Notes under the pieces: model-generated | What the model saw: only the letters and a program-made list of their open reading frames with translations | Databases searched by the model: none | Told to the model about the DNA's origin: nothing | Position numbers and translations under genes: made by a program | DNA from: Octopus bimaculoides | Taxonomy: Eukaryota | Direction: 5' to 3' | DNA length: 64,000 nucleotides | Assembly: GCF_001194135.2 (NCBI RefSeq) | Contig: NC_068983.1 | Coordinates: 72,876,203 to 72,940,202, forward strand | Part shown: piece by piece, positions 1 to 64,000 of the stretch | Position numbering within the stretch: the first letter of the stretch is position 1 | Layout: each line of letters opens with the position of its first letter

Positions 1-102
1 TCTCACACAAAGATGGCATTTGTATATGGAAGGTAGAAGGAGAGGCACCAAACTTGGAGTTGAAGCAAATTCGTAAAATATACATCGAAGCTCTGCCTCA
101 AG
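1..102 (+). CDS. WDCP: WDCP exon (5'-partial): SHKDGICIWKVEGEAPNLELKQIRKIYIEALPQ(G)
   Basis: Frame 3 is open; donor G|GTAAGT at 103; phase 1. Confidence 0.9.
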
Positions 103-2693
103 GTAAGTTTTATGTCATGTGATATTTTATATAGTCAGGGATATCAAGAAGCAGACATTGTGTTCAGAGGCATTCCAGCCATGACTATGCCATCTGACAG
201 ACAAGACCTTTTATGGTCTATTGTCCTTGTTTTTGTTTTTTTCTTTATATATGAACTTTCAGGTTAAAGTGTTTGCATAAAATAGTTTGTAACACATTCT
301 GCTATTCTGGAATTATCTAATTCTCAAAAACTTAACTTTATTGGCTCTTTGATCTTACTATATTAACTCTTTATCAGGTGAAAATGAAGGTAGTTCGGCA
401 GTAGTGGCCTTTTTACTGAAAGGTTCACCTATGACCACTGACTTCCAACTGGGTTAGTTAGTTACACTAGTTTCTTCTTCCTTCCTCTCACTCATAATCT
501 GAGAGGTGGTCCTGCAAAGGTCACGTGCTTTACTCTTTGTTCAGTTAATATACTGAATGAGTGGGTGTCAAAAAATATCTAATTAACCCTTTTGATACCA
601 ACCTACCTGAGACTACCCCTCATTCTGTGATACAAACTTCTTGTTTTAAAGTGATTTAAGTTCAAACCTTGCATCAGAATTTCTTCTTAATTTATCTTTC
701 TATCTTTTACTTGTATCAGCCATGCTGGAGCACTGCCTTTATTCTATCAGTTCTTTTGTCAAACTGCTAAGTTATAGAGACAGAAAAAAAACCAACACTA
801 GTTGTTAAGTTGTAGTGGGTGACAGACGCAAATACATTTACACACAGGTATGAAAAACTTTTTTCAGTTTGTCTACCACTTACAAAGTATTGGTCAGCTC
901 AGGACTATAGAAGATACTTGCCCAAGGTGCTGTGCAGTGGGAATGAAACCCAGAACAACATGGTTGGGCAGTATGCTTCTTAATGACACAGCCATGCCTG
1001 CACCTATATAATTTGTATATTTTTTTTTTTAAATATCACTAAGGTTTATTACTCAGAGTCACTCTTGAAAAATAATAGTTAAGTTAGTGTTAACATATTT
1101 AACATATAATGAACATCAAAAATTTATTTAGAAATACTTGCATTTGACAAGAGCCTTAATAAAAATCAAATTGCTTTTACCCAGATAACCTGGTTTCAAT
1201 TCTCAGTAGAGGAACATTAATACCTTTTTAGGTGCAGACATGACATTGCGGTTAAGAAGCTCACTTTGCAACCATAAGGTTTTGGGTTCAGTCCCACTGC
1301 AAAGCACTTTGAGCATATGTCTTCTACTTTAGCCCCGGATCAACGAATGCCTTGTGAGTGAATTTGTACAGAAAATGTGCGGAAGTCCCTTTCATGTGTA
1401 GACATATATTTGTGTGTGTGTGTGTGTGTGTGTGTGCCTGTCAGCTCTCACCACTTGACAACTGGTGCTAGTTTATATCCCCATAACTTAGTAGTTTCAG
1501 TAGAAAAGACCAATGAAAGAAGTACCAGATTCAAAAAAAGTATTGGATGTTATATGTTCAACTAAACCCTTTAAAGCAGTACCACACCATAGCCATAATC
1601 TAATGACTGAAAGAAGTAAAAGACAAACGATTTGTTTCCTTCTATTCTGAGGCCTAGTAACATTATGTGTTAATCTTTACTGTTCAACATTTAGACCATA
1701 ATATTTTATATGAACCAAAAAATGTTAGAAAACATTTTGGCCAACTATTTAGTCCAACTACCCACACACACGCACATCATGGATGGTTCTACACTTACTA
1801 AGTTACAATCACCTTCACAAGATTATATGATGGTACAATTTTCTCATGGTTGCTGCAGTAGGACTCTAAAACAGCAATTTTAGAGTGAAGTGTTAGTCAA
1901 TGATATCGACCTCATTGCTTAATTTTATTAACCTCCAAAACGATTTGAACTCAGAACATAAAGAGCCTGAGGAAATGCCCTAAGCATCTCATTCGACATG
2001 CTAGTGATTCTGCCAGCTTTCCACCTTATAATAATAATAAATAACCACTGCTTCTACTATTTAATAAGAGCTTGTTTGGTGAAATAATAACTCCTGGTAG
2101 CAACATATTTGTTGTAGGCTGGTTTCATCCTACTTGTGAGGACAATGGGTTCTTTTTTACTCAGTCATGACAGTACTATCTCTTTCAATAGGGAGAGGAG
2201 GAAGAATAAATTAAAAAGTAATATTTATTCTTCCACCATCACTCCAGAAATAGGAACAGAAGAGATAACCTGTTATTGTTGCTGTTTAACCCCAGGTCAA
2301 TTCTGATCTAGCAGCAGGCCTATGATCAAAATTATTCTAATCATTACCATCCTCTCTGTTTGTTTCAGCCATAGTACACTATGGCTGATTACATTATCTA
2401 ATGTGTCCCCTTTTTCCTAAGATACTTCAGTGTTGTCTGAGGGTGATTTGGTTGCTGTTTCTAACAGTTTAAGCAATAGCCTTATTGGCTTGAATCAGCA
2501 GTCATAACTAATGACTACTCTAATTTTGTAACAGACTTTCTGCAACATTATTGTATGGGTTATCTTAAATTAATTTCTGTTTTACTGTTGTTACATACCT
2601 GTATTGGTCAAGTGTCTTCTGCTATAACCCCAAGCCAACCAAGGCCTTGTGGGTAAATTTGGCTGGCAGAAACTGAAAGAAGCTTGTTGTGTA

Positions 2694-2729
<36 letters not shown>

Positions 2730-4256
2730 NNNNNNNNNNATATGCATGTGTATGTGTCTTTCTATTTGTCCCCCACCACTGCTTGATGACCAGTGTTGGT
2801 TTGTTTATGTCCATGTAACTTAGCAGTTCAGCAAAAGAGACCAATATATTAAGGACTGGGTTTAAAAATAATAAATACTAGAGTAAATTCATTCAACTAA
2901 AGGCTCTTCAAAGCAGTGCCTCAGCATGGCCACACAAATGATTGAAACAAATAAAAGGTAATTGTTTTAGTTACCCCAATTGTGAGCAGACGCTGACACC
3001 CTCTCGGGCCTTCCCACCCTTTAACCCATCAGAATATCAAGGGCATGACAACTATGAAGAAAGAGGGCTGCTGCCAGCATGAGGCTGGTACATACTTCTC
3101 AGCTGAGTAAACTGAAGCAGTGTGAAAAAATAAAGCACCTTCCTCAAGGTTACAATATACTACCTGATCCACAAGACAATTTTTCTTCCACTTTAATGAG
3201 TCTGCCATTCCAGTGCCCTAGCTGAATGTACATCTATCATCATCATCATTTAACATCCATTTTCCATGCTGGTATGGGTTGGATGGTTTGACAGAGCTGG
3301 CAAGGCAGAGGTTTGCACCAAAATCCACTGTCTCTTTTAGCTTGGTTTTTACAGCTGGATGCCCTTCCTGATCCTAGCCTCAGTCTGTACTTGATCCAGA
3401 ACTGCAGCTCTTTTAAAGAGACAAGCTTCAGAAAGGCATATCTCACAAACGACACCCACACCTATTCACCATTATCATTTATGAATGTTTGCGGTTGTTG
3501 CCATGATAGAGCGTGCTTGCATACCATTAGACATGGCTCTCCTATGTTTCAGTCAGTTTCTCATCATTTCCAACTTTGACAGTAATGGTTCAAGGATCAA
3601 AACATACAGAAGAGATACAGAAGAAATCCTTGACAGACTGGCCATGTGATTATAGGTGGTTATCTACCACTGAATAGCTACCTCTATACATTATAGCAAT
3701 CACAACTAGTTCTGAAACTATCTGCACTTATGAGAGCTGTTATGTAGTGATAGTCAACTTTGTCAAAAGCTTATACTGATCAAATTAGCAGAATAGTAAG
3801 GTATGATTTGAGGGAGATATGGCTGCTACTTCTAGCAGGTTGACCAACCGACCACTTTGTGGCTTCCTCATTGATTTCAACAAGTTTATCAACCTTGTAG
3901 AGACTCCTTATTAGCTTGTTGTTAACTAAGGGCATATGCTAGTAGTAGTGGAGGTGATGTGTGTGTGTGTGTATTTATACCTACACCAGTGCTTTATTGT
4001 ATATATTATACAAATATATAACAATTATACTGACTCAATATATGTGTATTCTAGAGCTCACTTCTGCTCTTTTCACTCACCTAACACCGCTAATTGAAGT
4101 TAATGACTGCCTATAGATATCACTTTCTTTTTTTCTCTTTGACTAGTAGCTTCTTTTTCTTATTTTGCGTCTCCATTGTTACTATGATGTTACCAGGAGT
4201 TAATAATTCACCAAACAATCTCTTGTTAAACTACTATCTAATAATAGAAGTGGTGG

Positions 4257-4288
<32 letters not shown>

Positions 4289-7200
4289 GATAGTGAAGGC
4301 AGCAAGCTGGCAGAATTATTAGGACGCTGGGCTAAATGCTTAGCAGCATTTCATCCATCTTCACGTTCTGAGTTCAAAAGTACCAGTTGAGCACTGGGGT
4401 CAATATAATTGACTTACCCCCCTTCCCTGGAATTGCTAGCCTCGTGCCAAAATTTGAAATCTTTATTATTACGACGGTGATGAGGAAGAGGATGGCAGCA
4501 AGCTAGCAGGATCATTAGTACACCAGACAAATTATTAAGTGACACTTAGTCCATCTTCACATTCTGAGTTCAAATTCTGCCAAGGTTGATTTTGCTTTTC
4601 ATCCTTTCAGGGTTAATAAGTTCAGTACAGGTTGATGTAATCGACTAACTCCTTTTCCCCAAAATTTCGGGCCTTGTACCAATAGTACAAAGGATTATTA
4701 TTATAAGGTAGTGAGCTGACAAAATCATTAGTACATCAGACAAATTGCTTTGTAGCAGTTCTTTGGGCTTTTTACCTTCTGAGTTCAAATTCCATCAAGG
4801 TTGATTTTGCTATTTCATCTTTTTAGAAGTTTATAAGATGAAATACCAATCAAACACTGGGATCAATCTAATTGACTAGCATCCTCCCCCAAAATTTCAG
4901 GCTTTGAGTCACTGTAGTAGAAAGAATGGTTATTATTATGACTACTATTTACATTGTTGTTGCTTTGTTTTATATGAGCAGTTTCAAGTCTCACCCAGTG
5001 ACGTCAAATAACACCGAGCTGGATGTTTTACTATGGGTGTTATTTATGATTAGTAATGTTGTATTGTAGGGGAAGGAGACCATAATCTGAGAACTAAGAT
5101 TCTGTTAAATTTGTAATACTAGATCACTACTCATTGCTACACTGCCAGTTAAAAATATTTGTTAATCATGCACATAACTTCTTAAATTGTTCAAAGTGAA
5201 AGTCTTTTTTTTAAAGTCTGTGTTCATGTTGTCTGCATGTTAAAAGACATAGAGAAAAAACACACAAACAAGCAAAAAATATAACTATATGTATTATATA
5301 TATATATATATATACAGATAGTCTTTGTTTTTGAAGTGTGTTGTGTTGACAGAGTTGTACTTAAAATTTGTTTTTAATCAACATTTGTTAGTTACTAAGG
5401 TGACAATACTACTCATTTATCTATCCTTCACACATACTCTCTCTCTCTCTCTTTCTCTCTCTCACTCTCTCTCTCTCTCTCTCTACACAGATGTTGTTGC
5501 AGGCAGACAGATGCAGATCAACTTCTCTTTTACAATATTAGATTTCAGTTTTGAAAGAGTTTTAAAAGAATCATATATTTTCAGGATGACAATATTTTTC
5601 TTAGGATGTGAGCAGTACCCATGAGAACAATCTTTTGTAGTTTAGATACTTTTGGGTTTCCTTGTGTTTAGCCTTAGTATTTAAGAATGTTATTTGGTAT
5701 TAACCCCAAAGCTCTGATGATCACAAGTACAGTTGTTCTTAGATATCATGTTCTTAAGACCTCTATTTTTAAGACTCTTGAATTTACTTTACTTTTCAAA
5801 TGTTTTACAGAATTATTATTATTATTGCTGTTATTACTATTATTACTATAATATTTTACTTCTCAGAGCTCTCGATCTTACTTGCTTTGGTTCATTCTAT
5901 GAGAGCAGACAGCAACCTGTTGTCAGAGGTCTCACAGTGTCTCATTCCATAAATTATAAGACTTGGAACTTGGACATGTGGTGAACTAGCAGACTTGTTA
6001 GCACACCAGACCCAGTTGCAACTCCTGACAGAAGTGTCACCTTTTTTTTCCTAATGTGAACTCAGAATATACAGAACCAGAACAGATAGTACTAGGCATC
6101 CCATCCAACAATCTGACAATTCTGCCACTCTGGACTGGTACTTTTTTTTATAGATGGAAAGGCAGAGTTGACATTGACAGGATTTGAACTCGTAGCATGG
6201 AGAGTCAGAGCAAATACTACAAGGCATTCTATCCAATGCTAATGACTCTGCCAGTTCACCACCTTACATAGCTAAATGCAACAAGGTATAGAGTCTCCCA
6301 CTCTACCTATTCTCACAATCCACTGTAATAGTAACAATAATAATGATGATGAAAGTAATAAAAACAAAACAACGAAATAGATTGTATGTTTGCATGTATG
6401 TATACCTGTATATTTGTGTGAGAGCATGTGTGAGAGAAAGAGAATGCAACCTAGTGTATAATATGTTATATATAGTTATATATTACATCTAGCCATGATT
6501 AAGGTATGTGCTCTGTAACTGAAATAGAAAATAGACTGACGTGGTTTGTGGGTCGTCATTGACGGAGTGGCTAAAAATTATTTTCAAAGGTTAATCATGC
6601 TTGGAAGATAGACATTAATGTATGTAAAAACAAACATTTCTGGATTAAGGAAACTGATAATTTGAACCTAGTAATCTTCCATGGTATTATGTAGGTGAGG
6701 TATTTGCTGCTGAACTGTCTTTTTAGCTTTTGTTTTGTTTTATTTTTATCATCCACCCCATCCCACCATTTTGTAATGTGTCAGATACAATTGGTGTGAG
6801 TTCTACTTCCAAGTAAGGTACCAATCTGTTGCTGCTGCTTAACCTTATAAAGAAAACGACATAGTGTTGAATAGTATGGTAGAGTGAGCCATGTGAGCTA
6901 AGAGAAAGAATTGAAGGGATAATCAAGGAATAATATCAAGTACTTAGAAGAGAAGTTAGGGATCAGGTATAGAATAAAGGGAAATTGAAAGTTAGAAGTT
7001 TCTCAGTATTTTGGACTGCAAAATAATGTCAGTGTAAATCAGGATTTCACTGGTTTAAAAGTATGTAATGACTGCAGTACACTTGCCCTTGCACCAAGAA
7101 GAGGCATGGAAATGCTACTACTGGAGGTTGCTGGGTGAAGAGAATGCATGGGAAACAGAGGGACTACTCCATGTTGACTGAACAAGTTTGTATTAGGAAA

Positions 7201-10200
7201 TTTTTAATGCCTTCTTAATGAGGCAACTACAGAAGTTCTTAGCTAAGAGCAAGACAGATATTCTGGTCTTATCCTTCCACCACTCAGGTCCTTCCAACCT
7301 ACTCACCTCTCCACCTTTCATCACCCTTGTTGTATCTGGCCCTCCAGTCCTTCCTCCCCACAACATCAACCTGCTGGAATCTTTTCCTGCTCATGTCTTC
7401 TCTAAAAGTATTGACCTACAACAATTTGAACTGAACACTGACGGCATCAAATTCATTGGTCTCAGCGGGCCTACAAAGGTCATGGCTGCTGCTCTTTCAT
7501 GCAGACTCAATAAATTGAAAAATCAAAACATCACTGACCTGAAGATGGTTTTGACACGGTTTCAACTCTGTAGTTTGATGTAGATGAGTGACTTGTAAGA
7601 GTTAACAATGGGTTCAGTAAGGAATCAAGCTGCAAAAGGGCCTTCAGCTTTCAGTTTTGAGATCTCTACTGTTTACAATAATCTTCCAAACCATGCATGA
7701 CAGAGGAATTCAAAATTCACTCTCTATGGAAACTTATATGCTGACAACCATTTTTCTCGTTACTAAATTAGTCAGGGAATTAGAGGGAATGTAGGGAATG
7801 TTCCAAACATGGGAGCAGAGCCTAAAATTAGGAGGTCTAAAAGTGAATTTATTGAAGATGAAAGAGTTAGTTATCAAGAGAAAATACAAAAATTTTGCCA
7901 TCTAGGAAATAGTTTTGTGCAACATGCAGAAAATATTTTGGTAGAAATTCTAAACAATGTACCTGATGTAAACTGTGAGTGCCCAAGAGATGCAGTGAGG
8001 ACACAGACTGGATAACAGAAAAGAGGGTCATCATATGTAGCAGATGCTTTCAAATGCTCAGAAGGTTGCCTGGAAGTAGTTGACAGCCTCTATTACTTAA
8101 GTATTCTAATTGACCAGTGAAGGTGGTGGTTATGAAAGTGTAGTAACCAGAGTTGGTGTGGTTGTTGGTGTTGTGGGTCTTGTTGGCATCGTTGGTGCTG
8201 GGTAAGATGCATGAGCTATTACCTCAGTATAATGGATTGATTGCGCTCTTCCTAAAAATGTTCTGTCAAAAATTACTGCTTGTTTGAGCTTTAAAAAGTA
8301 ACTTGGTACACGTTAAGGTACACTTATACATACACACATGTGCATGTGAAGCATGAGGCAACTTGTCATTTCTGTAGCAATAATGAATACTTAAGACAAA
8401 GTTGCCTGCCATGTGTGCTTCAATCTACCTTTCTCAGTACAGGCCTGGGACAGGCTGTACTGAATGCCAACCCCAACTATAACTTTGGATAGGAGCCTGA
8501 AACTTGCATAAGGCAGGGTCATCACACTCTGTAGTAATGACTGAAATCTCTATCTGCTAGTTAAAATACTAGACTTAAATTTTACACCAAAGCATTTAGC
8601 TCTTTTTTTATTCTAGTCAGTTTCAGTGATTGTAAATAGCTTCCATGCCCTACTTCATGGTTGACTGTCTTCTACCATAACTTCAAATCAACCCAAGCTT
8701 TGTGAGTGAAATAGGGTAGACAGAAACTATATGAAAACTCAACAGATGGACTTAGTAGACTTAATCAGTTTCCAAGTTTAACACCACAGTCTGGCCTTTC
8801 TGATGCCTCTTGCATAGCCTACCCTTTTGCAAGCATCCAAACTAGATCTCCAGTCTGAGGATAACTCAATATCCTGATGTAATCCTTCATATAACAGTAA
8901 ACTATGAGTTATAGTTCATTTCTTCTTTTTCTCCACCAACCTCAGAAACCCCACATAGATTATGGATGCTGCCCTTCCTCCAGAGGATCTAATACTGATA
9001 AATAGGTGCATTGAATGAACGTAGAATAAAGTGTGTCATCTTCTACTTTTATTCAGAAAAAGCCTTTACTGCAACTCAGAAAGTTTCTGTACTTTCATGG
9101 GTGTTGTCGACCTAAGCCATGGATATATAGCTGTATATTTTTATATTTTATTTCTAAAATATTATGCACAATTTTTGTTAAACATATCTAACTACCAAAA
9201 AGTAGGTGAATTGTTTTGCTCTAGCTGCTTTTTCCTGTAATTACTTGGACATCTTATCTGGTGGCTCATTGTACATTATGAAGCTTAAAAATTCAAACAA
9301 CAATAGTCTATAAAATTTTGACTTCTCTTTCTAAAGAAAGTTATTTGGATATTGTATATACTGTCTACCTCTTTTTAACATGTATAGTTTACACACAAAG
9401 AGAAAAAAGAAAATTAGTTCCACAAAAATTCAAAATGCAATAGAAATACCTAGCAACACAATTCTTTCAGACATTGTTGGTTCTAATTATTCATAGCATA
9501 AAATGCATTCAAATACTACAAGGGGTGCTGAAAAGTTCCTGGCTTTAACACAGTATCAAAAATGGCCTGGTTGAAGGCCCACCCTTTTAAGTTCTTTTAC
9601 AGGGCTTAGGAAACTTGAAGGACCGCTGCAAGGAATTTTTCAGCACACACACACATCCCGTAATCACTTATGTAAAGAGAAATTTCCTTTTCGTTTGTTA
9701 ACATTCTGGTTAATATTGGTTCAAATATTTTTTCTGATTATGTAACAGAATTGGAGAATGATACTATTTGTTTCTGAAACAATATAATGTTCCCAATAGT
9801 TGCTATTGTTTCTAATCTTACTGTCATTGTTGTACTGGATATTTTCCTTAGAGCTTCACCTGCAAATAGACCTGGTATGACTGGTTTTCTTTCCATATGT
9901 ACATTGAAAGCTTCCTCAACAAAATACTTTATTTCCTGGTCCCCTGAGAAACATTTATCATGGAGACGCAATGGCTGTGAAATACCAACCCAGGTTCACT
10001 TTAAAACAGGATGTTTGCATTATAAACCATGAGCCGGAAACTGCCCCTGGTTCTATGATACAAACTTGTTGTTTTAAAGTGATCTAAGTTAAAACCTTTC
10101 CCTTCAAAGTCTGATGTTACTTTGTATTCTAAAAACCAGCTGAATAATGACACATTTTACAAATTTCTTCACTATTTTCAAAATTGACTGAAACAAAGGC

Positions 10201-12284
10201 AGTGTATTTCAACAGAAAATTGGTAGAAAGGATTAAGGTGCTACACCCACTGAACCATATCGTGTGCGCAAACCTTACTACTACAATTATTGTATTGTTC
10301 CCCAGAATAAGACGTCTTATAGTGGAACACTAGGTAATGTGATCTTGAGTCCAGTGTAATATTGGAAAAAGACTAGATAGTTAAAACTGGAATGTTTTTG
10401 GTCAAGCCTGCCAATCAAGGTTCATCTGTGCTAAACAACTTCATTTTACCTGACTGCTAGAATAAAACATAAAAAACTACTCTATCCCCCACTTCCTTGT
10501 TGACCAGTTAGTCATAGGAAAATTATTCAGATGTAAGAACAGTTACTCCAACAACTAAATCAGGTCATCCATACTAACATGGGAAAATGGGTGTTAAGCA
10601 GTCAAAAAGGAAATATCTTGTTTACTTAAGTGTTGCAGATTTCTGACCAAAGATGTTTAAGACAGTAGAATAGGATCTAAGAGAGATATAGCTTCTTTTT
10701 CTAGCAGAGTGAGTAATTATATAGGCTTCTACATTAGCTCATTTTACTTGTTTTATGGGGCAGTGGAAATGATTTAAACTGGAGACATTATCATGTGTAG
10801 TCCAGTACCTCTTTGTTTTTCATTCAAATCCTATGAAAATCAAATTTCAATCTTGAGTCTGTAAAATAAAGTTCCTACCATTGTGCTATAACTGATACAA
10901 TTCACTATACAGAAAACTGCTATTTTGTATCCATGTAGACTGTGTGACCAAGGGTATAAAACACCAAACTTAGTTCCATTGCCATTAGATTCTGAGTTCA
11001 AATGTTGTTGAATAAGATTGGATTTAATACTTTTTGTCCCCCTGTGACCCCAGTAGTATAAGTATTTGGGATATACTGGTGTCAGTCTCTTCTCCATAAA
11101 TTGGCTTTGATCCAAGTTGCAAAACAAGAAATCAGTATTGTGTCAGGTATGACATTTAAGGATTTACTCAATCATCTTTAATAATCCATGATATTTTCCC
11201 TCTGGAAATCTTTACTGAAACTTGAAGATATTATGTTTTAAACCCGATTAATGTTTGCTTATAAATTTCTAAGCAAATGCTTTTAATCATAGGTTTGTTC
11301 AATCGTAGACGACCTAAAGCTAAATAACTACTAACTTACCATATGAGGAGCAAAGTTTATCCTCACAGCAAACTCCAACCTTCACTCCCTACCACTACAT
11401 TTTTAATCACTCATAAACACCCAAACACATTTACAGTACCATTTTACCATTTTAAAAACACTATCTCTCCTATTCAGTTCAGACAAACATTGAAAAAAAA
11501 CCCTCAAAACTAGTAGTAGCATAAATATGATCGTTAATCCCTAAACACTGTAGTAGAATGTTCAGCTTTAATAAGTGCAGAGGAACAGTAACTGTCATGT
11601 TTTGGCAGAGTTCACCTTTCCTGCTTCTGCTGTGGCCATCTCCAAAATTTACAGCTATTCAGAAAGTGACTGGACAGTGGAGACAGTTTAATATGTCTAA
11701 AGTGCAGCATTGCATCCCATACAATTAACAATTACATGTTGGAGCATATAGTCTAGTCTTCAGCTAACTGAAAGCATGATATATATGGAATAAAAGGTCT
11801 GTGAACTGCACTTATTCATTCAACTATCTGCCTGTTATATATATATATATATATATCATCATCATCATCGTTTAACGTCCGCTTTCCATGCTAGCATGGG
11901 TTGGACGATTTGACTGAGGACTGGTGAAACCGGATGGCAACACCAGGCTCCAATCTAATTTGGCAGAGTTTCTACAGCTGGATGCCCTTCCTAACGCCAA
12001 CCACTCAGAGAGTGTAGTGGGTGCTTTTACGTGTCACCCGCACAAAAACGGCCACGCTCGAAATGGTGTCTTTTATGTGCCNNNNNNNNNNNNNNNNNNN
12101 NNNNNNNNNNNNNNNNNNNNNNNNNNNNNNNNNNNNNNNNNNNNNNNNNNNNNNNNNNNNNNNNNNNNNNNNNNNNNNNNNNNNNNNNNNNNNNNNNNNN
12201 NNNNNNNNNNNNNNNNNNNNNNNNNNNNNNNNNNNNNNNNNNNNNNNNNNNNNNNNNNNNNNNNNNNNNNNNNNNNNNNNNNNN

Positions 12285-12317
<33 letters not shown>

Positions 12318-15300
12318 TACTTGATCAAATCTTATGACCTGTAGATACACAACAATAACAACAACCATCTTATTATGTAGGTTAGCCTTTCTTAGATTGT
12401 TTTAGATAGATTATTTGCTATTCACCCTCTTGGTCATACTGCACTGAATGAAGAGATACAGCATAAAGTAGTGAGGGCCTTTTACTCTTACAGTGCAGAA
12501 GGCACCACAAGCAGTGTTGGTGCCATGTTAAAATGCACCTAGTATACTGTGTAAAGTGGTTGGTGATAGGAAGGGCATCTAACTGTAGCAACCAAGTCCA
12601 AAAGGTAACGTGCAAGTAAGATATGGTTTACCATCCCATCTAATACAGAAGTAACTACAAGTAAAAATTGACTTGGACCACAATAACTTGTCTCTGTAAC
12701 AAATCAAAGTTTAATGTTTTTGTTCTGTTGCTGGCTGACTTACCTTAACATTTCTTTCCTTTGGTCTCATTTAGGTTGCTTATGGAACCCTCACCGAGAA
12801 CTTCTGTGCATCCTCAGTCGAGAACAAATTCGTTTTTTCTACAGACATGGGAAGATTCGTGGTGTATACTCCATTCCACCTTTAGAGAGGTAAATACATT
12901 TTAAATTATGTTTTTGTACTGTTGTAGTTCCAAACTAACTCCTCACTTTGCCCTAATTTTTCTAGTACAATCATATCAAAGCACTATCTCATTCAACTAT
13001 CTATCTACTTAATTGCCCATATACCTATCTATTCATCTACTCATCTATCGGTCTATCCATGTTAGTGTTATAGATGCTATTAGTCCTGAATCAAAGACAT
13101 TCCAACTCTGGCCATCCCATCTTTTTTCCAGCCATAATGCATGTAGGACTACATTATTCTGTGTCTTTATCTTTTTGGATAGTAGGGTGAGAGTTGAAAG
13201 AATCTAGCTGTTATTTCTAGTAAGTTCAGCAACCAAATAGATCCCTATTGGATCATTGTAGTTGTTAAGAATGATGTACAGTTTTTCAAAATTACTGATT
13301 TTTCTTCAATCTCTTTTAACAGTGGCAAAATCAGTTGTGGTGCCTGGTCTGAAGATGGTTTAAAGCTGGTTGTTTGCGTTGGTTCTGCTATTTTGGTAAG
13401 TCTATGTTTCATACTACCTATCTTGTTCAAATTGTTACATATAATATTATCTAGTTCGTTTTCATCACCAGATCTGTACTGTATTATCTGTGTTGTTTGC
13501 AAAGACATTTAATTCTTAATAACTCAGTTTACCTAATAATTAATTAATAGAACTTACTTTAGCAAATACTGCTGTAACAATGTGCAGTGCAATTGAGGAA
13601 TTTCTTCCCCTCCATCAACCTTTTTAGATGTAAACTTTTTTTTTTGTCTTTGGTCAGTAAATGTTATTTCCTATTTGACTTCTATTCCCTTCAAACTTTG
13701 CTTTTGTAACCTGGGCATCAGTGTTTTGAAACTGACCTATTTTCCATTATATTTCAGACAGATTCAGCACTGAGTTGCTGAAACAGAAATATTGTTATAG
13801 AAAATATTCCACTCAATACTACAATACCACAGATTTGCTTTGTCAGTTGCTTAACCTTAACAACTTGAGCAGGTCCCTTAGTAGCTGACAATATGTGCAT
13901 CTCTGATCATAAGTAGGAGTAGTGAGGGAGCATCATAGTCATGTATTGAGAGAGATTCTTTGGGGTTTGACTAAATGTAACAAAAGCAAAGTTTGAAAGA
14001 AATATTAGCCATTTTTCATACTTTCTAGGAGTAAGCAAATAGGAAATAACAGTTGCTTCTCAAAAACAAAAATCATGTTACACAGTGCAATGGTTTCAAA
14101 TTTAGGGTGGGAGTTAAGTCAATTAAATCAATCCCAGTATTTGACTGTTCCTTTATGTTATCAACCCCAAATAGATGAAAGGTAAAGATGCATGCATGGC
14201 TGTCTGGTTAAGGAGCTCACTTTGTAACCACATTATTTCTGGTTCAGTCCCATTGCACAGCGAGGATCTTCTATTAAAGCTTTGGACCAACGAATGCCTT
14301 GTGAGTAAATTTGGTCGACAGAAATGGTGTGGAAGCCAGATGTATTTATGCATGTGTGTTTTTGTGTTTGTCTTTCAGCACTGTTTTGACAATCAATATT
14401 GGTTTGTTTAAGTCCTTTTGACTTAGCAGTTCAGCAAAAGAGATAGATAAAATAAGTATCAAACCTAAAGTACTGGGCTCAGTTTGTTCAACTAAACTCA
14501 AAGTGGTACCCCAGCATGGGTACAGTCCAATGACTGAAACAAGTAAAAGATAAAAGACAAAATAATAAGTCTGTTATTGTAAAGCCTCAGCTTCACTAAA
14601 AATTTCACTTCCATTTATATTTCTCTTTGAAAATCTATATATAAACAAATTTTCAACTATATACCATGTCCATTTTCACATTCCCTATTACTTGCTTTCT
14701 GTCAGCAACACAAGAATTCTTAACCCAACTTCCTTCTAGATCCATCCTCTCTTAGTAGGTACTACTGACTATGTATTGTTACTTTGAATTATGATTATGT
14801 AATGGGAATGACATTATATGGACTATTCTCTAAAATTGACTATCAGTGGATCTGAAAAAAAGAAATGAGATAAAAGTAGTTTTTACTGTATTCAGCAAGC
14901 AAAATATAATGTTCTGAAGTGTTTTGTTTACATTTAGCCTACCTTCATGACTAATATTTTTATAGTGACAGTTGTCTTATTTATTCATTCTTTGAAAATG
15001 TCTTAATCTTGTAATTCAAGTCAAAAGTTTCAAACCAGTCACTGTGTTTAAAAACAAAAACAAAAACGGGTTAGATTACACACACACATAAGATTTCAAG
15101 AACAAAAAAAAAAAGTCAGAGTAAATAATTTTATACTGTAAAGAAGAAACAAAGGACAATTTAATAGTTTGGATGATGTTCTTTGTTAAGAAAAAGGAGA
15201 AAAGAAAGAAAAGAAACAAATGTTCTATAATGTTTCTACAAGGGACATGGCTTATGCTATCATTATCACTCTGATACAGATAATATCTCTAGGCTTCTTG

Positions 15301-16206
15301 GGCAAGTGCCTTCTACAAAAGCCTTGGGACTGACCAAAGCCTTTTGAGTGGATTTGGTAGACAGAAACTGAAAGCTCGTCGTATGTGTGAATGTGTTTGT
15401 TTGTCTCCCACTACTGCTTGACAACCAGTGTTGGTGTGTTTACATCCCCATAACTTAGCAGTTCTGCAAAAGAGAATGATAGCATAAGTACCAGGCTTTA
15501 AAAAAATAAGTACTCGGGTCAGTCATTTGACTGAAAGTTCTTCAAGGCAATGCCCCGGCATGGCCACAGTCTAATGCCTGAAACCAGCAAAAGAAAGAAA
15601 ATACATTCTTAATCTGTTTTTGAAGTAAAGATAGAATTTTTTTTTTTTTATACGTACCTTTATTATGATAGAATTGTTTTGACAAAGAGAATTAACAACA
15701 CTTTGCCCTATTAGTACAGAAAATGTCATTGAAAATACAATGTTAAATTCATCTTAAGAATGAATTGATGTAGTCATTTTCTTGCTATTATTTTATTTGT
15801 TTATTTTTCAGATCTACAACTGGAGGTCAATAGATGGTGTTATTAGTGAATTCGACACAAATGTATGGAAAATTCCAGAGTAAGTATCTTAAAGTGTAAA
15901 GAGGGTAGGAAGAGGGAGATGCAGTGAGGATGTTGAGAAGGGAGGAACCTGGTACATCAGATGACCAGTGTTAGAAGTAGGACATGACTTATTAGGCATG
16001 GCAGGTCACTTTGCAACCATGTGGTTTTGGGTTCAATCCTATTGAGTGGCACCTGGAGCAACTCTCTTCTGTTATAGCTCCAGTCTGACCAGTACCTTAT
16101 GAGTGAATTTGGTAAACAGAGACTGTGAGGAAACCCATTATATATGCACATATACACACACACATATATATATAAAAAATTTGCCCTGTTTATAATTATA
16201 CCATGT

Positions 16207-16283
<77 letters not shown>

Positions 16284-17914
16284 TACACACACACATACAC
16301 ACATATATACATATATCATCATTTAACATCCGCTTTCCATGCTGGCATGGGTTGGACGGTTTGACTGGGGCTGGCAAGCCAGAAGGCTGCACCAGGCTCC
16401 AATCTGATCTGGCAAAGTTTCTACAGCTGGATGTCCTTCCTAATGCCAACCACTCCGAGAGTGTAGTGGGTGCTTTTTACGTGCCACCGGCATGAGGGCC
16501 AGTCAGGCGGTACTGGCGTCGAACACACTTGAATGGTGCCTTTTACGTGCCACCTGCACAGGACCAGTCAGGCAGCACTGGCATCAACCACATTGAAATG
16601 GTGCTTTTTACGTGCTACTGGCATGGATACCAATCAGGCAGTATTGACATCGGCCACAACAATGACTTCACTTGACTCAACAGATCTTCGCAAGTGCAGT
16701 TTATTGCCCAGTGATTGAAAGCTACTCTTAAATGGGCTGATTATGCTGCAAGACATAGGCCATGGGCTATGGTCTCACTTGGCTTGTCAGGTCTTCTCAA
16801 GCACAGCATATCTCCAAAGGTCTCGGTCACTTGTTACCGCCTCAGTGAGGCCCAACGTTCAAAGGTTGTGCTTCACCATCTCATCCCAGGTCTTCCTGGG
16901 TCTACCTCTTCCACAGGTCTTGTGAGGCAATCCTCAAACTTGCCTATGTGGTTTGGAGCATCCGGTGGGCCATATGTATTGCATATGACTATATTGTGTT
17001 GTCTTATGTATACAATTAGAGTGTCACATACTGAATTTGAGTATGACAGTAAGACCTGGGGCATGAGGTCATCACAGATGTATACAGCACTTCCACTATG
17101 GTTCCTTTCCCTTCTGTCTGTTCGCAGTATGGCATATTTTGGTACGTGTACTTCTGCATCCTCTATAACAGGGCCGAGGTGAGTTTCCACGAGTGCTATG
17201 CATAGGGCTTGATTGCATGTAGCTAGGTCTCTCATGAAAGAAATTTTGCTTTTATTATGATGCAACAGGCCCCTAATAGTTAGTAAAAATATTGGCATGG
17301 TGACTGTGCAGGCCACAGAGGTGGTCTTGCGCAGTGGTGGGCAAAGTTCCTTGTTTGCGCTTGATGTAGTTATATATTATATGCATAAATGTCAAACAAG
17401 AATGAGTGCTCAATACCGCATTGGTGGATAAAATTTCTTTATTTGTGTATTAAGGCTACCATTGGTTTCATGTTAAAAACATCTTAATGTCTTAACATGA
17501 AACCAGTGGTAGACTTCATACACAAATATATATAGGCATAGGAGTGGCTGTGTGTTAAGAACTTTACTTCCCAATCACATGGTTTCAGCATCAATCCACT
17601 GCATAGCACCTTCAGCAAATGTCTTCTATTATAGCCCCAGATTGACCAAAACCTTGTGAGTGGATTTGACAAACAGAAACTGAAAGAAGCCCATCATATA
17701 AATACTCTTATACTTGTTTCAGTCATTTGACTGCGGCCATGCTGGAGCACCGCCTTTAGTCAAGCAAGTCGACCCCAGGACTTACTCTTTGTAAGCCTAA
17801 TACTTATTCTATCAGTCTCTTTTTGCCGAACTGCTAAGTTATGGGGATGTAAACACACCAACATCAGTTGTCAAGCGATGTTGGGGGGGGACAAACACAG
17901 ACACACAAACATAT

Positions 17915-17945
<31 letters not shown>

Positions 17946-20900
17946 CGACAGGCTTCTTTCAGTTTCCGTCTACCAAATCCACTCACAAGGCTTTGGTCAA
18001 CCCGAGGCTATAGTAGAAGACACTTGCCCAAGGTGCCACGCAGTGGGACTGAACCCAGAACCATGTGATTGGTAAGCAAGCTACTTACCACACAGCCACT
18101 CCTACGCCTATATATATATATGTATATTTAGAAGTCACAATATTTAAAGAAAGATTTTTTTTTTTAAGTTGTTAAATATTTTTTTAATTATTCAAAAAAC
18201 AGAATATCACAAGCCTTTAGGGAAACATTTTCATATAGTGTGTGTTTTGTGTGTAAGCACTTTCATTGTTCAACTTTAGAAATACACATGAATATGCATA
18301 CACACAAAATATACACTGTATGCAGACTTCTTCCCCAAAAGTTTGTGACATTCTGGCTTTTAGATAATTTTTTTAAATAGTTAATAACTTTGATTATAAG
18401 TTTATTCAATTATTGTCAATTTGGGACTAAACAACACCCTCTCCTTTTCAGAGATATGCTTATGTAATATAATAGTATTATCTATTAACCTATATTAAAA
18501 ATTCCTACCCAGAACATACAAGCTAATGAAATAATCCTCATTTGTACTGAATAATGCCCCAGGATTGCTTGCAGCAGTACACTGAGCAGCTGCACTATTG
18601 TATCTTTTTATAGCTAAGCAGTTAACTGAGTCATTAAGCATTATATATCTCTATAGAATATCTCAGCTTGTCTAATTTAAATTCAAAATATTAAATGCAA
18701 AGTTTAATTCCCTTTATGAATCATGATCTGAAAGTCAGATCTGTAAAGTAAATATTTACTTTATACTGTTATTTTATATTGCACATCCTAACTTCCGTAA
18801 CACCTCCCTCTTTGGGATTTAGTTAAACTGATTCACAAAATCTGCATTTTTTTAAAAGGAAGTAAAAAAATCTGAAAATCAGCTATATTAATGTAGTTTT
18901 CCACTCTTATTGCTTTGAAGACATGATGTTGTGAAGAAAAAATTGGAAGAAAAAGTTACAGAGGTTTAAAAATCGAAAAAACTGTATTTTTAGCCAATAG
19001 CAAGACAGAAATTTTCTGTTTAGTGGTGTCAACTTTAAGGTTGTACCCTTGTGAAATTTATAGTTTAGCGTCTGTGAAGTGACCGTTCATTGTAGGTTTC
19101 TAAATAAACGGAAATACCTAATAAAATCAACATGTATCATCTTACTGTTTCTTTTGTCTCTTCATTGATTTCTATAGTGTTTTGTATGTTTTTATTAATT
19201 TGTTATATTAATATATTTGTCTGCATATGTTTACTTTATGCTATTTCAGTATTATGTATACCTGTTATGTATGTGTGCATCATTAATATATAAGTGCATG
19301 TGGATGTATGTATTCATATATAAGTTTATATGTTCATTTATGCATTCGTGTGTGTGTGTGTGTGAAAAGGAGACGTCTCTCTCCAAAATTCCAAAGTTGA
19401 GTAATGTTTTTATGCTTGGACTTGTAAATTACGATAAGAATAACACTGGTCAATAAAGAATTTGTCCCAAGAAAAAGAATACCTGTATCCTTTACGTTTT
19501 TGCATGCAGAATCCAAAAATAATGTCAAATTATCTGTATCACCCACAGTTTCTCTGTTCCACGATATCCCCCTCAGTTCTTGTTACGTGGGCTAAATTTC
19601 AGTTAGGCTGTTGAAATGTGAAGCTAACAGTTTGAGAAACACTCCTAATTTAAATGTTTATGAATAGAATTAACCTAATGAAATCATAAATCCAGCTATC
19701 TGAGTCAATGTGTCCCTGAAGCTTAGCAATACCGAGTCGATGAGTCACCGATGCTTTGTCAGTACTGTGCTTGAAGTGTAGGTGTGCAGTTGTGTACTAA
19801 GTTCACATATTCCATTCACTTTCATGATGCCAAAAAACTGTATAAACATTGCAAACAACTTTTGCTATATTTGTGGTGACTTAAGATTCAAGTCACAAAG
19901 GCAGCGTTTCATGCTATTGATAAAAAGTGCTATGTGCATTATTTTGATTGCAAAGTGGGTGACCAGGATAAAAGCTGGGCCAGGTGAAATGAATCTCGTG
20001 GTGTGAAGAATCAACACAGAACGTGCAGCACAAACGCAGGTGAAGTGAAACACAACACAGCATGCAGTTGTCATAGTAACAAGCTGTTAATGCCTTGCTG
20101 TCTGTTGATTGGCTAAAATTACCCAAATTTCCTAACTTTAATTCCAAATAACATCAAAGTAATTGGTTGATCATAATCAAAATTCAGAGTTGCATCGATA
20201 CACCAAAATTGAAAGCAATCTGAGCAAAATTAAAGGGGGCTGATTTTGTGAATCAGTTTAACTAGATTCTCTCTTTGCTTCAGGAAATGTGATTATCTTT
20301 TGTTAAAGGTTACTGACAGATTTTATACCTTTTTAAAAAATTTTTGTTTTTTTCTTTTTGATAGTGCATATTAGAATTTAGAGTACTGAAGATAACCAAC
20401 GATGATTAACTACCTTGCCTTGGAAGCCTTTTATTATAGTAATATAAGTAAATAAGTAGCAAGTATTGATGGAATTGACTTACTGTACCTTTCAAAATGC
20501 CTAATAAAAAATTATTAGTATTTATTTGGCTTTTAGCTAACAAGGTTTCCACTGTGTATTTCTAACCTTCTCAGTGGCAATCCACCTATGCTGCTCATGG
20601 CATCCACCAGAGACCATATTAAAGTGATTATACTTAGATTAAAATCAATATTGAAATTACATTATTGCTGGAATGAAAACATAAGATTTCCATCAGTAAA
20701 TACATCATCATCATCATCATCGTTTAACGTCCGCTTTCCATGCTAGCATGGGTTGGACGATTTGACTGAGGACTGGTGAAACCAGATGGCTACACTAGGC
20801 TCCAATCTGATTTGGCAGAGTTTCTACAGCTCGATGCCCCTCCTAACGCCAACCACTCAGAGAGTGTAGTGAGTGCTTTTACATGCCACTGGCACGAAGG

Positions 20901-23900
20901 CCAGTCAGGTGGTACTGGCAACAGCCACGCTCAAAATGGTGTATTTTATGTGCCACCCGCACAAGAGCCAGTCCAGGGGCACTGGCAACGATCTCACTCG
21001 AAAATCCTTACACATGTCACGGGCACATTAGTCTTATTAAGTTATGCTCCATTAAATAAGATACATTTATTTTACTACATTACTTCTCACTTTTGATTGC
21101 TTTGAAAATAAATTAATATACATTAAACATATCTTATGTGTTTCGTATATATCAATTTATTCTTGTTAGAAATATAGCTGTAAAAAATCTAAGTGACTTC
21201 ACAATAATGGCTAGAATTTCTCAGCTAAAATCTATTGTCTACAATGTCAAAACCTTAATGATAATCTCACATTATTTGCTCAATTCATGTTATGTCTTAA
21301 TTGTATTCTCTTTCAATATTTGTTTCTAGACTGAAAGGCACTGTAACTGCTATAACATCTATGCAAGAAAACCTATTTGCTTGTGCTGCTGAAGTGCCAT
21401 TAGAATCTCTGTGTAAAACAAAAGACATGTTTGTGGTTCCAGGTAAGTATTTTACATTATAAGCCATCATGATTCTCATTATCAATCTAATATACAATTT
21501 TCCTCACTAACATGACCTAGGCAGATTTTCAAGGTCCTACATTTGTCATAAGTTGAACCTGACTTTGTAAACTCCATTACTTTATTTTAATTACAGGATA
21601 GGAGCATTAAGTAGTGATGTGTATAACTGCAATGTTATGGCCAATTCAAATATGCTAACAGCACATTCAAACTCATAAACAAGCCATTCACTGTCATGGA
21701 GAAAATTTCTCACTGTAGACAAATGGTATAAATACACCTAAATCAGCTCACAGCACCATCTATCCAGACTGTGAAATGCGAACATTTCAGACTGGTTATC
21801 TCCTCTTCAGTCACAGAAACCGGATGGAGGTGCTGCAAGCTGATAAGAGACACAATCTCTCTTACGCTAATCCAGTTATCATATGTCAGCTGGTGTATTT
21901 ATACCATTTGTCTACAAGGAGAAATTTTCTCCATGACAAAACATAGTGAATAGCTTGTTTGAGTTTGAATGTGCCACTGGCATATTCGAACTGATAATAA
22001 CATTGCACTTTATTTTAAGTATACTATCAACTAAGAGCACATTTTTACTCACAAATACACAAACACATATTGTCCAATTACAGTACATAAAATTCCCAAC
22101 TCAGTTGTCTCTCTTCTATCATACCTAGGTCATTCATTCATTGTCTCAGTTTATATGATATTTCTCAAATTCACATTACAAAACATTAATTTTGCACAAC
22201 TAGCTATATTCTCACTCTTAGGTTTCTGTTAATAATGTGTTTGGATATTTGAAGTGGTTTTATAATACTCTCCTATAACTACAATTTGAGTAAATTTTGA
22301 TTTCTGACAAAGGCACAAGGTCACAAATTTTAGGGAATGATGGGTATAGTTGATTAAATTGACCCCCATACATGGCTAGTATTGTGTCATGATTTACAAC
22401 TATATAGCTAAGAATTCTTCTTAACTGAGGAGTTATTATAAACACTGTCAGTCATTCCTATACTTGCTGTTTTCTATAAAGACACAGCAGACTATGAGCA
22501 TTATGGCTGTGAACTTAGGATGTTGGGCTATTGACCAAATACTCATGTATTCAAATCTTACAAGTGTTATTGTTTTAGAGAGGGACTTATTCCCATTATT
22601 AGGCTAGTGTACCAGACTAGATAAAGGAAAACAGAATCCACTCCTATTTAGCTGTTTTATTCAGAAGCCAGGCAGCACTCATGACCTTTGTGACTTCTTG
22701 GCAGGGGTGGAGTTCACTCTTTGTGCTACATCTTCATGGGTCAAGGCACAAAAAGTGAACTGCACAAAAAGTACCCCATTGTCAGGTGTTGATTTGAAAA
22801 GGGATCACCTTTTCAAAGTCTGCCATGTCTGGTGTCTAGCTATGAAATCAATGGCTTCAACTGGTACATATCATCCCACACAAGCAAAAACTGGGATGGG
22901 GTGGGGATAGATGTCAACTTGAGGCCTGATCTAATGACAACACTTGATTTTCTGATAAATTCAATAATTATTTGAAGATATACTTTTAATTTTATGGACA
23001 GTGACTTCAAAGTTTTGCTAGTCATCAGCAGACTGCCTAAAGATAAAAAGTATCAAATTTGTATTCAAGTCAATCTTTATACAATATTCAGCAGGCATTG
23101 AACTTTAAAAATGTGTCTTTATTCTTTTAGCCCTTATATTTTCTGAAATATTTCATCTGGAGTTTTTAAGAGCCAAATTGATCTTATTTTTAATACTGAC
23201 ACTTCACTAGACACAGGCATGGCTCTGTGGTAAGAAGTTTGGTTCACAACTTCATGATTCTGGGTTCAAAGTGTAACACTCTTGGGCAAGTATCTTCTAA
23301 AGCCCCAGGCCAACCAAAGCCTTGTGAGTGGATTTGATAGATGGAAACTGAAAAAAGCCCATTGTGTGTGTGTGTATGTATACATGTGTGTGTGTGTGTT
23401 TGTCCCCACCATTGCTTGACAACTTGTGTTGGTTTGTTTCCATCCTTGTGATTTAGTGGCTCAGCAAAAGCAACTTACAGTATAAGTACCAGTCTTATAA
23501 AAATAGTAATGGGGTCGAGTTGTTCAACTACAAACCTTTCAAGGTGGTACCACAGCATAGTTGCAGTCTAATGACTGAAACTTAAAAAATAAAAGATTTA
23601 CTATTAATATAAAAACATCACATACTTTAAGTAATAAATGGTACCCTAACAGTTACAATGATGAGGGTTTCAGTTGAAATTAACATACAAGTCGCTGAGC
23701 ACTCCACAGACATGCACACCATTAATGTAGTTTACAGGGTGATTCAGCATGACACAGAATGTGACAAGGCCAGCCCTTTGAATTGCAGGTACAACCCATA
23801 TTTGCTAACTGAGTGGATTGGAGCAACATGAAATAAAGTGTCTTGCTCAAGGACGCAACACACCACCAGGAATTGAACTCACAACCTTGCGAACGTGAGT

Positions 23901-24908
23901 TGATTACCCTAACCACTAATCCATGCTCAGATAAAGAGAAATAATATTAAGCGCAGGAGTGGCTGTGTGGTAAGTAGCTTGCTTACCAACCACACGGTTC
24001 TGGGTTCATTCCCACTGCATGGCACCTTGGGCAAGTGTCTTATACTATAGCCTCAGGCCGACCAAAGCCTTGTGTGTGGATTTGGTAGACGGAAACTGAA
24101 AGAAGCCCGCCGTATATATGTTTGTGTGTCTGTGTTTGTCCCCCCAACATCGCTTGACAACCGATGGTGGTGTGTTTACGTCCCCGTAACTTAGCGGTTC
24201 GGCAAAAGAGACCGATAGAATAAGTACTAGGCTTCCAAAGAATAAGTCCTGGGGTCGATTTGCTCGACTAAAGGCAGTGCCCCAGTATGGCCGCAGTCAA
24301 ATGACTGAAACAAGTAAAAGAGTATCAGGTGCAAGGGAGTTAACAAATATTGCCTTGATATCTCTGTAAGCATAGAAGGTGAGAAACATCTGAAAAAAAA
24401 AAATGACATGTCCAAAGAAGTAGCAGGTATTAAGATAATTTCTGTAGCTAGATTTTCAACTACTTCATTACATGAACTGTGATCATTGTCAAATTGAAGA
24501 AATTGAATTTTATTATAAGAACTATCATTAACCTCATCTATTTGTCATAGATTTTGTTATATATTGTATCACTCTTAAAAAAGAATTATTATATCTGAGC
24601 CTGACTCCAAAACTATTGCTTATTGCAATTTGAGTTATTGAAATAAACTTGTAAAGTTGGATGCTCTTATTATACCATGGAACAGGAATGATGTAGATAT
24701 CAGTTACTCTGTCTCATATATATATATATATCTTTTATCTTTTTCATTCATCAGACTGCAGCCATGCCTTGAAATGTTTTAGCTGAATAAATCAACTCCA
24801 GTACTTTTTTTTTGTTATGCCTGGTATTTATTCAAACCATCTCTTGCCAAACCGCTAAGTTGCAGGAATGTATTGTCAAGCTGTGGTGGGAGACAAACAC
24901 AGACACAA

Positions 24909-24943
<35 letters not shown>

Positions 24944-25033
24944 ATGGGCTTCTTTCAGTTTTTGTCAATCAAATCCACTCACAAGACTTTGGTCAATCCT
25001 AGGGTATAGTGGGACTGAACCCCAAACTATGTG

Positions 25034-25086
<53 letters not shown>

Positions 25087-26240
25087 ATATATATGTATGT
25101 ATCTATCTATACACACACACACATCATCATCATCATCATTTAACATCCCCTTTTCCAAGCTGGCATGGGTTGAATGGTTTGACAAGAACAGATGAGCCAG
25201 ATGATGATGATTTTATATATATACTAGACTACCCATGATCCAATCGTTCAAGGTACCTGTGGTCCGATTCATGCAAAACTGGTTTTATTCCATTTGTATT
25301 CATATTTCAATGATACCTTGTGTTCACAGTAAAGGGCAATAACTCCAGGTTTCACTGCTTAAATTTGTGGAAACAAACCCCCCAAAAATGCACATCTCTG
25401 GAATCCATGGTCCGATTTATACAAAACTTGTTTTATCCTGCTTGTATTCACATTTCAGGGATATCTTACTCTCAGAGTGTTTTCTCATTATGCGCTGGTT
25501 TGGCTGTATTAAATTACACAAGCAAGCAATCACAGACTTTTAGTATTATATAGATATCTATAATAATAAATGCAAAAGTGAATGTCTGTGTCATACTTTT
25601 TCAACTTTACTCCTCCGACCCCCTTCTCTCACTATTCAGTAGCACTTCTACTATTCCTCATGCTTTACCCCTCTCTCCTCTCACTATTCAATTACACTTC
25701 TACTATTCCTCATGCTTTACCCCTTTCTTACTATTCAATGACACTTCTAGCTGTATCAAGTAATTTAACCATAACACGTGTTTCATAATATTTAAACTGA
25801 AATATGTATTGAACCCACTCTCTCATACAATATTACTTCTCATAACTCTCTACCATAAAAATGTTGGAAACTTAGTATTTTTTCAGATATTGATAAAATT
25901 TGTTGGACCTATTTGTATGCCATCGGCCATCAGAGCTATGGAAACTTAATGCATTCCAACTGCATGAAAATAGATTTGACTAATTTTATTATTACCTTAA
26001 AAAATACTAATTCTACTCTCTAAAAAAAGTTTTTTTCTTAATCCTAACATTTTGGAAAAAATATTTCTCTAGGTGCAGGAGTGTCTGTGTGGTAAGTAGC
26101 TTGCTTACCAACCACATGGTTCCAGGTTCAGTTCCACTGCATGGCACCATGGGCAAGTGTCTTCTACTATAGCTTTGGGCCGACCAAAGCCTTGTGAGTG
26201 GATTTGGTAGACAGAAACTGAAAGAAGCCCGTCATATATA

Positions 26241-26281
<41 letters not shown>

Positions 26282-29200
26282 ATGTATGTATGTGCATGTG
26301 TATATGTTTGTGTGTCTGTGTTTGTCCCCCCAACATCACTTGACAACCGTTGCTGGTATGTTTACGTCCCCGTAACTTAGCGGTTCGGCAAAATAGACCA
26401 ATAAAATAAGTACTAGGATTACAAAGAATAAGTCCTGGGGTCGATTTGCTCAACTAAAGGCGGTGCTCCAGCATGGCCACAGTCAAATGACTGAAACAAG
26501 TAAAAGAGTAAATATTATAACTATTTCCAAAAGTAATTTCCAAAATAAACATTTTGAAAAATTCTGACACATGCTTCATAATGTTCAGAACTGAAACCCA
26601 TATTGAACTCACTCTCTCATGCAGTATTACCTCTCATAACTCTCTACCATAAAAATGTTCGAAGCTTAGTATTTTTTTCAGATATTAATAAAATTTGTCA
26701 GACCTATTTTCATGCCACCAGAGTTATAGATACTTAGTGCACTTCGACTGCATGAAAATAGATTCAACTAATTTTATTATTACCTTAAAAAATACTAAAA
26801 ATACTAAATTTCAAACATATTTATTGTCAAATACATTTAGAGCAATTCCAAACCATAAAAATCGCACTTTAAAATATTGTTTAGCAACAGTGATGTAATT
26901 TTCCTTCAAACTACAAACAGGAGTTTATATACGTACCAGCTACTACAGATAATTGTTTGTATGAAAAGTAAGACCCTACATACATCAAATTGTCTTTAAA
27001 TTAAGTGGTGGCAGAAGAATTATCGTTGAATTTTTAGAAGGTAAGTTTATTGTTGCCCACAGCCAGCTATAGGGAATGGAAACAAGCTATTTGTACTGAA
27101 CCTGCACAGGAAAACAAAAAATGTTGTTTATCATACAGCATTGCCATAAGTTCCAAATCAACAAATTATATCATTGTTTTGATGAAAATTGTTCATTGCT
27201 TGAAATAAAATTCAAGTTCAATAAAATTTAATTTAAATGCATGAAGTGTCATTGTTGGGCCCAAGGCCCACTGAAGTGCCCTTTACAGGGGCTAGCTTTT
27301 AAGCCAGTATATAATATATGTATAATACATATAATCATCATTATCATTTAACATCCACTTTTCCATGCTCACATGAGTTAGATGGGATTTTGTTAAAGCA
27401 AATTTTGTGCAGCCAGATGCCCTTCTTGTTGCCAACCTCCACTTGTGTCCAAGCTTTCATGTATTCAGATAAGTTTGCATGTTGTGAGAGAAAAGAAGAA
27501 TTTGACATTTTGGAATTAACTCTTTGTCAGAGAGAGATGGAACAAATTAATTTCATTCCCAAACTATCAGATTCCTTTTCTTCTTGCCGCATACAAATTT
27601 CTCAAACACCTGAACCACACAATACGATTTTTTACCAACAGAGGCTATCACCTTTTTACCCTGTTTTTTTTTTTTTAATTTACTTAATATTCATTTTGTT
27701 TGTTTTTTTATGTTTGCATGGTTGGATGGTCATTATTGAGGAATTTTGCTCTTATCTGCTTTACCCGAAGAAATTTCATTTTATTCCACTTCTCTTCAAA
27801 AGTACAGAGCCACAGGATGATTCATAATATATTACTATCTACCATATGTATATATATTCTACATTTGTGTTTGATAAGCATATGATTGGCATAAACAGAT
27901 TTGTAGTTTGATACAGGAATAGTATATTTTATGTTCAATGAAAAAAGAAAAGAAAAAATGCCTTATGGTCTATACTGTTGGTTTAATTAAATATTATATT
28001 GTATCAATCAAAAACGTAATGTACGAGTTTAATAATAAAAATCATTTTTGCCTTTCTTTCCATTTCAGAACCAAACAAAGTAAATTCATACAGCAATGAC
28101 AATGAGAAACAAATGCTTGAAACAACCAATCTAAACAAATTAATGAATCTCAAAAGAAGTTCTGAAGTAAACAATATAATTACATTACATATTTCTAAAA
28201 TATAAAAACATATTTATCATCATAAAAGGCTTAGTATGAGACTATCATTCAATGTGTTGTTGTTGCTATTATTATTATGAAGATGGTGAGATGGCAGAAT
28301 TGTTAGCTTGCCAGATAAAATGTCTAGCAGCATTTCACCCATCTTTATGATCTGAGTTCAAATTCCGCCAAGATTGACTTTGCTTTTCATCCTTTCAGGG
28401 TTGATAAAATGAATACCAGTTGAGCACTGGGGTCAATGTAATCAACTTATTCCCTCCCCTGAAACTGCTGGCCTTGTGCCAAAATTTGAAATTATCATTA
28501 TTATTATTATTATTACTACTACTACTACTTAGGCAGTGAGCTGGCAGAATCATTAGCATGCCAGGCAAGATGCTCAGCGGCATTTTGTCCATCTTTATGT
28601 TCTTAGTTCAGATTCTGCCATGGTCGACTTTGCCTTTCATCCTTTCAGGATCAACGAATAAGTTCTAGTTATGCACTGGGATCGATGCAATTGACTAGCC
28701 CTCTCCCCAAAAATTTCAGGCCTTGTGCCTAGTAGAAGTATCATACCAAACTGACCAGGACTTGTATGTTTTTAAGAAGTTTCTCTGAGATAAAGTATTA
28801 CAGCTATTGCCATTCTGCATGATAAATGTTATATTCATCAGTATTTTTTAAACTAATGCTATTTCAAATGCATATACTGAATTAATTTTAGCTTAACTAG
28901 CTTTTGCCAAATCAGTGAATGTTTTGTTTTCTGATTTCTTTATTTATTAGAATGAATATTTCAACTTAGCTCAGAATGTCCAAGGGTGTTTTGTCACTGA
29001 GGAAACACCATATCAATCAGATTGAAACACCATATCTGATAATCTACTGACAGTATTCTGAATGAGCTCTCTTTTTTAATACACAAATCTCTTTGAGAAG
29101 TTTCTCTGAGACAAAATATTTATTGATGCCATTCTGTGTTTCTATACAAATTATTATTTTAATCAAGTACTGATTCAACTGCATCTATTGATCTAATATA

Positions 29201-32200
29201 TTTCATCCATGCTTGCATGGATCAGATGAGAGGATGTTGGTGCAGAGTTATCTGTGGCTGGATGTCTTTCTTGCCACCAACTTCTACATGAGGTTACGAT
29301 CTCCCAAACGCACACACACACACATATAAATGAATATGTGTGTGTATAATGTGTTGTTATTTACCTCCAATTCTGTTGTATTTTAGGCAACCTCTCATAT
29401 CCTTGCTTAGATTGAGATAAAATATTGCTGATATTCAATTTACAATTTCATCTTCTGTAGCTCTTTCTCTGTTATAACACCAAAATCATTACATTTGCAG
29501 TGTGATGTTGACAACCAGTCACAGCTTGTTGTAATCAGAGTGAAGGAAAATATGAAAGATCCTGAATTTCTAATCAGAACTAGTATTAAGGGAATTAATA
29601 CACCTGATTTGCTTCATTTTCAGGTTTGTAGCCTTTATTTCTTTGTTTGATATCATCATTCCATTTTTGTTATACCCAGAGGCACCCAAGATGCATAACC
29701 ACTGACCGCAGTAACTATTTTAAACTATGATATCAATTATTGTCATGTGTCCCTAGAGATATGCTGCAAAACACTGCTTACCCAACTGATGTCAATCACT
29801 TATTTTGCCTACTCCACTGTTGATTTGATTAAAACTAGGAACGACATTTAGCTATAAACAAATATTTTCTCAACAGATACATACTAGAATGTTACCTGTT
29901 ATATGATGGGTAACATTGGAAGTATACTTATGCCACTATGGTCAATATTAGGAAATATGGCACCTGTGCAATAATTATAATTCAACTTTTATCAAATTTC
30001 TTGATATTTATTTATACAAAATAATGAAATGGATATTAATTTTCAAAAGAAAAATATTTATTACCATAAAATTAAATAACACAAATTTCTCATTTCTATA
30101 ACCATCATTTACTCCCTCTCCTCCTCCTCTCTCTATGATTTTTCCTCCTTCATTGTGCATGTGTGTACAGCGTTCCTTTACCCATTGCCTAATAACTGCA
30201 CTCATCCTACACTTCTTATGATAACTCTTTCCATATCTCTCTTTTACTCTCTCTGTACGATGTAAAGCTTGATTAGAAAAATCATCAAACCAACCAACCA
30301 ACCAATGTTTATATTAGCTATTATTATACAGAGATCTCTAAATTATTGTAAGATTCATATTGACCAGAACTTTAAATTTTGCCTGATGGCTTATTCAACC
30401 ACTTTGACCAAACAAAGCAGAACTTGAAGGGAGAGATTTAAAGCCCTAGTCAACATGAATTTTACAATAAATTTGACTCTACCTTCAGTATCAAGCTCCC
30501 TACCCATCAATAAATGTTCTGTTTTTATTCTTTAACTTACTTTAAAATAATAACCTCAATTTGACATTTATCTGTGTAAATTATCAAGAACCCTCTCATC
30601 TGTATTAGCATGGAAAACAAATAAATACAGTAAAGGAAATTGGTAAATTGGTGACAGTCAAACTGTATTATTAGCTGAAATATCAACTCATTCATTACAT
30701 TCACTTTGAACTAGGTTTCACAGCCTTTTCCCCCATTCTGTCATCAGTACCATAGCTTTTTAAGTCATTGCTGTGTTGTTGTTTAGTCTCATGTCAAACT
30801 TGATTGGACAGACCTAGGGTCAAAGGCAGTCCAGACATAACCATTTCATCTTTTTTCTATATCAGGGACATTTGGAAGCTATTTCTAGTAGGTCTACTGA
30901 CTGGGTAGAAGCCAAGTTCAACATCTCATTAAGTAGAATTGTAACCTGTTGTCAGTCAAGCTACCCACATATAACACACTAACACCAATGGTTTTTTACA
31001 GTTATAGAAGATTGATGAAAATCATCTCAATTATGTCATAGTTAAGAGAATGAAAACAAACAACTTATATTACACATATAACAGAGCATGTTAGTTTTAT
31101 TTCTTTCCAGTCTTTTCAGTCCTCTGAATTCAAGGCCCATGTTTCACCACCATGCAAACATTGCACTTCTAACATAAGTGTCGTACAATCTGCCCTTCAC
31201 TTTGAGGGAAAAGACTTGTTACCAGGAGATTGATAAAATATATTACATGTCATTCATTGCACATAATATTCAGCAAATTGACATCAATAGATGAGCTAAT
31301 GAGAGAGCCTCAACATGCTAAAGTTAGCAACCAAACATGCTAAAAATAGCAACCAAATTTCCCTCTGATCACACCCTACAGTCAGGATATGATTTAAAAT
31401 AGGAATGACATGTTGAATAATGTAATCCCTGATAGTCTGTTTCTGAAGAAAATAAAGATGGTCATGAAATGCCATTTGATCTTAAGTTAGCTCATTCAGA
31501 GTTGACAAAGGACTAATAAAGAAAAACAGTCATTTGTATACAAACACTGCTGATTATCATTGCCTTTGTAGAAAGAAAATCTTGTTGAATATTTTTTTTT
31601 TCAGACTTTAAAACAAGTTCTCATCATTGGAAGCAACATACAGACTTCTCTGCAGCTTTTTAATTTTGCCAAGGATTTTAAGTTAATTAAACTTGCTAAT
31701 GTGGTAGGTATTGTGTTTGATTCTTTTTTTCTCTTTCTTTTTTTTGTATTGTTTAAAAGAAATATTCTTTACCAACTCCTTGATTAATTTTTCTTTTTAA
31801 CAAATAAAATTGTGAAAGAGCTGTTCCTTTTATTTAGATAATTGTCTTTTATATAGGCACACAGGAAAAATCACAGAAATGTAAATTGAATTTATGATTT
31901 TTTTTCTTATTTTTTCCTTTAATGACACTGATGGTGAAACTAAATAAGAAATATCAACAGCTAGAAATCAAAACTAAGCTAGTGACTTCACTTGTGAGGT
32001 TACTCCTACATGTATCTTTATTATAATGTGATTTATTATTGAGCTGGTAGAACTGTTAATGCAGTGAAACAAAGTGTTTAGTGGCTTTTCTTCTGGCTCT
32101 TTTCAGTCTGAGTTTAAATACTGCTAATTTCAACTTTGCTTTACATCCTTTTAGAGTCAATAAAATAAAGTACCAGTCAAGTGTTGGGTTCAATATAATC

Positions 32201-35200
32201 AAATGACCCCATCCTCACAAAAATTTTCAGGCCTTGTGCCTATAGTAGAGAGAATTATTATTAGAGTACTGGATTGGCAGAATCATAAATATGTCAGACA
32301 AATTGACTTGTGGTATTTCCTCCGGTACCTTCTAGGTACAAGACTAACTCGATGACAAATTGCAAAAAAACATTCAGTTAAGAATCATATGTCAAAATGT
32401 ATAGATTCAACATAGCCACATGTAAAAAAAAAACTGTATAAAAGTGTTAATTTAAAGTGTCCTATTGCAGAAATGTTGCTTCTTGTCTAAATTAATTGTG
32501 AATATGATAGCCTTAATTGAATTATGTCACTTCTTTGTAGGAACTTGAAACCCACAGTCGTCCAAAAGGTGTTTGTAGTCTTCCACCAGAGTTTTCCACA
32601 AACAGCAGTAACGGTAACATGTTAATCATGCTAGGTAAACGCTCAGAGACAAGCCCTTCCATTTTCTCCACCTCCACAGAATCTAAGTATGAACTGTGGT
32701 TGCAGTGCTTTTCACTGGACAACGCACAAAGTAAGTTGATTTATTATTTTATTTCTAACAGAGATGGATTAACCCTTTCATCACTATATTTCTGTTGAAA
32801 TGCACTGCCTTTTTTTCAATTATTTTTTAAAATATTAAACTAATGCTGACCTCATTCATCTGGGGTTTGGAACATAAATTAACATGAAATTTTAATGGAA
32901 ATTTTCAATTAGATTACTTTAAAATGTGAAATTTTTATCAGGACCAAGGGCGGTTTCAGGCAAGTTGGTATCTAAAGGGTTAAACACAAAGAAGTGTGTT
33001 TGTATCTTTCGTGTAATACAAGTGATATTGGTTGTTATTATTGAGCCCCAAGTCAACCACATTCAAGCAGAACTATGATTAAATGTCTTCCACCCATGAC
33101 CATCACATTTCCATGTATATCAGTGTATCCTTTATTTAAAACAGTGTGATGTGATTTGAGTGAAATTTGACTTTAATTCAAGTAGGTTTACCAATAGTAT
33201 TGAGCGGTGGTCATGATGGGTGTTTGCTTTAATAAAGATATGCTTCTGACAAACTAAGCTTGCAACATGGTATCAGTAACCAGTTGTAGCTATTTCTTTA
33301 TAGTTATGCTAACTTCTATGTTTAGATCTGATTAGGAAATACACTATTTTGTCATGCTCTTTCATCTACTATATTGTACAGCTACTTAGTGACTCTCTCA
33401 TGAAGTTTATGTTTCACAGATGATGTCTATTAAGATTGAAACACGTCTAGTGTTGTCTCCCATATTTGCTGAAAATATTAAAATATTTGTCATTAACCTA
33501 ATATTGCCTTTTCTTTCTTTTTACATAAGCATTTCTAGCTATAGTTTTGAAGCTCTCTACATTAAAATATGTTAACTAAGATGAAACATTTGACTGTCAC
33601 CCTAATATACAAGATAGATAATTTTACACACAAACTGGTAACAAGGTATCCTATAAATAATTACATGTTAAAATTATCATATGCATATTTTTTTTGTTTT
33701 CATATTCTCTTGAACCTTTTTATATTTCATTTGAAATATTAATCCTCCCACTTGTATATATTGGATCATCCCATAAATAATGCAATTTTTTCAATTGCAT
33801 GAACTAAAAGTCGGACTTATACTTTGTTAGCCTAGTACTTATTCTATTGGTCTCTTTTTGCCGAACTGCTAAGTTATGGGGATGTAAACACACCAACATC
33901 AGTTGTCAAGCAATGGTGGAGGGGGGGACAGAGATACACAAACATATATATAGGATGGGCTTCTTTCAGTTTCCGTCTACCAAATCCAATCACAAGGCTA
34001 TAGTAGATAATACTTGCCCAAAGTGCCATGCAGTGGGATTAAACCCAGAATCATGTGGTTGGAAGCAAGCTTCTTACCACACCTGCACCTGTATATTTGT
34101 AAATGTTTAGAACATTTTACTGCTATGTTTACATATATGTTCTTGTGCACTACTATCATTTTTCTTTTGACCCAACATATGGAAGATTAGCTGCCTCGGA
34201 TCTTTGTGATTTGACGGGCAACACTTGTTTTCTTAACGAAACACTTTCAAACTTGGGACACTGGTAGAATGTGTCATACAAAACAACTTTTTCTCTTAGC
34301 CTTCTTAACAAAAAAATGTACATCGCAAGTTATTTCATGTTAAAGTTGTCGTATTTCTGTAATTTCAACCAATCACTGACGTCTATTCAGCTGAATACAG
34401 TCAGTGCTGGCCGGTCATAAAAATATTATTCCCTATGACATATTTCATCCGGTTTAATCGTAATTTATACGCATATATTGTTTATATAATAAATTACGCT
34501 GTGCGTATCTGTGTGTGTATATTTTTCCCATAACCTCACTCATAACCCTAACCCCAACCCTAACCCTAACTCTAAAACCTGAACCCTAACTCTAAAACCC
34601 GAACCCTAAACTAGAGTTTGATTTGAAGAAGATTTGGCTTCAAATTCTAGGAAATGAAGCACTTGGTGGAGGTGCATTAATAATTCTGGTAGCTCCAATA
34701 ACAAGTGCAGGCAATATTCAAGTATTTTGATGGCTTTTTCCCCTTTGTTTACAAACAGTCTAGTTAATCAGAAATGTCAGAACTAACGGGGACTAATACC
34801 ATATACACCGTCACAGCAGTTACTGTATTCAACTGAATAGACGTCAGTGATTAGTTGAAATTATCAAAATAAGACAATTTTTAACGTGAAATAACTTCGA
34901 ATACAAATTTTATTATCTGTAGTATACCAGAAAATATACAAGTATACGAAGTTTGAAAGTGTTTCGGTACCAAAAACACTACATAAAAAAATGTTGCCCG
35001 TCAAATCACAAAGGTCCGCTGCCTCTATTTTTGCCCCACTTGTTTGATTGCTTGAGTGTATGTTCAGTTTTCTTAGAAATTATCCAATCCAGCAAGTTGA
35101 CATCTTTATACCTTTGCTTACAACTCGCTACATCCACTCCTTACTTGTCTCTGAACCTCTGCTACTGTGCAACTCTCTTTTACCCCTTTCCTACACTCCA

Positions 35201-38200
35201 CATCATATTCTTATTTCTCATCTGTCTATGGTTTTATTATGCTGCTGCTCCCCCCCCCACTTCTTGTGCTATCACTTGTCTCCCCCCCCACTTCTTGTGC
35301 TATCACTTGTCTCCCCCCCCCNNNNNNNNNNNNNNNNNNNNNNNNNNNNNNNNNNNNNNNNNNNNNNNNNCCCCCCCCACTTCTTGTGCTATCACTTGTC
35401 TCCCCCCCCACTTCTTGTGCTATCACTTGTCTCCCCTTCGATCATCCACCCCCCAACCTCCAACTGATATTCATCGTTTACCACATCTCCACCATGTTCA
35501 CTACATTCATCTATATTCCCCATCGCTAACCATCTGTCACTCTCCTTCACATTATTTGCAAACTTACCCATCCACCTTTCCCAATCCTCTAGTCTCTCTT
35601 ATATATTCACCTTCTTGCAAACTTGGTACACCCTGATATCTTCTCACCACCAACATTTCTCTATAGTAAAACACCTGTTCCTAACACATTTTAGCCTCTT
35701 AACACTTGGTGCAAAGCCACATCCTTCAATACTGCACACTGATTCAGTCAAGAGGTCTTGTTTTGCAAATTAGTGAGTGACCTCATTAGTGCTGGTGCTA
35801 CAGAAAAAAAGCACCAGTACATTCTGTGAAGTGGTTCACATTAGGAAGGGCATAAAAAAAAGTAAGGATTTATACAAACAAATGAAATTTAAGTAGAAAT
35901 ATATTCACACACACATAATTACTTTCAGATGTTGGGCACTTAGAGCATAAATATTCTTAGATATTTTATACCATTTTATCTTGTAGCTTCAAGATTTCGA
36001 TGACATGATTGTTTATTTTTAGAATGACATTGTAGGGTAGGTATGAGAAGCCAAATCTAGATGGTTTGAACATAAAACAAGGTAGAACATTTGGGCCAGA
36101 TATGACAAGTTTAAATGTTAAAGGGTTAAGATGAACTTCAATGATTTGGCTTCTATTTCTTGCTGGTTGAACAACTACATTGAGGCTCCCTCGTTGGCTT
36201 GCATTTGCCAGTATATGCAAGTGTGTTAAGTCCATTGGACATGTACATCATACAAATAATACACATTTGCAGGAACTGATGTGGCATTTTGCTTAGATAA
36301 GAGTATCCTTCTCTCTATCTATACACCCATCTCAGCTTTCAGTCTTTAATAAATCCAGTGTTAATAATATTTGGAAAGATGGCTGAATCAGTAGAGCAAC
36401 AAACAATATCGATAGTGATATATATCATATCAAGGCGACGAGCTGGCAGAAACGTTAGCACGCTGGGCGAAATGCTTAGCGGTATTTCGTCTGCTGCTAC
36501 GTTCTGAGTTCAAATTCTGCCGAGGTCGACTTTGCCTTTCATCTTTTCGGGGTCGATTAAATAAGTACCAGTTATGCACTGGGGTCGATATAATCGACTC
36601 AATCCGTTTGTCTGTCTTTGTTTGTCCCCTCTGTGTGTAGCCCCTTGTGGGCAGTAAAGAAATAACAAACAATATCCATAGTGGTATTTGGATACAACCC
36701 TTAACTCTTTTGATACCAACTTACCTGTGACCACCCTTGGTTCTATAATGTAAAAACTCTGTTTTAAAGTGATCCAACCTAAAAACTTGCATCGAAATTT
36801 CTTATTAATTTATGTTCCAATCACCAGCTTAACATAGTTATTTTACTAAATTCTTCATTATTTTCAAAATTAATTTAAACAAAGGCAAGGTATTTCAATA
36901 GAAATATGGTAATGAAAGTTAAAACCTGTCTGATATGGTTTAGTTAGTTTCCCCTTACCTTTCATCTTTCCACAGTCAACAAAATAAGTGCTGGTGTCAC
37001 TAGAATTGACTATACTCTAGAAGGTGGTATTCCAGTATGGCCAGTGTTCATTGCCTGAGGTTTTTCTCCAGCCATACTTTCTACTTGTTTATTTCCAACT
37101 TAGCTCTCATAAAATATTTTAATTATCAATGATTTCCATAATGTAAAATAGTTTACTGATGGAACTGTAAGTTATTTAGGTGAGAACATTTGTTTTAAAT
37201 AATTGTCCATTAAGAAGCTGCTTCTACATTCTTCACCTTGATAAACAATGAATATTTTTTCTGGTAGTCAAACGTTACTTATAAATATTGTAAAGTTTAT
37301 TGTCTGTTATGTTTTCCATCTTGGAGCTTCATGGTCATCAATAAAATAGTATAGAGATTAACTTAAGAAACTATTCCTCTTTGGTGCCTGTCTTAAGTCA
37401 AGGACCAATGCTTCTTAATCATCAAACATGATTTCTTCAGTCTTGGATTAATTCTAAATACTCTGTATAATTGAAAATAGTTTGTTTCTAATTTCTTACT
37501 CACAAAACTGGTTTACCGCTTGCCTGCCTGAGATATCTCTTTGGAATGTGTGACACAGAGTCAATTACTAGACTGTGCAATTTATCTGATCCTCTTCACT
37601 GCTCTCAGAATGTTATTTTCGTTATAGTGTGTTGTCTTGGTTACTATATTGCTTAGAATTTTGTCTGAACTACTTGTTCTTGTTGATTTAGGCTATCATC
37701 AAGTAACCATGTTATTTATTCTCATGCATATGGGATGTAAAGATTTTCTTTTTTTTTTTCTGTTATTTTGAGATGGAAAACATAAATATGGCATTTATTG
37801 AAATAGTATTGTTTAATATGTTTCTTATATAGTCACAGGTTTACAAGAAAGGAGTTAGGAAGTGCCTAGACTGTGACATTTTTTTCAAGAGCATTAGGAA
37901 TATTAGGGAAACTGATTCATCTAAAATCTAAAATTGCTTCAATCTTTTTCTGAGAAATTACTGCCACAATATTTTGTTGTCCGTGTGTGTGAGTGTGTTA
38001 GCTGTATATCATACTTAAAGCATATATACTATTGAAACCTTCTAAACTGCAGTATTTGTCTCAAGAAAGTATCTCTTATAGATGTATAGTGTTAAAAACA
38101 CATATCAACAGCAGATGAAAATTATTCAGCAACAACAGTGGCATTGCTACTTCTTTGAGCTTCATCAATAGCAGGTATCACTAGCATCATATGCTTAGCA

Positions 38201-41200
38201 AAAATCAGCTGTTTGCTGATGTAATTAAACAGGAATTGAAAGGTCACTGATTTCACATTTAGCCAGCAAGCTGAATAAGATTCATTATTAGTGATGGAAG
38301 CAACATTAACTCAAATTAGCGATCTATGTATCATACTTAAAGCATATATATTGTTGAAACCTTCTAAATTGCAGTATTCATCTCAAGAAACTATCTCTTA
38401 CAGACATATAGTATTAAAAACACAAATATATCAGTAGCTGACAAAAATCATCCAGCATTGGAGGTGACATTGCTAAATCCAGATTTCAGCTTGTTTGAGC
38501 TTCAACATGTGTTATTGTTTAGCCATGGTTGAGCCCTTGGTCAACTCTGATTGAACAAACCTATGATCAAGGGCATTCTATATTTACACACTCTGTTTAA
38601 AGTAATTTATACATACATTTACTGTTCAGTCTTAATATGATCATCACTACATCACTAAAAAACAATAAGATCTCAATTCAGTTATTGAGATTACAGGCTC
38701 TGAAATTGACATGAGAAATTTTATTAAATGATGTAATTTTCAGTGTTAGAATAATGAACAAACCTCAAGCAAATCTCACCTATAACATCAAATACAGATT
38801 CAAAACAAATGTTTTCAAAATAGACATGCATAATTCCAAACAATAACATGTGCTGTCATCATCATCATCATCACCATCATTATCATACAGCCACTTTCCA
38901 TATTGGTGTTGTGATAAGGTTATGAGTCAGTTCTCACTCAGAGTTTGTGCTCCCTAGATGGGTCAAAGGATCACATGTGCATGTTTCACTTTGGGCTTGA
39001 TTTCTATAATTGGATGACCTTCCTATCACCAACCACTTTTACAAAGTATATTGATTACATTTTATTGTAGTACTAACACAACAGAGAGTGTCATATCCGC
39101 GATAAGATTTAGAAGTCGTATCAACATAATTTCTTTTTTCTTTCCTTCAAAAGCCTGGAACTAGAGTATATTATGCTTTGTGTACTGAGATTTAACCCTT
39201 TCGTTACCAACCCGGCTGAAACCGGCTCTGGCTCTGAGTACAAATGTCTTATTTTCAAAAGTTCTGAATAAAAATCTTCCACCAGACCTTAGTCACAATT
39301 TATGTTCCTAACACTACCTTAATGATAACTAAGTTATTTTACTAAATTCTTTGGTATATTTAAAGTAATTGAAAGAAACACAGAGCATCTCAAAATAAAT
39401 ACAGTAACGAAAGGGTTAATAAACCAGCTACCATTTGTTGGTATTGATATTGTCTGGTGGTGTTAGTGGCGTGACTGATATATTTTTGATAACTAGAAAA
39501 GGCACAATAAAACAAAACGCTTTGCATATTCCTATAGAGTTTTTGCATGGTACATGATTCTTATTGATACATCTGTTTTAGTATGTTTAGATAATACATA
39601 CATGTTTTTAGTATGTTTAGATAATAGAACAGTCTTTTCTTTGTTTGTCTGCTCCTTGTAGAACCTTGCTATTTATATATGTGCCTTCCAAATCTTCTTA
39701 TGCAATCCTTTCTGTCAGCTTCCATCTTTCTGTATTTCTGCTAATTCTCCCTTATTCAAGATAGAAAGCTTTGTTTTATTCTACTCTTTGTTGATGTTTC
39801 GTAAAAGAAATGCTTTACATGACAGAGTTGCCAATCACACACACCTCAACCTGTAGAACCAAGTTTGTATGTAGCAGACTTTTACTCTACCAGGCCTACT
39901 GACAAATAGTAGGTGCCTTTCTTTGAACCTTTAATGGGAACTCCATATTTACAAAGGGAAAAATACAATGGTGTTTATATAGAAAGATCAAGGGTCATGT
40001 TAAGTTAGGTAAACAAATATTTCACTTGCTTATCAAAGTATTACATTATAGAAGTATGGCCCACAATTGTAAATTTCAGTAAAAAAAGGGGGTGCATATT
40101 TTAGCATAATTAAGGAGGGTGAAGCTGCACTTACAATCATGAAAGTGTGGTTTTAATTCTCAGACCAGTTGTGTGTTGTGTTCTTGAGCAAGGCACATTG
40201 TTTCACGTTGCTCCACTCTACTCAGCTGTAAATGGGTAACCCTACAACAGATTAGCCTTCCGATCAGGACATTGTTGGTCTGCTTGCCTAGCCAGTAGGG
40301 TAGCATCATTCAAAAGCTAAAATGATGCAAAGTGCATTGTGACCAGCAATGTTTAACATCTGATATTCTGGTCGATGCCGTAATAATTAAGGATATAATG
40401 CTTAAGAGAGAGAGAGTTAATAGATAACTGTACAAAGAGTTTGAGGTTTCAAAATGAAGCAATCGAAAAACGTATGCCCTTTGAATATGAGAACATTCAT
40501 ATTACATAATTAAAACCAATCCAAATATCCTAAGTTGTGGTAATTTTCGGTGTTTAAGAAAATATGAGAGTAGCTGCTGATTTCACTGGAAGGGTACCAG
40601 CCACTAGCACTACGTTGAATCTGTAACAGAGACTATTAATTCACATTGCCTCAACATAATATTGTAGACATTGTTATATAACTAAAGACTTTCACGAGTT
40701 TATCCTACTAATCTGAAATCTTTGCAAGGGTAACATCTGTATTAAACTGGTGTCTTCTTTCGCAAAGTTTGAGGTAATTCTCACTTTTCTTGAAGCATAA
40801 CAATGCTCTGACACCATTTGGTGATTCAATGAGGGAACCTATATTTGATCACTCAACCTGCTAGAAATAACAGCTCAGTATCCCATAAATAACATATTAC
40901 CATCTTAAGGAAAGAACGGATGCATTTGATAATGTAGTTCTAAACACATTAATCTTGAAAAACAAATAGGAAATAGTTATTGCTGGAATGTTCTTGATCA
41001 TAATTCTGATCAACCAGAGCTAATTAATAACAACTATATAATTATGGCAGTGGGTAAAAGAAAAGCAAAAAATACATATTGTAGATAAGTACAGAACTGC
41101 AACATATTGTAACATTTCTAGTATAACATATTACTTGGTGATGTCACATACCGTGTGACACTCCACTATTTTGTCTTTTGCTTCAACAATTACTACAGAA

Positions 41201-44200
41201 TTTGTTAAAGAGTGTTGTATTCAAATTTTTGGATACTATTGTGAAACCATGGTACAATGATAACTAGAATCATAATATCATAAACGAAGTGTGCTGAAAA
41301 GTTCCTGACTTTAAGGGTATAGCGAAAGGTCTGGTTGGTGGCTCAACCTTCCAAGTTCTTTTACAGGGCTTAGAAAAACTGAAGGACTGCTGCAATAAGT
41401 GTGTGAATCTGAGAAGGAAATATGTTGGATAAAATCATAATTAACTGATCTTCCTGTATTTTCTTTTACCCAAAGCAAGGAACCTTTTAGCACCCCCTCG
41501 TGTATGTGTATATATGTGTGTGTGTGCAGCACTATTCGTGTGGAATATATGTATATATATGCATACACACACACATATATACTTTCTTATCTAATTTCAG
41601 CCTCAACTGAAATCCATCAAAGGCCTAACAAATCTGAACGTAATAAGACTAATGGTCATTCAGAATATCCAAACAATATTGCTGTAGTCAATTCACAGCA
41701 GAGTTCTGTAAGTACTAGTCCTGTTGGCTCTCCAGCAAATGACCTCAAAGAAGACAAAATTTTATTAGCTAAAAAACTTCTGCACCCTGTAAGCCCGCAG
41801 CTGTCATCTAAATGCATGATAGAAGAACTTGGAGAATCTGATAAGTTGAAAGAACTCGAGATAGAAAGGGCAGACTTTACTTCAACTAAACCTAACTTTG
41901 TCAACCCTACTTGTTTGTCTGAGTGGGGCTCGTGCAATGCAGACCTGACGACCAAGAATTCACATGAACGATCAAATGGATTGAGAGAATCTGCCAGTGA
42001 GTCTGGTTATTCTGTTAGCAGTCCCATTTCTCCAAGGTCTCCTTCAATTGTAAATGGTTATGATCAGAATGAAAATCAATCAGTGGATTATGGTTACCAA
42101 CATCTAGAAGATAAATTACAATTTCAGGTAAGCTGTTTTCAGAGCTTCAATGTTACTTTGAGAAAATTTTATCATTTGACATTGTAGACATGTTATTTCT
42201 GACATCAGTTTTCTAAATGTTCAATGAGTATAAAAATTTTACTTCTTGCATTAGTTGTTGAAAACTTGTTTTAATAATTTTTGAGTGTAAGGTAGTGAGC
42301 TTGCAGAATCGTTAGCGTGCCAGGTAAAATGCTTAGCAACATTTCGTCCATCTTTCTTCATCATCATCATTTAACGTCTGCTTTCCATGCTAGCATGGGT
42401 TGGACGATTTGACTGAGGACTGGTGAACCAGATGGCTGCACCAGGCTCCAATCTGATCTGGCAGAGTTTCTACAACTGGATGCCCTTCCTAACGCCAACC
42501 GCTCCGAGAGTGTAGTGGGTGCTTTTATGTGCCACTGGCACAAGGGCCAGTCAAGCGGTACTGGCAACGGCCACGCTCAAAATGGTGTATTTTATGTGCC
42601 ACCTGCACNNNNNNNNNNNNNNNNNNNNNNNNNNNNNNNNNNNNNNNNNNNNNNNNNNNNNNNNNNNNNNNNNNNNNNNNNNNNNNNNNNNNNNNNNNNN
42701 NNNNNNNNNNNNNNNNNNNNNNNNNNNNNNNNNNNNNNNNNNNNNNNNNNNNNNNNNNNNNNNNNNNNNNNNNNNNNNNNNNNNNNNNNNNNNNNNNNNN
42801 NNNNNNNNNNNNNNNNNNNNNNNNNNNNNNNNNNNNNNNNNNNNNNNNNNNNNNNNNNNNNNNNNNNNNNNNNNNNNNNNNNNNNNNNNNNNNNNNNNNN
42901 NNNNNNNNNNNNNNNNNNNNNNNNNNNNNNNNCGCAAGCGGAGTTTAGTGTCCAATGAAGGAAGATATGCATAAGTGGGCTGGCTACACCCCTGGCAGAG
43001 GCTTTGGATTTAGGTCTCACTTGGCTTGCCGGGTCTTCTCACGCACAGCATATTTCCAAAGGTCTTGGTCAAAAGTCATCGCCTTGGTGAGGCCCAATGT
43101 TCGAAGGTCATGCCTCACCACCTCATCCCAGGTCTTCCTGGGCCTACCTCTTCCACAGGTTCCCTCAACTGCTAGGGTGCTTTATGTTCTGAATTTGAAT
43201 TCCACTGGGGTCAACTTCGCCTTTCATCCTTTTGGAGCTTGATAAAAGGAATACCAGTTGAACATTGGGATTGATATAATCAACTTAGCCCCTCCCACAA
43301 AATTACTGGCCTTGTGCCAAAATTTGAGACCTATAATTTCTGTGTGTTATGTAATTATTTTTAACACTGTCATAAATCCATAAAATTTAGAGGCAGTTTC
43401 AGTCATTTAAAATGATTCCAATATTTGACTGGTACTTATTTTATTGACATGTAAATGATGAAAGATAAAATCAGATTCAGCAGAATTGGAACCTAGAAGC
43501 TAAAGTTATGCAACTAAATACTGTTTCTGTCACTCATCACCCTTGCTTTTACCATTCATGTATGATATGGCAGTGTTTCTTTCTTACAGAACAATACTCC
43601 TTAAAATCATTTTGTCTTACCCATCTGATCTAAAGACAGACTGAAAATAGCTGTAACATGTTACATCACTTGGTCCACAATCTGTTTTAAGTTGCCAACC
43701 ACCTTAAATAAATTCCAGTTATTGCCATATAAGAATAGCAAAATGGATACTTTCTTACCTATCATTTTGTATTCTCATAACCATTTTATGAGGGAGAGTT
43801 TGTTTTGTTACTGGACCTATGTATTTGATAAAATAATTTCATGCTATAAAGTAATTCAATCATCTTTTCTTTTACTTTTTTTTTACCATTTTCAATGTTT
43901 TAACAGCAATTTTCCCATACTAGTATGGTTTGGGATGGGTCTGCATATAGTGTAGTATCACTTGTTTAAATTTTTTTCCATATCTTCTGTGGGGCCTAGC
44001 ATCTTTATGATCTCATCAGTTCTTCCCGTGTCTTACTTGATGTTTAAAGAATACCCTCCACCAACATTAATTTGTATCATATATATTAACACTACAGGCA
44101 TTTCTCCAGTTCACATCAGCTGATGACATTAATGTCCAGTTCTGTCAGTTCATTCTTGTTCTACCTATCAACCATTTGTTGTTAAAGTGACTGAAGAGAA

Positions 44201-46987
44201 AGGAATAACAGGTTTTGCTAAAATAGCACAACAAAACCCCATGGAATCCAGGGTCTTAAATATAAAAACATTATAGTCAGCACTGGTGATGATGCCATGT
44301 AAAAAGCACCCAATACTTTCTATAAAATAGTTGACATTTGGAAGGGTATCCAGCTATAGAAACCAAGCCAAAAGAGATTATGGAACCTGGTGCTACCCCT
44401 GGTCTTGCCTTGAAAAGCAGACATTAAATGATGACGACGATGATTTGTTTTTTTGCATGAAGAAATCAGTAAATTCTCAATAATGTGGCGCACCTGAGCA
44501 CTGAATACAATAAGCTTTTCATCCTTTCGCGGTTGATAGAATAAGTACCAACTGAGCACTGGGATTAATATAATCAACTCACTCCCTCTCCCAAAATTGC
44601 TGGCATTGTACCAAAATTTGAAACCACTATTATCATTGTTATTAAGGTAGTGCACTTGTCATTAGAATGTCGTAAAAAAAACTTTGTTATTTGTGCCAGT
44701 TCTTTAATTCTGACTTCAAACTCTGTTGAGGTTAATTTGGTTTTCATCCTTTCAGGATCAATAAAATAAAGTACTATTCACATGCAAAGGTTGATATAAT
44801 CAACTTACTCTCTAAAATTGCTGGCCTTGTGCCAAAATTAGAACGGATTGTTATTGTTATTATTATTCAGTCAATGAACTGACAGAATCTTTAAGCATGC
44901 TGGGCAAAATGTTTGGCAGTATTTCTTCTGGATTTATGTTATAAGTTCAAATACTACTATATCAGCAACCAGCTTGTGCTCATTTGCAGCTGAGTGAAAC
45001 AAGCCACATGAAATGAAATGTTTTACTCATAGACACAAGTCCAGGAAGTGAACCCATGATCTTACAATTATGAATTGAACATCCTAACCATTAGGCCATA
45101 TACCTTCACAACTGTTAACTGTAAATACAAACAGCTCTAACTGCAACCAAGACATGTAATAACTGACAACTGTTTTGATAGATTGCTGCACTGAGTTCAG
45201 ATCAGCCCATGAGTAAAACTAGAATAGCTTAGGCTGATGAAAGAAACTCTGCATGATCACTTAATCTGGTTGAAGTAACAGTCACATTTCCACATCCTGC
45301 TATCTTTAAAAAATAAATAGTAGATAATGTAATCCAAGATCGACTATTCCTAGAAAGAAAATAGGATTGTTAGGTTAGCACCTATGACAATTTTAAAGGC
45401 TTTTGAGATTGGTGGAGGAATGTAGATGTTACCCTCACAATGGGGACCTGATTTGAATCCTTGTGCCCAAGAACCAGATAGTTTAACATTAGCTGTTAAA
45501 CCACCTGGTCCTTGAGTACAGGGATTCAAGCAAGGTTTCTGATTAAGTTTACCACCTAGGATAATCAAGGTACCATAGATTTACATGACAGTAGCTTACT
45601 TTGGGCTAAGATCAATAACCATTTCATATGCTGAGGAAGAAAGGAGAGAAAGAGTGGTTAAAATCTTTCAACTATTTGATTTTATGGAAACTGGGATAAG
45701 CTCAACACATCATGATAATATATTAGTAGTGGTTCAAAACAGGATTTTTTTTTCAAATAATCATTTACATATTTACTATTAAATATAGGATAGTCTATCA
45801 TTATTATCATCTTCATTTAACATCCATTTTCTATGCTAGCATGGGTTGGATGGTTTAACAGGAGATGGCAAGATGGAGAGCTACACCAGGCTCCAATTGT
45901 CTGTTTTGACATGGTTTCTAGTCGGTTATCCTTCCTAACACCAACCACTTTACAGAGTGTACTGGGTGCTTTATACATGGCACCAGCATAAAAAAAAAAA
46001 GAGTTTCTGATATTCAGACCTATTTCCATTCATCTTAACTTCAATTTTCCTTATTTTTTACAATCAAATGGAGTGAATTAAACTTGTAACAAGCTATTTC
46101 CTCAACTGTTTTACATGAAAATGTTTTTAAAATAACTGATTTTTTTCTTCAATATTTTACAGAATAACCAAATTGCTGAACTGGAGAAGAAAATCGAGGA
46201 ACTAAAGAGGTTAAATATTTATTTTCTATTTAATTTATATAATCTTACTCTTGTGATAAATTTATTTAGTTAAATTTATACTTGTTTCTCTTTAACATTT
46301 AAATGATTGTCAAATGTAATGTTTATTTATTTACATTACTTTGAATTAATCATACATTATCTCGTAGTTTTGAGATTTTCATAATGTGATTGTTTATTTT
46401 TAACATGGCATTGTAGGGTTCGTGTGAGAGGCCAAATCTAGCCAGTTTGAACATAAAACAGGTAGAATATTTCGATCTGATATGTCTGGTTTAGCCCTTT
46501 AGTATTAAGATTACTCAGTTAAATGTAATGCTTAATTACATTGTTTATTTTTAGAATACCATTTTAGGGTAGGTATGTGAGATAGGATCTGAAACAGAAT
46601 GCTTGCAGCTGGGTATAGTCAGTTTCAATAGTTAAATGCTAAAGGGTTAAGCCAGTTTTGTGCGTCAAACTTATCACTACATATTTTAAAATTTTGGTTC
46701 TAATTTCTCTCTGAATGAACATACATCATTATTTAACATCACTTTTCATGCTAGCATCTGAAATTAATGTATACTTTAAGTAAGCAGTATTCATGAAAGA
46801 GAGTGTTAGCTGCAGTATTTATCAGTAAGCCCATCACTTAAAAAAAAATTTTAAATACATAATATATAACAGAAAACAGAACTGTATTTTTGTAATTGAT
46901 AGGTATAGTTGAGTATGTGTGTAACAGAGTGTTTCAATGAATATAAACTTCCAAATTCAGTGTGTTTTGTAATGCATAATGATACTG

Positions 46988-47025
<38 letters not shown>

Positions 47026-50000
47026 CCAAGGAACCCTACTTCCATTCTGAGTAACTATATGTTACTGTAAATACACTTATATTAAATATTTGTTAACTTG
47101 TATAACTCCACCTAGGTCCTAAGTGAACATGTCTGTTTTTAAAGGCTATCCAACTTTGATATCCTGTATTTCTTTTCAAGAATCGTGTATCTGGAGTCAC
47201 ATTAATGTGCCTTTGCATGTATCTGTGTGATTAAAATGATAGGGAAATTTAGCCGCTGTTTCTAGCAAGTTGAATGACCATGTATCTTCTTTGTTGGCTA
47301 GGAAGCTCTGTTATCGCATCAAACAAAAGGCCATAATTACCTATATGTATGTAAAAAGCCATCAAGTAACCTCAACGTTTTAATATAGTGTAGATACTAA
47401 TGTCTTACAAAATGACTCAAAAGTCCCTCTTAGCATTAATATAAACAAGTTAACAAACTAAGTCAATTGAGGTCATTTGAACTTCTTTTGTATGTATTCT
47501 GCTCTCTGTTCCACCCTCATACTTTACACCTTCTCACTATACCCTTTACCCACCTCCATACTGCATTCATTAACCCCAACCAATTAAACTGTATTACTGT
47601 TTTATTGTGCTAGTTTTGGGACAATGAATACTCTCTCACATTTTGATGATGGTATTTCTCTAAAATATTTTTTTTTTAAATACATAAATGTGTCACTTTC
47701 TAACCACATGAATTTGATTCAATCCAACTGCATGGTATCTTAAGCAAGTGCCTTCTACTATAGCCCCTGACTGATCAAAGCTTTGTAAATAAATTTGGTA
47801 GAAAGAAGTTCATAGTATGTATGTATATTATGTAATGTAGCACAGCACAACATAATGTAATGTGATGTGTGTTTGTGTCTCTGTCTTTACATCATGTGAT
47901 AGTTGTAAGAGAGTATTGCTATCATTGATTTTTCAGTCTTCTGTAAAAATGTTTGGCTGAGGGAAAAATAACATCTTGCTTGGAAACAAGTATGGATTGG
48001 TGGCAGGAAGAGCATTTGGCCAAAGAAAATCTGCTTCTATGATTTCCATCTGATCCATACAAGCATGGAAAAGTAGATGTTAAACTTTGTTGTTGTTGGC
48101 ACTCCGTCGCTTACGACGTCGAGGGTTCCAGTTAATCTGATCAACTGCACGGCCTGCTCGTGAAATTAACGTGCAAGTGGCTGAGCACTCCACAGACACA
48201 TGTACCCTTAATGTAGTTCTCGGGGATATTCAGCGTGACACAGCTGACCCTTTGAATTACAGGCACAACAGAAAGTAAGAGTGAGAGAAAGTTGTGGTGG
48301 AAGAGTACACCAGGGTTCCCCACCATCCCCTGCCAGAGCCTCGTGGAGATTTAGGTGTTTTCGCTCAATAAACACTCACAACACCCGGTCTGGGAATCGA
48401 AACCGCGATCCTATGACCCCGAGTCCGCTGCCCTAACCACTGGGCCATTGCGCCTCCACTGATGTTAAACTTACATACATATACATATATATATATATAT
48501 ATAATTTACAAGATTCAATATGTTCTAAACATTCAAAAGGAACAGTAACTGCTTCAGTGTCACTGGTCAAGAAAAGCCTGCAAAGATCATGAACTCTTCT
48601 CCTATCTTCAAACGCAGCTTGTTATATATATATATATATACATACACACACACACAAATATATATAAATACACAACAAAATAACAAAAAGTGTATTAAAA
48701 ATATGACAAAACCATAAAAATAAAAGTTTTATAGCTCATGTAAATGCTAGAAAGACTTCTAAATCATCCTGTACATTTTCTCATTGTCTGTGTTATTTTA
48801 GTTACTGTAATTCGTCAGATCTTCTTTAGATGCAAATTCTCAGATACTTTGGTGAAAAACAAGCTGCTATGTAAATAATTTAAATATTAATTTCATTTAA
48901 CAATCACAAATTTTCCAGCCTTCTTTCCTGAAAGGAAGACAAATGTTTATACGTTTCAGCTTCATTACACAGCTTCACTCAAATTTATTTTTCTTTGTTC
49001 TTAATGTATTTATCTGAAACTATTTCAGAGAAATTGATAAAAGCAGTTGTATCTTTCCTACAAAATACCAACCACTCAAGGCACCAGGTAACTTTTCTAA
49101 TTTTATTTCTTCTATGTTTCTCCCAATATTACTAACTTAACAATTATATTTGCCATTCAGTAAATTGAATTTGTGGCTGAATTGTAGCATTCATGCCTCT
49201 CACAATGGTATTAACTAATCTAGTGAAAAGACTCCAACATCACATTTCTTTTCCCAAGAAGATTATTATTATCATTTGTGTTAGTTTACAGAATTCATCA
49301 TCATCACCATCATTTAACATCCATTTACCAAGCTGGTATAGGTAGGATGGCTTGACAGAACTGGCAAGCTGCAAGGTTGCGTTGAGTGAGCTCCAATGAA
49401 ATATGAACGAATATATCAAAGCAATGGTATGCATTGGGATTTCTGATACAGCCTTGTTATACAATCTACCCACAACCATCCAGTTGATTTTTTTAATCTT
49501 GGAATGTGACAGTTAAGTGAATTGCCAGGAGACTAATCTATTTGCAGAAGAACTCTTTTTTTTTTCTTTTACTTGTTTCAGTCATTTGACTGCGGCCATG
49601 CTGGAGCACCGCCTTTAGTCGAGCAAATCGACCCCGGGACTTATTCTTTGTAAGCCTAGTACTTATTCTATCGGTCTCTTTTGCCGAACTGCGCTAAGTG
49701 ACGGGGGACATAAACACACCAGCATCGGTTGTCAAGCAATGCTAGGGGGACAAACACAGACACATATACACATATATATACATATATACGATGGGCTTCT
49801 TTCAGTTTCCGTCTACCAAATCCACTCACAAGGCTTTGGTCGGCCCGAGGCTATAGTAGAAGACACTTGCCCAAGATGCCATGCAGTGGGACTAAACCCG
49901 GAACCATGTGGTTGGTAAGCAAGCTACTTACCACACAGCCACTACTGCACCTATTCATAATTTCATTAGTACAGTACAAGGACCTATTTCCCTTCCCTAC

Positions 50001-50698
50001 CCCAAAACATCACGTCTTGGTGATTCTCCTCAGAATTAAAATAACAATTAATTTTTAAAGTTTACACAGTAGCAACTGTATATGCTAAGATCCCTGTCAC
50101 ACTTTCAAACTTAGAAATGGATTTAAAGAGCTGAACATCTTTAATCAACTTTGTGTTTTCTAACGACAATCAAAAAGCTCAAGCTAGTTATCAGAATCTC
50201 CTGGAATAGACTTAATTTTCTATGGTCAGCACATCATCATTGATGATGATGATATACTGTCCATTGAAAATTATATATGTAGATTACTGTTTAGTTGGAT
50301 TGTCTAACAATTTCAAAATTATTGGCAACAAATAGTAAAGTGCCTACTTTCTTTATAATATGAGATTCTAACATAGGTACAATGCTACAAATTTGGAGGG
50401 GAGGGAAAAGTACTCCAGTACTTAATTCATTTTATCAACCCTGAAAAGATTAAAAGACACAGCATTATTTATAGTAATATTTAATGAATAAATCATTTAA
50501 TATAATGAATAAATGTGTCTTATTGTTTATCTGTAACTTATTTCAGTCATTGAACTGCAGCTATCCTGGGGCCTTGAAGGGTTTTAGTCAATCAAATGAA
50601 TCCCAATACTCTTTTTTTTTTTTTTGTAAGCCTGGTACTTATTTTATCAGTCTTTTTTGCTGAACCACTAAGTTACATGAACATAAACAAAAAGACAG

Positions 50699-50737
<39 letters not shown>

Positions 50738-51882
50738 AATATTTTTGATTATTCTTTTTAAAGCCAAAACAATGCCAGTTATAAAAATAATGTCAATGGT
50801 TTTACCAAGTATTTCAGGGTTAAGACCCCTTCTTCAGGAAATCTTTGGAGAAAAGGTGTTGTTAGATGGTTTCTCTCTCTTTCACTGCATGAAATGTGTT
50901 AATACAAACTTACTGTAATACTACTTAATGGTAGGAAGGAAAACAAAAACAAACAATATCAATTCAGTAACTACTTTATATTTTTCAGAAATCATCAATG
51001 TAATCCATGTTATCCCATCAGGGATATCAATTAAAAAGACCTTTCTTTTGGATCATGGCCGGTTACATATGGAATCTGTGAAACAGTCTTTTGGTTTGAA
51101 TACCATTGAGCTTTACATTGGTGAGAAATCTTTCCTCATCATATTTTGAGAATACAATAAAGTAATAACATTAATTTAATCTATTGTAATTGTAATGTGG
51201 ATATTGATTAACTTTTTTCCTATTTAACTCAGTTCATTGTAATCGTATTTTTACAAGTATAACAAAGATCTCCTGGGTTTTTAACTTGCATTTATTTTAT
51301 CATTAACATCATGATCCCTGTACTATAAGCATGTGGCTCAAGTGTGTATCAAGGTTATGTTGGTTCAGTACTAAAACACTTATCTACTATTTCCCTTAGA
51401 TGGGTTAATCACTACCACATTGAGCTAGAAATTTGTTACAAGTAGTATTCTATGAGAGACAGGTTGTTGTAGGGAAGGGAAAAGAAAGAGCCCTAAAGAT
51501 TCTGGCAAATGTGTAGATTTGTCTGCACTACCCAACCCATAATCTGCATAGCAAAAGTGATCTAATTGGTGTAAATGTATTGTTAAAGCTCACTCTCATT
51601 AACACACATTATATCACCAGTTTTCTTTTCTTTTTTTCAGATGGTGTTCCTGTTATTGTCAGTGCTAACATTGATGGCTATATTCCACTGAAATTCGACC
51701 CCAATTCTACACTGTTCATTAGTGGTATCACATCTCCAGCTCAGGAGGATAGTGTATCAATATCATCATTAGCATCATCTGCTGTCTTACCTCAGAGCCC
51801 AATTAATGAGAGTAAACCTATTACAGACTTAACAGTTACTGGGGCTCTGACTTCCATCAAAGGGAAAGCCACATCATGTTAG
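1..51882 (+). CDS. WDCP: WD repeat and coiled-coil-containing protein (WDCP/C2orf44 ortholog), 5'-partial, 14 coding exons in window (~661 aa)
   Basis: Exons 1-102, 12775-12889, 13323-13395, 15812-15879, 21330-21442, 28069-28166, 29501-29623, 31605-31703, 32541-32730, 41601-42127, 46163-46209, 49029-49087, 50989-51120 and 51641-51882 all have GT-AG boundaries and compatible phases, giving one ORF. Motifs match recalled human WDCP in the same order: ALPQGCLWNP~ILPQGCVWHP; GKISCGAWSEDGLKLVVCVG~GRIHCACWTQDGLRLVVAVG; IKGINTPDLLHF~IPGILVPDLIAF; HSRPKGVC~TERPKGIC; KTFLLDHGRLHMESVKQSFGLNTIEL~[39 protein letters not shown]~LSADSEGFIPLTF. Confidence 0.92.
378..452 (+). CDS. Candidate alternative cassette exon of WDCP (25 codons, GENEGSSAVVAFLLKGSPMTTDFQL)
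   Basis: Acceptor ctctttatcAG at 376-377 and donor GTTAGT at 453. It is 75 bp, phase 1/1 and stop-free, but has no counterpart in the recalled vertebrate protein. Confidence 0.45.
703..1005 (-). mobile_element. tRNA-derived SINE family A (CORE-like accttgggcaagt motif), degenerate
   Basis: Reverse-strand match to the intact copy at 23951-24323. Confidence 0.75.
1230..1626 (+). mobile_element. SINE family A
   Basis: tRNA-like head (ggttcagtcccactgc), internal (TG)n, tail ...atgactgaaa...gtaaaaga. Confidence 0.8.
2607..2958 (+). mobile_element. SINE family A, 5'-truncated; assembly gap in its internal (TA)n
   Basis: Core and tail match the family. Confidence 0.75.
4240..4940 (+). mobile_element. 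Three head-to-tail SINE family B copies separated by (TAT)n
   Basis: Repeated gagctggcagaat...ttagc...ctgagttcaaa...ccttgtgcc units. Confidence 0.8.
7218..7510 (+). mobile_element. Degraded CR1/L2-like LINE 3' fragment
   Basis: LLESFPAHVFSKSIDLQQFELN resembles the recalled LWNSLPxxVFPxxxDLxxFKxxVN terminus of CR1-group RT ORFs. Confidence 0.45.
7800..8120 (+). mobile_element. Degraded RTE-like reverse transcriptase fragment
   Basis: EKIQKFCHLG and CLEVVDSLYYL resemble the LEVVDxFxYLG motif; the frame is broken. Confidence 0.35.
11856..12284 (-). mobile_element. RTE-type LINE 3' end or RTE-tailed SINE, with assembly gap
   Basis: (GAT)n tail on the minus strand: ...gcatggaaagcggacgttaaacgatgatg; inserted in (TA)n. 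Confidence 0.8.
12775..12889 (+). CDS. WDCP: WDCP exon: GCLWNPHRELLCILSREQIRFFYRHGKIRGVYSIPPLE
   Basis: Pyrimidine tract plus AG, donor GTAAAT, phase 1/2; WD40-type CxWxP motif. Confidence 0.92.
13323..13395 (+). CDS. WDCP: WDCP exon: SGKISCGAWSEDGLKLVVCVGSAIL
   Basis: ttttaacAG acceptor, GTAAGT donor, phase 2/0. Confidence 0.93.
14190..14557 (+). mobile_element. SINE family A
   Basis: Head, core and tail match the family; further copies at ~15293-15600 and ~15993-16140. Confidence 0.75.
15812..15879 (+). CDS. WDCP: WDCP exon: IYNWRSIDGVISEFDTNVWKIP(E)
   Basis: tttttcAG acceptor, GTAAGT donor, phase 0/2. Confidence 0.9.
16207..16290. repeat. (TA)n microsatellite
   Basis: Long pure TA run; one of many TA/CA/CT/AAT/CAT microsatellites in the window. 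Confidence 0.95.
16314..16918 (-). mobile_element. 5'-truncated RTE-type LINE 3' region with ~63-bp internal tandem repeats
   Basis: Minus strand carries degenerate sequence resembling the RTE ORF C-terminus (GRPxxTWDEVV-like), then 3 tandem units, then a (GAT)n tail. Confidence 0.75.
16919..17320 (-). mobile_element. Non-LTR retrotransposon AP-endonuclease fragment (CR1/L2/Jockey-like)
   Basis: ORF 16873-17316 (-): ...IALVETHL...YAILRTDR...GSAVYI...IVICNTYGPP, typical apurinic endonuclease motifs. Confidence 0.85.
17534..17700 (+). mobile_element. SINE family A, 5' half
   Basis: aggcataggagtggctgtgtg ... gaaactgaaagaagccc. Confidence 0.8.
17703..18110 (-). mobile_element. SINE family A, full length, low divergence
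   Basis: Reverse complement of the 23951-24323 type sequence. Confidence 0.9.
18820..20264. mobile_element. TIR-bounded DNA transposon remnant carrying a degraded transposase N-terminus (Chapaev3-like)
   Basis: Perfect 23-bp inverted repeat tagttaaactgattcacaaaatc, plus a subterminal inverted match ttttagccaat. Region 19826-19980 (+) encodes frameshifted MPKNCINIANNFCYICG... and CYVHYFDCKVGDQDK, recalled as typical of Chapaev3-like transposases. Confidence 0.65.
20703..21010 (-). mobile_element. RTE-type 3' fragment
   Basis: Near-identical to the 11856, 62370 and 63826 copies; degenerate copies at ~3239, 25120, 27335, 45815 and 49297. Confidence 0.8.
21330..21442 (+). CDS. WDCP: WDCP exon: ELKGTVTAITSMQENLFACAAEVPLESLCKTKDMFVVP
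   Basis: tttctAG acceptor, GTAAGT donor, phase 2/1; AAEVPLESLC resembles ATELPLDKIC. Confidence 0.92.
21628..22008. repeat. ~380-bp imperfect palindrome (MITE-like or foldback) in a WDCP intron
   Basis: Arms share gcacattcaaactca, tcatggagaaaatttctc and tgtagacaaatggtataaatacacc in inverted orientation. Confidence 0.85.
23951..24323 (+). mobile_element. SINE family A, full length, low divergence
   Basis: gcgcaggagtggctgtgtggtaagtagc ... accttgggcaagtg ... atgactgaaacaagtaaaagagt; older copy at ~23215-23600 and a minus copy at ~24730-25030. Confidence 0.9.
25626..25750. repeat. ~52-bp tandem repeat, about 2.5 units
   Basis: ctctcactattca..cacttctactattcctcatgctttacccct is repeated. Confidence 0.8.
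26071..26510 (+). mobile_element. SINE family A, full length
   Basis: Same structure with an internal TA/TG microsatellite. Confidence 0.9.
28069..28166 (+). CDS. WDCP: WDCP exon (variable linker): EPNKVNSYSNDNEKQMLETTNLNKLMNLKRSSE
   Basis: Strong acceptor ctttctttccatttcAG; donor GTAAAC chosen because phase 1/0 fits the flanking exons. Confidence 0.8.
28260..28740 (+). mobile_element. Two tandem SINE family B copies separated by (TAT/TAC)n
   Basis: Same unit as at 4240-4940; a similar cluster lies at ~44500-44950. Confidence 0.8.
29501..29623 (+). CDS. WDCP: WDCP exon: CDVDNQSQLVVIRVKENMKDPEFLIRTSIKGINTPDLLHFQ
   Basis: tttgcAG acceptor, GTTTGT donor, phase 0/0; conserved G-I-x-x-P-D-L motif. 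Confidence 0.92.
31605..31703 (+). CDS. WDCP: WDCP exon: TLKQVLIIGSNIQTSLQLFNFAKDFKLIKLANV
   Basis: Poly-T tract plus cAG, donor GTAGGT, phase 0/0. Confidence 0.9.
32541..32730 (+). CDS. WDCP: WDCP exon: ELETHSRPKGVCSLPPEFSTNSSNGNMLIMLGKRSETSPSIFSTSTESKYELWLQCFSLDNAQ
   Basis: ctttgtAG acceptor, GTAAGT donor, phase 0/1; RPKG(V/I)C motif. Confidence 0.93.
32773..32979. mobile_element. piggyBac-type MITE
   Basis: TTAA|CCCTTT ... AAAGGG|TTAA; related partial copies at ~583-700, ~9985-10235 and ~36700-36925. Confidence 0.75.
33800..34090 (-). mobile_element. SINE family A, partial
   Basis: Reverse-strand core and head match. Confidence 0.75.
34198..35017. mobile_element. 820-bp non-autonomous TIR DNA transposon with 8-bp TSD and internal telomere-like repeats
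   Basis: Ends GGA(T/C)CTTTGTGATTTGACGGGCAACA are inverted, with imperfect TIRs of about 215 bp. Direct repeat GCTGCCTC at 34190-34197 and 35018-35025. Confidence 0.88.
34530..34612. repeat. Degenerate telomere-like (CCCTAA)n array inside the TIR element
   Basis: taaccctaaccccaaccctaaccctaactctaaaacctgaaccctaactctaaaacccgaaccctaaa. Confidence 0.85.
35246..35437. repeat. ~31-bp minisatellite (C7-9 ACTTCTTGTGCTATCACTTGTCT) with assembly gap
   Basis: At least 4 visible units flanking Ns at 35322-35370. Confidence 0.9.
36432..36665 (+). mobile_element. tRNA-derived SINE family B, well-preserved copy
   Basis: ggcgacgagctggcagaaacgttagc ... gttctgagttcaaattc (B-box-like) ... ggggtcgat; many degenerate copies elsewhere in the window. 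Confidence 0.8.
39196..39415. mobile_element. piggyBac-type MITE (220 bp)
   Basis: TTAA|CCCTTTCGTTAC ... GTAACGAAAGGG|TTAA. Confidence 0.88.
41284..41502. mobile_element. Tc1/mariner-type MITE
   Basis: Inverted ends acgaagtgtgctgaaaagttcct / aggaaccttttagcaccccctcg; shorter copy at ~9517-9650. Confidence 0.75.
41601..42127 (+). CDS. WDCP: WDCP large Ser/Asn-rich linker exon ending at the start of the coiled coil (...HLEDKLQFQ)
   Basis: atttcAG acceptor, GTAAGC donor, phase 1/0; lies within ORF 41504-42187. Confidence 0.88.
42353..43182 (-). mobile_element. RTE-type element (with gap) nested inside a SINE family B copy
   Basis: SINE B breaks at ...cgtccatcttt (42353) and resumes at ctttatgttctgaatttg (~43180). 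The gap 42609-42932 falls in the internal tandem array. Confidence 0.8.
46163..46209 (+). CDS. WDCP: WDCP coiled-coil exon: NNQIAELEKKIEELK(R)
   Basis: ttttacAG acceptor, GTTAAA donor, phase 0/2; heptad pattern. Confidence 0.85.
48088..48460 (-). mobile_element. tRNA-derived SINE family C, full length, 12-bp TSD
   Basis: TSD gatgttaaactt at 48076-48087 and 48461-48472; (CAA)n tail; tRNA-like head agtggaggcgcaatggcccagtggttagggcagcggactc. Confidence 0.9.
49029..49087 (+). CDS. WDCP: WDCP exon: REIDKSSCIFPTKYQPLKAP
   Basis: atttcAG acceptor, GTAACT donor, phase 2/1; resembles KKSSSVYP. Confidence 0.85.
49565..49953 (-). mobile_element. SINE family A, full length
   Basis: Reverse-strand match; partial copy at ~50530-50700. 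Confidence 0.9.
50989..51120 (+). CDS. WDCP: WDCP exon: EIINVIHVIPSGISIKKTFLLDHGRLHMESVKQSFGLNTIELYI
   Basis: tttttcAG acceptor, GTGAGA donor, phase 1/1; conserved C-terminal domain. Confidence 0.93.
51641..51882 (+). CDS. WDCP: WDCP terminal coding exon: [19 protein letters not shown]...GKATSC*
   Basis: Long pyrimidine tract plus cAG; stop TAG at 51880-51882. Confidence 0.93.
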
Positions 51883-52193
51883 CATTTCCAGTGAAAATCT
51901 CTCTTTTCCTGTATGTCTTCATCTTGTAATGACTTTGGGGGAGGCAGCCAGTTTGTACTATTCGGTAAAGAACTTGCTGTGTTATTATTTGTTAGCTACA
52001 ACTGCACAACCTTACAACTAACTGCACAGTTTGCTTAAAATACATTAACATCTATATAATTTCCCCTTCTCAAATACATTGTTATTATATATATATGAGA
52101 ATGTGTATGTATATTTGAACAAATTGATGTATTATGTATTGTTATGGATTTTTTTTTTGTTAATAATGAAAGCACAAAAAAAGAAAAAGCTGT

Positions 52194-52203
52194 AATAAAT
52201 AAA
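52194..52203 (+). terminator. Candidate polyadenylation signal(s) for WDCP (overlapping AATAAA)
   Basis: AATAAATAAA about 310 bp after the stop codon, followed by a T/GT-rich stretch; usage unverified. Confidence 0.45.
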
Positions 52204-53034
52204 TAACATAAAAACAAGCTGTTTTTGTTCCTATTAAATGCCATGTATTACTGCTTATACCATGAGATATGACATCAACATTGTTTAAACATCCACTTTT
52301 CTATGTTTGCATAAGTCAAATAAAACTTGTTGAAACAGATTTTCTATAGATGGATGCTCTTCTTGTCACCAATCCCCACCTGTTTCCAACAAAAGTATTA
52401 TCCCTTGTTCTTCAAACAATGAACAACTCAATGGCTAAACATGTTTTAATAGAAGATTGCAAACAAACAATATCAATTGAGTGAATAAATGTTGAAGCAA
52501 AGAAAAGACACACACATGCATACCATATATGTCCCATCATGCCTGACTACAAATCTTTCCAACTCACTCTCCACAACCGCCTAAAACTATACCTCTGCAC
52601 ACTTCCCTCTCAACCTACTATCAAACTCTCATTACTTATATTCAAGAAAACTCTTATATGGGAGAATTTACGAAAAAAACAACAGACAAAGACAGGTGGT
52701 GTAAACAACAAATGGATGTATTAGTTTAACACTCGGGAATAGAGAATGTCTTTGACGTTTCGAGCTACGCTCTTCAACTGAAAGGAACACAAAGAAATAA
52801 GGAGAAAAACAAGGAATATGTATGTTTACACACACACACATGATGAAAGAAAATAGGGATTAAATAAGCCATGGTGAATACCTCTTTAAGCATTCTCTGG
52901 AAATAGAACTTGTTCAGTTATAACAATCCATGTATCATTATTCTTTTCTTGTGACAGGTACAATTTGTAAATCCATGGTTGAACACCAATTAAATTGGGT
53001 GTATTAATCACAGTATATTAGAAAAAAAGCAAAG

Positions 53035-54452
53035 AATCCAGATGCATTATCATCAATTTATTTAGCTTACACATGTTTCAAACAGCATGGCACAACAGAA
53101 GTTATGCACTTTGCAGTATGCACATTTAATTAATCCTTCTGTTGGTTGACTAAATTGCGAGAGATACAGAGCATGTAGCTGCCATGCCATTCTTTTCAAT
53201 GCTTCTGCTAAATTTTGTATACATTGGGATAATGTAGAAAGGGTAATAAATTCCAAACTGCTGTCTCCATTTCATTGTCCATGTCCATATCATGGGCAAG
53301 GGGCAGTCTCTTTTTCTTCATTTAATGACAGTTACTACTTGTATGTATCTTGTTAGACTTGTAAGTTAATCTGGGATGTCATTAAGTGCAACTTAATTCA
53401 CAGCAGAAGACAATGAATTTAATAGAACTATAAAAGAAAATCAGTATCTAATAAAAATATGCTTTTCACTGTTGAAGGAATTTATATTAGGTAAAAATTA
53501 ATAAAAAAAGAATAAATTATACACTCACATATATACACACACACATGCATACACACTCTTACTTATCATGATACAAACTTACATCAAATTTGTAAAATTT
53601 TTTAAGAAAAGAATATCAAAACTTTAATTAAAGTGTAAGACAATGTTTGGAAACAGGAAACATTAAAATATGATATAGTGTCTCAACTATTAATTTTAAT
53701 ATCTGTCAGTTTGTGGATGATTTAGTACATTATTATATATGTTAATCCCTATAATGAAGTATATGCTACAGGGATTAACATAAAATATACTAATCATCTG
53801 CAAACTGACATATTAGAATTAATTGCTTTGTCAATGTATTATATTTTAATGTTTCCTCTTTCCCATTCTGTTTTAACCTTTGATTAAATTTTTAATATTT
53901 CTTGCTTTAGAATTATAGAAATTCATGATTAGTAAGAGTGTGTATGTATATATATAGATAGAGAGAGAGATGTGTTGGTGTGTGTATGCATTTATACAGT
54001 ATGTGTGTGTATGTATGACATTTCATTTTTATGTTATGTAATTCTACTTAATATAGATTACTCCAACAACCAAATGCATATTTTTCTTAGTAGATACTGA
54101 TTTTCTTTTATAGTTCTAGCAAATTCTTTTTGTCATTAAGATGCACTTAAGAGAGACTAAATTACAATTTTTTCTCGACAAGATATATCTATTAGTTGCC
54201 ATTAAATTAAGAGAAAGATACCACCTTTTGCCTGTGACATGGACACTGAATAATAAAATGGAGACAGTGGTCTGGAATTTATTGCTTGCAAACTCCTTCT
54301 ACATTATCTCAATGTATACAAAATTTAGCAGAAGCATTCTTTGTAAAGAATAGTCGATCAAATGAAAGGTTGATTAAATGCGCAATGCCAGCATTGTGCC
54401 ATGCTACTTGAAATGTGTAGGCTAAATAAATTGTTGATACTGCATCTTGATT
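53035..54452. repeat. Long imperfect inverted repeat / foldback palindrome (~700-bp arms, 13-nt loop at 53754-53766)
   Basis: The reverse complement of the left arm aligns colinearly with the right arm from the centre (gttaatccct/agggattaac) out to aatccagatgca/tgcatcttgatt. Shared blocks include tagaactataaaagaaaatcagtatcta and caatgtatacaaaatttagcagaagcatt. Confidence 0.93.
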
Positions 54453-55346
54453 TGTTATGGTAGTATAGTAATAACAGGTGAGAAAATGCTTTAAATGTTG
54501 TCAGTATAATGGTACAAAATGAAGAAAGATTGGTCAATGCTTAAAAGATTATTCTTTAAATACAGATGTATGGTATATGACATATTTCCAAATAGAAGTT
54601 TGTAAATCATTTCCAATACAAGACCTATAACAATACCAAAAGAAAAAAAGATTATCTATGTAAAAGGTTGTTTTTTTCCCTTTTTTTAAGGCAGATTTAA
54701 CAGGTACTTCTAGCCTCATAGATATTCCTTCATTCATGTATATGCTCACTTGTTAATGTTAATATCATAATAGCAAATGTATGTGCCATATGTGTTTGTG
54801 TGTTAGTATGTATGCAAGTATACATGTTTGTGTGTGAAAACACTACAATCTCAACAACTGTTCTTTAGAAACAATTGTATTATAAGCTTGTTTGTCTTTT
54901 TTTTTTTTAACTGAAACTAATTTATTTGAAAATTTCTTGTCAAAAGCAATCTATAGGCACAAAAAATTATACAATGTTTAATTAAGAAGCGAGATTAATT
55001 TTTTAAAATCGTTGCCCTCCCTATATTTCCCTTTAAATTAAAATTATTACATTTGTAAAGAGGGAAAAAACGTAAATCAATCTAGAATCACTATGTTACA
55101 ATGAATGATTTCAATATAAAATTACACTTTATTCACTTGAGTCACCTGAAGCAGAGCCACCAGACACCAATAATAACCGATTGTCAATTAAGGATCTGTT
55201 ATAAACCCATATTCTTGTTAATTTCAAAATAAAGATACTCCATAAAATTACTTAACCCTTTAGCATTCAGATTTCTCTGTCAAATGAAATGCTAATTTAT
55301 TCACATTGTTTTGAATTAATAATCATGCAGTACTTCTACCCTCACA

Positions 55347-55734
55347 CTCTTTTACTTGTTTCAGTCATTTGACTGTGGCCATGCTGGAGCACCGCCTTTA
55401 GTCAAGCAAATCGACCTCAGGACTTATTCTTTAGAAGCCTAGTACTTACTCTATCGGTCTCTTTTGCCGAACCGCTAAGTGACGGGGACGTAAACACACC
55501 AGCATCGGTTGCCAAGCAATGTTGGGGGGACAGACACACGAACATATACACACACACACATATATATATATGACGGGCCTCTTTCAGTTTCCGTCTACCA
55601 AATCCACTCACAAGGCTTTGGTTGGCCCGAGGCTATAGTATAAGACACTTGCCCAAGGTGCCATGCAGTGGGACTGAACCCGGAACCATGTAGTTGGTAA
55701 GCAAACTACTTACCACACAGCCACTCCTGCGCCT
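55347..55734 (-). mobile_element. SINE family A, full length
   Basis: Reverse-strand match. Confidence 0.9.
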
Positions 55735-56221
55735 ATAGATATTCCTTCATTCATGTACATGCTCATTTGTTCATGTTGATACCATAATAGCGAATGTATG
55801 TGCCATACATGTTTGTATGTTAGTATGTATACATGTTTGTGTCTGAGATTTCAATGATGTGATTGCTCTTTTTTAGAATAATATTGTAGGTTAAATGTGA
55901 GAGACTGGATCTGGTCAGTTTGAAGATAAAAAAAAAGGTAGATTATTTTGGCCAGATATAGCTGGTTTAAATGCTAAAAGGTTAACAGAAAAATAGTCTG
56001 TTGGGAATGGTTAAGCTGAAGGGAATTATTCAATCAGCTAAAAATTTGTTACCAACCATTCAAGTCATTGTGTGAGAAAGAGATGCTTTTAGTTTTTAAA
56101 CAGTGCTCTGCCATTACAAAACTACCCTCTCCATGTACTCTAATGTCAGACAAGTTTCTTTACTCCCCTCTGTGTACATTCATTTCTCAGACGGTGCAGT
56201 TGTTTGAGTTGTCTGCATTAA

Positions 56222-56374
56222 CCCTTTCACATTCAGATCACTCTGTCAAATGTAATGCTTATAGATTCCCATTGTTTATTTTAGAGTAGGTGTGAGAGGC
56301 AAAACCTGGCTGGCTTGGACATAAAAACAAATACAATATTTGGGATGGATATGGCCTTTTTAAATGCTAAAGGG
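56222..56374. mobile_element. piggyBac-type MITE (second family, internally deleted)
   Basis: TTAA|CCCTTT ... AAAGGG|TTAA; relatives at ~35985-36128, ~46330-46650, ~55256-55330 and ~55850-55985. Confidence 0.7.
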
Positions 56375-56583
56375 TTAATGTAAATAGGGAAGAAATCATA
56401 GAGAAAAGTAATTTTTGAGTAGAAAGATTTGAGAAAACTTTAGTTCAAGGTTTAGCGGTGAGATATTGATGTTGTTGTTGTTATTGCTTAGCCCCAGATT
56501 AGTCTTACTTTAACAGATCCTATGATCAAAGATGCTCCAGCCACGTTCATGTTCTGTCTTTTGTTTAGATATAGTGTATCTAG

Positions 56584-56930
56584 AGTGGAGGCGCAATGGC
56601 CCAGTGGTTAGGGCAGCGGACTCACGGTCATAGGATCGCGGTTTCGAGTGTTTATTGAGCGAAAACACCTGAGGCTCCGGCAGGGGATGGTGGCGAACCC
56701 TGCTGTTCTCTTCCACCACAACTTTCTCTCACTCTTACTTCCTGTTTCTGTTGTGCCTGTAATTCAAAGGGTCAGCCTTGTCACGCTGAATATCCCCGAG
56801 AACTATGTTAAGGGTACACGTGTCTGTGGAGTGCTCAGCCACTTGCACGTTAATTTCATGAGCAGGCTGTTCCGTTGATCAGATCAACTGGAACCCTCGA
56901 CGTCATAAGTGACGGAGTTCCAACAACAAA
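56584..56930 (+). mobile_element. SINE family C, 11-bp TSD
   Basis: TSD agtgtatctag at 56573-56583 and 56931-56941; (CAA)n tail; older relative at ~23650-23930 (-). Confidence 0.9.
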
Positions 56931-57136
56931 AGTGTATCTAGGGTTACTTATCCAATGCTAGTCCCTTTCTAAATAGTTTAAAAGTTGAGGGAAATTTAGC
57001 TGCTATTACTAGTGGATCAAACATTCATGTAGAGCAAGGGTGGGGAATCCCCTCCCCCTTATAGTCAAAACTTTGCCCACATTCAAAATAAAACCTTTCC
57101 ATTAACATAAAACCCATTTGTGAAAAAATAGCTTAA

Positions 57137-57354
57137 CCCTTTAGCATTTAAATTGGCCATACCTGGCCCAAATATCGTATCCATTTTACATTCAAACTGG
57201 CCAGATCCAACCTTTCACACCTCCCCTACAATATCATTCGAAAAATAAACAATGACATCATAGAAATCTTGAAGCTACAAAATTATGCATGACCAATTCA
57301 AAATTATGCGAATAAATAAGCATTCCATTTGACAGAGTAATCTGCACAACAGGG
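57137..57354. mobile_element. piggyBac-type MITE
   Basis: TTAA|CCCTTTAGCATTTAAA ... AGGG|TTAA; same family as 56222-56374 in the opposite orientation. Confidence 0.7.
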
Positions 57355-57846
57355 TTAAGCCTTAATACCAAAACAGTAATTTAGGTCATGTGTCTATGTA
57401 TTTGTAAAATTAAATATTCGTTCTTTTTCTTGGTATAAATACTGCAAAGCATTTTTTTCCCAATCCTTATAATTCTGCTGATCTACTGCCCATTAACATC
57501 GACAAAGAATGACTGGGGGAAAATTACCCAAGAATGCATTTGGCATCAAGGCTTTGGCATGTACTGATAAGATTATGTTACTGAGAAGATCAAAACATGT
57601 CAAGAGTTTTCACTATATTTAATAAAGATTAGATTCACTCACTGCTACATGTCCCGTTCATTTTTTCTTTTATTAATTTAGGAGTAGTTGTCCCTATGAG
57701 ATCCAAGGCTTGCTTGTTCACAATGCACCTACCCTTACTCACACACACCACTATATCAGATACCTTTCTCTTATTTCTCTACCCCAACAAGTAAGTGGAG
57801 ACCTTACTAGCTGGGGCAAAGAAAGTAATTTAGAAAGTTTTTTATT

Positions 57847-58233
57847 GGTGCAGGTGTAGCTGTGTAGTAAGAAGCTTACTTTCCAACCACATGCTTCCAG
57901 GTTCAGTCTCACAGTGTGGCACCTTGGGCAAGTGTCTTCTACTATAGCCTCGGGTCAACCAAAGCCTTGTGAGGGGATTTGGTAGACAAACTGGTAGAAG
58001 CCTTGTGTATATATATATAACTCTGTGTGTGTCTGTATACTACCCCCGCCACCCGCCAATCACCACTTGACAACCAGTGTTGGTGTTTATGTGTCTGCGA
58101 TTTAGGAGTTCAGCAAAAGAGATTGATAGAATAAGTATTAGGCTTAAAAAATAAGTCCTGAGGTCAATTTGACTAAAATCCTTCAAGGCAGTGCTCCAGC
58201 ATGGCCACAGTCAAATGACTGAAACAAAAAAGA
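57847..58233 (+). mobile_element. SINE family A
   Basis: Head, core and tail match the family. Confidence 0.85.
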
Positions 58234-59202
58234 ATTGGTCTTAGTGAAAAAAAATCAAATCAGACCTGAAGGTCATTATTCTATGGCAACAACTTACCTC
58301 AAAAGAACTGTTTAGACTACAATAATGAAAAAACCTGTTATAAATGTTGTAATAAATGGCAAATAAATAAAAATTTATGAATATTAAACCATTAAGAAAG
58401 CAGGATGAACTTTCAAATACAAAAGACAAATAGAACAAATGAATGGAGATGCTGTTACAGTAAGAAAGTAGAAACACTGTTGGTTAATTTAGGAAATTTC
58501 AAACCATTTCATTAAGCAGTGAGACAAATACAAAAAAATAAACAGAATGACTCCAGCTCATGTCAAATGATTTAGAAAGTAAATCTTATAAAGTGGAATA
58601 AATTCAACATCTTGATGTGTGTCTCTCATTCTCCATCTCTTTATCTATCTATGCCAGAGAGAGAAAGAAAGATTGTAGCAACTACTTCATTTCAACTTTC
58701 TACCTTTCTACAACTTCTTTCGTGATACACAGCAGCATGTGATTTGAGGGAGATTTGGTGGTTATTTTATAGAATAAATGTACAAAACTTCCTTGAGGTG
58801 GTAAATAATTGTGTATCTGGTTCATAGTTTCTGAATACATACATACACATGCATATACACACACATGCACGCACACTCACACACACACATACATGCTAAA
58901 GAGATTATAATGTAAATTAAAAATTATTTTGCCTCTTAATAATGGCCATTTTAGGTGTTGTAAGCAACAATGAGTAACAATGTTAAACATCTGCAATTTG
59001 TTTGAAATGGTTAATAAAATGGAATATTACAGAACACAATTGAAAAATATTCATTTTATTTTGGCAAAATACGATTACACCCACACACATTCATGCATAC
59101 ACACACACAGCTGACACCCAGTTATACAACATATACATAGACAAGAACACACACACACATGAACTTACATACATATATAAATATGTGTGTGTGTGTGTAC
59201 AC

Positions 59203-59244
<42 letters not shown>

Positions 59245-60969
59245 CATGCATGCAAGGAGCAGACAGTCACTATATATAAACTCATCTTCACAGGCCTATC
59301 TTGAAAATGGCTATAAACCTGTGTGGTAAAAAAAAAATGAGAATTTAAATAGCAACAAAAATAAATGGTAACCAGTATCTCTCTTTCCACAGACACATTT
59401 GATTAAATCTTTCAACACACACACACACACATATTCTGTAGAATAGGGTGACAGAGACAGCAAGAAAAAGTAAAGAGAAATAATACATATACAGATACAT
59501 GTATATTTCTATTAAATTTGTCTACTGTTAAAAAACTTTCTATATGTTTGCATCTTTATTCATATGCGTAGCTACATACATTTATTTATAATCACAACAC
59601 ATGTACATTGTGCATACACATACAATTGCACATGTTCATACACATGCATACATTTATACACACATCAGGTATAAATGTGTATCGATAACATATATATATT
59701 TTTAAATCAGTTATTGATGTGTGGGTGTTTATGCATTTTTGAAGTGAGGAAGTATTTCAAAAGTTTTTTGACGTGTGTCTTGCCACCATTATAGGTTGTG
59801 ATAGCTTATTATTATTTTTGGTGCTGAATTTAGTCAGAGCCTATTATTACTATGACTGATATATTTCAATGAGCTTCCATGATTCAGGTGTAGTCAAGCG
59901 GTTACTACTCTCCTATCAGAGTAACGCTTCAATGAAGATGAAAATGCCAGAGTGGAGGAGCAAGATGGTGATGACGAACAAAAATAAAAAGACAAATAAA
60001 TAAAGCTAAAATATGAATTATGGAAAATATTAAAAGGAAATTAGAAAACTTTAATATTTTCATAATGATTTTTAATAGTGAGTATAAATGACTGAAACAA
60101 GTGTTTAGTGGACAATCAATTTAGTGGTTGCTAGTTCATATTCTATCAACAGTAGCTTTTTTATGCTGTGAAAGTCAGCTTTAGTTGAGAAAACCTACAG
60201 TATATAGGTAGTTAATTCAATGTATAGGTAAAACCCATAGATCCTACCTAGTTGAGAGCTACACTGTGCATTTGCCATGCAGAAGATAATTATATGTAGT
60301 GCAGTGCTGCAGTTTGGTGGATGAATTTTCTTCTTAGTCCAGTGTGTTTCTATATGTCTCTTATTATAGTTATTGTTTAAGATCTAGGTAAACTCTGATC
60401 AAATAGATCTATGAGGAAAGTGTTTCAACTATAACCAACCATCTTATTTTTTTTGAGACAATGTATCTAAGGCTACATTATCCAGTGTTCTTATTTTTTA
60501 AGACAGTAAAGGTGTGATTCAAATGAGAATTGGATGCTATTTCTCACCAGTCAAGCTACCATGTAAAGTCTCTCTTATTAGCTCAATTTTATATCTGTAG
60601 AATCTGGTGGCAATCAAAATGGATTCATTCTAAAGACAACTGTTGTTTCTCTGCACTTATCATTGGAGCACCAAACAATTTTGTGTACATTACTCAAAAT
60701 ATCTCATTCTCCAATAGATTATTCATTGACCTAAGAATAAAGGATAACTAATCACTATTTACAGTAACAGCACAGATAAATTGATGAGCGTTTCATTAGC
60801 CTGCACAGATGAGTTCAATTCTTTGAGTGAGTGCTGCTGTAAGATAACTTAGGTATCACTGGTCTCTTCTACAACAGAACCAACCACTCATTGAAGGATA
60901 TCAAGGAAATCTATTCAATTATTTGACAAAAGACAGGTCAAGAAAGGATCAAATTTTCTTTGCTATAAA

Positions 60970-62245
60970 TAATAATGGTTTGAAATTTTGGCACAGGGCC
61001 AGTAGCTTATTAGGGGAGGGGGAAGTCAATTACATTAACCTCAGTACTTGACTGATATTTGTTATCAACCCTGAAGTGATGAAAGGCAAAACCAACCTCA
61101 GAACATATAGACAAAATGCTTAGCATATCAATGATTGTGCCAGCCTGCTACCTTTTTAATAAAAATAATAATAATCCCTTTCTACTATAGACACAAGGCC
61201 AGAAATTTGGGGGGAGGGGGTAAATTAATTACACCAACCCCAATGTTCAACTGACCTCAAAAAGATGAAAGGCAAAGTCCACCTCAGTGGCATTTGAACC
61301 AAGAATGTAGAGACAGATGAAATGCTGCCAAGTATTTTGTCCAGCATACTAACCATCCTGCCAGCTTGCAGTCTTAAATAATCCTTAAATAATTACTTTG
61401 CCTTTCATCTTTTTGAGGTCGATGAAAGTCCCAGTTACACACTGGGGTTGATATCATCAACTAATCCCCTCCCTGCAATTTTCAAGCCTTACACCTTTGG
61501 TGGGAGGGGACTGGTTGATTACATTAACCCCAGTGTGTAACCGGTACTTGCATCAACCCAAAAGAGATGAAAGGTAAAGTGGACCTCAGTGGAATTTAAA
61601 GTCAGAACAGATGAAACACTGCTAAGCATTTTGTCTGGCATGTGAAGAATTCTGCCGGCTTGTGGCCTTTCACTACCTTAAATAATAGTAATAATACCTA
61701 AATACCAAATCTAATAATTTGTAAAAAGCGACCCTGTGAGACCCTTGATAATAGAATTAACAGGAGCAAGTAAGATCAAGAGCTCTGAGAAGTAAAATAT
61801 AACAATATTATTATTAATAAAAATAATTATAATAATAATAATCCTTTTTTACTTAAGGCACAAGGCCTGATATTTGGGGGGAGGGGAGTAGTTGATTATA
61901 TTGACCCCAGTATTTCACTGATACCTAATTTATCGACCCTGAAAGGATGAAAGACAAAGTCAATCCCGGTGGAATTTGAACTCAGAACATAGTGACAGGT
62001 AAAATACCACTAAGCATTTCATCCAGCATGTTAATTATAATAATAATAATAATGTTTCTAATTTAGGCACAAGGCCAGCAGTTTTGGGAAGAGAAGTTAG
62101 TTGATACTATTGACACATTAATTGACCAGTACTTTATTTTATAGACCCCCAAAAGGATGAAAAACAAAGTTGACCCTGGGAAGATTTGAACCCAGAATGT
62201 AAGGAATCAAAAGAAATATCACAAGGCATTTTGTCTGATGCAAGG
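60970..62245 (-). mobile_element. Cluster of ~5-6 SINE family B copies, mostly minus strand, with (AAT)n spacers
   Basis: Repeated ggcacaaggcc...ggggagggg...gatgaaaggcaaagt...ctcagaac units. Confidence 0.8.
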
Positions 62246-62369
62246 CTATAAAGTTATGTGTGGAAAGAAGTAAATGGATCAATTTAGGAGACTAAAAGAT
62301 TATGTTATCTTCAGTAGGATAGGAACTTAAAATCTTAATGTATGAAACTGCACACTGTGTGTCATTCAA

Positions 62370-62625
62370 ATCATCATCATCATCGTTTAACGTCTGCTTT
62401 CCATGCTAGCATGGGTTGGACGATTTGACTGAGGACTGGTGAACCAGGTGGCTACACCAGGCTCCAATCTGATTTGGCAGAGTTTCTACAGCTGGATGCC
62501 CTTCCTAACGCCAACCACTCCGAGAGTGTAGTGGGTGCTTTTACGTGCCACCGGCACAAAGGCCAGTCAGGCGGTACTGGCAACAGCCACGCTCGAAATG
62601 GTGTATTTCGAGCGTGGCCATTGCC
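62370..62625 (-). mobile_element. RTE-type 3' fragment
   Basis: (CAT)n start followed by family sequence. Confidence 0.8.
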
Positions 62626-63653
62626 AGTTCATTATAATAATGTTACATCTTTCTGTGATGGTGATAATTACAGTAAATGTTCATTATATTTCATAAGTGG
62701 ACCTTTAAGATCATATCACTCGAGGTTGTTTTAATATTTTACTAACTCATTTAAATGATTTAGAAAATGTAAAACCTAAACAGCAACAGAGGAAAGGTTT
62801 CTGTTTGTACACTACTTTGTATTTATGCGTAAAAATGCAGCAACAGAACACACACTTCTTGAAACTTTATTTATGTTCCAATAACTTGTTACAATAAATG
62901 ATAACCCAAAGGTGTTCCAGCAATTTAATATCTATGCAATTTATATAAAGATTTTCTATTTTTTATTTAATGATTTTATATTAAATAATATTTATTGTAC
63001 AATTAATTGTTGTTTTTTAATTGAAAAAATTTACCAGCTCCCTAAATGTGGAATGTTCAACACATAAAACCCCAAAGACCATTTTGTAACGAAAGGTAAT
63101 ATAAAAAAAGGTTAACAAAGTTTTTTAAAAATTCCTATTTAAGCATTTGTTCTTCTATAACAGAACATAACCAAAAACTAATAAATAAATGATTTGGTAT
63201 AGTTTATCATTATAGATTATTATTTTCATTTCTCAATATCATTGTTAAAAGCATATAATTAACTTATTAAGCGCGAATTGTAGATAAACCTTCTTTCTTA
63301 AGTAATTCAATACAAAAAGTAAACAAAAATTCTATTATTTATTTGAAAGTTTTCAGAAAAGAAATTAATTAATTGAGATAACAGTCTTTTCCACTACAAG
63401 AGACAAACAAGATACAAAAAGCCAAATATTTATGAGATATAGCAAGAAACATAGAATTTCCAGTGTTGTAAACTTAGGAATTTAAAGGACCATTCGAAAA
63501 AAAAATTAATAAAAAATAAAAAATTCAAGGGTGGTGCTCAAGAAAGCAAAGTTATTTTTTAACATTCCAATTTATTACTAGTATCATTTTTGAATATGCT
63601 ACCTTCCTCATAGATAACCCTAAAGAAAGGTCAGTGCATTTTATAAACAAGAT

Positions 63654-63826
63654 AGGCGCAGGAGTGCCTGTGTGGTAAGTAGCTTGCTTACCAACCACAT
63701 GGTTCCGGGTTCAGTCCCACTGCGTGGCACCTTGGGCAAGTGTCTTCTACTATGGCCTCGGGCCGACCAAAGCCTTGTGAGTGGATTTGGTAGACGGAAA
63801 CTGAAAGAAGCCCATCGTATATATGT
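63654..63826 (+). mobile_element. SINE family A 5' half, interrupted at its microsatellite by an RTE-type element
   Basis: Near-consensus head and core, followed directly by (CAT)n. Confidence 0.85.
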
Positions 63827-64000
63827 ATCATCATCATCATCATCATCATCATCGTTTAACGTCCGCTTTCCATGCTAGCATGGGTTGGACGATTTGACTG
63901 AGGACTGGTGAAACCGGATGGCAACACCAGGCTCCAGTCTGATTTGGCAGAGTTTCTACAGCTGGATGCCCTTCCTAACGCCAACCACTCAGAGAGTGTA
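63826..64000 (-). mobile_element. RTE-type 3' fragment, runs off the window
   Basis: (CAT)n start followed by family sequence. Confidence 0.8.

What the first reader, a model, noticed from the sequence alone, without database searches (positions are those of the whole stretch)
53035..54452. 1.4-kb foldback palindrome with a 13-nt loop just downstream of WDCP: candidate long-hairpin RNA / ADAR-hyperediting or endo-siRNA locus
Seen in sequence: two ~700-bp arms are colinear reverse complements (roughly 70-80% identical by eye, with indels) all the way to a 13-nt loop (53754-53766, atgaagtatatgc). A CA/TG microsatellite sits at the mirrored position in both arms. It matches no SINE/LINE/MITE family in this window and has no recognisable TSD or transposase. 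It starts ~1.15 kb after the WDCP stop and ~830 bp after the proximal AATAAA. Established: coleoid cephalopods show very extensive A-to-I editing of dsRNA, and long imperfect hairpin transcripts yield endo-siRNAs in Drosophila (hpRNA pathway). Inference: if transcribed as an extended WDCP 3' UTR or an independent ncRNA, it would fold into a ~650-bp duplex able to affect editing, nuclear retention or small-RNA output. The mismatches I could read are mostly transitions and do not clearly favour G-U pairing on one strand, so strand and function are unresolved.
Basis: partly seen in the sequence, partly recalled or inferred. Interest (0 to 1): 0.8.

Follow-up and report, generated by a model that had tools for sequence, protein, structure and literature searches.

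The report
Old decayed 1.4-kb foldback repeat
The 1.4-kb inverted repeat is real and would fold into a long RNA hairpin if transcribed, but it looks like an old, neutrally decaying foldback repeat of a common kind, with no sign of a selected function.

Summary
Observation confirmed. Arms 53035-53753 and 53767-54452 are colinear reverse complements around a 13-nt loop. Aligned positions are 85% identical (69% counting gaps), and a CA/TG microsatellite sits at mirrored positions. Predicted RNA hairpin energy is -573 kcal/mol on the + strand and -542 on the - strand, against -289 +/- 10 for shuffles.

Nothing supports a function. The arms differ by 93 substitutions (52 transitions, 41 transversions) and 42 indel events. 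That is more indels per substitution than interspersed SINE-like copies of equal divergence in the same window. G:U-compatible mismatches show no strand bias (29 vs 23). No Rfam, Pfam or protein homology was found. There is no significant target-site duplication and no second copy in the 64 kb.

The 15% arm divergence rules out an assembly artefact. The first AATAAA after the putative WDCP stop gives a 3'UTR of about 320 nt, typical for octopus, ending about 830 nt before the palindrome.

Published small-RNA surveys find no endo-siRNA pathway in molluscs. Foldbacks that form dsRNA are very common in octopus, and several more lie in this window.

Best reading: a relic foldback-type DNA element, or a one-off inverted duplication, that ADAR would edit only passively if transcription reads through it. 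Genome-wide copy number, transcription and orthologous loci could not be tested here.

The parts
53035..53753 (.). Left arm of the foldback (719 nt)
   Evidence: colinear reverse complement of 53767-54452, 85% identity over 629 aligned positions.
53754..53766 (.). Central 13-nt spacer / loop (atgaagtatatgc), not itself clearly palindromic
   Evidence: pair I13: arms 53731-53753 and 53767-53789, 13 nt between them.
53767..54452 (.). Right arm of the foldback (686 nt)
   Evidence: Relative to the left arm it lacks a 37-nt, an 11-nt and a 9-nt segment, among 22 gap events in this row of the alignment.
53518..53556 (.). CA-rich microsatellite in the left arm
   Evidence: Tandem Repeats Finder. It aligns to the TG-rich tract of the right arm.
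53937..54017 (.). Mirrored TG-rich (plus GA) degenerate microsatellite in the right arm
   Evidence: Sequence and alignment. It was present before the duplication or belonged to the original palindromic unit.
53198..53244 (.). Best-preserved stretch of the duplex, pairing with 54292-54338 (47 nt, 94%); part of the 42-bp longest helix on the + strand
   Evidence: (pair I2). Mismatch density along the arms is not significantly heterogeneous (dispersion p = 0.20), so this stretch is within chance variation.
51641..51882 (+). Context: putative last coding exon of the upstream WDCP-like gene (acceptor ttttttcag|AT, stop TAG at 51880-51882)
   Evidence: Pfam WDCP (PF15390) gives weak, colinear hits to + strand ORFs at 13.2 kb and 32.5 kb. 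A distant orthologue of this exon exists in Logan contigs (63% aa identity).
52194..52199 (+). Context: first AATAAA after the stop, 836 nt before the palindrome; implies a 3'UTR of about 320 nt
   Evidence: The median octopus 3'UTR is 350-380 nt (PMC9699675).

Best explanation
This is a non-coding foldback (near-complete palindrome) that arose once and has since decayed without constraint. It lies in the DNA downstream of a WDCP-like gene.

Most likely origin (about 0.55): one copy of a palindromic, non-autonomous foldback-type DNA transposon. Its target-site duplication and terminal motifs are no longer recognisable. Otherwise (about 0.35): a one-off local inverted duplication, made for example by template switching or hairpin-primed repair.

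Shown here: the two arms have accumulated about 0.17 substitutions per site between them, plus 42 indels. These are spread evenly, with no strand-specific preservation of pairing.

Inferred: the locus has no selected RNA function. If Pol II reads through from WDCP or from a neighbouring unit, the RNA would fold back and ADAR would edit it promiscuously, as it does the very many other inverted-repeat duplexes in octopus transcripts. That would be a by-product, not a purpose.

The age is about 20-25 My on a published octopus TE calibration. This assumes the arms were identical at birth and that the window really is from an Octopus.

The confidence of 0.5 applies to the full statement including a TE origin. 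'Neutral relic, whatever its origin' is about 0.85.
For: The structure is real and far beyond chance.

The decay pattern looks neutral:
- 52 transitions and 41 transversions, K2P = 0.166.
- 42 indel events covering 147 columns, including a 37-nt one.
- Mismatches are evenly dispersed (p = 0.20) and G:U-compatible mismatches number 29 (+) vs 23 (-), p = 0.49.
- Indel events per substitution are 0.45. SINE-like pairs of similar divergence in the same window give 0.26-0.34. Duplex integrity is therefore not protected.

There is no coding or RNA-family signal. Pfam on all six frames is empty. Rfam gives only sub-threshold chance hits. A search of 1.84 billion protein representatives with the longest ORF gives only two spurious repeat-protein matches.

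The symmetric, sharp outer ends and short loop fit a single palindromic unit. Two independent insertions would not be expected to share both outer and inner ends.

Foldbacks and close inverted pairs are common in this window. Three smaller hairpins, a MITE-like element and two SINE-like inverted pairs were found.

Literature:
- DNA transposons make up about 12% of the O. bimaculoides genome, with an ancient burst. JC distances of 0.04-0.09 correspond to 11-25 Mya (PMC6279123).
- Octopus has an exceptionally high density of loci able to form long dsRNA and about 1.05 million hyper-edited sites. Palindromic repeats such as the frog Harbinger element are edited on their own (PMC5625713).
Against: Genome-wide copy number is unknown, so a TE origin is not demonstrated.
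- There is no significant target-site duplication. The best candidate, 9 nt with one mismatch, lies 14 and 9 nt outside the arms and is matched by 35% of shuffles.
- There is no recognisable superfamily terminal motif.
- There are no tandem subrepeats of the kind seen in classical Foldback elements.
- There is no second copy in the 64 kb.

Neutrality is inferred from one sequence. Without an orthologue, compensatory change cannot be assessed.

Fast-evolving hpRNA loci in flies also look imperfect, so imperfection alone does not exclude function.

The taxon (Octopus) was not verified here.
Confidence: 0.5

Rival explanations
1. One-off local inverted duplication. About 700 bp of ordinary intergenic DNA, already containing a CA microsatellite, was copied in inverted orientation right next to itself, leaving a spacer of about 13 nt. 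Possible mechanisms are replication template switching or hairpin-primed repair. It has decayed neutrally since. The functional conclusion is the same as in the best explanation; only the origin differs.
For: There is no target-site duplication above chance, no TE terminal motif, no transposase remnant and no other copy in the window. The spacer is short. The arm content looks like ordinary AT-rich intergenic DNA with a microsatellite.
Against: These are all absences of evidence. At about 8% decay per arm, a short TSD would usually be unrecognisable. 64 kb of a roughly 2.7-Gb genome only excludes very high copy numbers. TE-derived foldbacks are the commoner source of such structures in TE-rich genomes (prior knowledge; PMC5625713).
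Confidence: 0.35
2. Selected regulatory hairpin. The palindrome is part of an alternative long WDCP 3'UTR or an independent lncRNA. Its ADAR-edited duplex would control nuclear retention, stability or ADAR availability.
For: The duplex potential is very strong on both strands. It lies on the sense side, 1.15 kb downstream of the stop. Most octopus editing falls in introns and 3'UTR hairpins (PMC9699675).
Against: There is no signature of constraint on pairing. The + strand advantage of 31 kcal/mol rests on 29 vs 23 G:U-compatible mismatches (p = 0.49). The proximal PAS gives a 3'UTR of typical length that ends 836 nt upstream. Three AATAAA and three ATTAAA precede the palindrome, and four more AATAAA lie in the left arm. 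Such structures are extremely numerous in octopus, so the prior for any one being selected is low.
Confidence: 0.06
3. Drosophila-type hpRNA / endo-siRNA locus. The hairpin would be diced into 21-22-nt siRNAs that silence a target gene.
For: The only support is the architecture: a long inverted repeat with a short loop.
Against: A survey of 32 molluscs, with O. bimaculoides among the species whose small RNAs were sequenced, found no evidence of a dedicated endo-siRNA pathway (PMC12479628). The arms have no detectable homology to WDCP exons, to anything else in the window, or to any protein, so no target can be identified. No paper in the library links hpRNA with cephalopods.
Confidence: 0.02
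4. Assembly artefact: a chimeric foldback read or a mis-joined haplotype created a palindrome that does not exist in the genome.
For: The window comes from a gapped draft scaffold with four N runs.
Against: Artefactual foldbacks have near-identical arms. Here the arms differ at 15% of aligned positions and by 42 indels. The nearest N gap is about 10 kb away, at 42609-42932.
Confidence: 0.02

Closest known systems
Palindromic non-autonomous DNA transposons that fold back on themselves, e.g. the palindromic Harbinger-derived repeat of Xenopus tropicalis that is heavily hyper-edited (PMC5625713)
   Same: Nearly the whole unit is one inverted repeat with a short centre. It is non-coding. It would form dsRNA on its own when transcribed, without needing a neighbouring inverted copy.
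   Different: No family membership is shown. No TSD (TWA for Harbinger), no terminal motif, no other copies and no editing data are available. At 1.4 kb it is larger than typical MITEs.
Foldback (FB) / Mutator-Foldback transposons (Drosophila FB, Tetris, nematode Tm1; PMC4079207 and PMC3169594 listed, not read)
   Same: Very long terminal inverted repeats make up most of the element, with a short or no central region.
   Different: From my own knowledge, classical FB arms are built of tandem subrepeats and have 9-bp TSDs. Here no subrepeats exist apart from a microsatellite, and there is no significant TSD.
Inverted-repeat ADAR substrates in 3'UTRs and introns (inverted Alu pairs in human; inverted SINE pairs in octopus)
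   Same: Long imperfect intramolecular duplex next to a gene. If transcribed, promiscuous A-to-I hyper-editing is expected (PMC5625713, PMC9699675).
   Different: Those are two separate copies of a dispersed repeat, whereas this is a single self-complementary unit matching no repeat in the window. Transcription is unproven. A genuine inverted SINE-like pair lies just downstream at 55348-55737 / 57843-58233.
Drosophila hpRNA loci (endo-siRNA-generating long hairpins; own knowledge, Okamura/Czech/Kawamura 2008)
   Same: Genomic inverted repeat of several hundred bp with a short loop.
   Different: hpRNA arms derive from and target specific genes, and depend on a Dicer-2/AGO2 pathway. Here no target homology was found, and molluscs show no endo-siRNA pathway (PMC12479628).

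Membership tests
Foldback (FB-type) transposon | Long terminal inverted repeats forming most of the element | tested here: met
   Arms of 719 and 686 nt around a 13-nt centre.
Foldback (FB-type) transposon | Arms built of tandem subrepeats | tested here: not met
   TRF and the direct-repeat search find only the CA microsatellite.
Foldback (FB-type) transposon / any DNA transposon | Target-site duplication flanking the termini | tested here: inconclusive
   The best direct repeat (9 nt, 1 mismatch, not adjacent to the arms) is reached by 706 of 2000 shuffles. At about 8% decay per side, a short TSD would often be lost.
Foldback / MITE family | Multiple dispersed copies in the genome | not testable with these tools
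   No second copy in the 64-kb window. No cephalopod genome is available. Exact-core scans of metagenome, viral and prokaryote collections give 0 hits.
MITE | Miniature size (usually under about 800 bp) | tested here: not met
   The element is 1418 bp.
hpRNA / endo-siRNA locus | Transcribed long inverted repeat | not testable with these tools
   Fold potential is shown. No expression data are available.
hpRNA / endo-siRNA locus | Arms homologous to a target gene | tested here: not met
   No similarity to window genes, to Pfam or to 1.84 billion protein representatives. A genome-wide nucleotide search was not possible.
hpRNA / endo-siRNA locus | Host has a dedicated siRNA Dicer/Ago pathway and endo-siRNAs | tested here: not met
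   From the literature only: no evidence of endo-siRNAs in a survey of 32 molluscs, with O. bimaculoides among the species whose small RNAs were sequenced (PMC12479628).
ADAR hyper-editing substrate | Long, nearly perfect intramolecular dsRNA | tested here: met
   528 cross-arm pairs, helices up to 42 bp, MFE z about -29.
ADAR hyper-editing substrate | Present in a transcript, with clustered A-to-G mismatches | not testable with these tools
   No RNA-seq access. The position is 836 nt beyond the proximal AATAAA.
Assembly-artefact palindrome | Near-identical arms | tested here: not met
   85% identity and 42 indel events.
Known RNA family (Rfam) | Match at or above the gathering score | tested here: not met
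   The best hit is osmY at 27 bits against a gathering score of 46.9, a bacterial sRNA and a chance match.

The most novel reading that the evidence does not exclude
The hairpin is carried by an alternative long WDCP 3'UTR or a separate lncRNA in some tissue, probably neural. ADAR hyper-edits it, and this has been co-opted for nuclear retention or dosage control of WDCP, or as an ADAR or dsRNA-sensor decoy. Alternatively, it yields Dicer products, which would reveal an endo-siRNA-like activity in a phylum where none has been detected.
Probability: 0.05. Interest if true: 0.55.

Novelty: new member of a known kind. Interest (0 to 1): 0.15.

Why it matters
As it stands it matters little. It is one more instance of the inverted-repeat DNA that makes octopus transcriptomes unusually rich in dsRNA and hyper-editing.

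It is a clean, large, single-unit example: about 500 bp of potential duplex within 1.2 kb of a gene end. That makes it a convenient test locus for three questions:
- How far does read-through transcription expose such structures to ADAR?
- Do molluscs dice long endogenous hairpins at all?
- How fast do long palindromes decay? Its indel load is higher than that of dispersed repeats of the same age. That could reflect palindrome-stimulated instability, or simply its AT-rich, low-complexity content.

Only conservation with compensatory changes, or regulated expression, would raise it above ordinary.

Tried and rejected
Routes to orthologous or same-species DNA:
- Exact-product look-ups of four window ORFs found nothing on record. 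Two ORFs lay inside the palindrome. The other two were a 227-aa exon-like ORF used as a positive control and the last-exon ORF.
- A homology search with the 41.5-kb exon gave no hit.
- A search with three concatenated exons gave one Logan cluster, P0003, at 63% aa identity.
- Its contigs L001-L004 align to the window only over 196 nt of the exon, at 72%. They come from a distant cephalopod and say nothing about the flank.

Dispersed copies: exact 25-26-nt cores that are identical in both arms were scanned against metagenome (twice), viral and prokaryote-genome collections, with 0 hits. This was expected, because none of these collections holds cephalopod genomes.

Coding ancestry:
- Pfam on six frames of 52900-54600 found nothing.
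- The 77-aa ORF at 54120-54350 was searched against 1.84 billion proteins. It gave two weak multi-stretch hits, one to a tandem-repeat ORF and one to an ankyrin-repeat protein. I judged both spurious.

Rfam gave only sub-threshold chance hits.

TSDs and ends:
- The TSD scan stayed at chance level.
- Reading the termini as hAT-like (CAG...) was rejected because the 8 bp on either side, aaagaatc and atttgtta, are not direct repeats (sequence).
- Empty-site reconstruction failed. The flanks match other window repeats only well away from the junctions.

Assembly artefact was rejected on arm divergence.

Pfam on three large unrelated ORFs (16.9 kb, 7.2 kb, 27.3 kb) found nothing.

Full report
**What is there**

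The sequence at 53035-54452 is a genuine foldback. A seeded repeat search returns a colinear series of inverted pairs. They run from the outermost (53035-53074 / 54413-54452, 90%) to the innermost (53731-53753 / 53767-53789), with 13 nt between them.

A global alignment of the left arm (719 nt) with the reverse complement of the right arm (686 nt) gives 536 matches, 93 mismatches and 147 gap columns. That is 85% identity at aligned positions and 69% over all columns. BLAST reports the self-inverted match at E = 3e-152.

The CA-rich microsatellite in the left arm (53518-53556) aligns with a degenerate TG/GA-rich tract in the right arm (about 53937-54017). The flanks outside 53035 and 54452 are not complementary, so the unit has sharp, symmetric ends.

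As RNA, the + strand folds to -573.4 kcal/mol and the - strand to -542.0. Thirty dinucleotide shuffles give -289.4 +/- 9.7. There are more than 500 cross-arm pairs, and uninterrupted helices reach 42 bp on + and 28 bp on -. The only correction is that transitions barely outnumber transversions (52 vs 41).

**Context**

Two + strand ORFs, at 13.2 kb and 32.5 kb, hit Pfam WDCP (PF15390). The hits are colinear (profile positions 154-178 and 383-427). Each is below the gathering score, but together they are consistent with a WDCP-like gene on the + strand.

The ORF ending at 51882 has a good splice acceptor (ttttttcag|AT at 51640/51641) and a TAG stop at 51880-51882. A Logan genomic contig from another cephalopod-like source encodes a 63%-identical version of it.

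The first AATAAA lies at 52194. That predicts a 3'UTR of about 320 nt, close to the median of 350-380 nt measured in octopus by FLAM-seq (PMC9699675).

An mRNA containing the whole hairpin would need a 3'UTR of about 2.6 kb. It would also have to skip three AATAAA and three ATTAAA hexamers before the palindrome and four more AATAAA inside the left arm. In 70% A+T sequence such hexamers occur at chance density, so this argument is only mild.

I could not verify the species.

**Is it under constraint?**

All internal evidence says no.
- The arms differ by K2P = 0.166, with 52 transitions, 41 transversions and 42 separate indel events, the largest being 37, 11, 9 and 8 nt.
- Mismatches are evenly spread along the arms (dispersion test p = 0.20).
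- Mismatches that would still pair as G:U number 29 for a + strand RNA and 23 for a - strand RNA (p = 0.49). The 31 kcal/mol advantage of the + strand is therefore noise.

As an internal neutral yardstick, I aligned nine pairs of the roughly 400-bp SINE-like repeat that litters this window. Pairs of comparable divergence (K = 0.14-0.16) show 0.26-0.34 indel events per substitution and ts/tv of 1.7-3.1. The palindrome arms show 0.45 and 1.27.

The duplex is thus being broken up at least as fast as dispersed junk of the same age. The excess of indels may reflect the AT-rich, low-complexity content or palindrome-associated instability. I did not separate these two causes.

**What is it made of?**

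- No Rfam family reaches threshold.
- No Pfam domain appears in any of the six frames.
- The longest ORF (77 aa) finds only two spurious repeat-protein matches among 1.84 billion representatives.
- Neither BLAST nor nhmmer finds another copy of the arm in the 64 kb, apart from microsatellite similarity.
- The arms are not derived from WDCP exons or from any other window sequence.
- The arms lack the tandem subrepeats of classical Foldback elements.
- The best candidate target-site duplication is AGTATATTA at 53012 and AGTATAGTA at 54462. It is not adjacent to the arms and is matched or beaten by 35% of shuffles.

**How ordinary is it?**

A minus-strand self-comparison of the window finds several other inverted structures:
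- three smaller self-complementary hairpins (61395-61580, 17440-17528, 18232-18322);
- a MITE-like element with terminal inverted repeats of about 115-120 nt (21625-22010);
- further close inverted pairs, including a SINE-like pair 2.1 kb apart just downstream of the palindrome (55348-55737 / 57843-58233).

The 1.4-kb unit is the largest, but it is one of many. This agrees with Porath et al. (PMC5625713). They found that octopus has an exceptionally high fraction of loci able to form long dsRNA (4.4e-3 of random 50-mers) and about 1.05 million hyper-edited sites. They also note that approximately palindromic repeats are edited on their own.

**Interpretation**

The 15% divergence and the many indels exclude an assembly artefact, which would give near-identical arms. 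Both the outer and the inner ends of the two arms coincide. That argues for a single event producing a palindromic unit, not two independent insertions.

Two origins remain, and I cannot separate them without the genome.
- A copy of a palindromic, non-autonomous foldback-type DNA transposon. I favour this at about 0.55, because DNA transposons make up about 12% of the O. bimaculoides genome with an ancient burst (PMC6279123), and because a short TSD would usually be unrecognisable after about 8% decay per side.
- A one-off local inverted duplication, at about 0.35.

On the calibration in PMC6279123 (distance 0.04-0.09 corresponds to 11-25 Mya), about 0.083 substitutions per arm corresponds to roughly 20-25 My. 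This assumes the arms were identical at birth.

- The endo-siRNA/hpRNA reading is disfavoured. A survey of 32 molluscs, with O. bimaculoides among the species whose small RNAs were sequenced, found no evidence of an endo-siRNA pathway (PMC12479628). No target homology exists. No paper in the library connects hpRNAs with cephalopods.
- The ADAR reading is plausible only in its weak form. If the region is transcribed, the duplex will be hyper-edited like countless others.
- A selected role is not excluded, but nothing supports it. I give it about 5%.

**What could not be done**

I could not obtain genome-wide copy number, orthologous loci, RNA-seq, editing data or small-RNA data. Attempts to reach related DNA through the protein and contig collections failed. 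The one exception was a distant orthologue of the last exon, whose flanks are unalignable.

**Verdict**

The structure is real and the observation correct, but the functional interpretation is unsupported. This is an ordinary, old foldback repeat of low interest. It would become interesting only if comparative or expression data show conservation of pairing or regulated transcription.

Noticed in passing
window 61395-61580: A second, smaller foldback: 84-nt arms (61395-61478 / 61497-61580), 82% complementary, 18-nt loop. A perfect 26-nt inverted match also links 61253-61278 to 61395-61420.
   Followed up: partly
window 21625-22010: MITE-like unit with terminal inverted repeats of about 115-120 nt (21625-21738 / 21892-22010, core 47 nt at 96%) around a centre of about 150 nt.
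   Followed up: no
window 17440-17528 and 18232-18322: Short hairpins: 37-nt arms at 92% with a 15-nt loop, and 35-nt arms at 83% with a 21-nt loop. They lie next to a head-to-head pair of SINE-like fragments (17518-17704 / 17938-18125).
   Followed up: no
window 55348-55737 and 57843-58233: Inverted pair of the roughly 400-bp SINE-like repeat (79%, 2.1 kb apart), just downstream of the palindrome. This is another potential dsRNA former if co-transcribed. Other copies of the family lie at 17702-18115, 23944-24325, 26061-26510, 49565-49964 and 63652-63828.
   Followed up: partly
window 2730-2739, 12082-12284, 35322-35370, 42609-42932: Runs of N, i.e. scaffold gaps. The window comes from a gapped draft assembly. 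One gap lies just after the large exon-like ORF at 41.5-42.2 kb.
   Followed up: no
window 41504-42187 (+): A 227-aa ORF rich in S and P that looks like a large coding exon of the WDCP-like gene. It has no Pfam hit and no homologue in the 5.8-billion-protein collection.
   Followed up: partly
L001-L004 (Logan contigs from ERR14857108, ERR12921340, ERR12921339, SRR9969974), positions 284-703: Genomic contigs from another species carry an orthologue of the putative last WDCP exon (63% aa, 72% nt over 196 nt), preceded by a similar polypyrimidine tract. Nothing outside the exon aligns to the window.
   Followed up: yes
window 54713-54837 and 55731-55846: Direct repeat of about 125 nt at 85% in the right flank. 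The left flank at 52272-52389 matches 47980-48096 (inverted) and 27334-27452. These are unclassified short dispersed repeats.
   Followed up: no
window 53035-54452 compared with the SINE-like pairs: The palindrome arms carry more indel events per substitution (0.45) and a lower ts/tv (1.27) than dispersed repeat pairs of the same divergence (0.26-0.34; 1.7-3.1). This could be palindrome-stimulated instability or a composition effect.
   Followed up: partly
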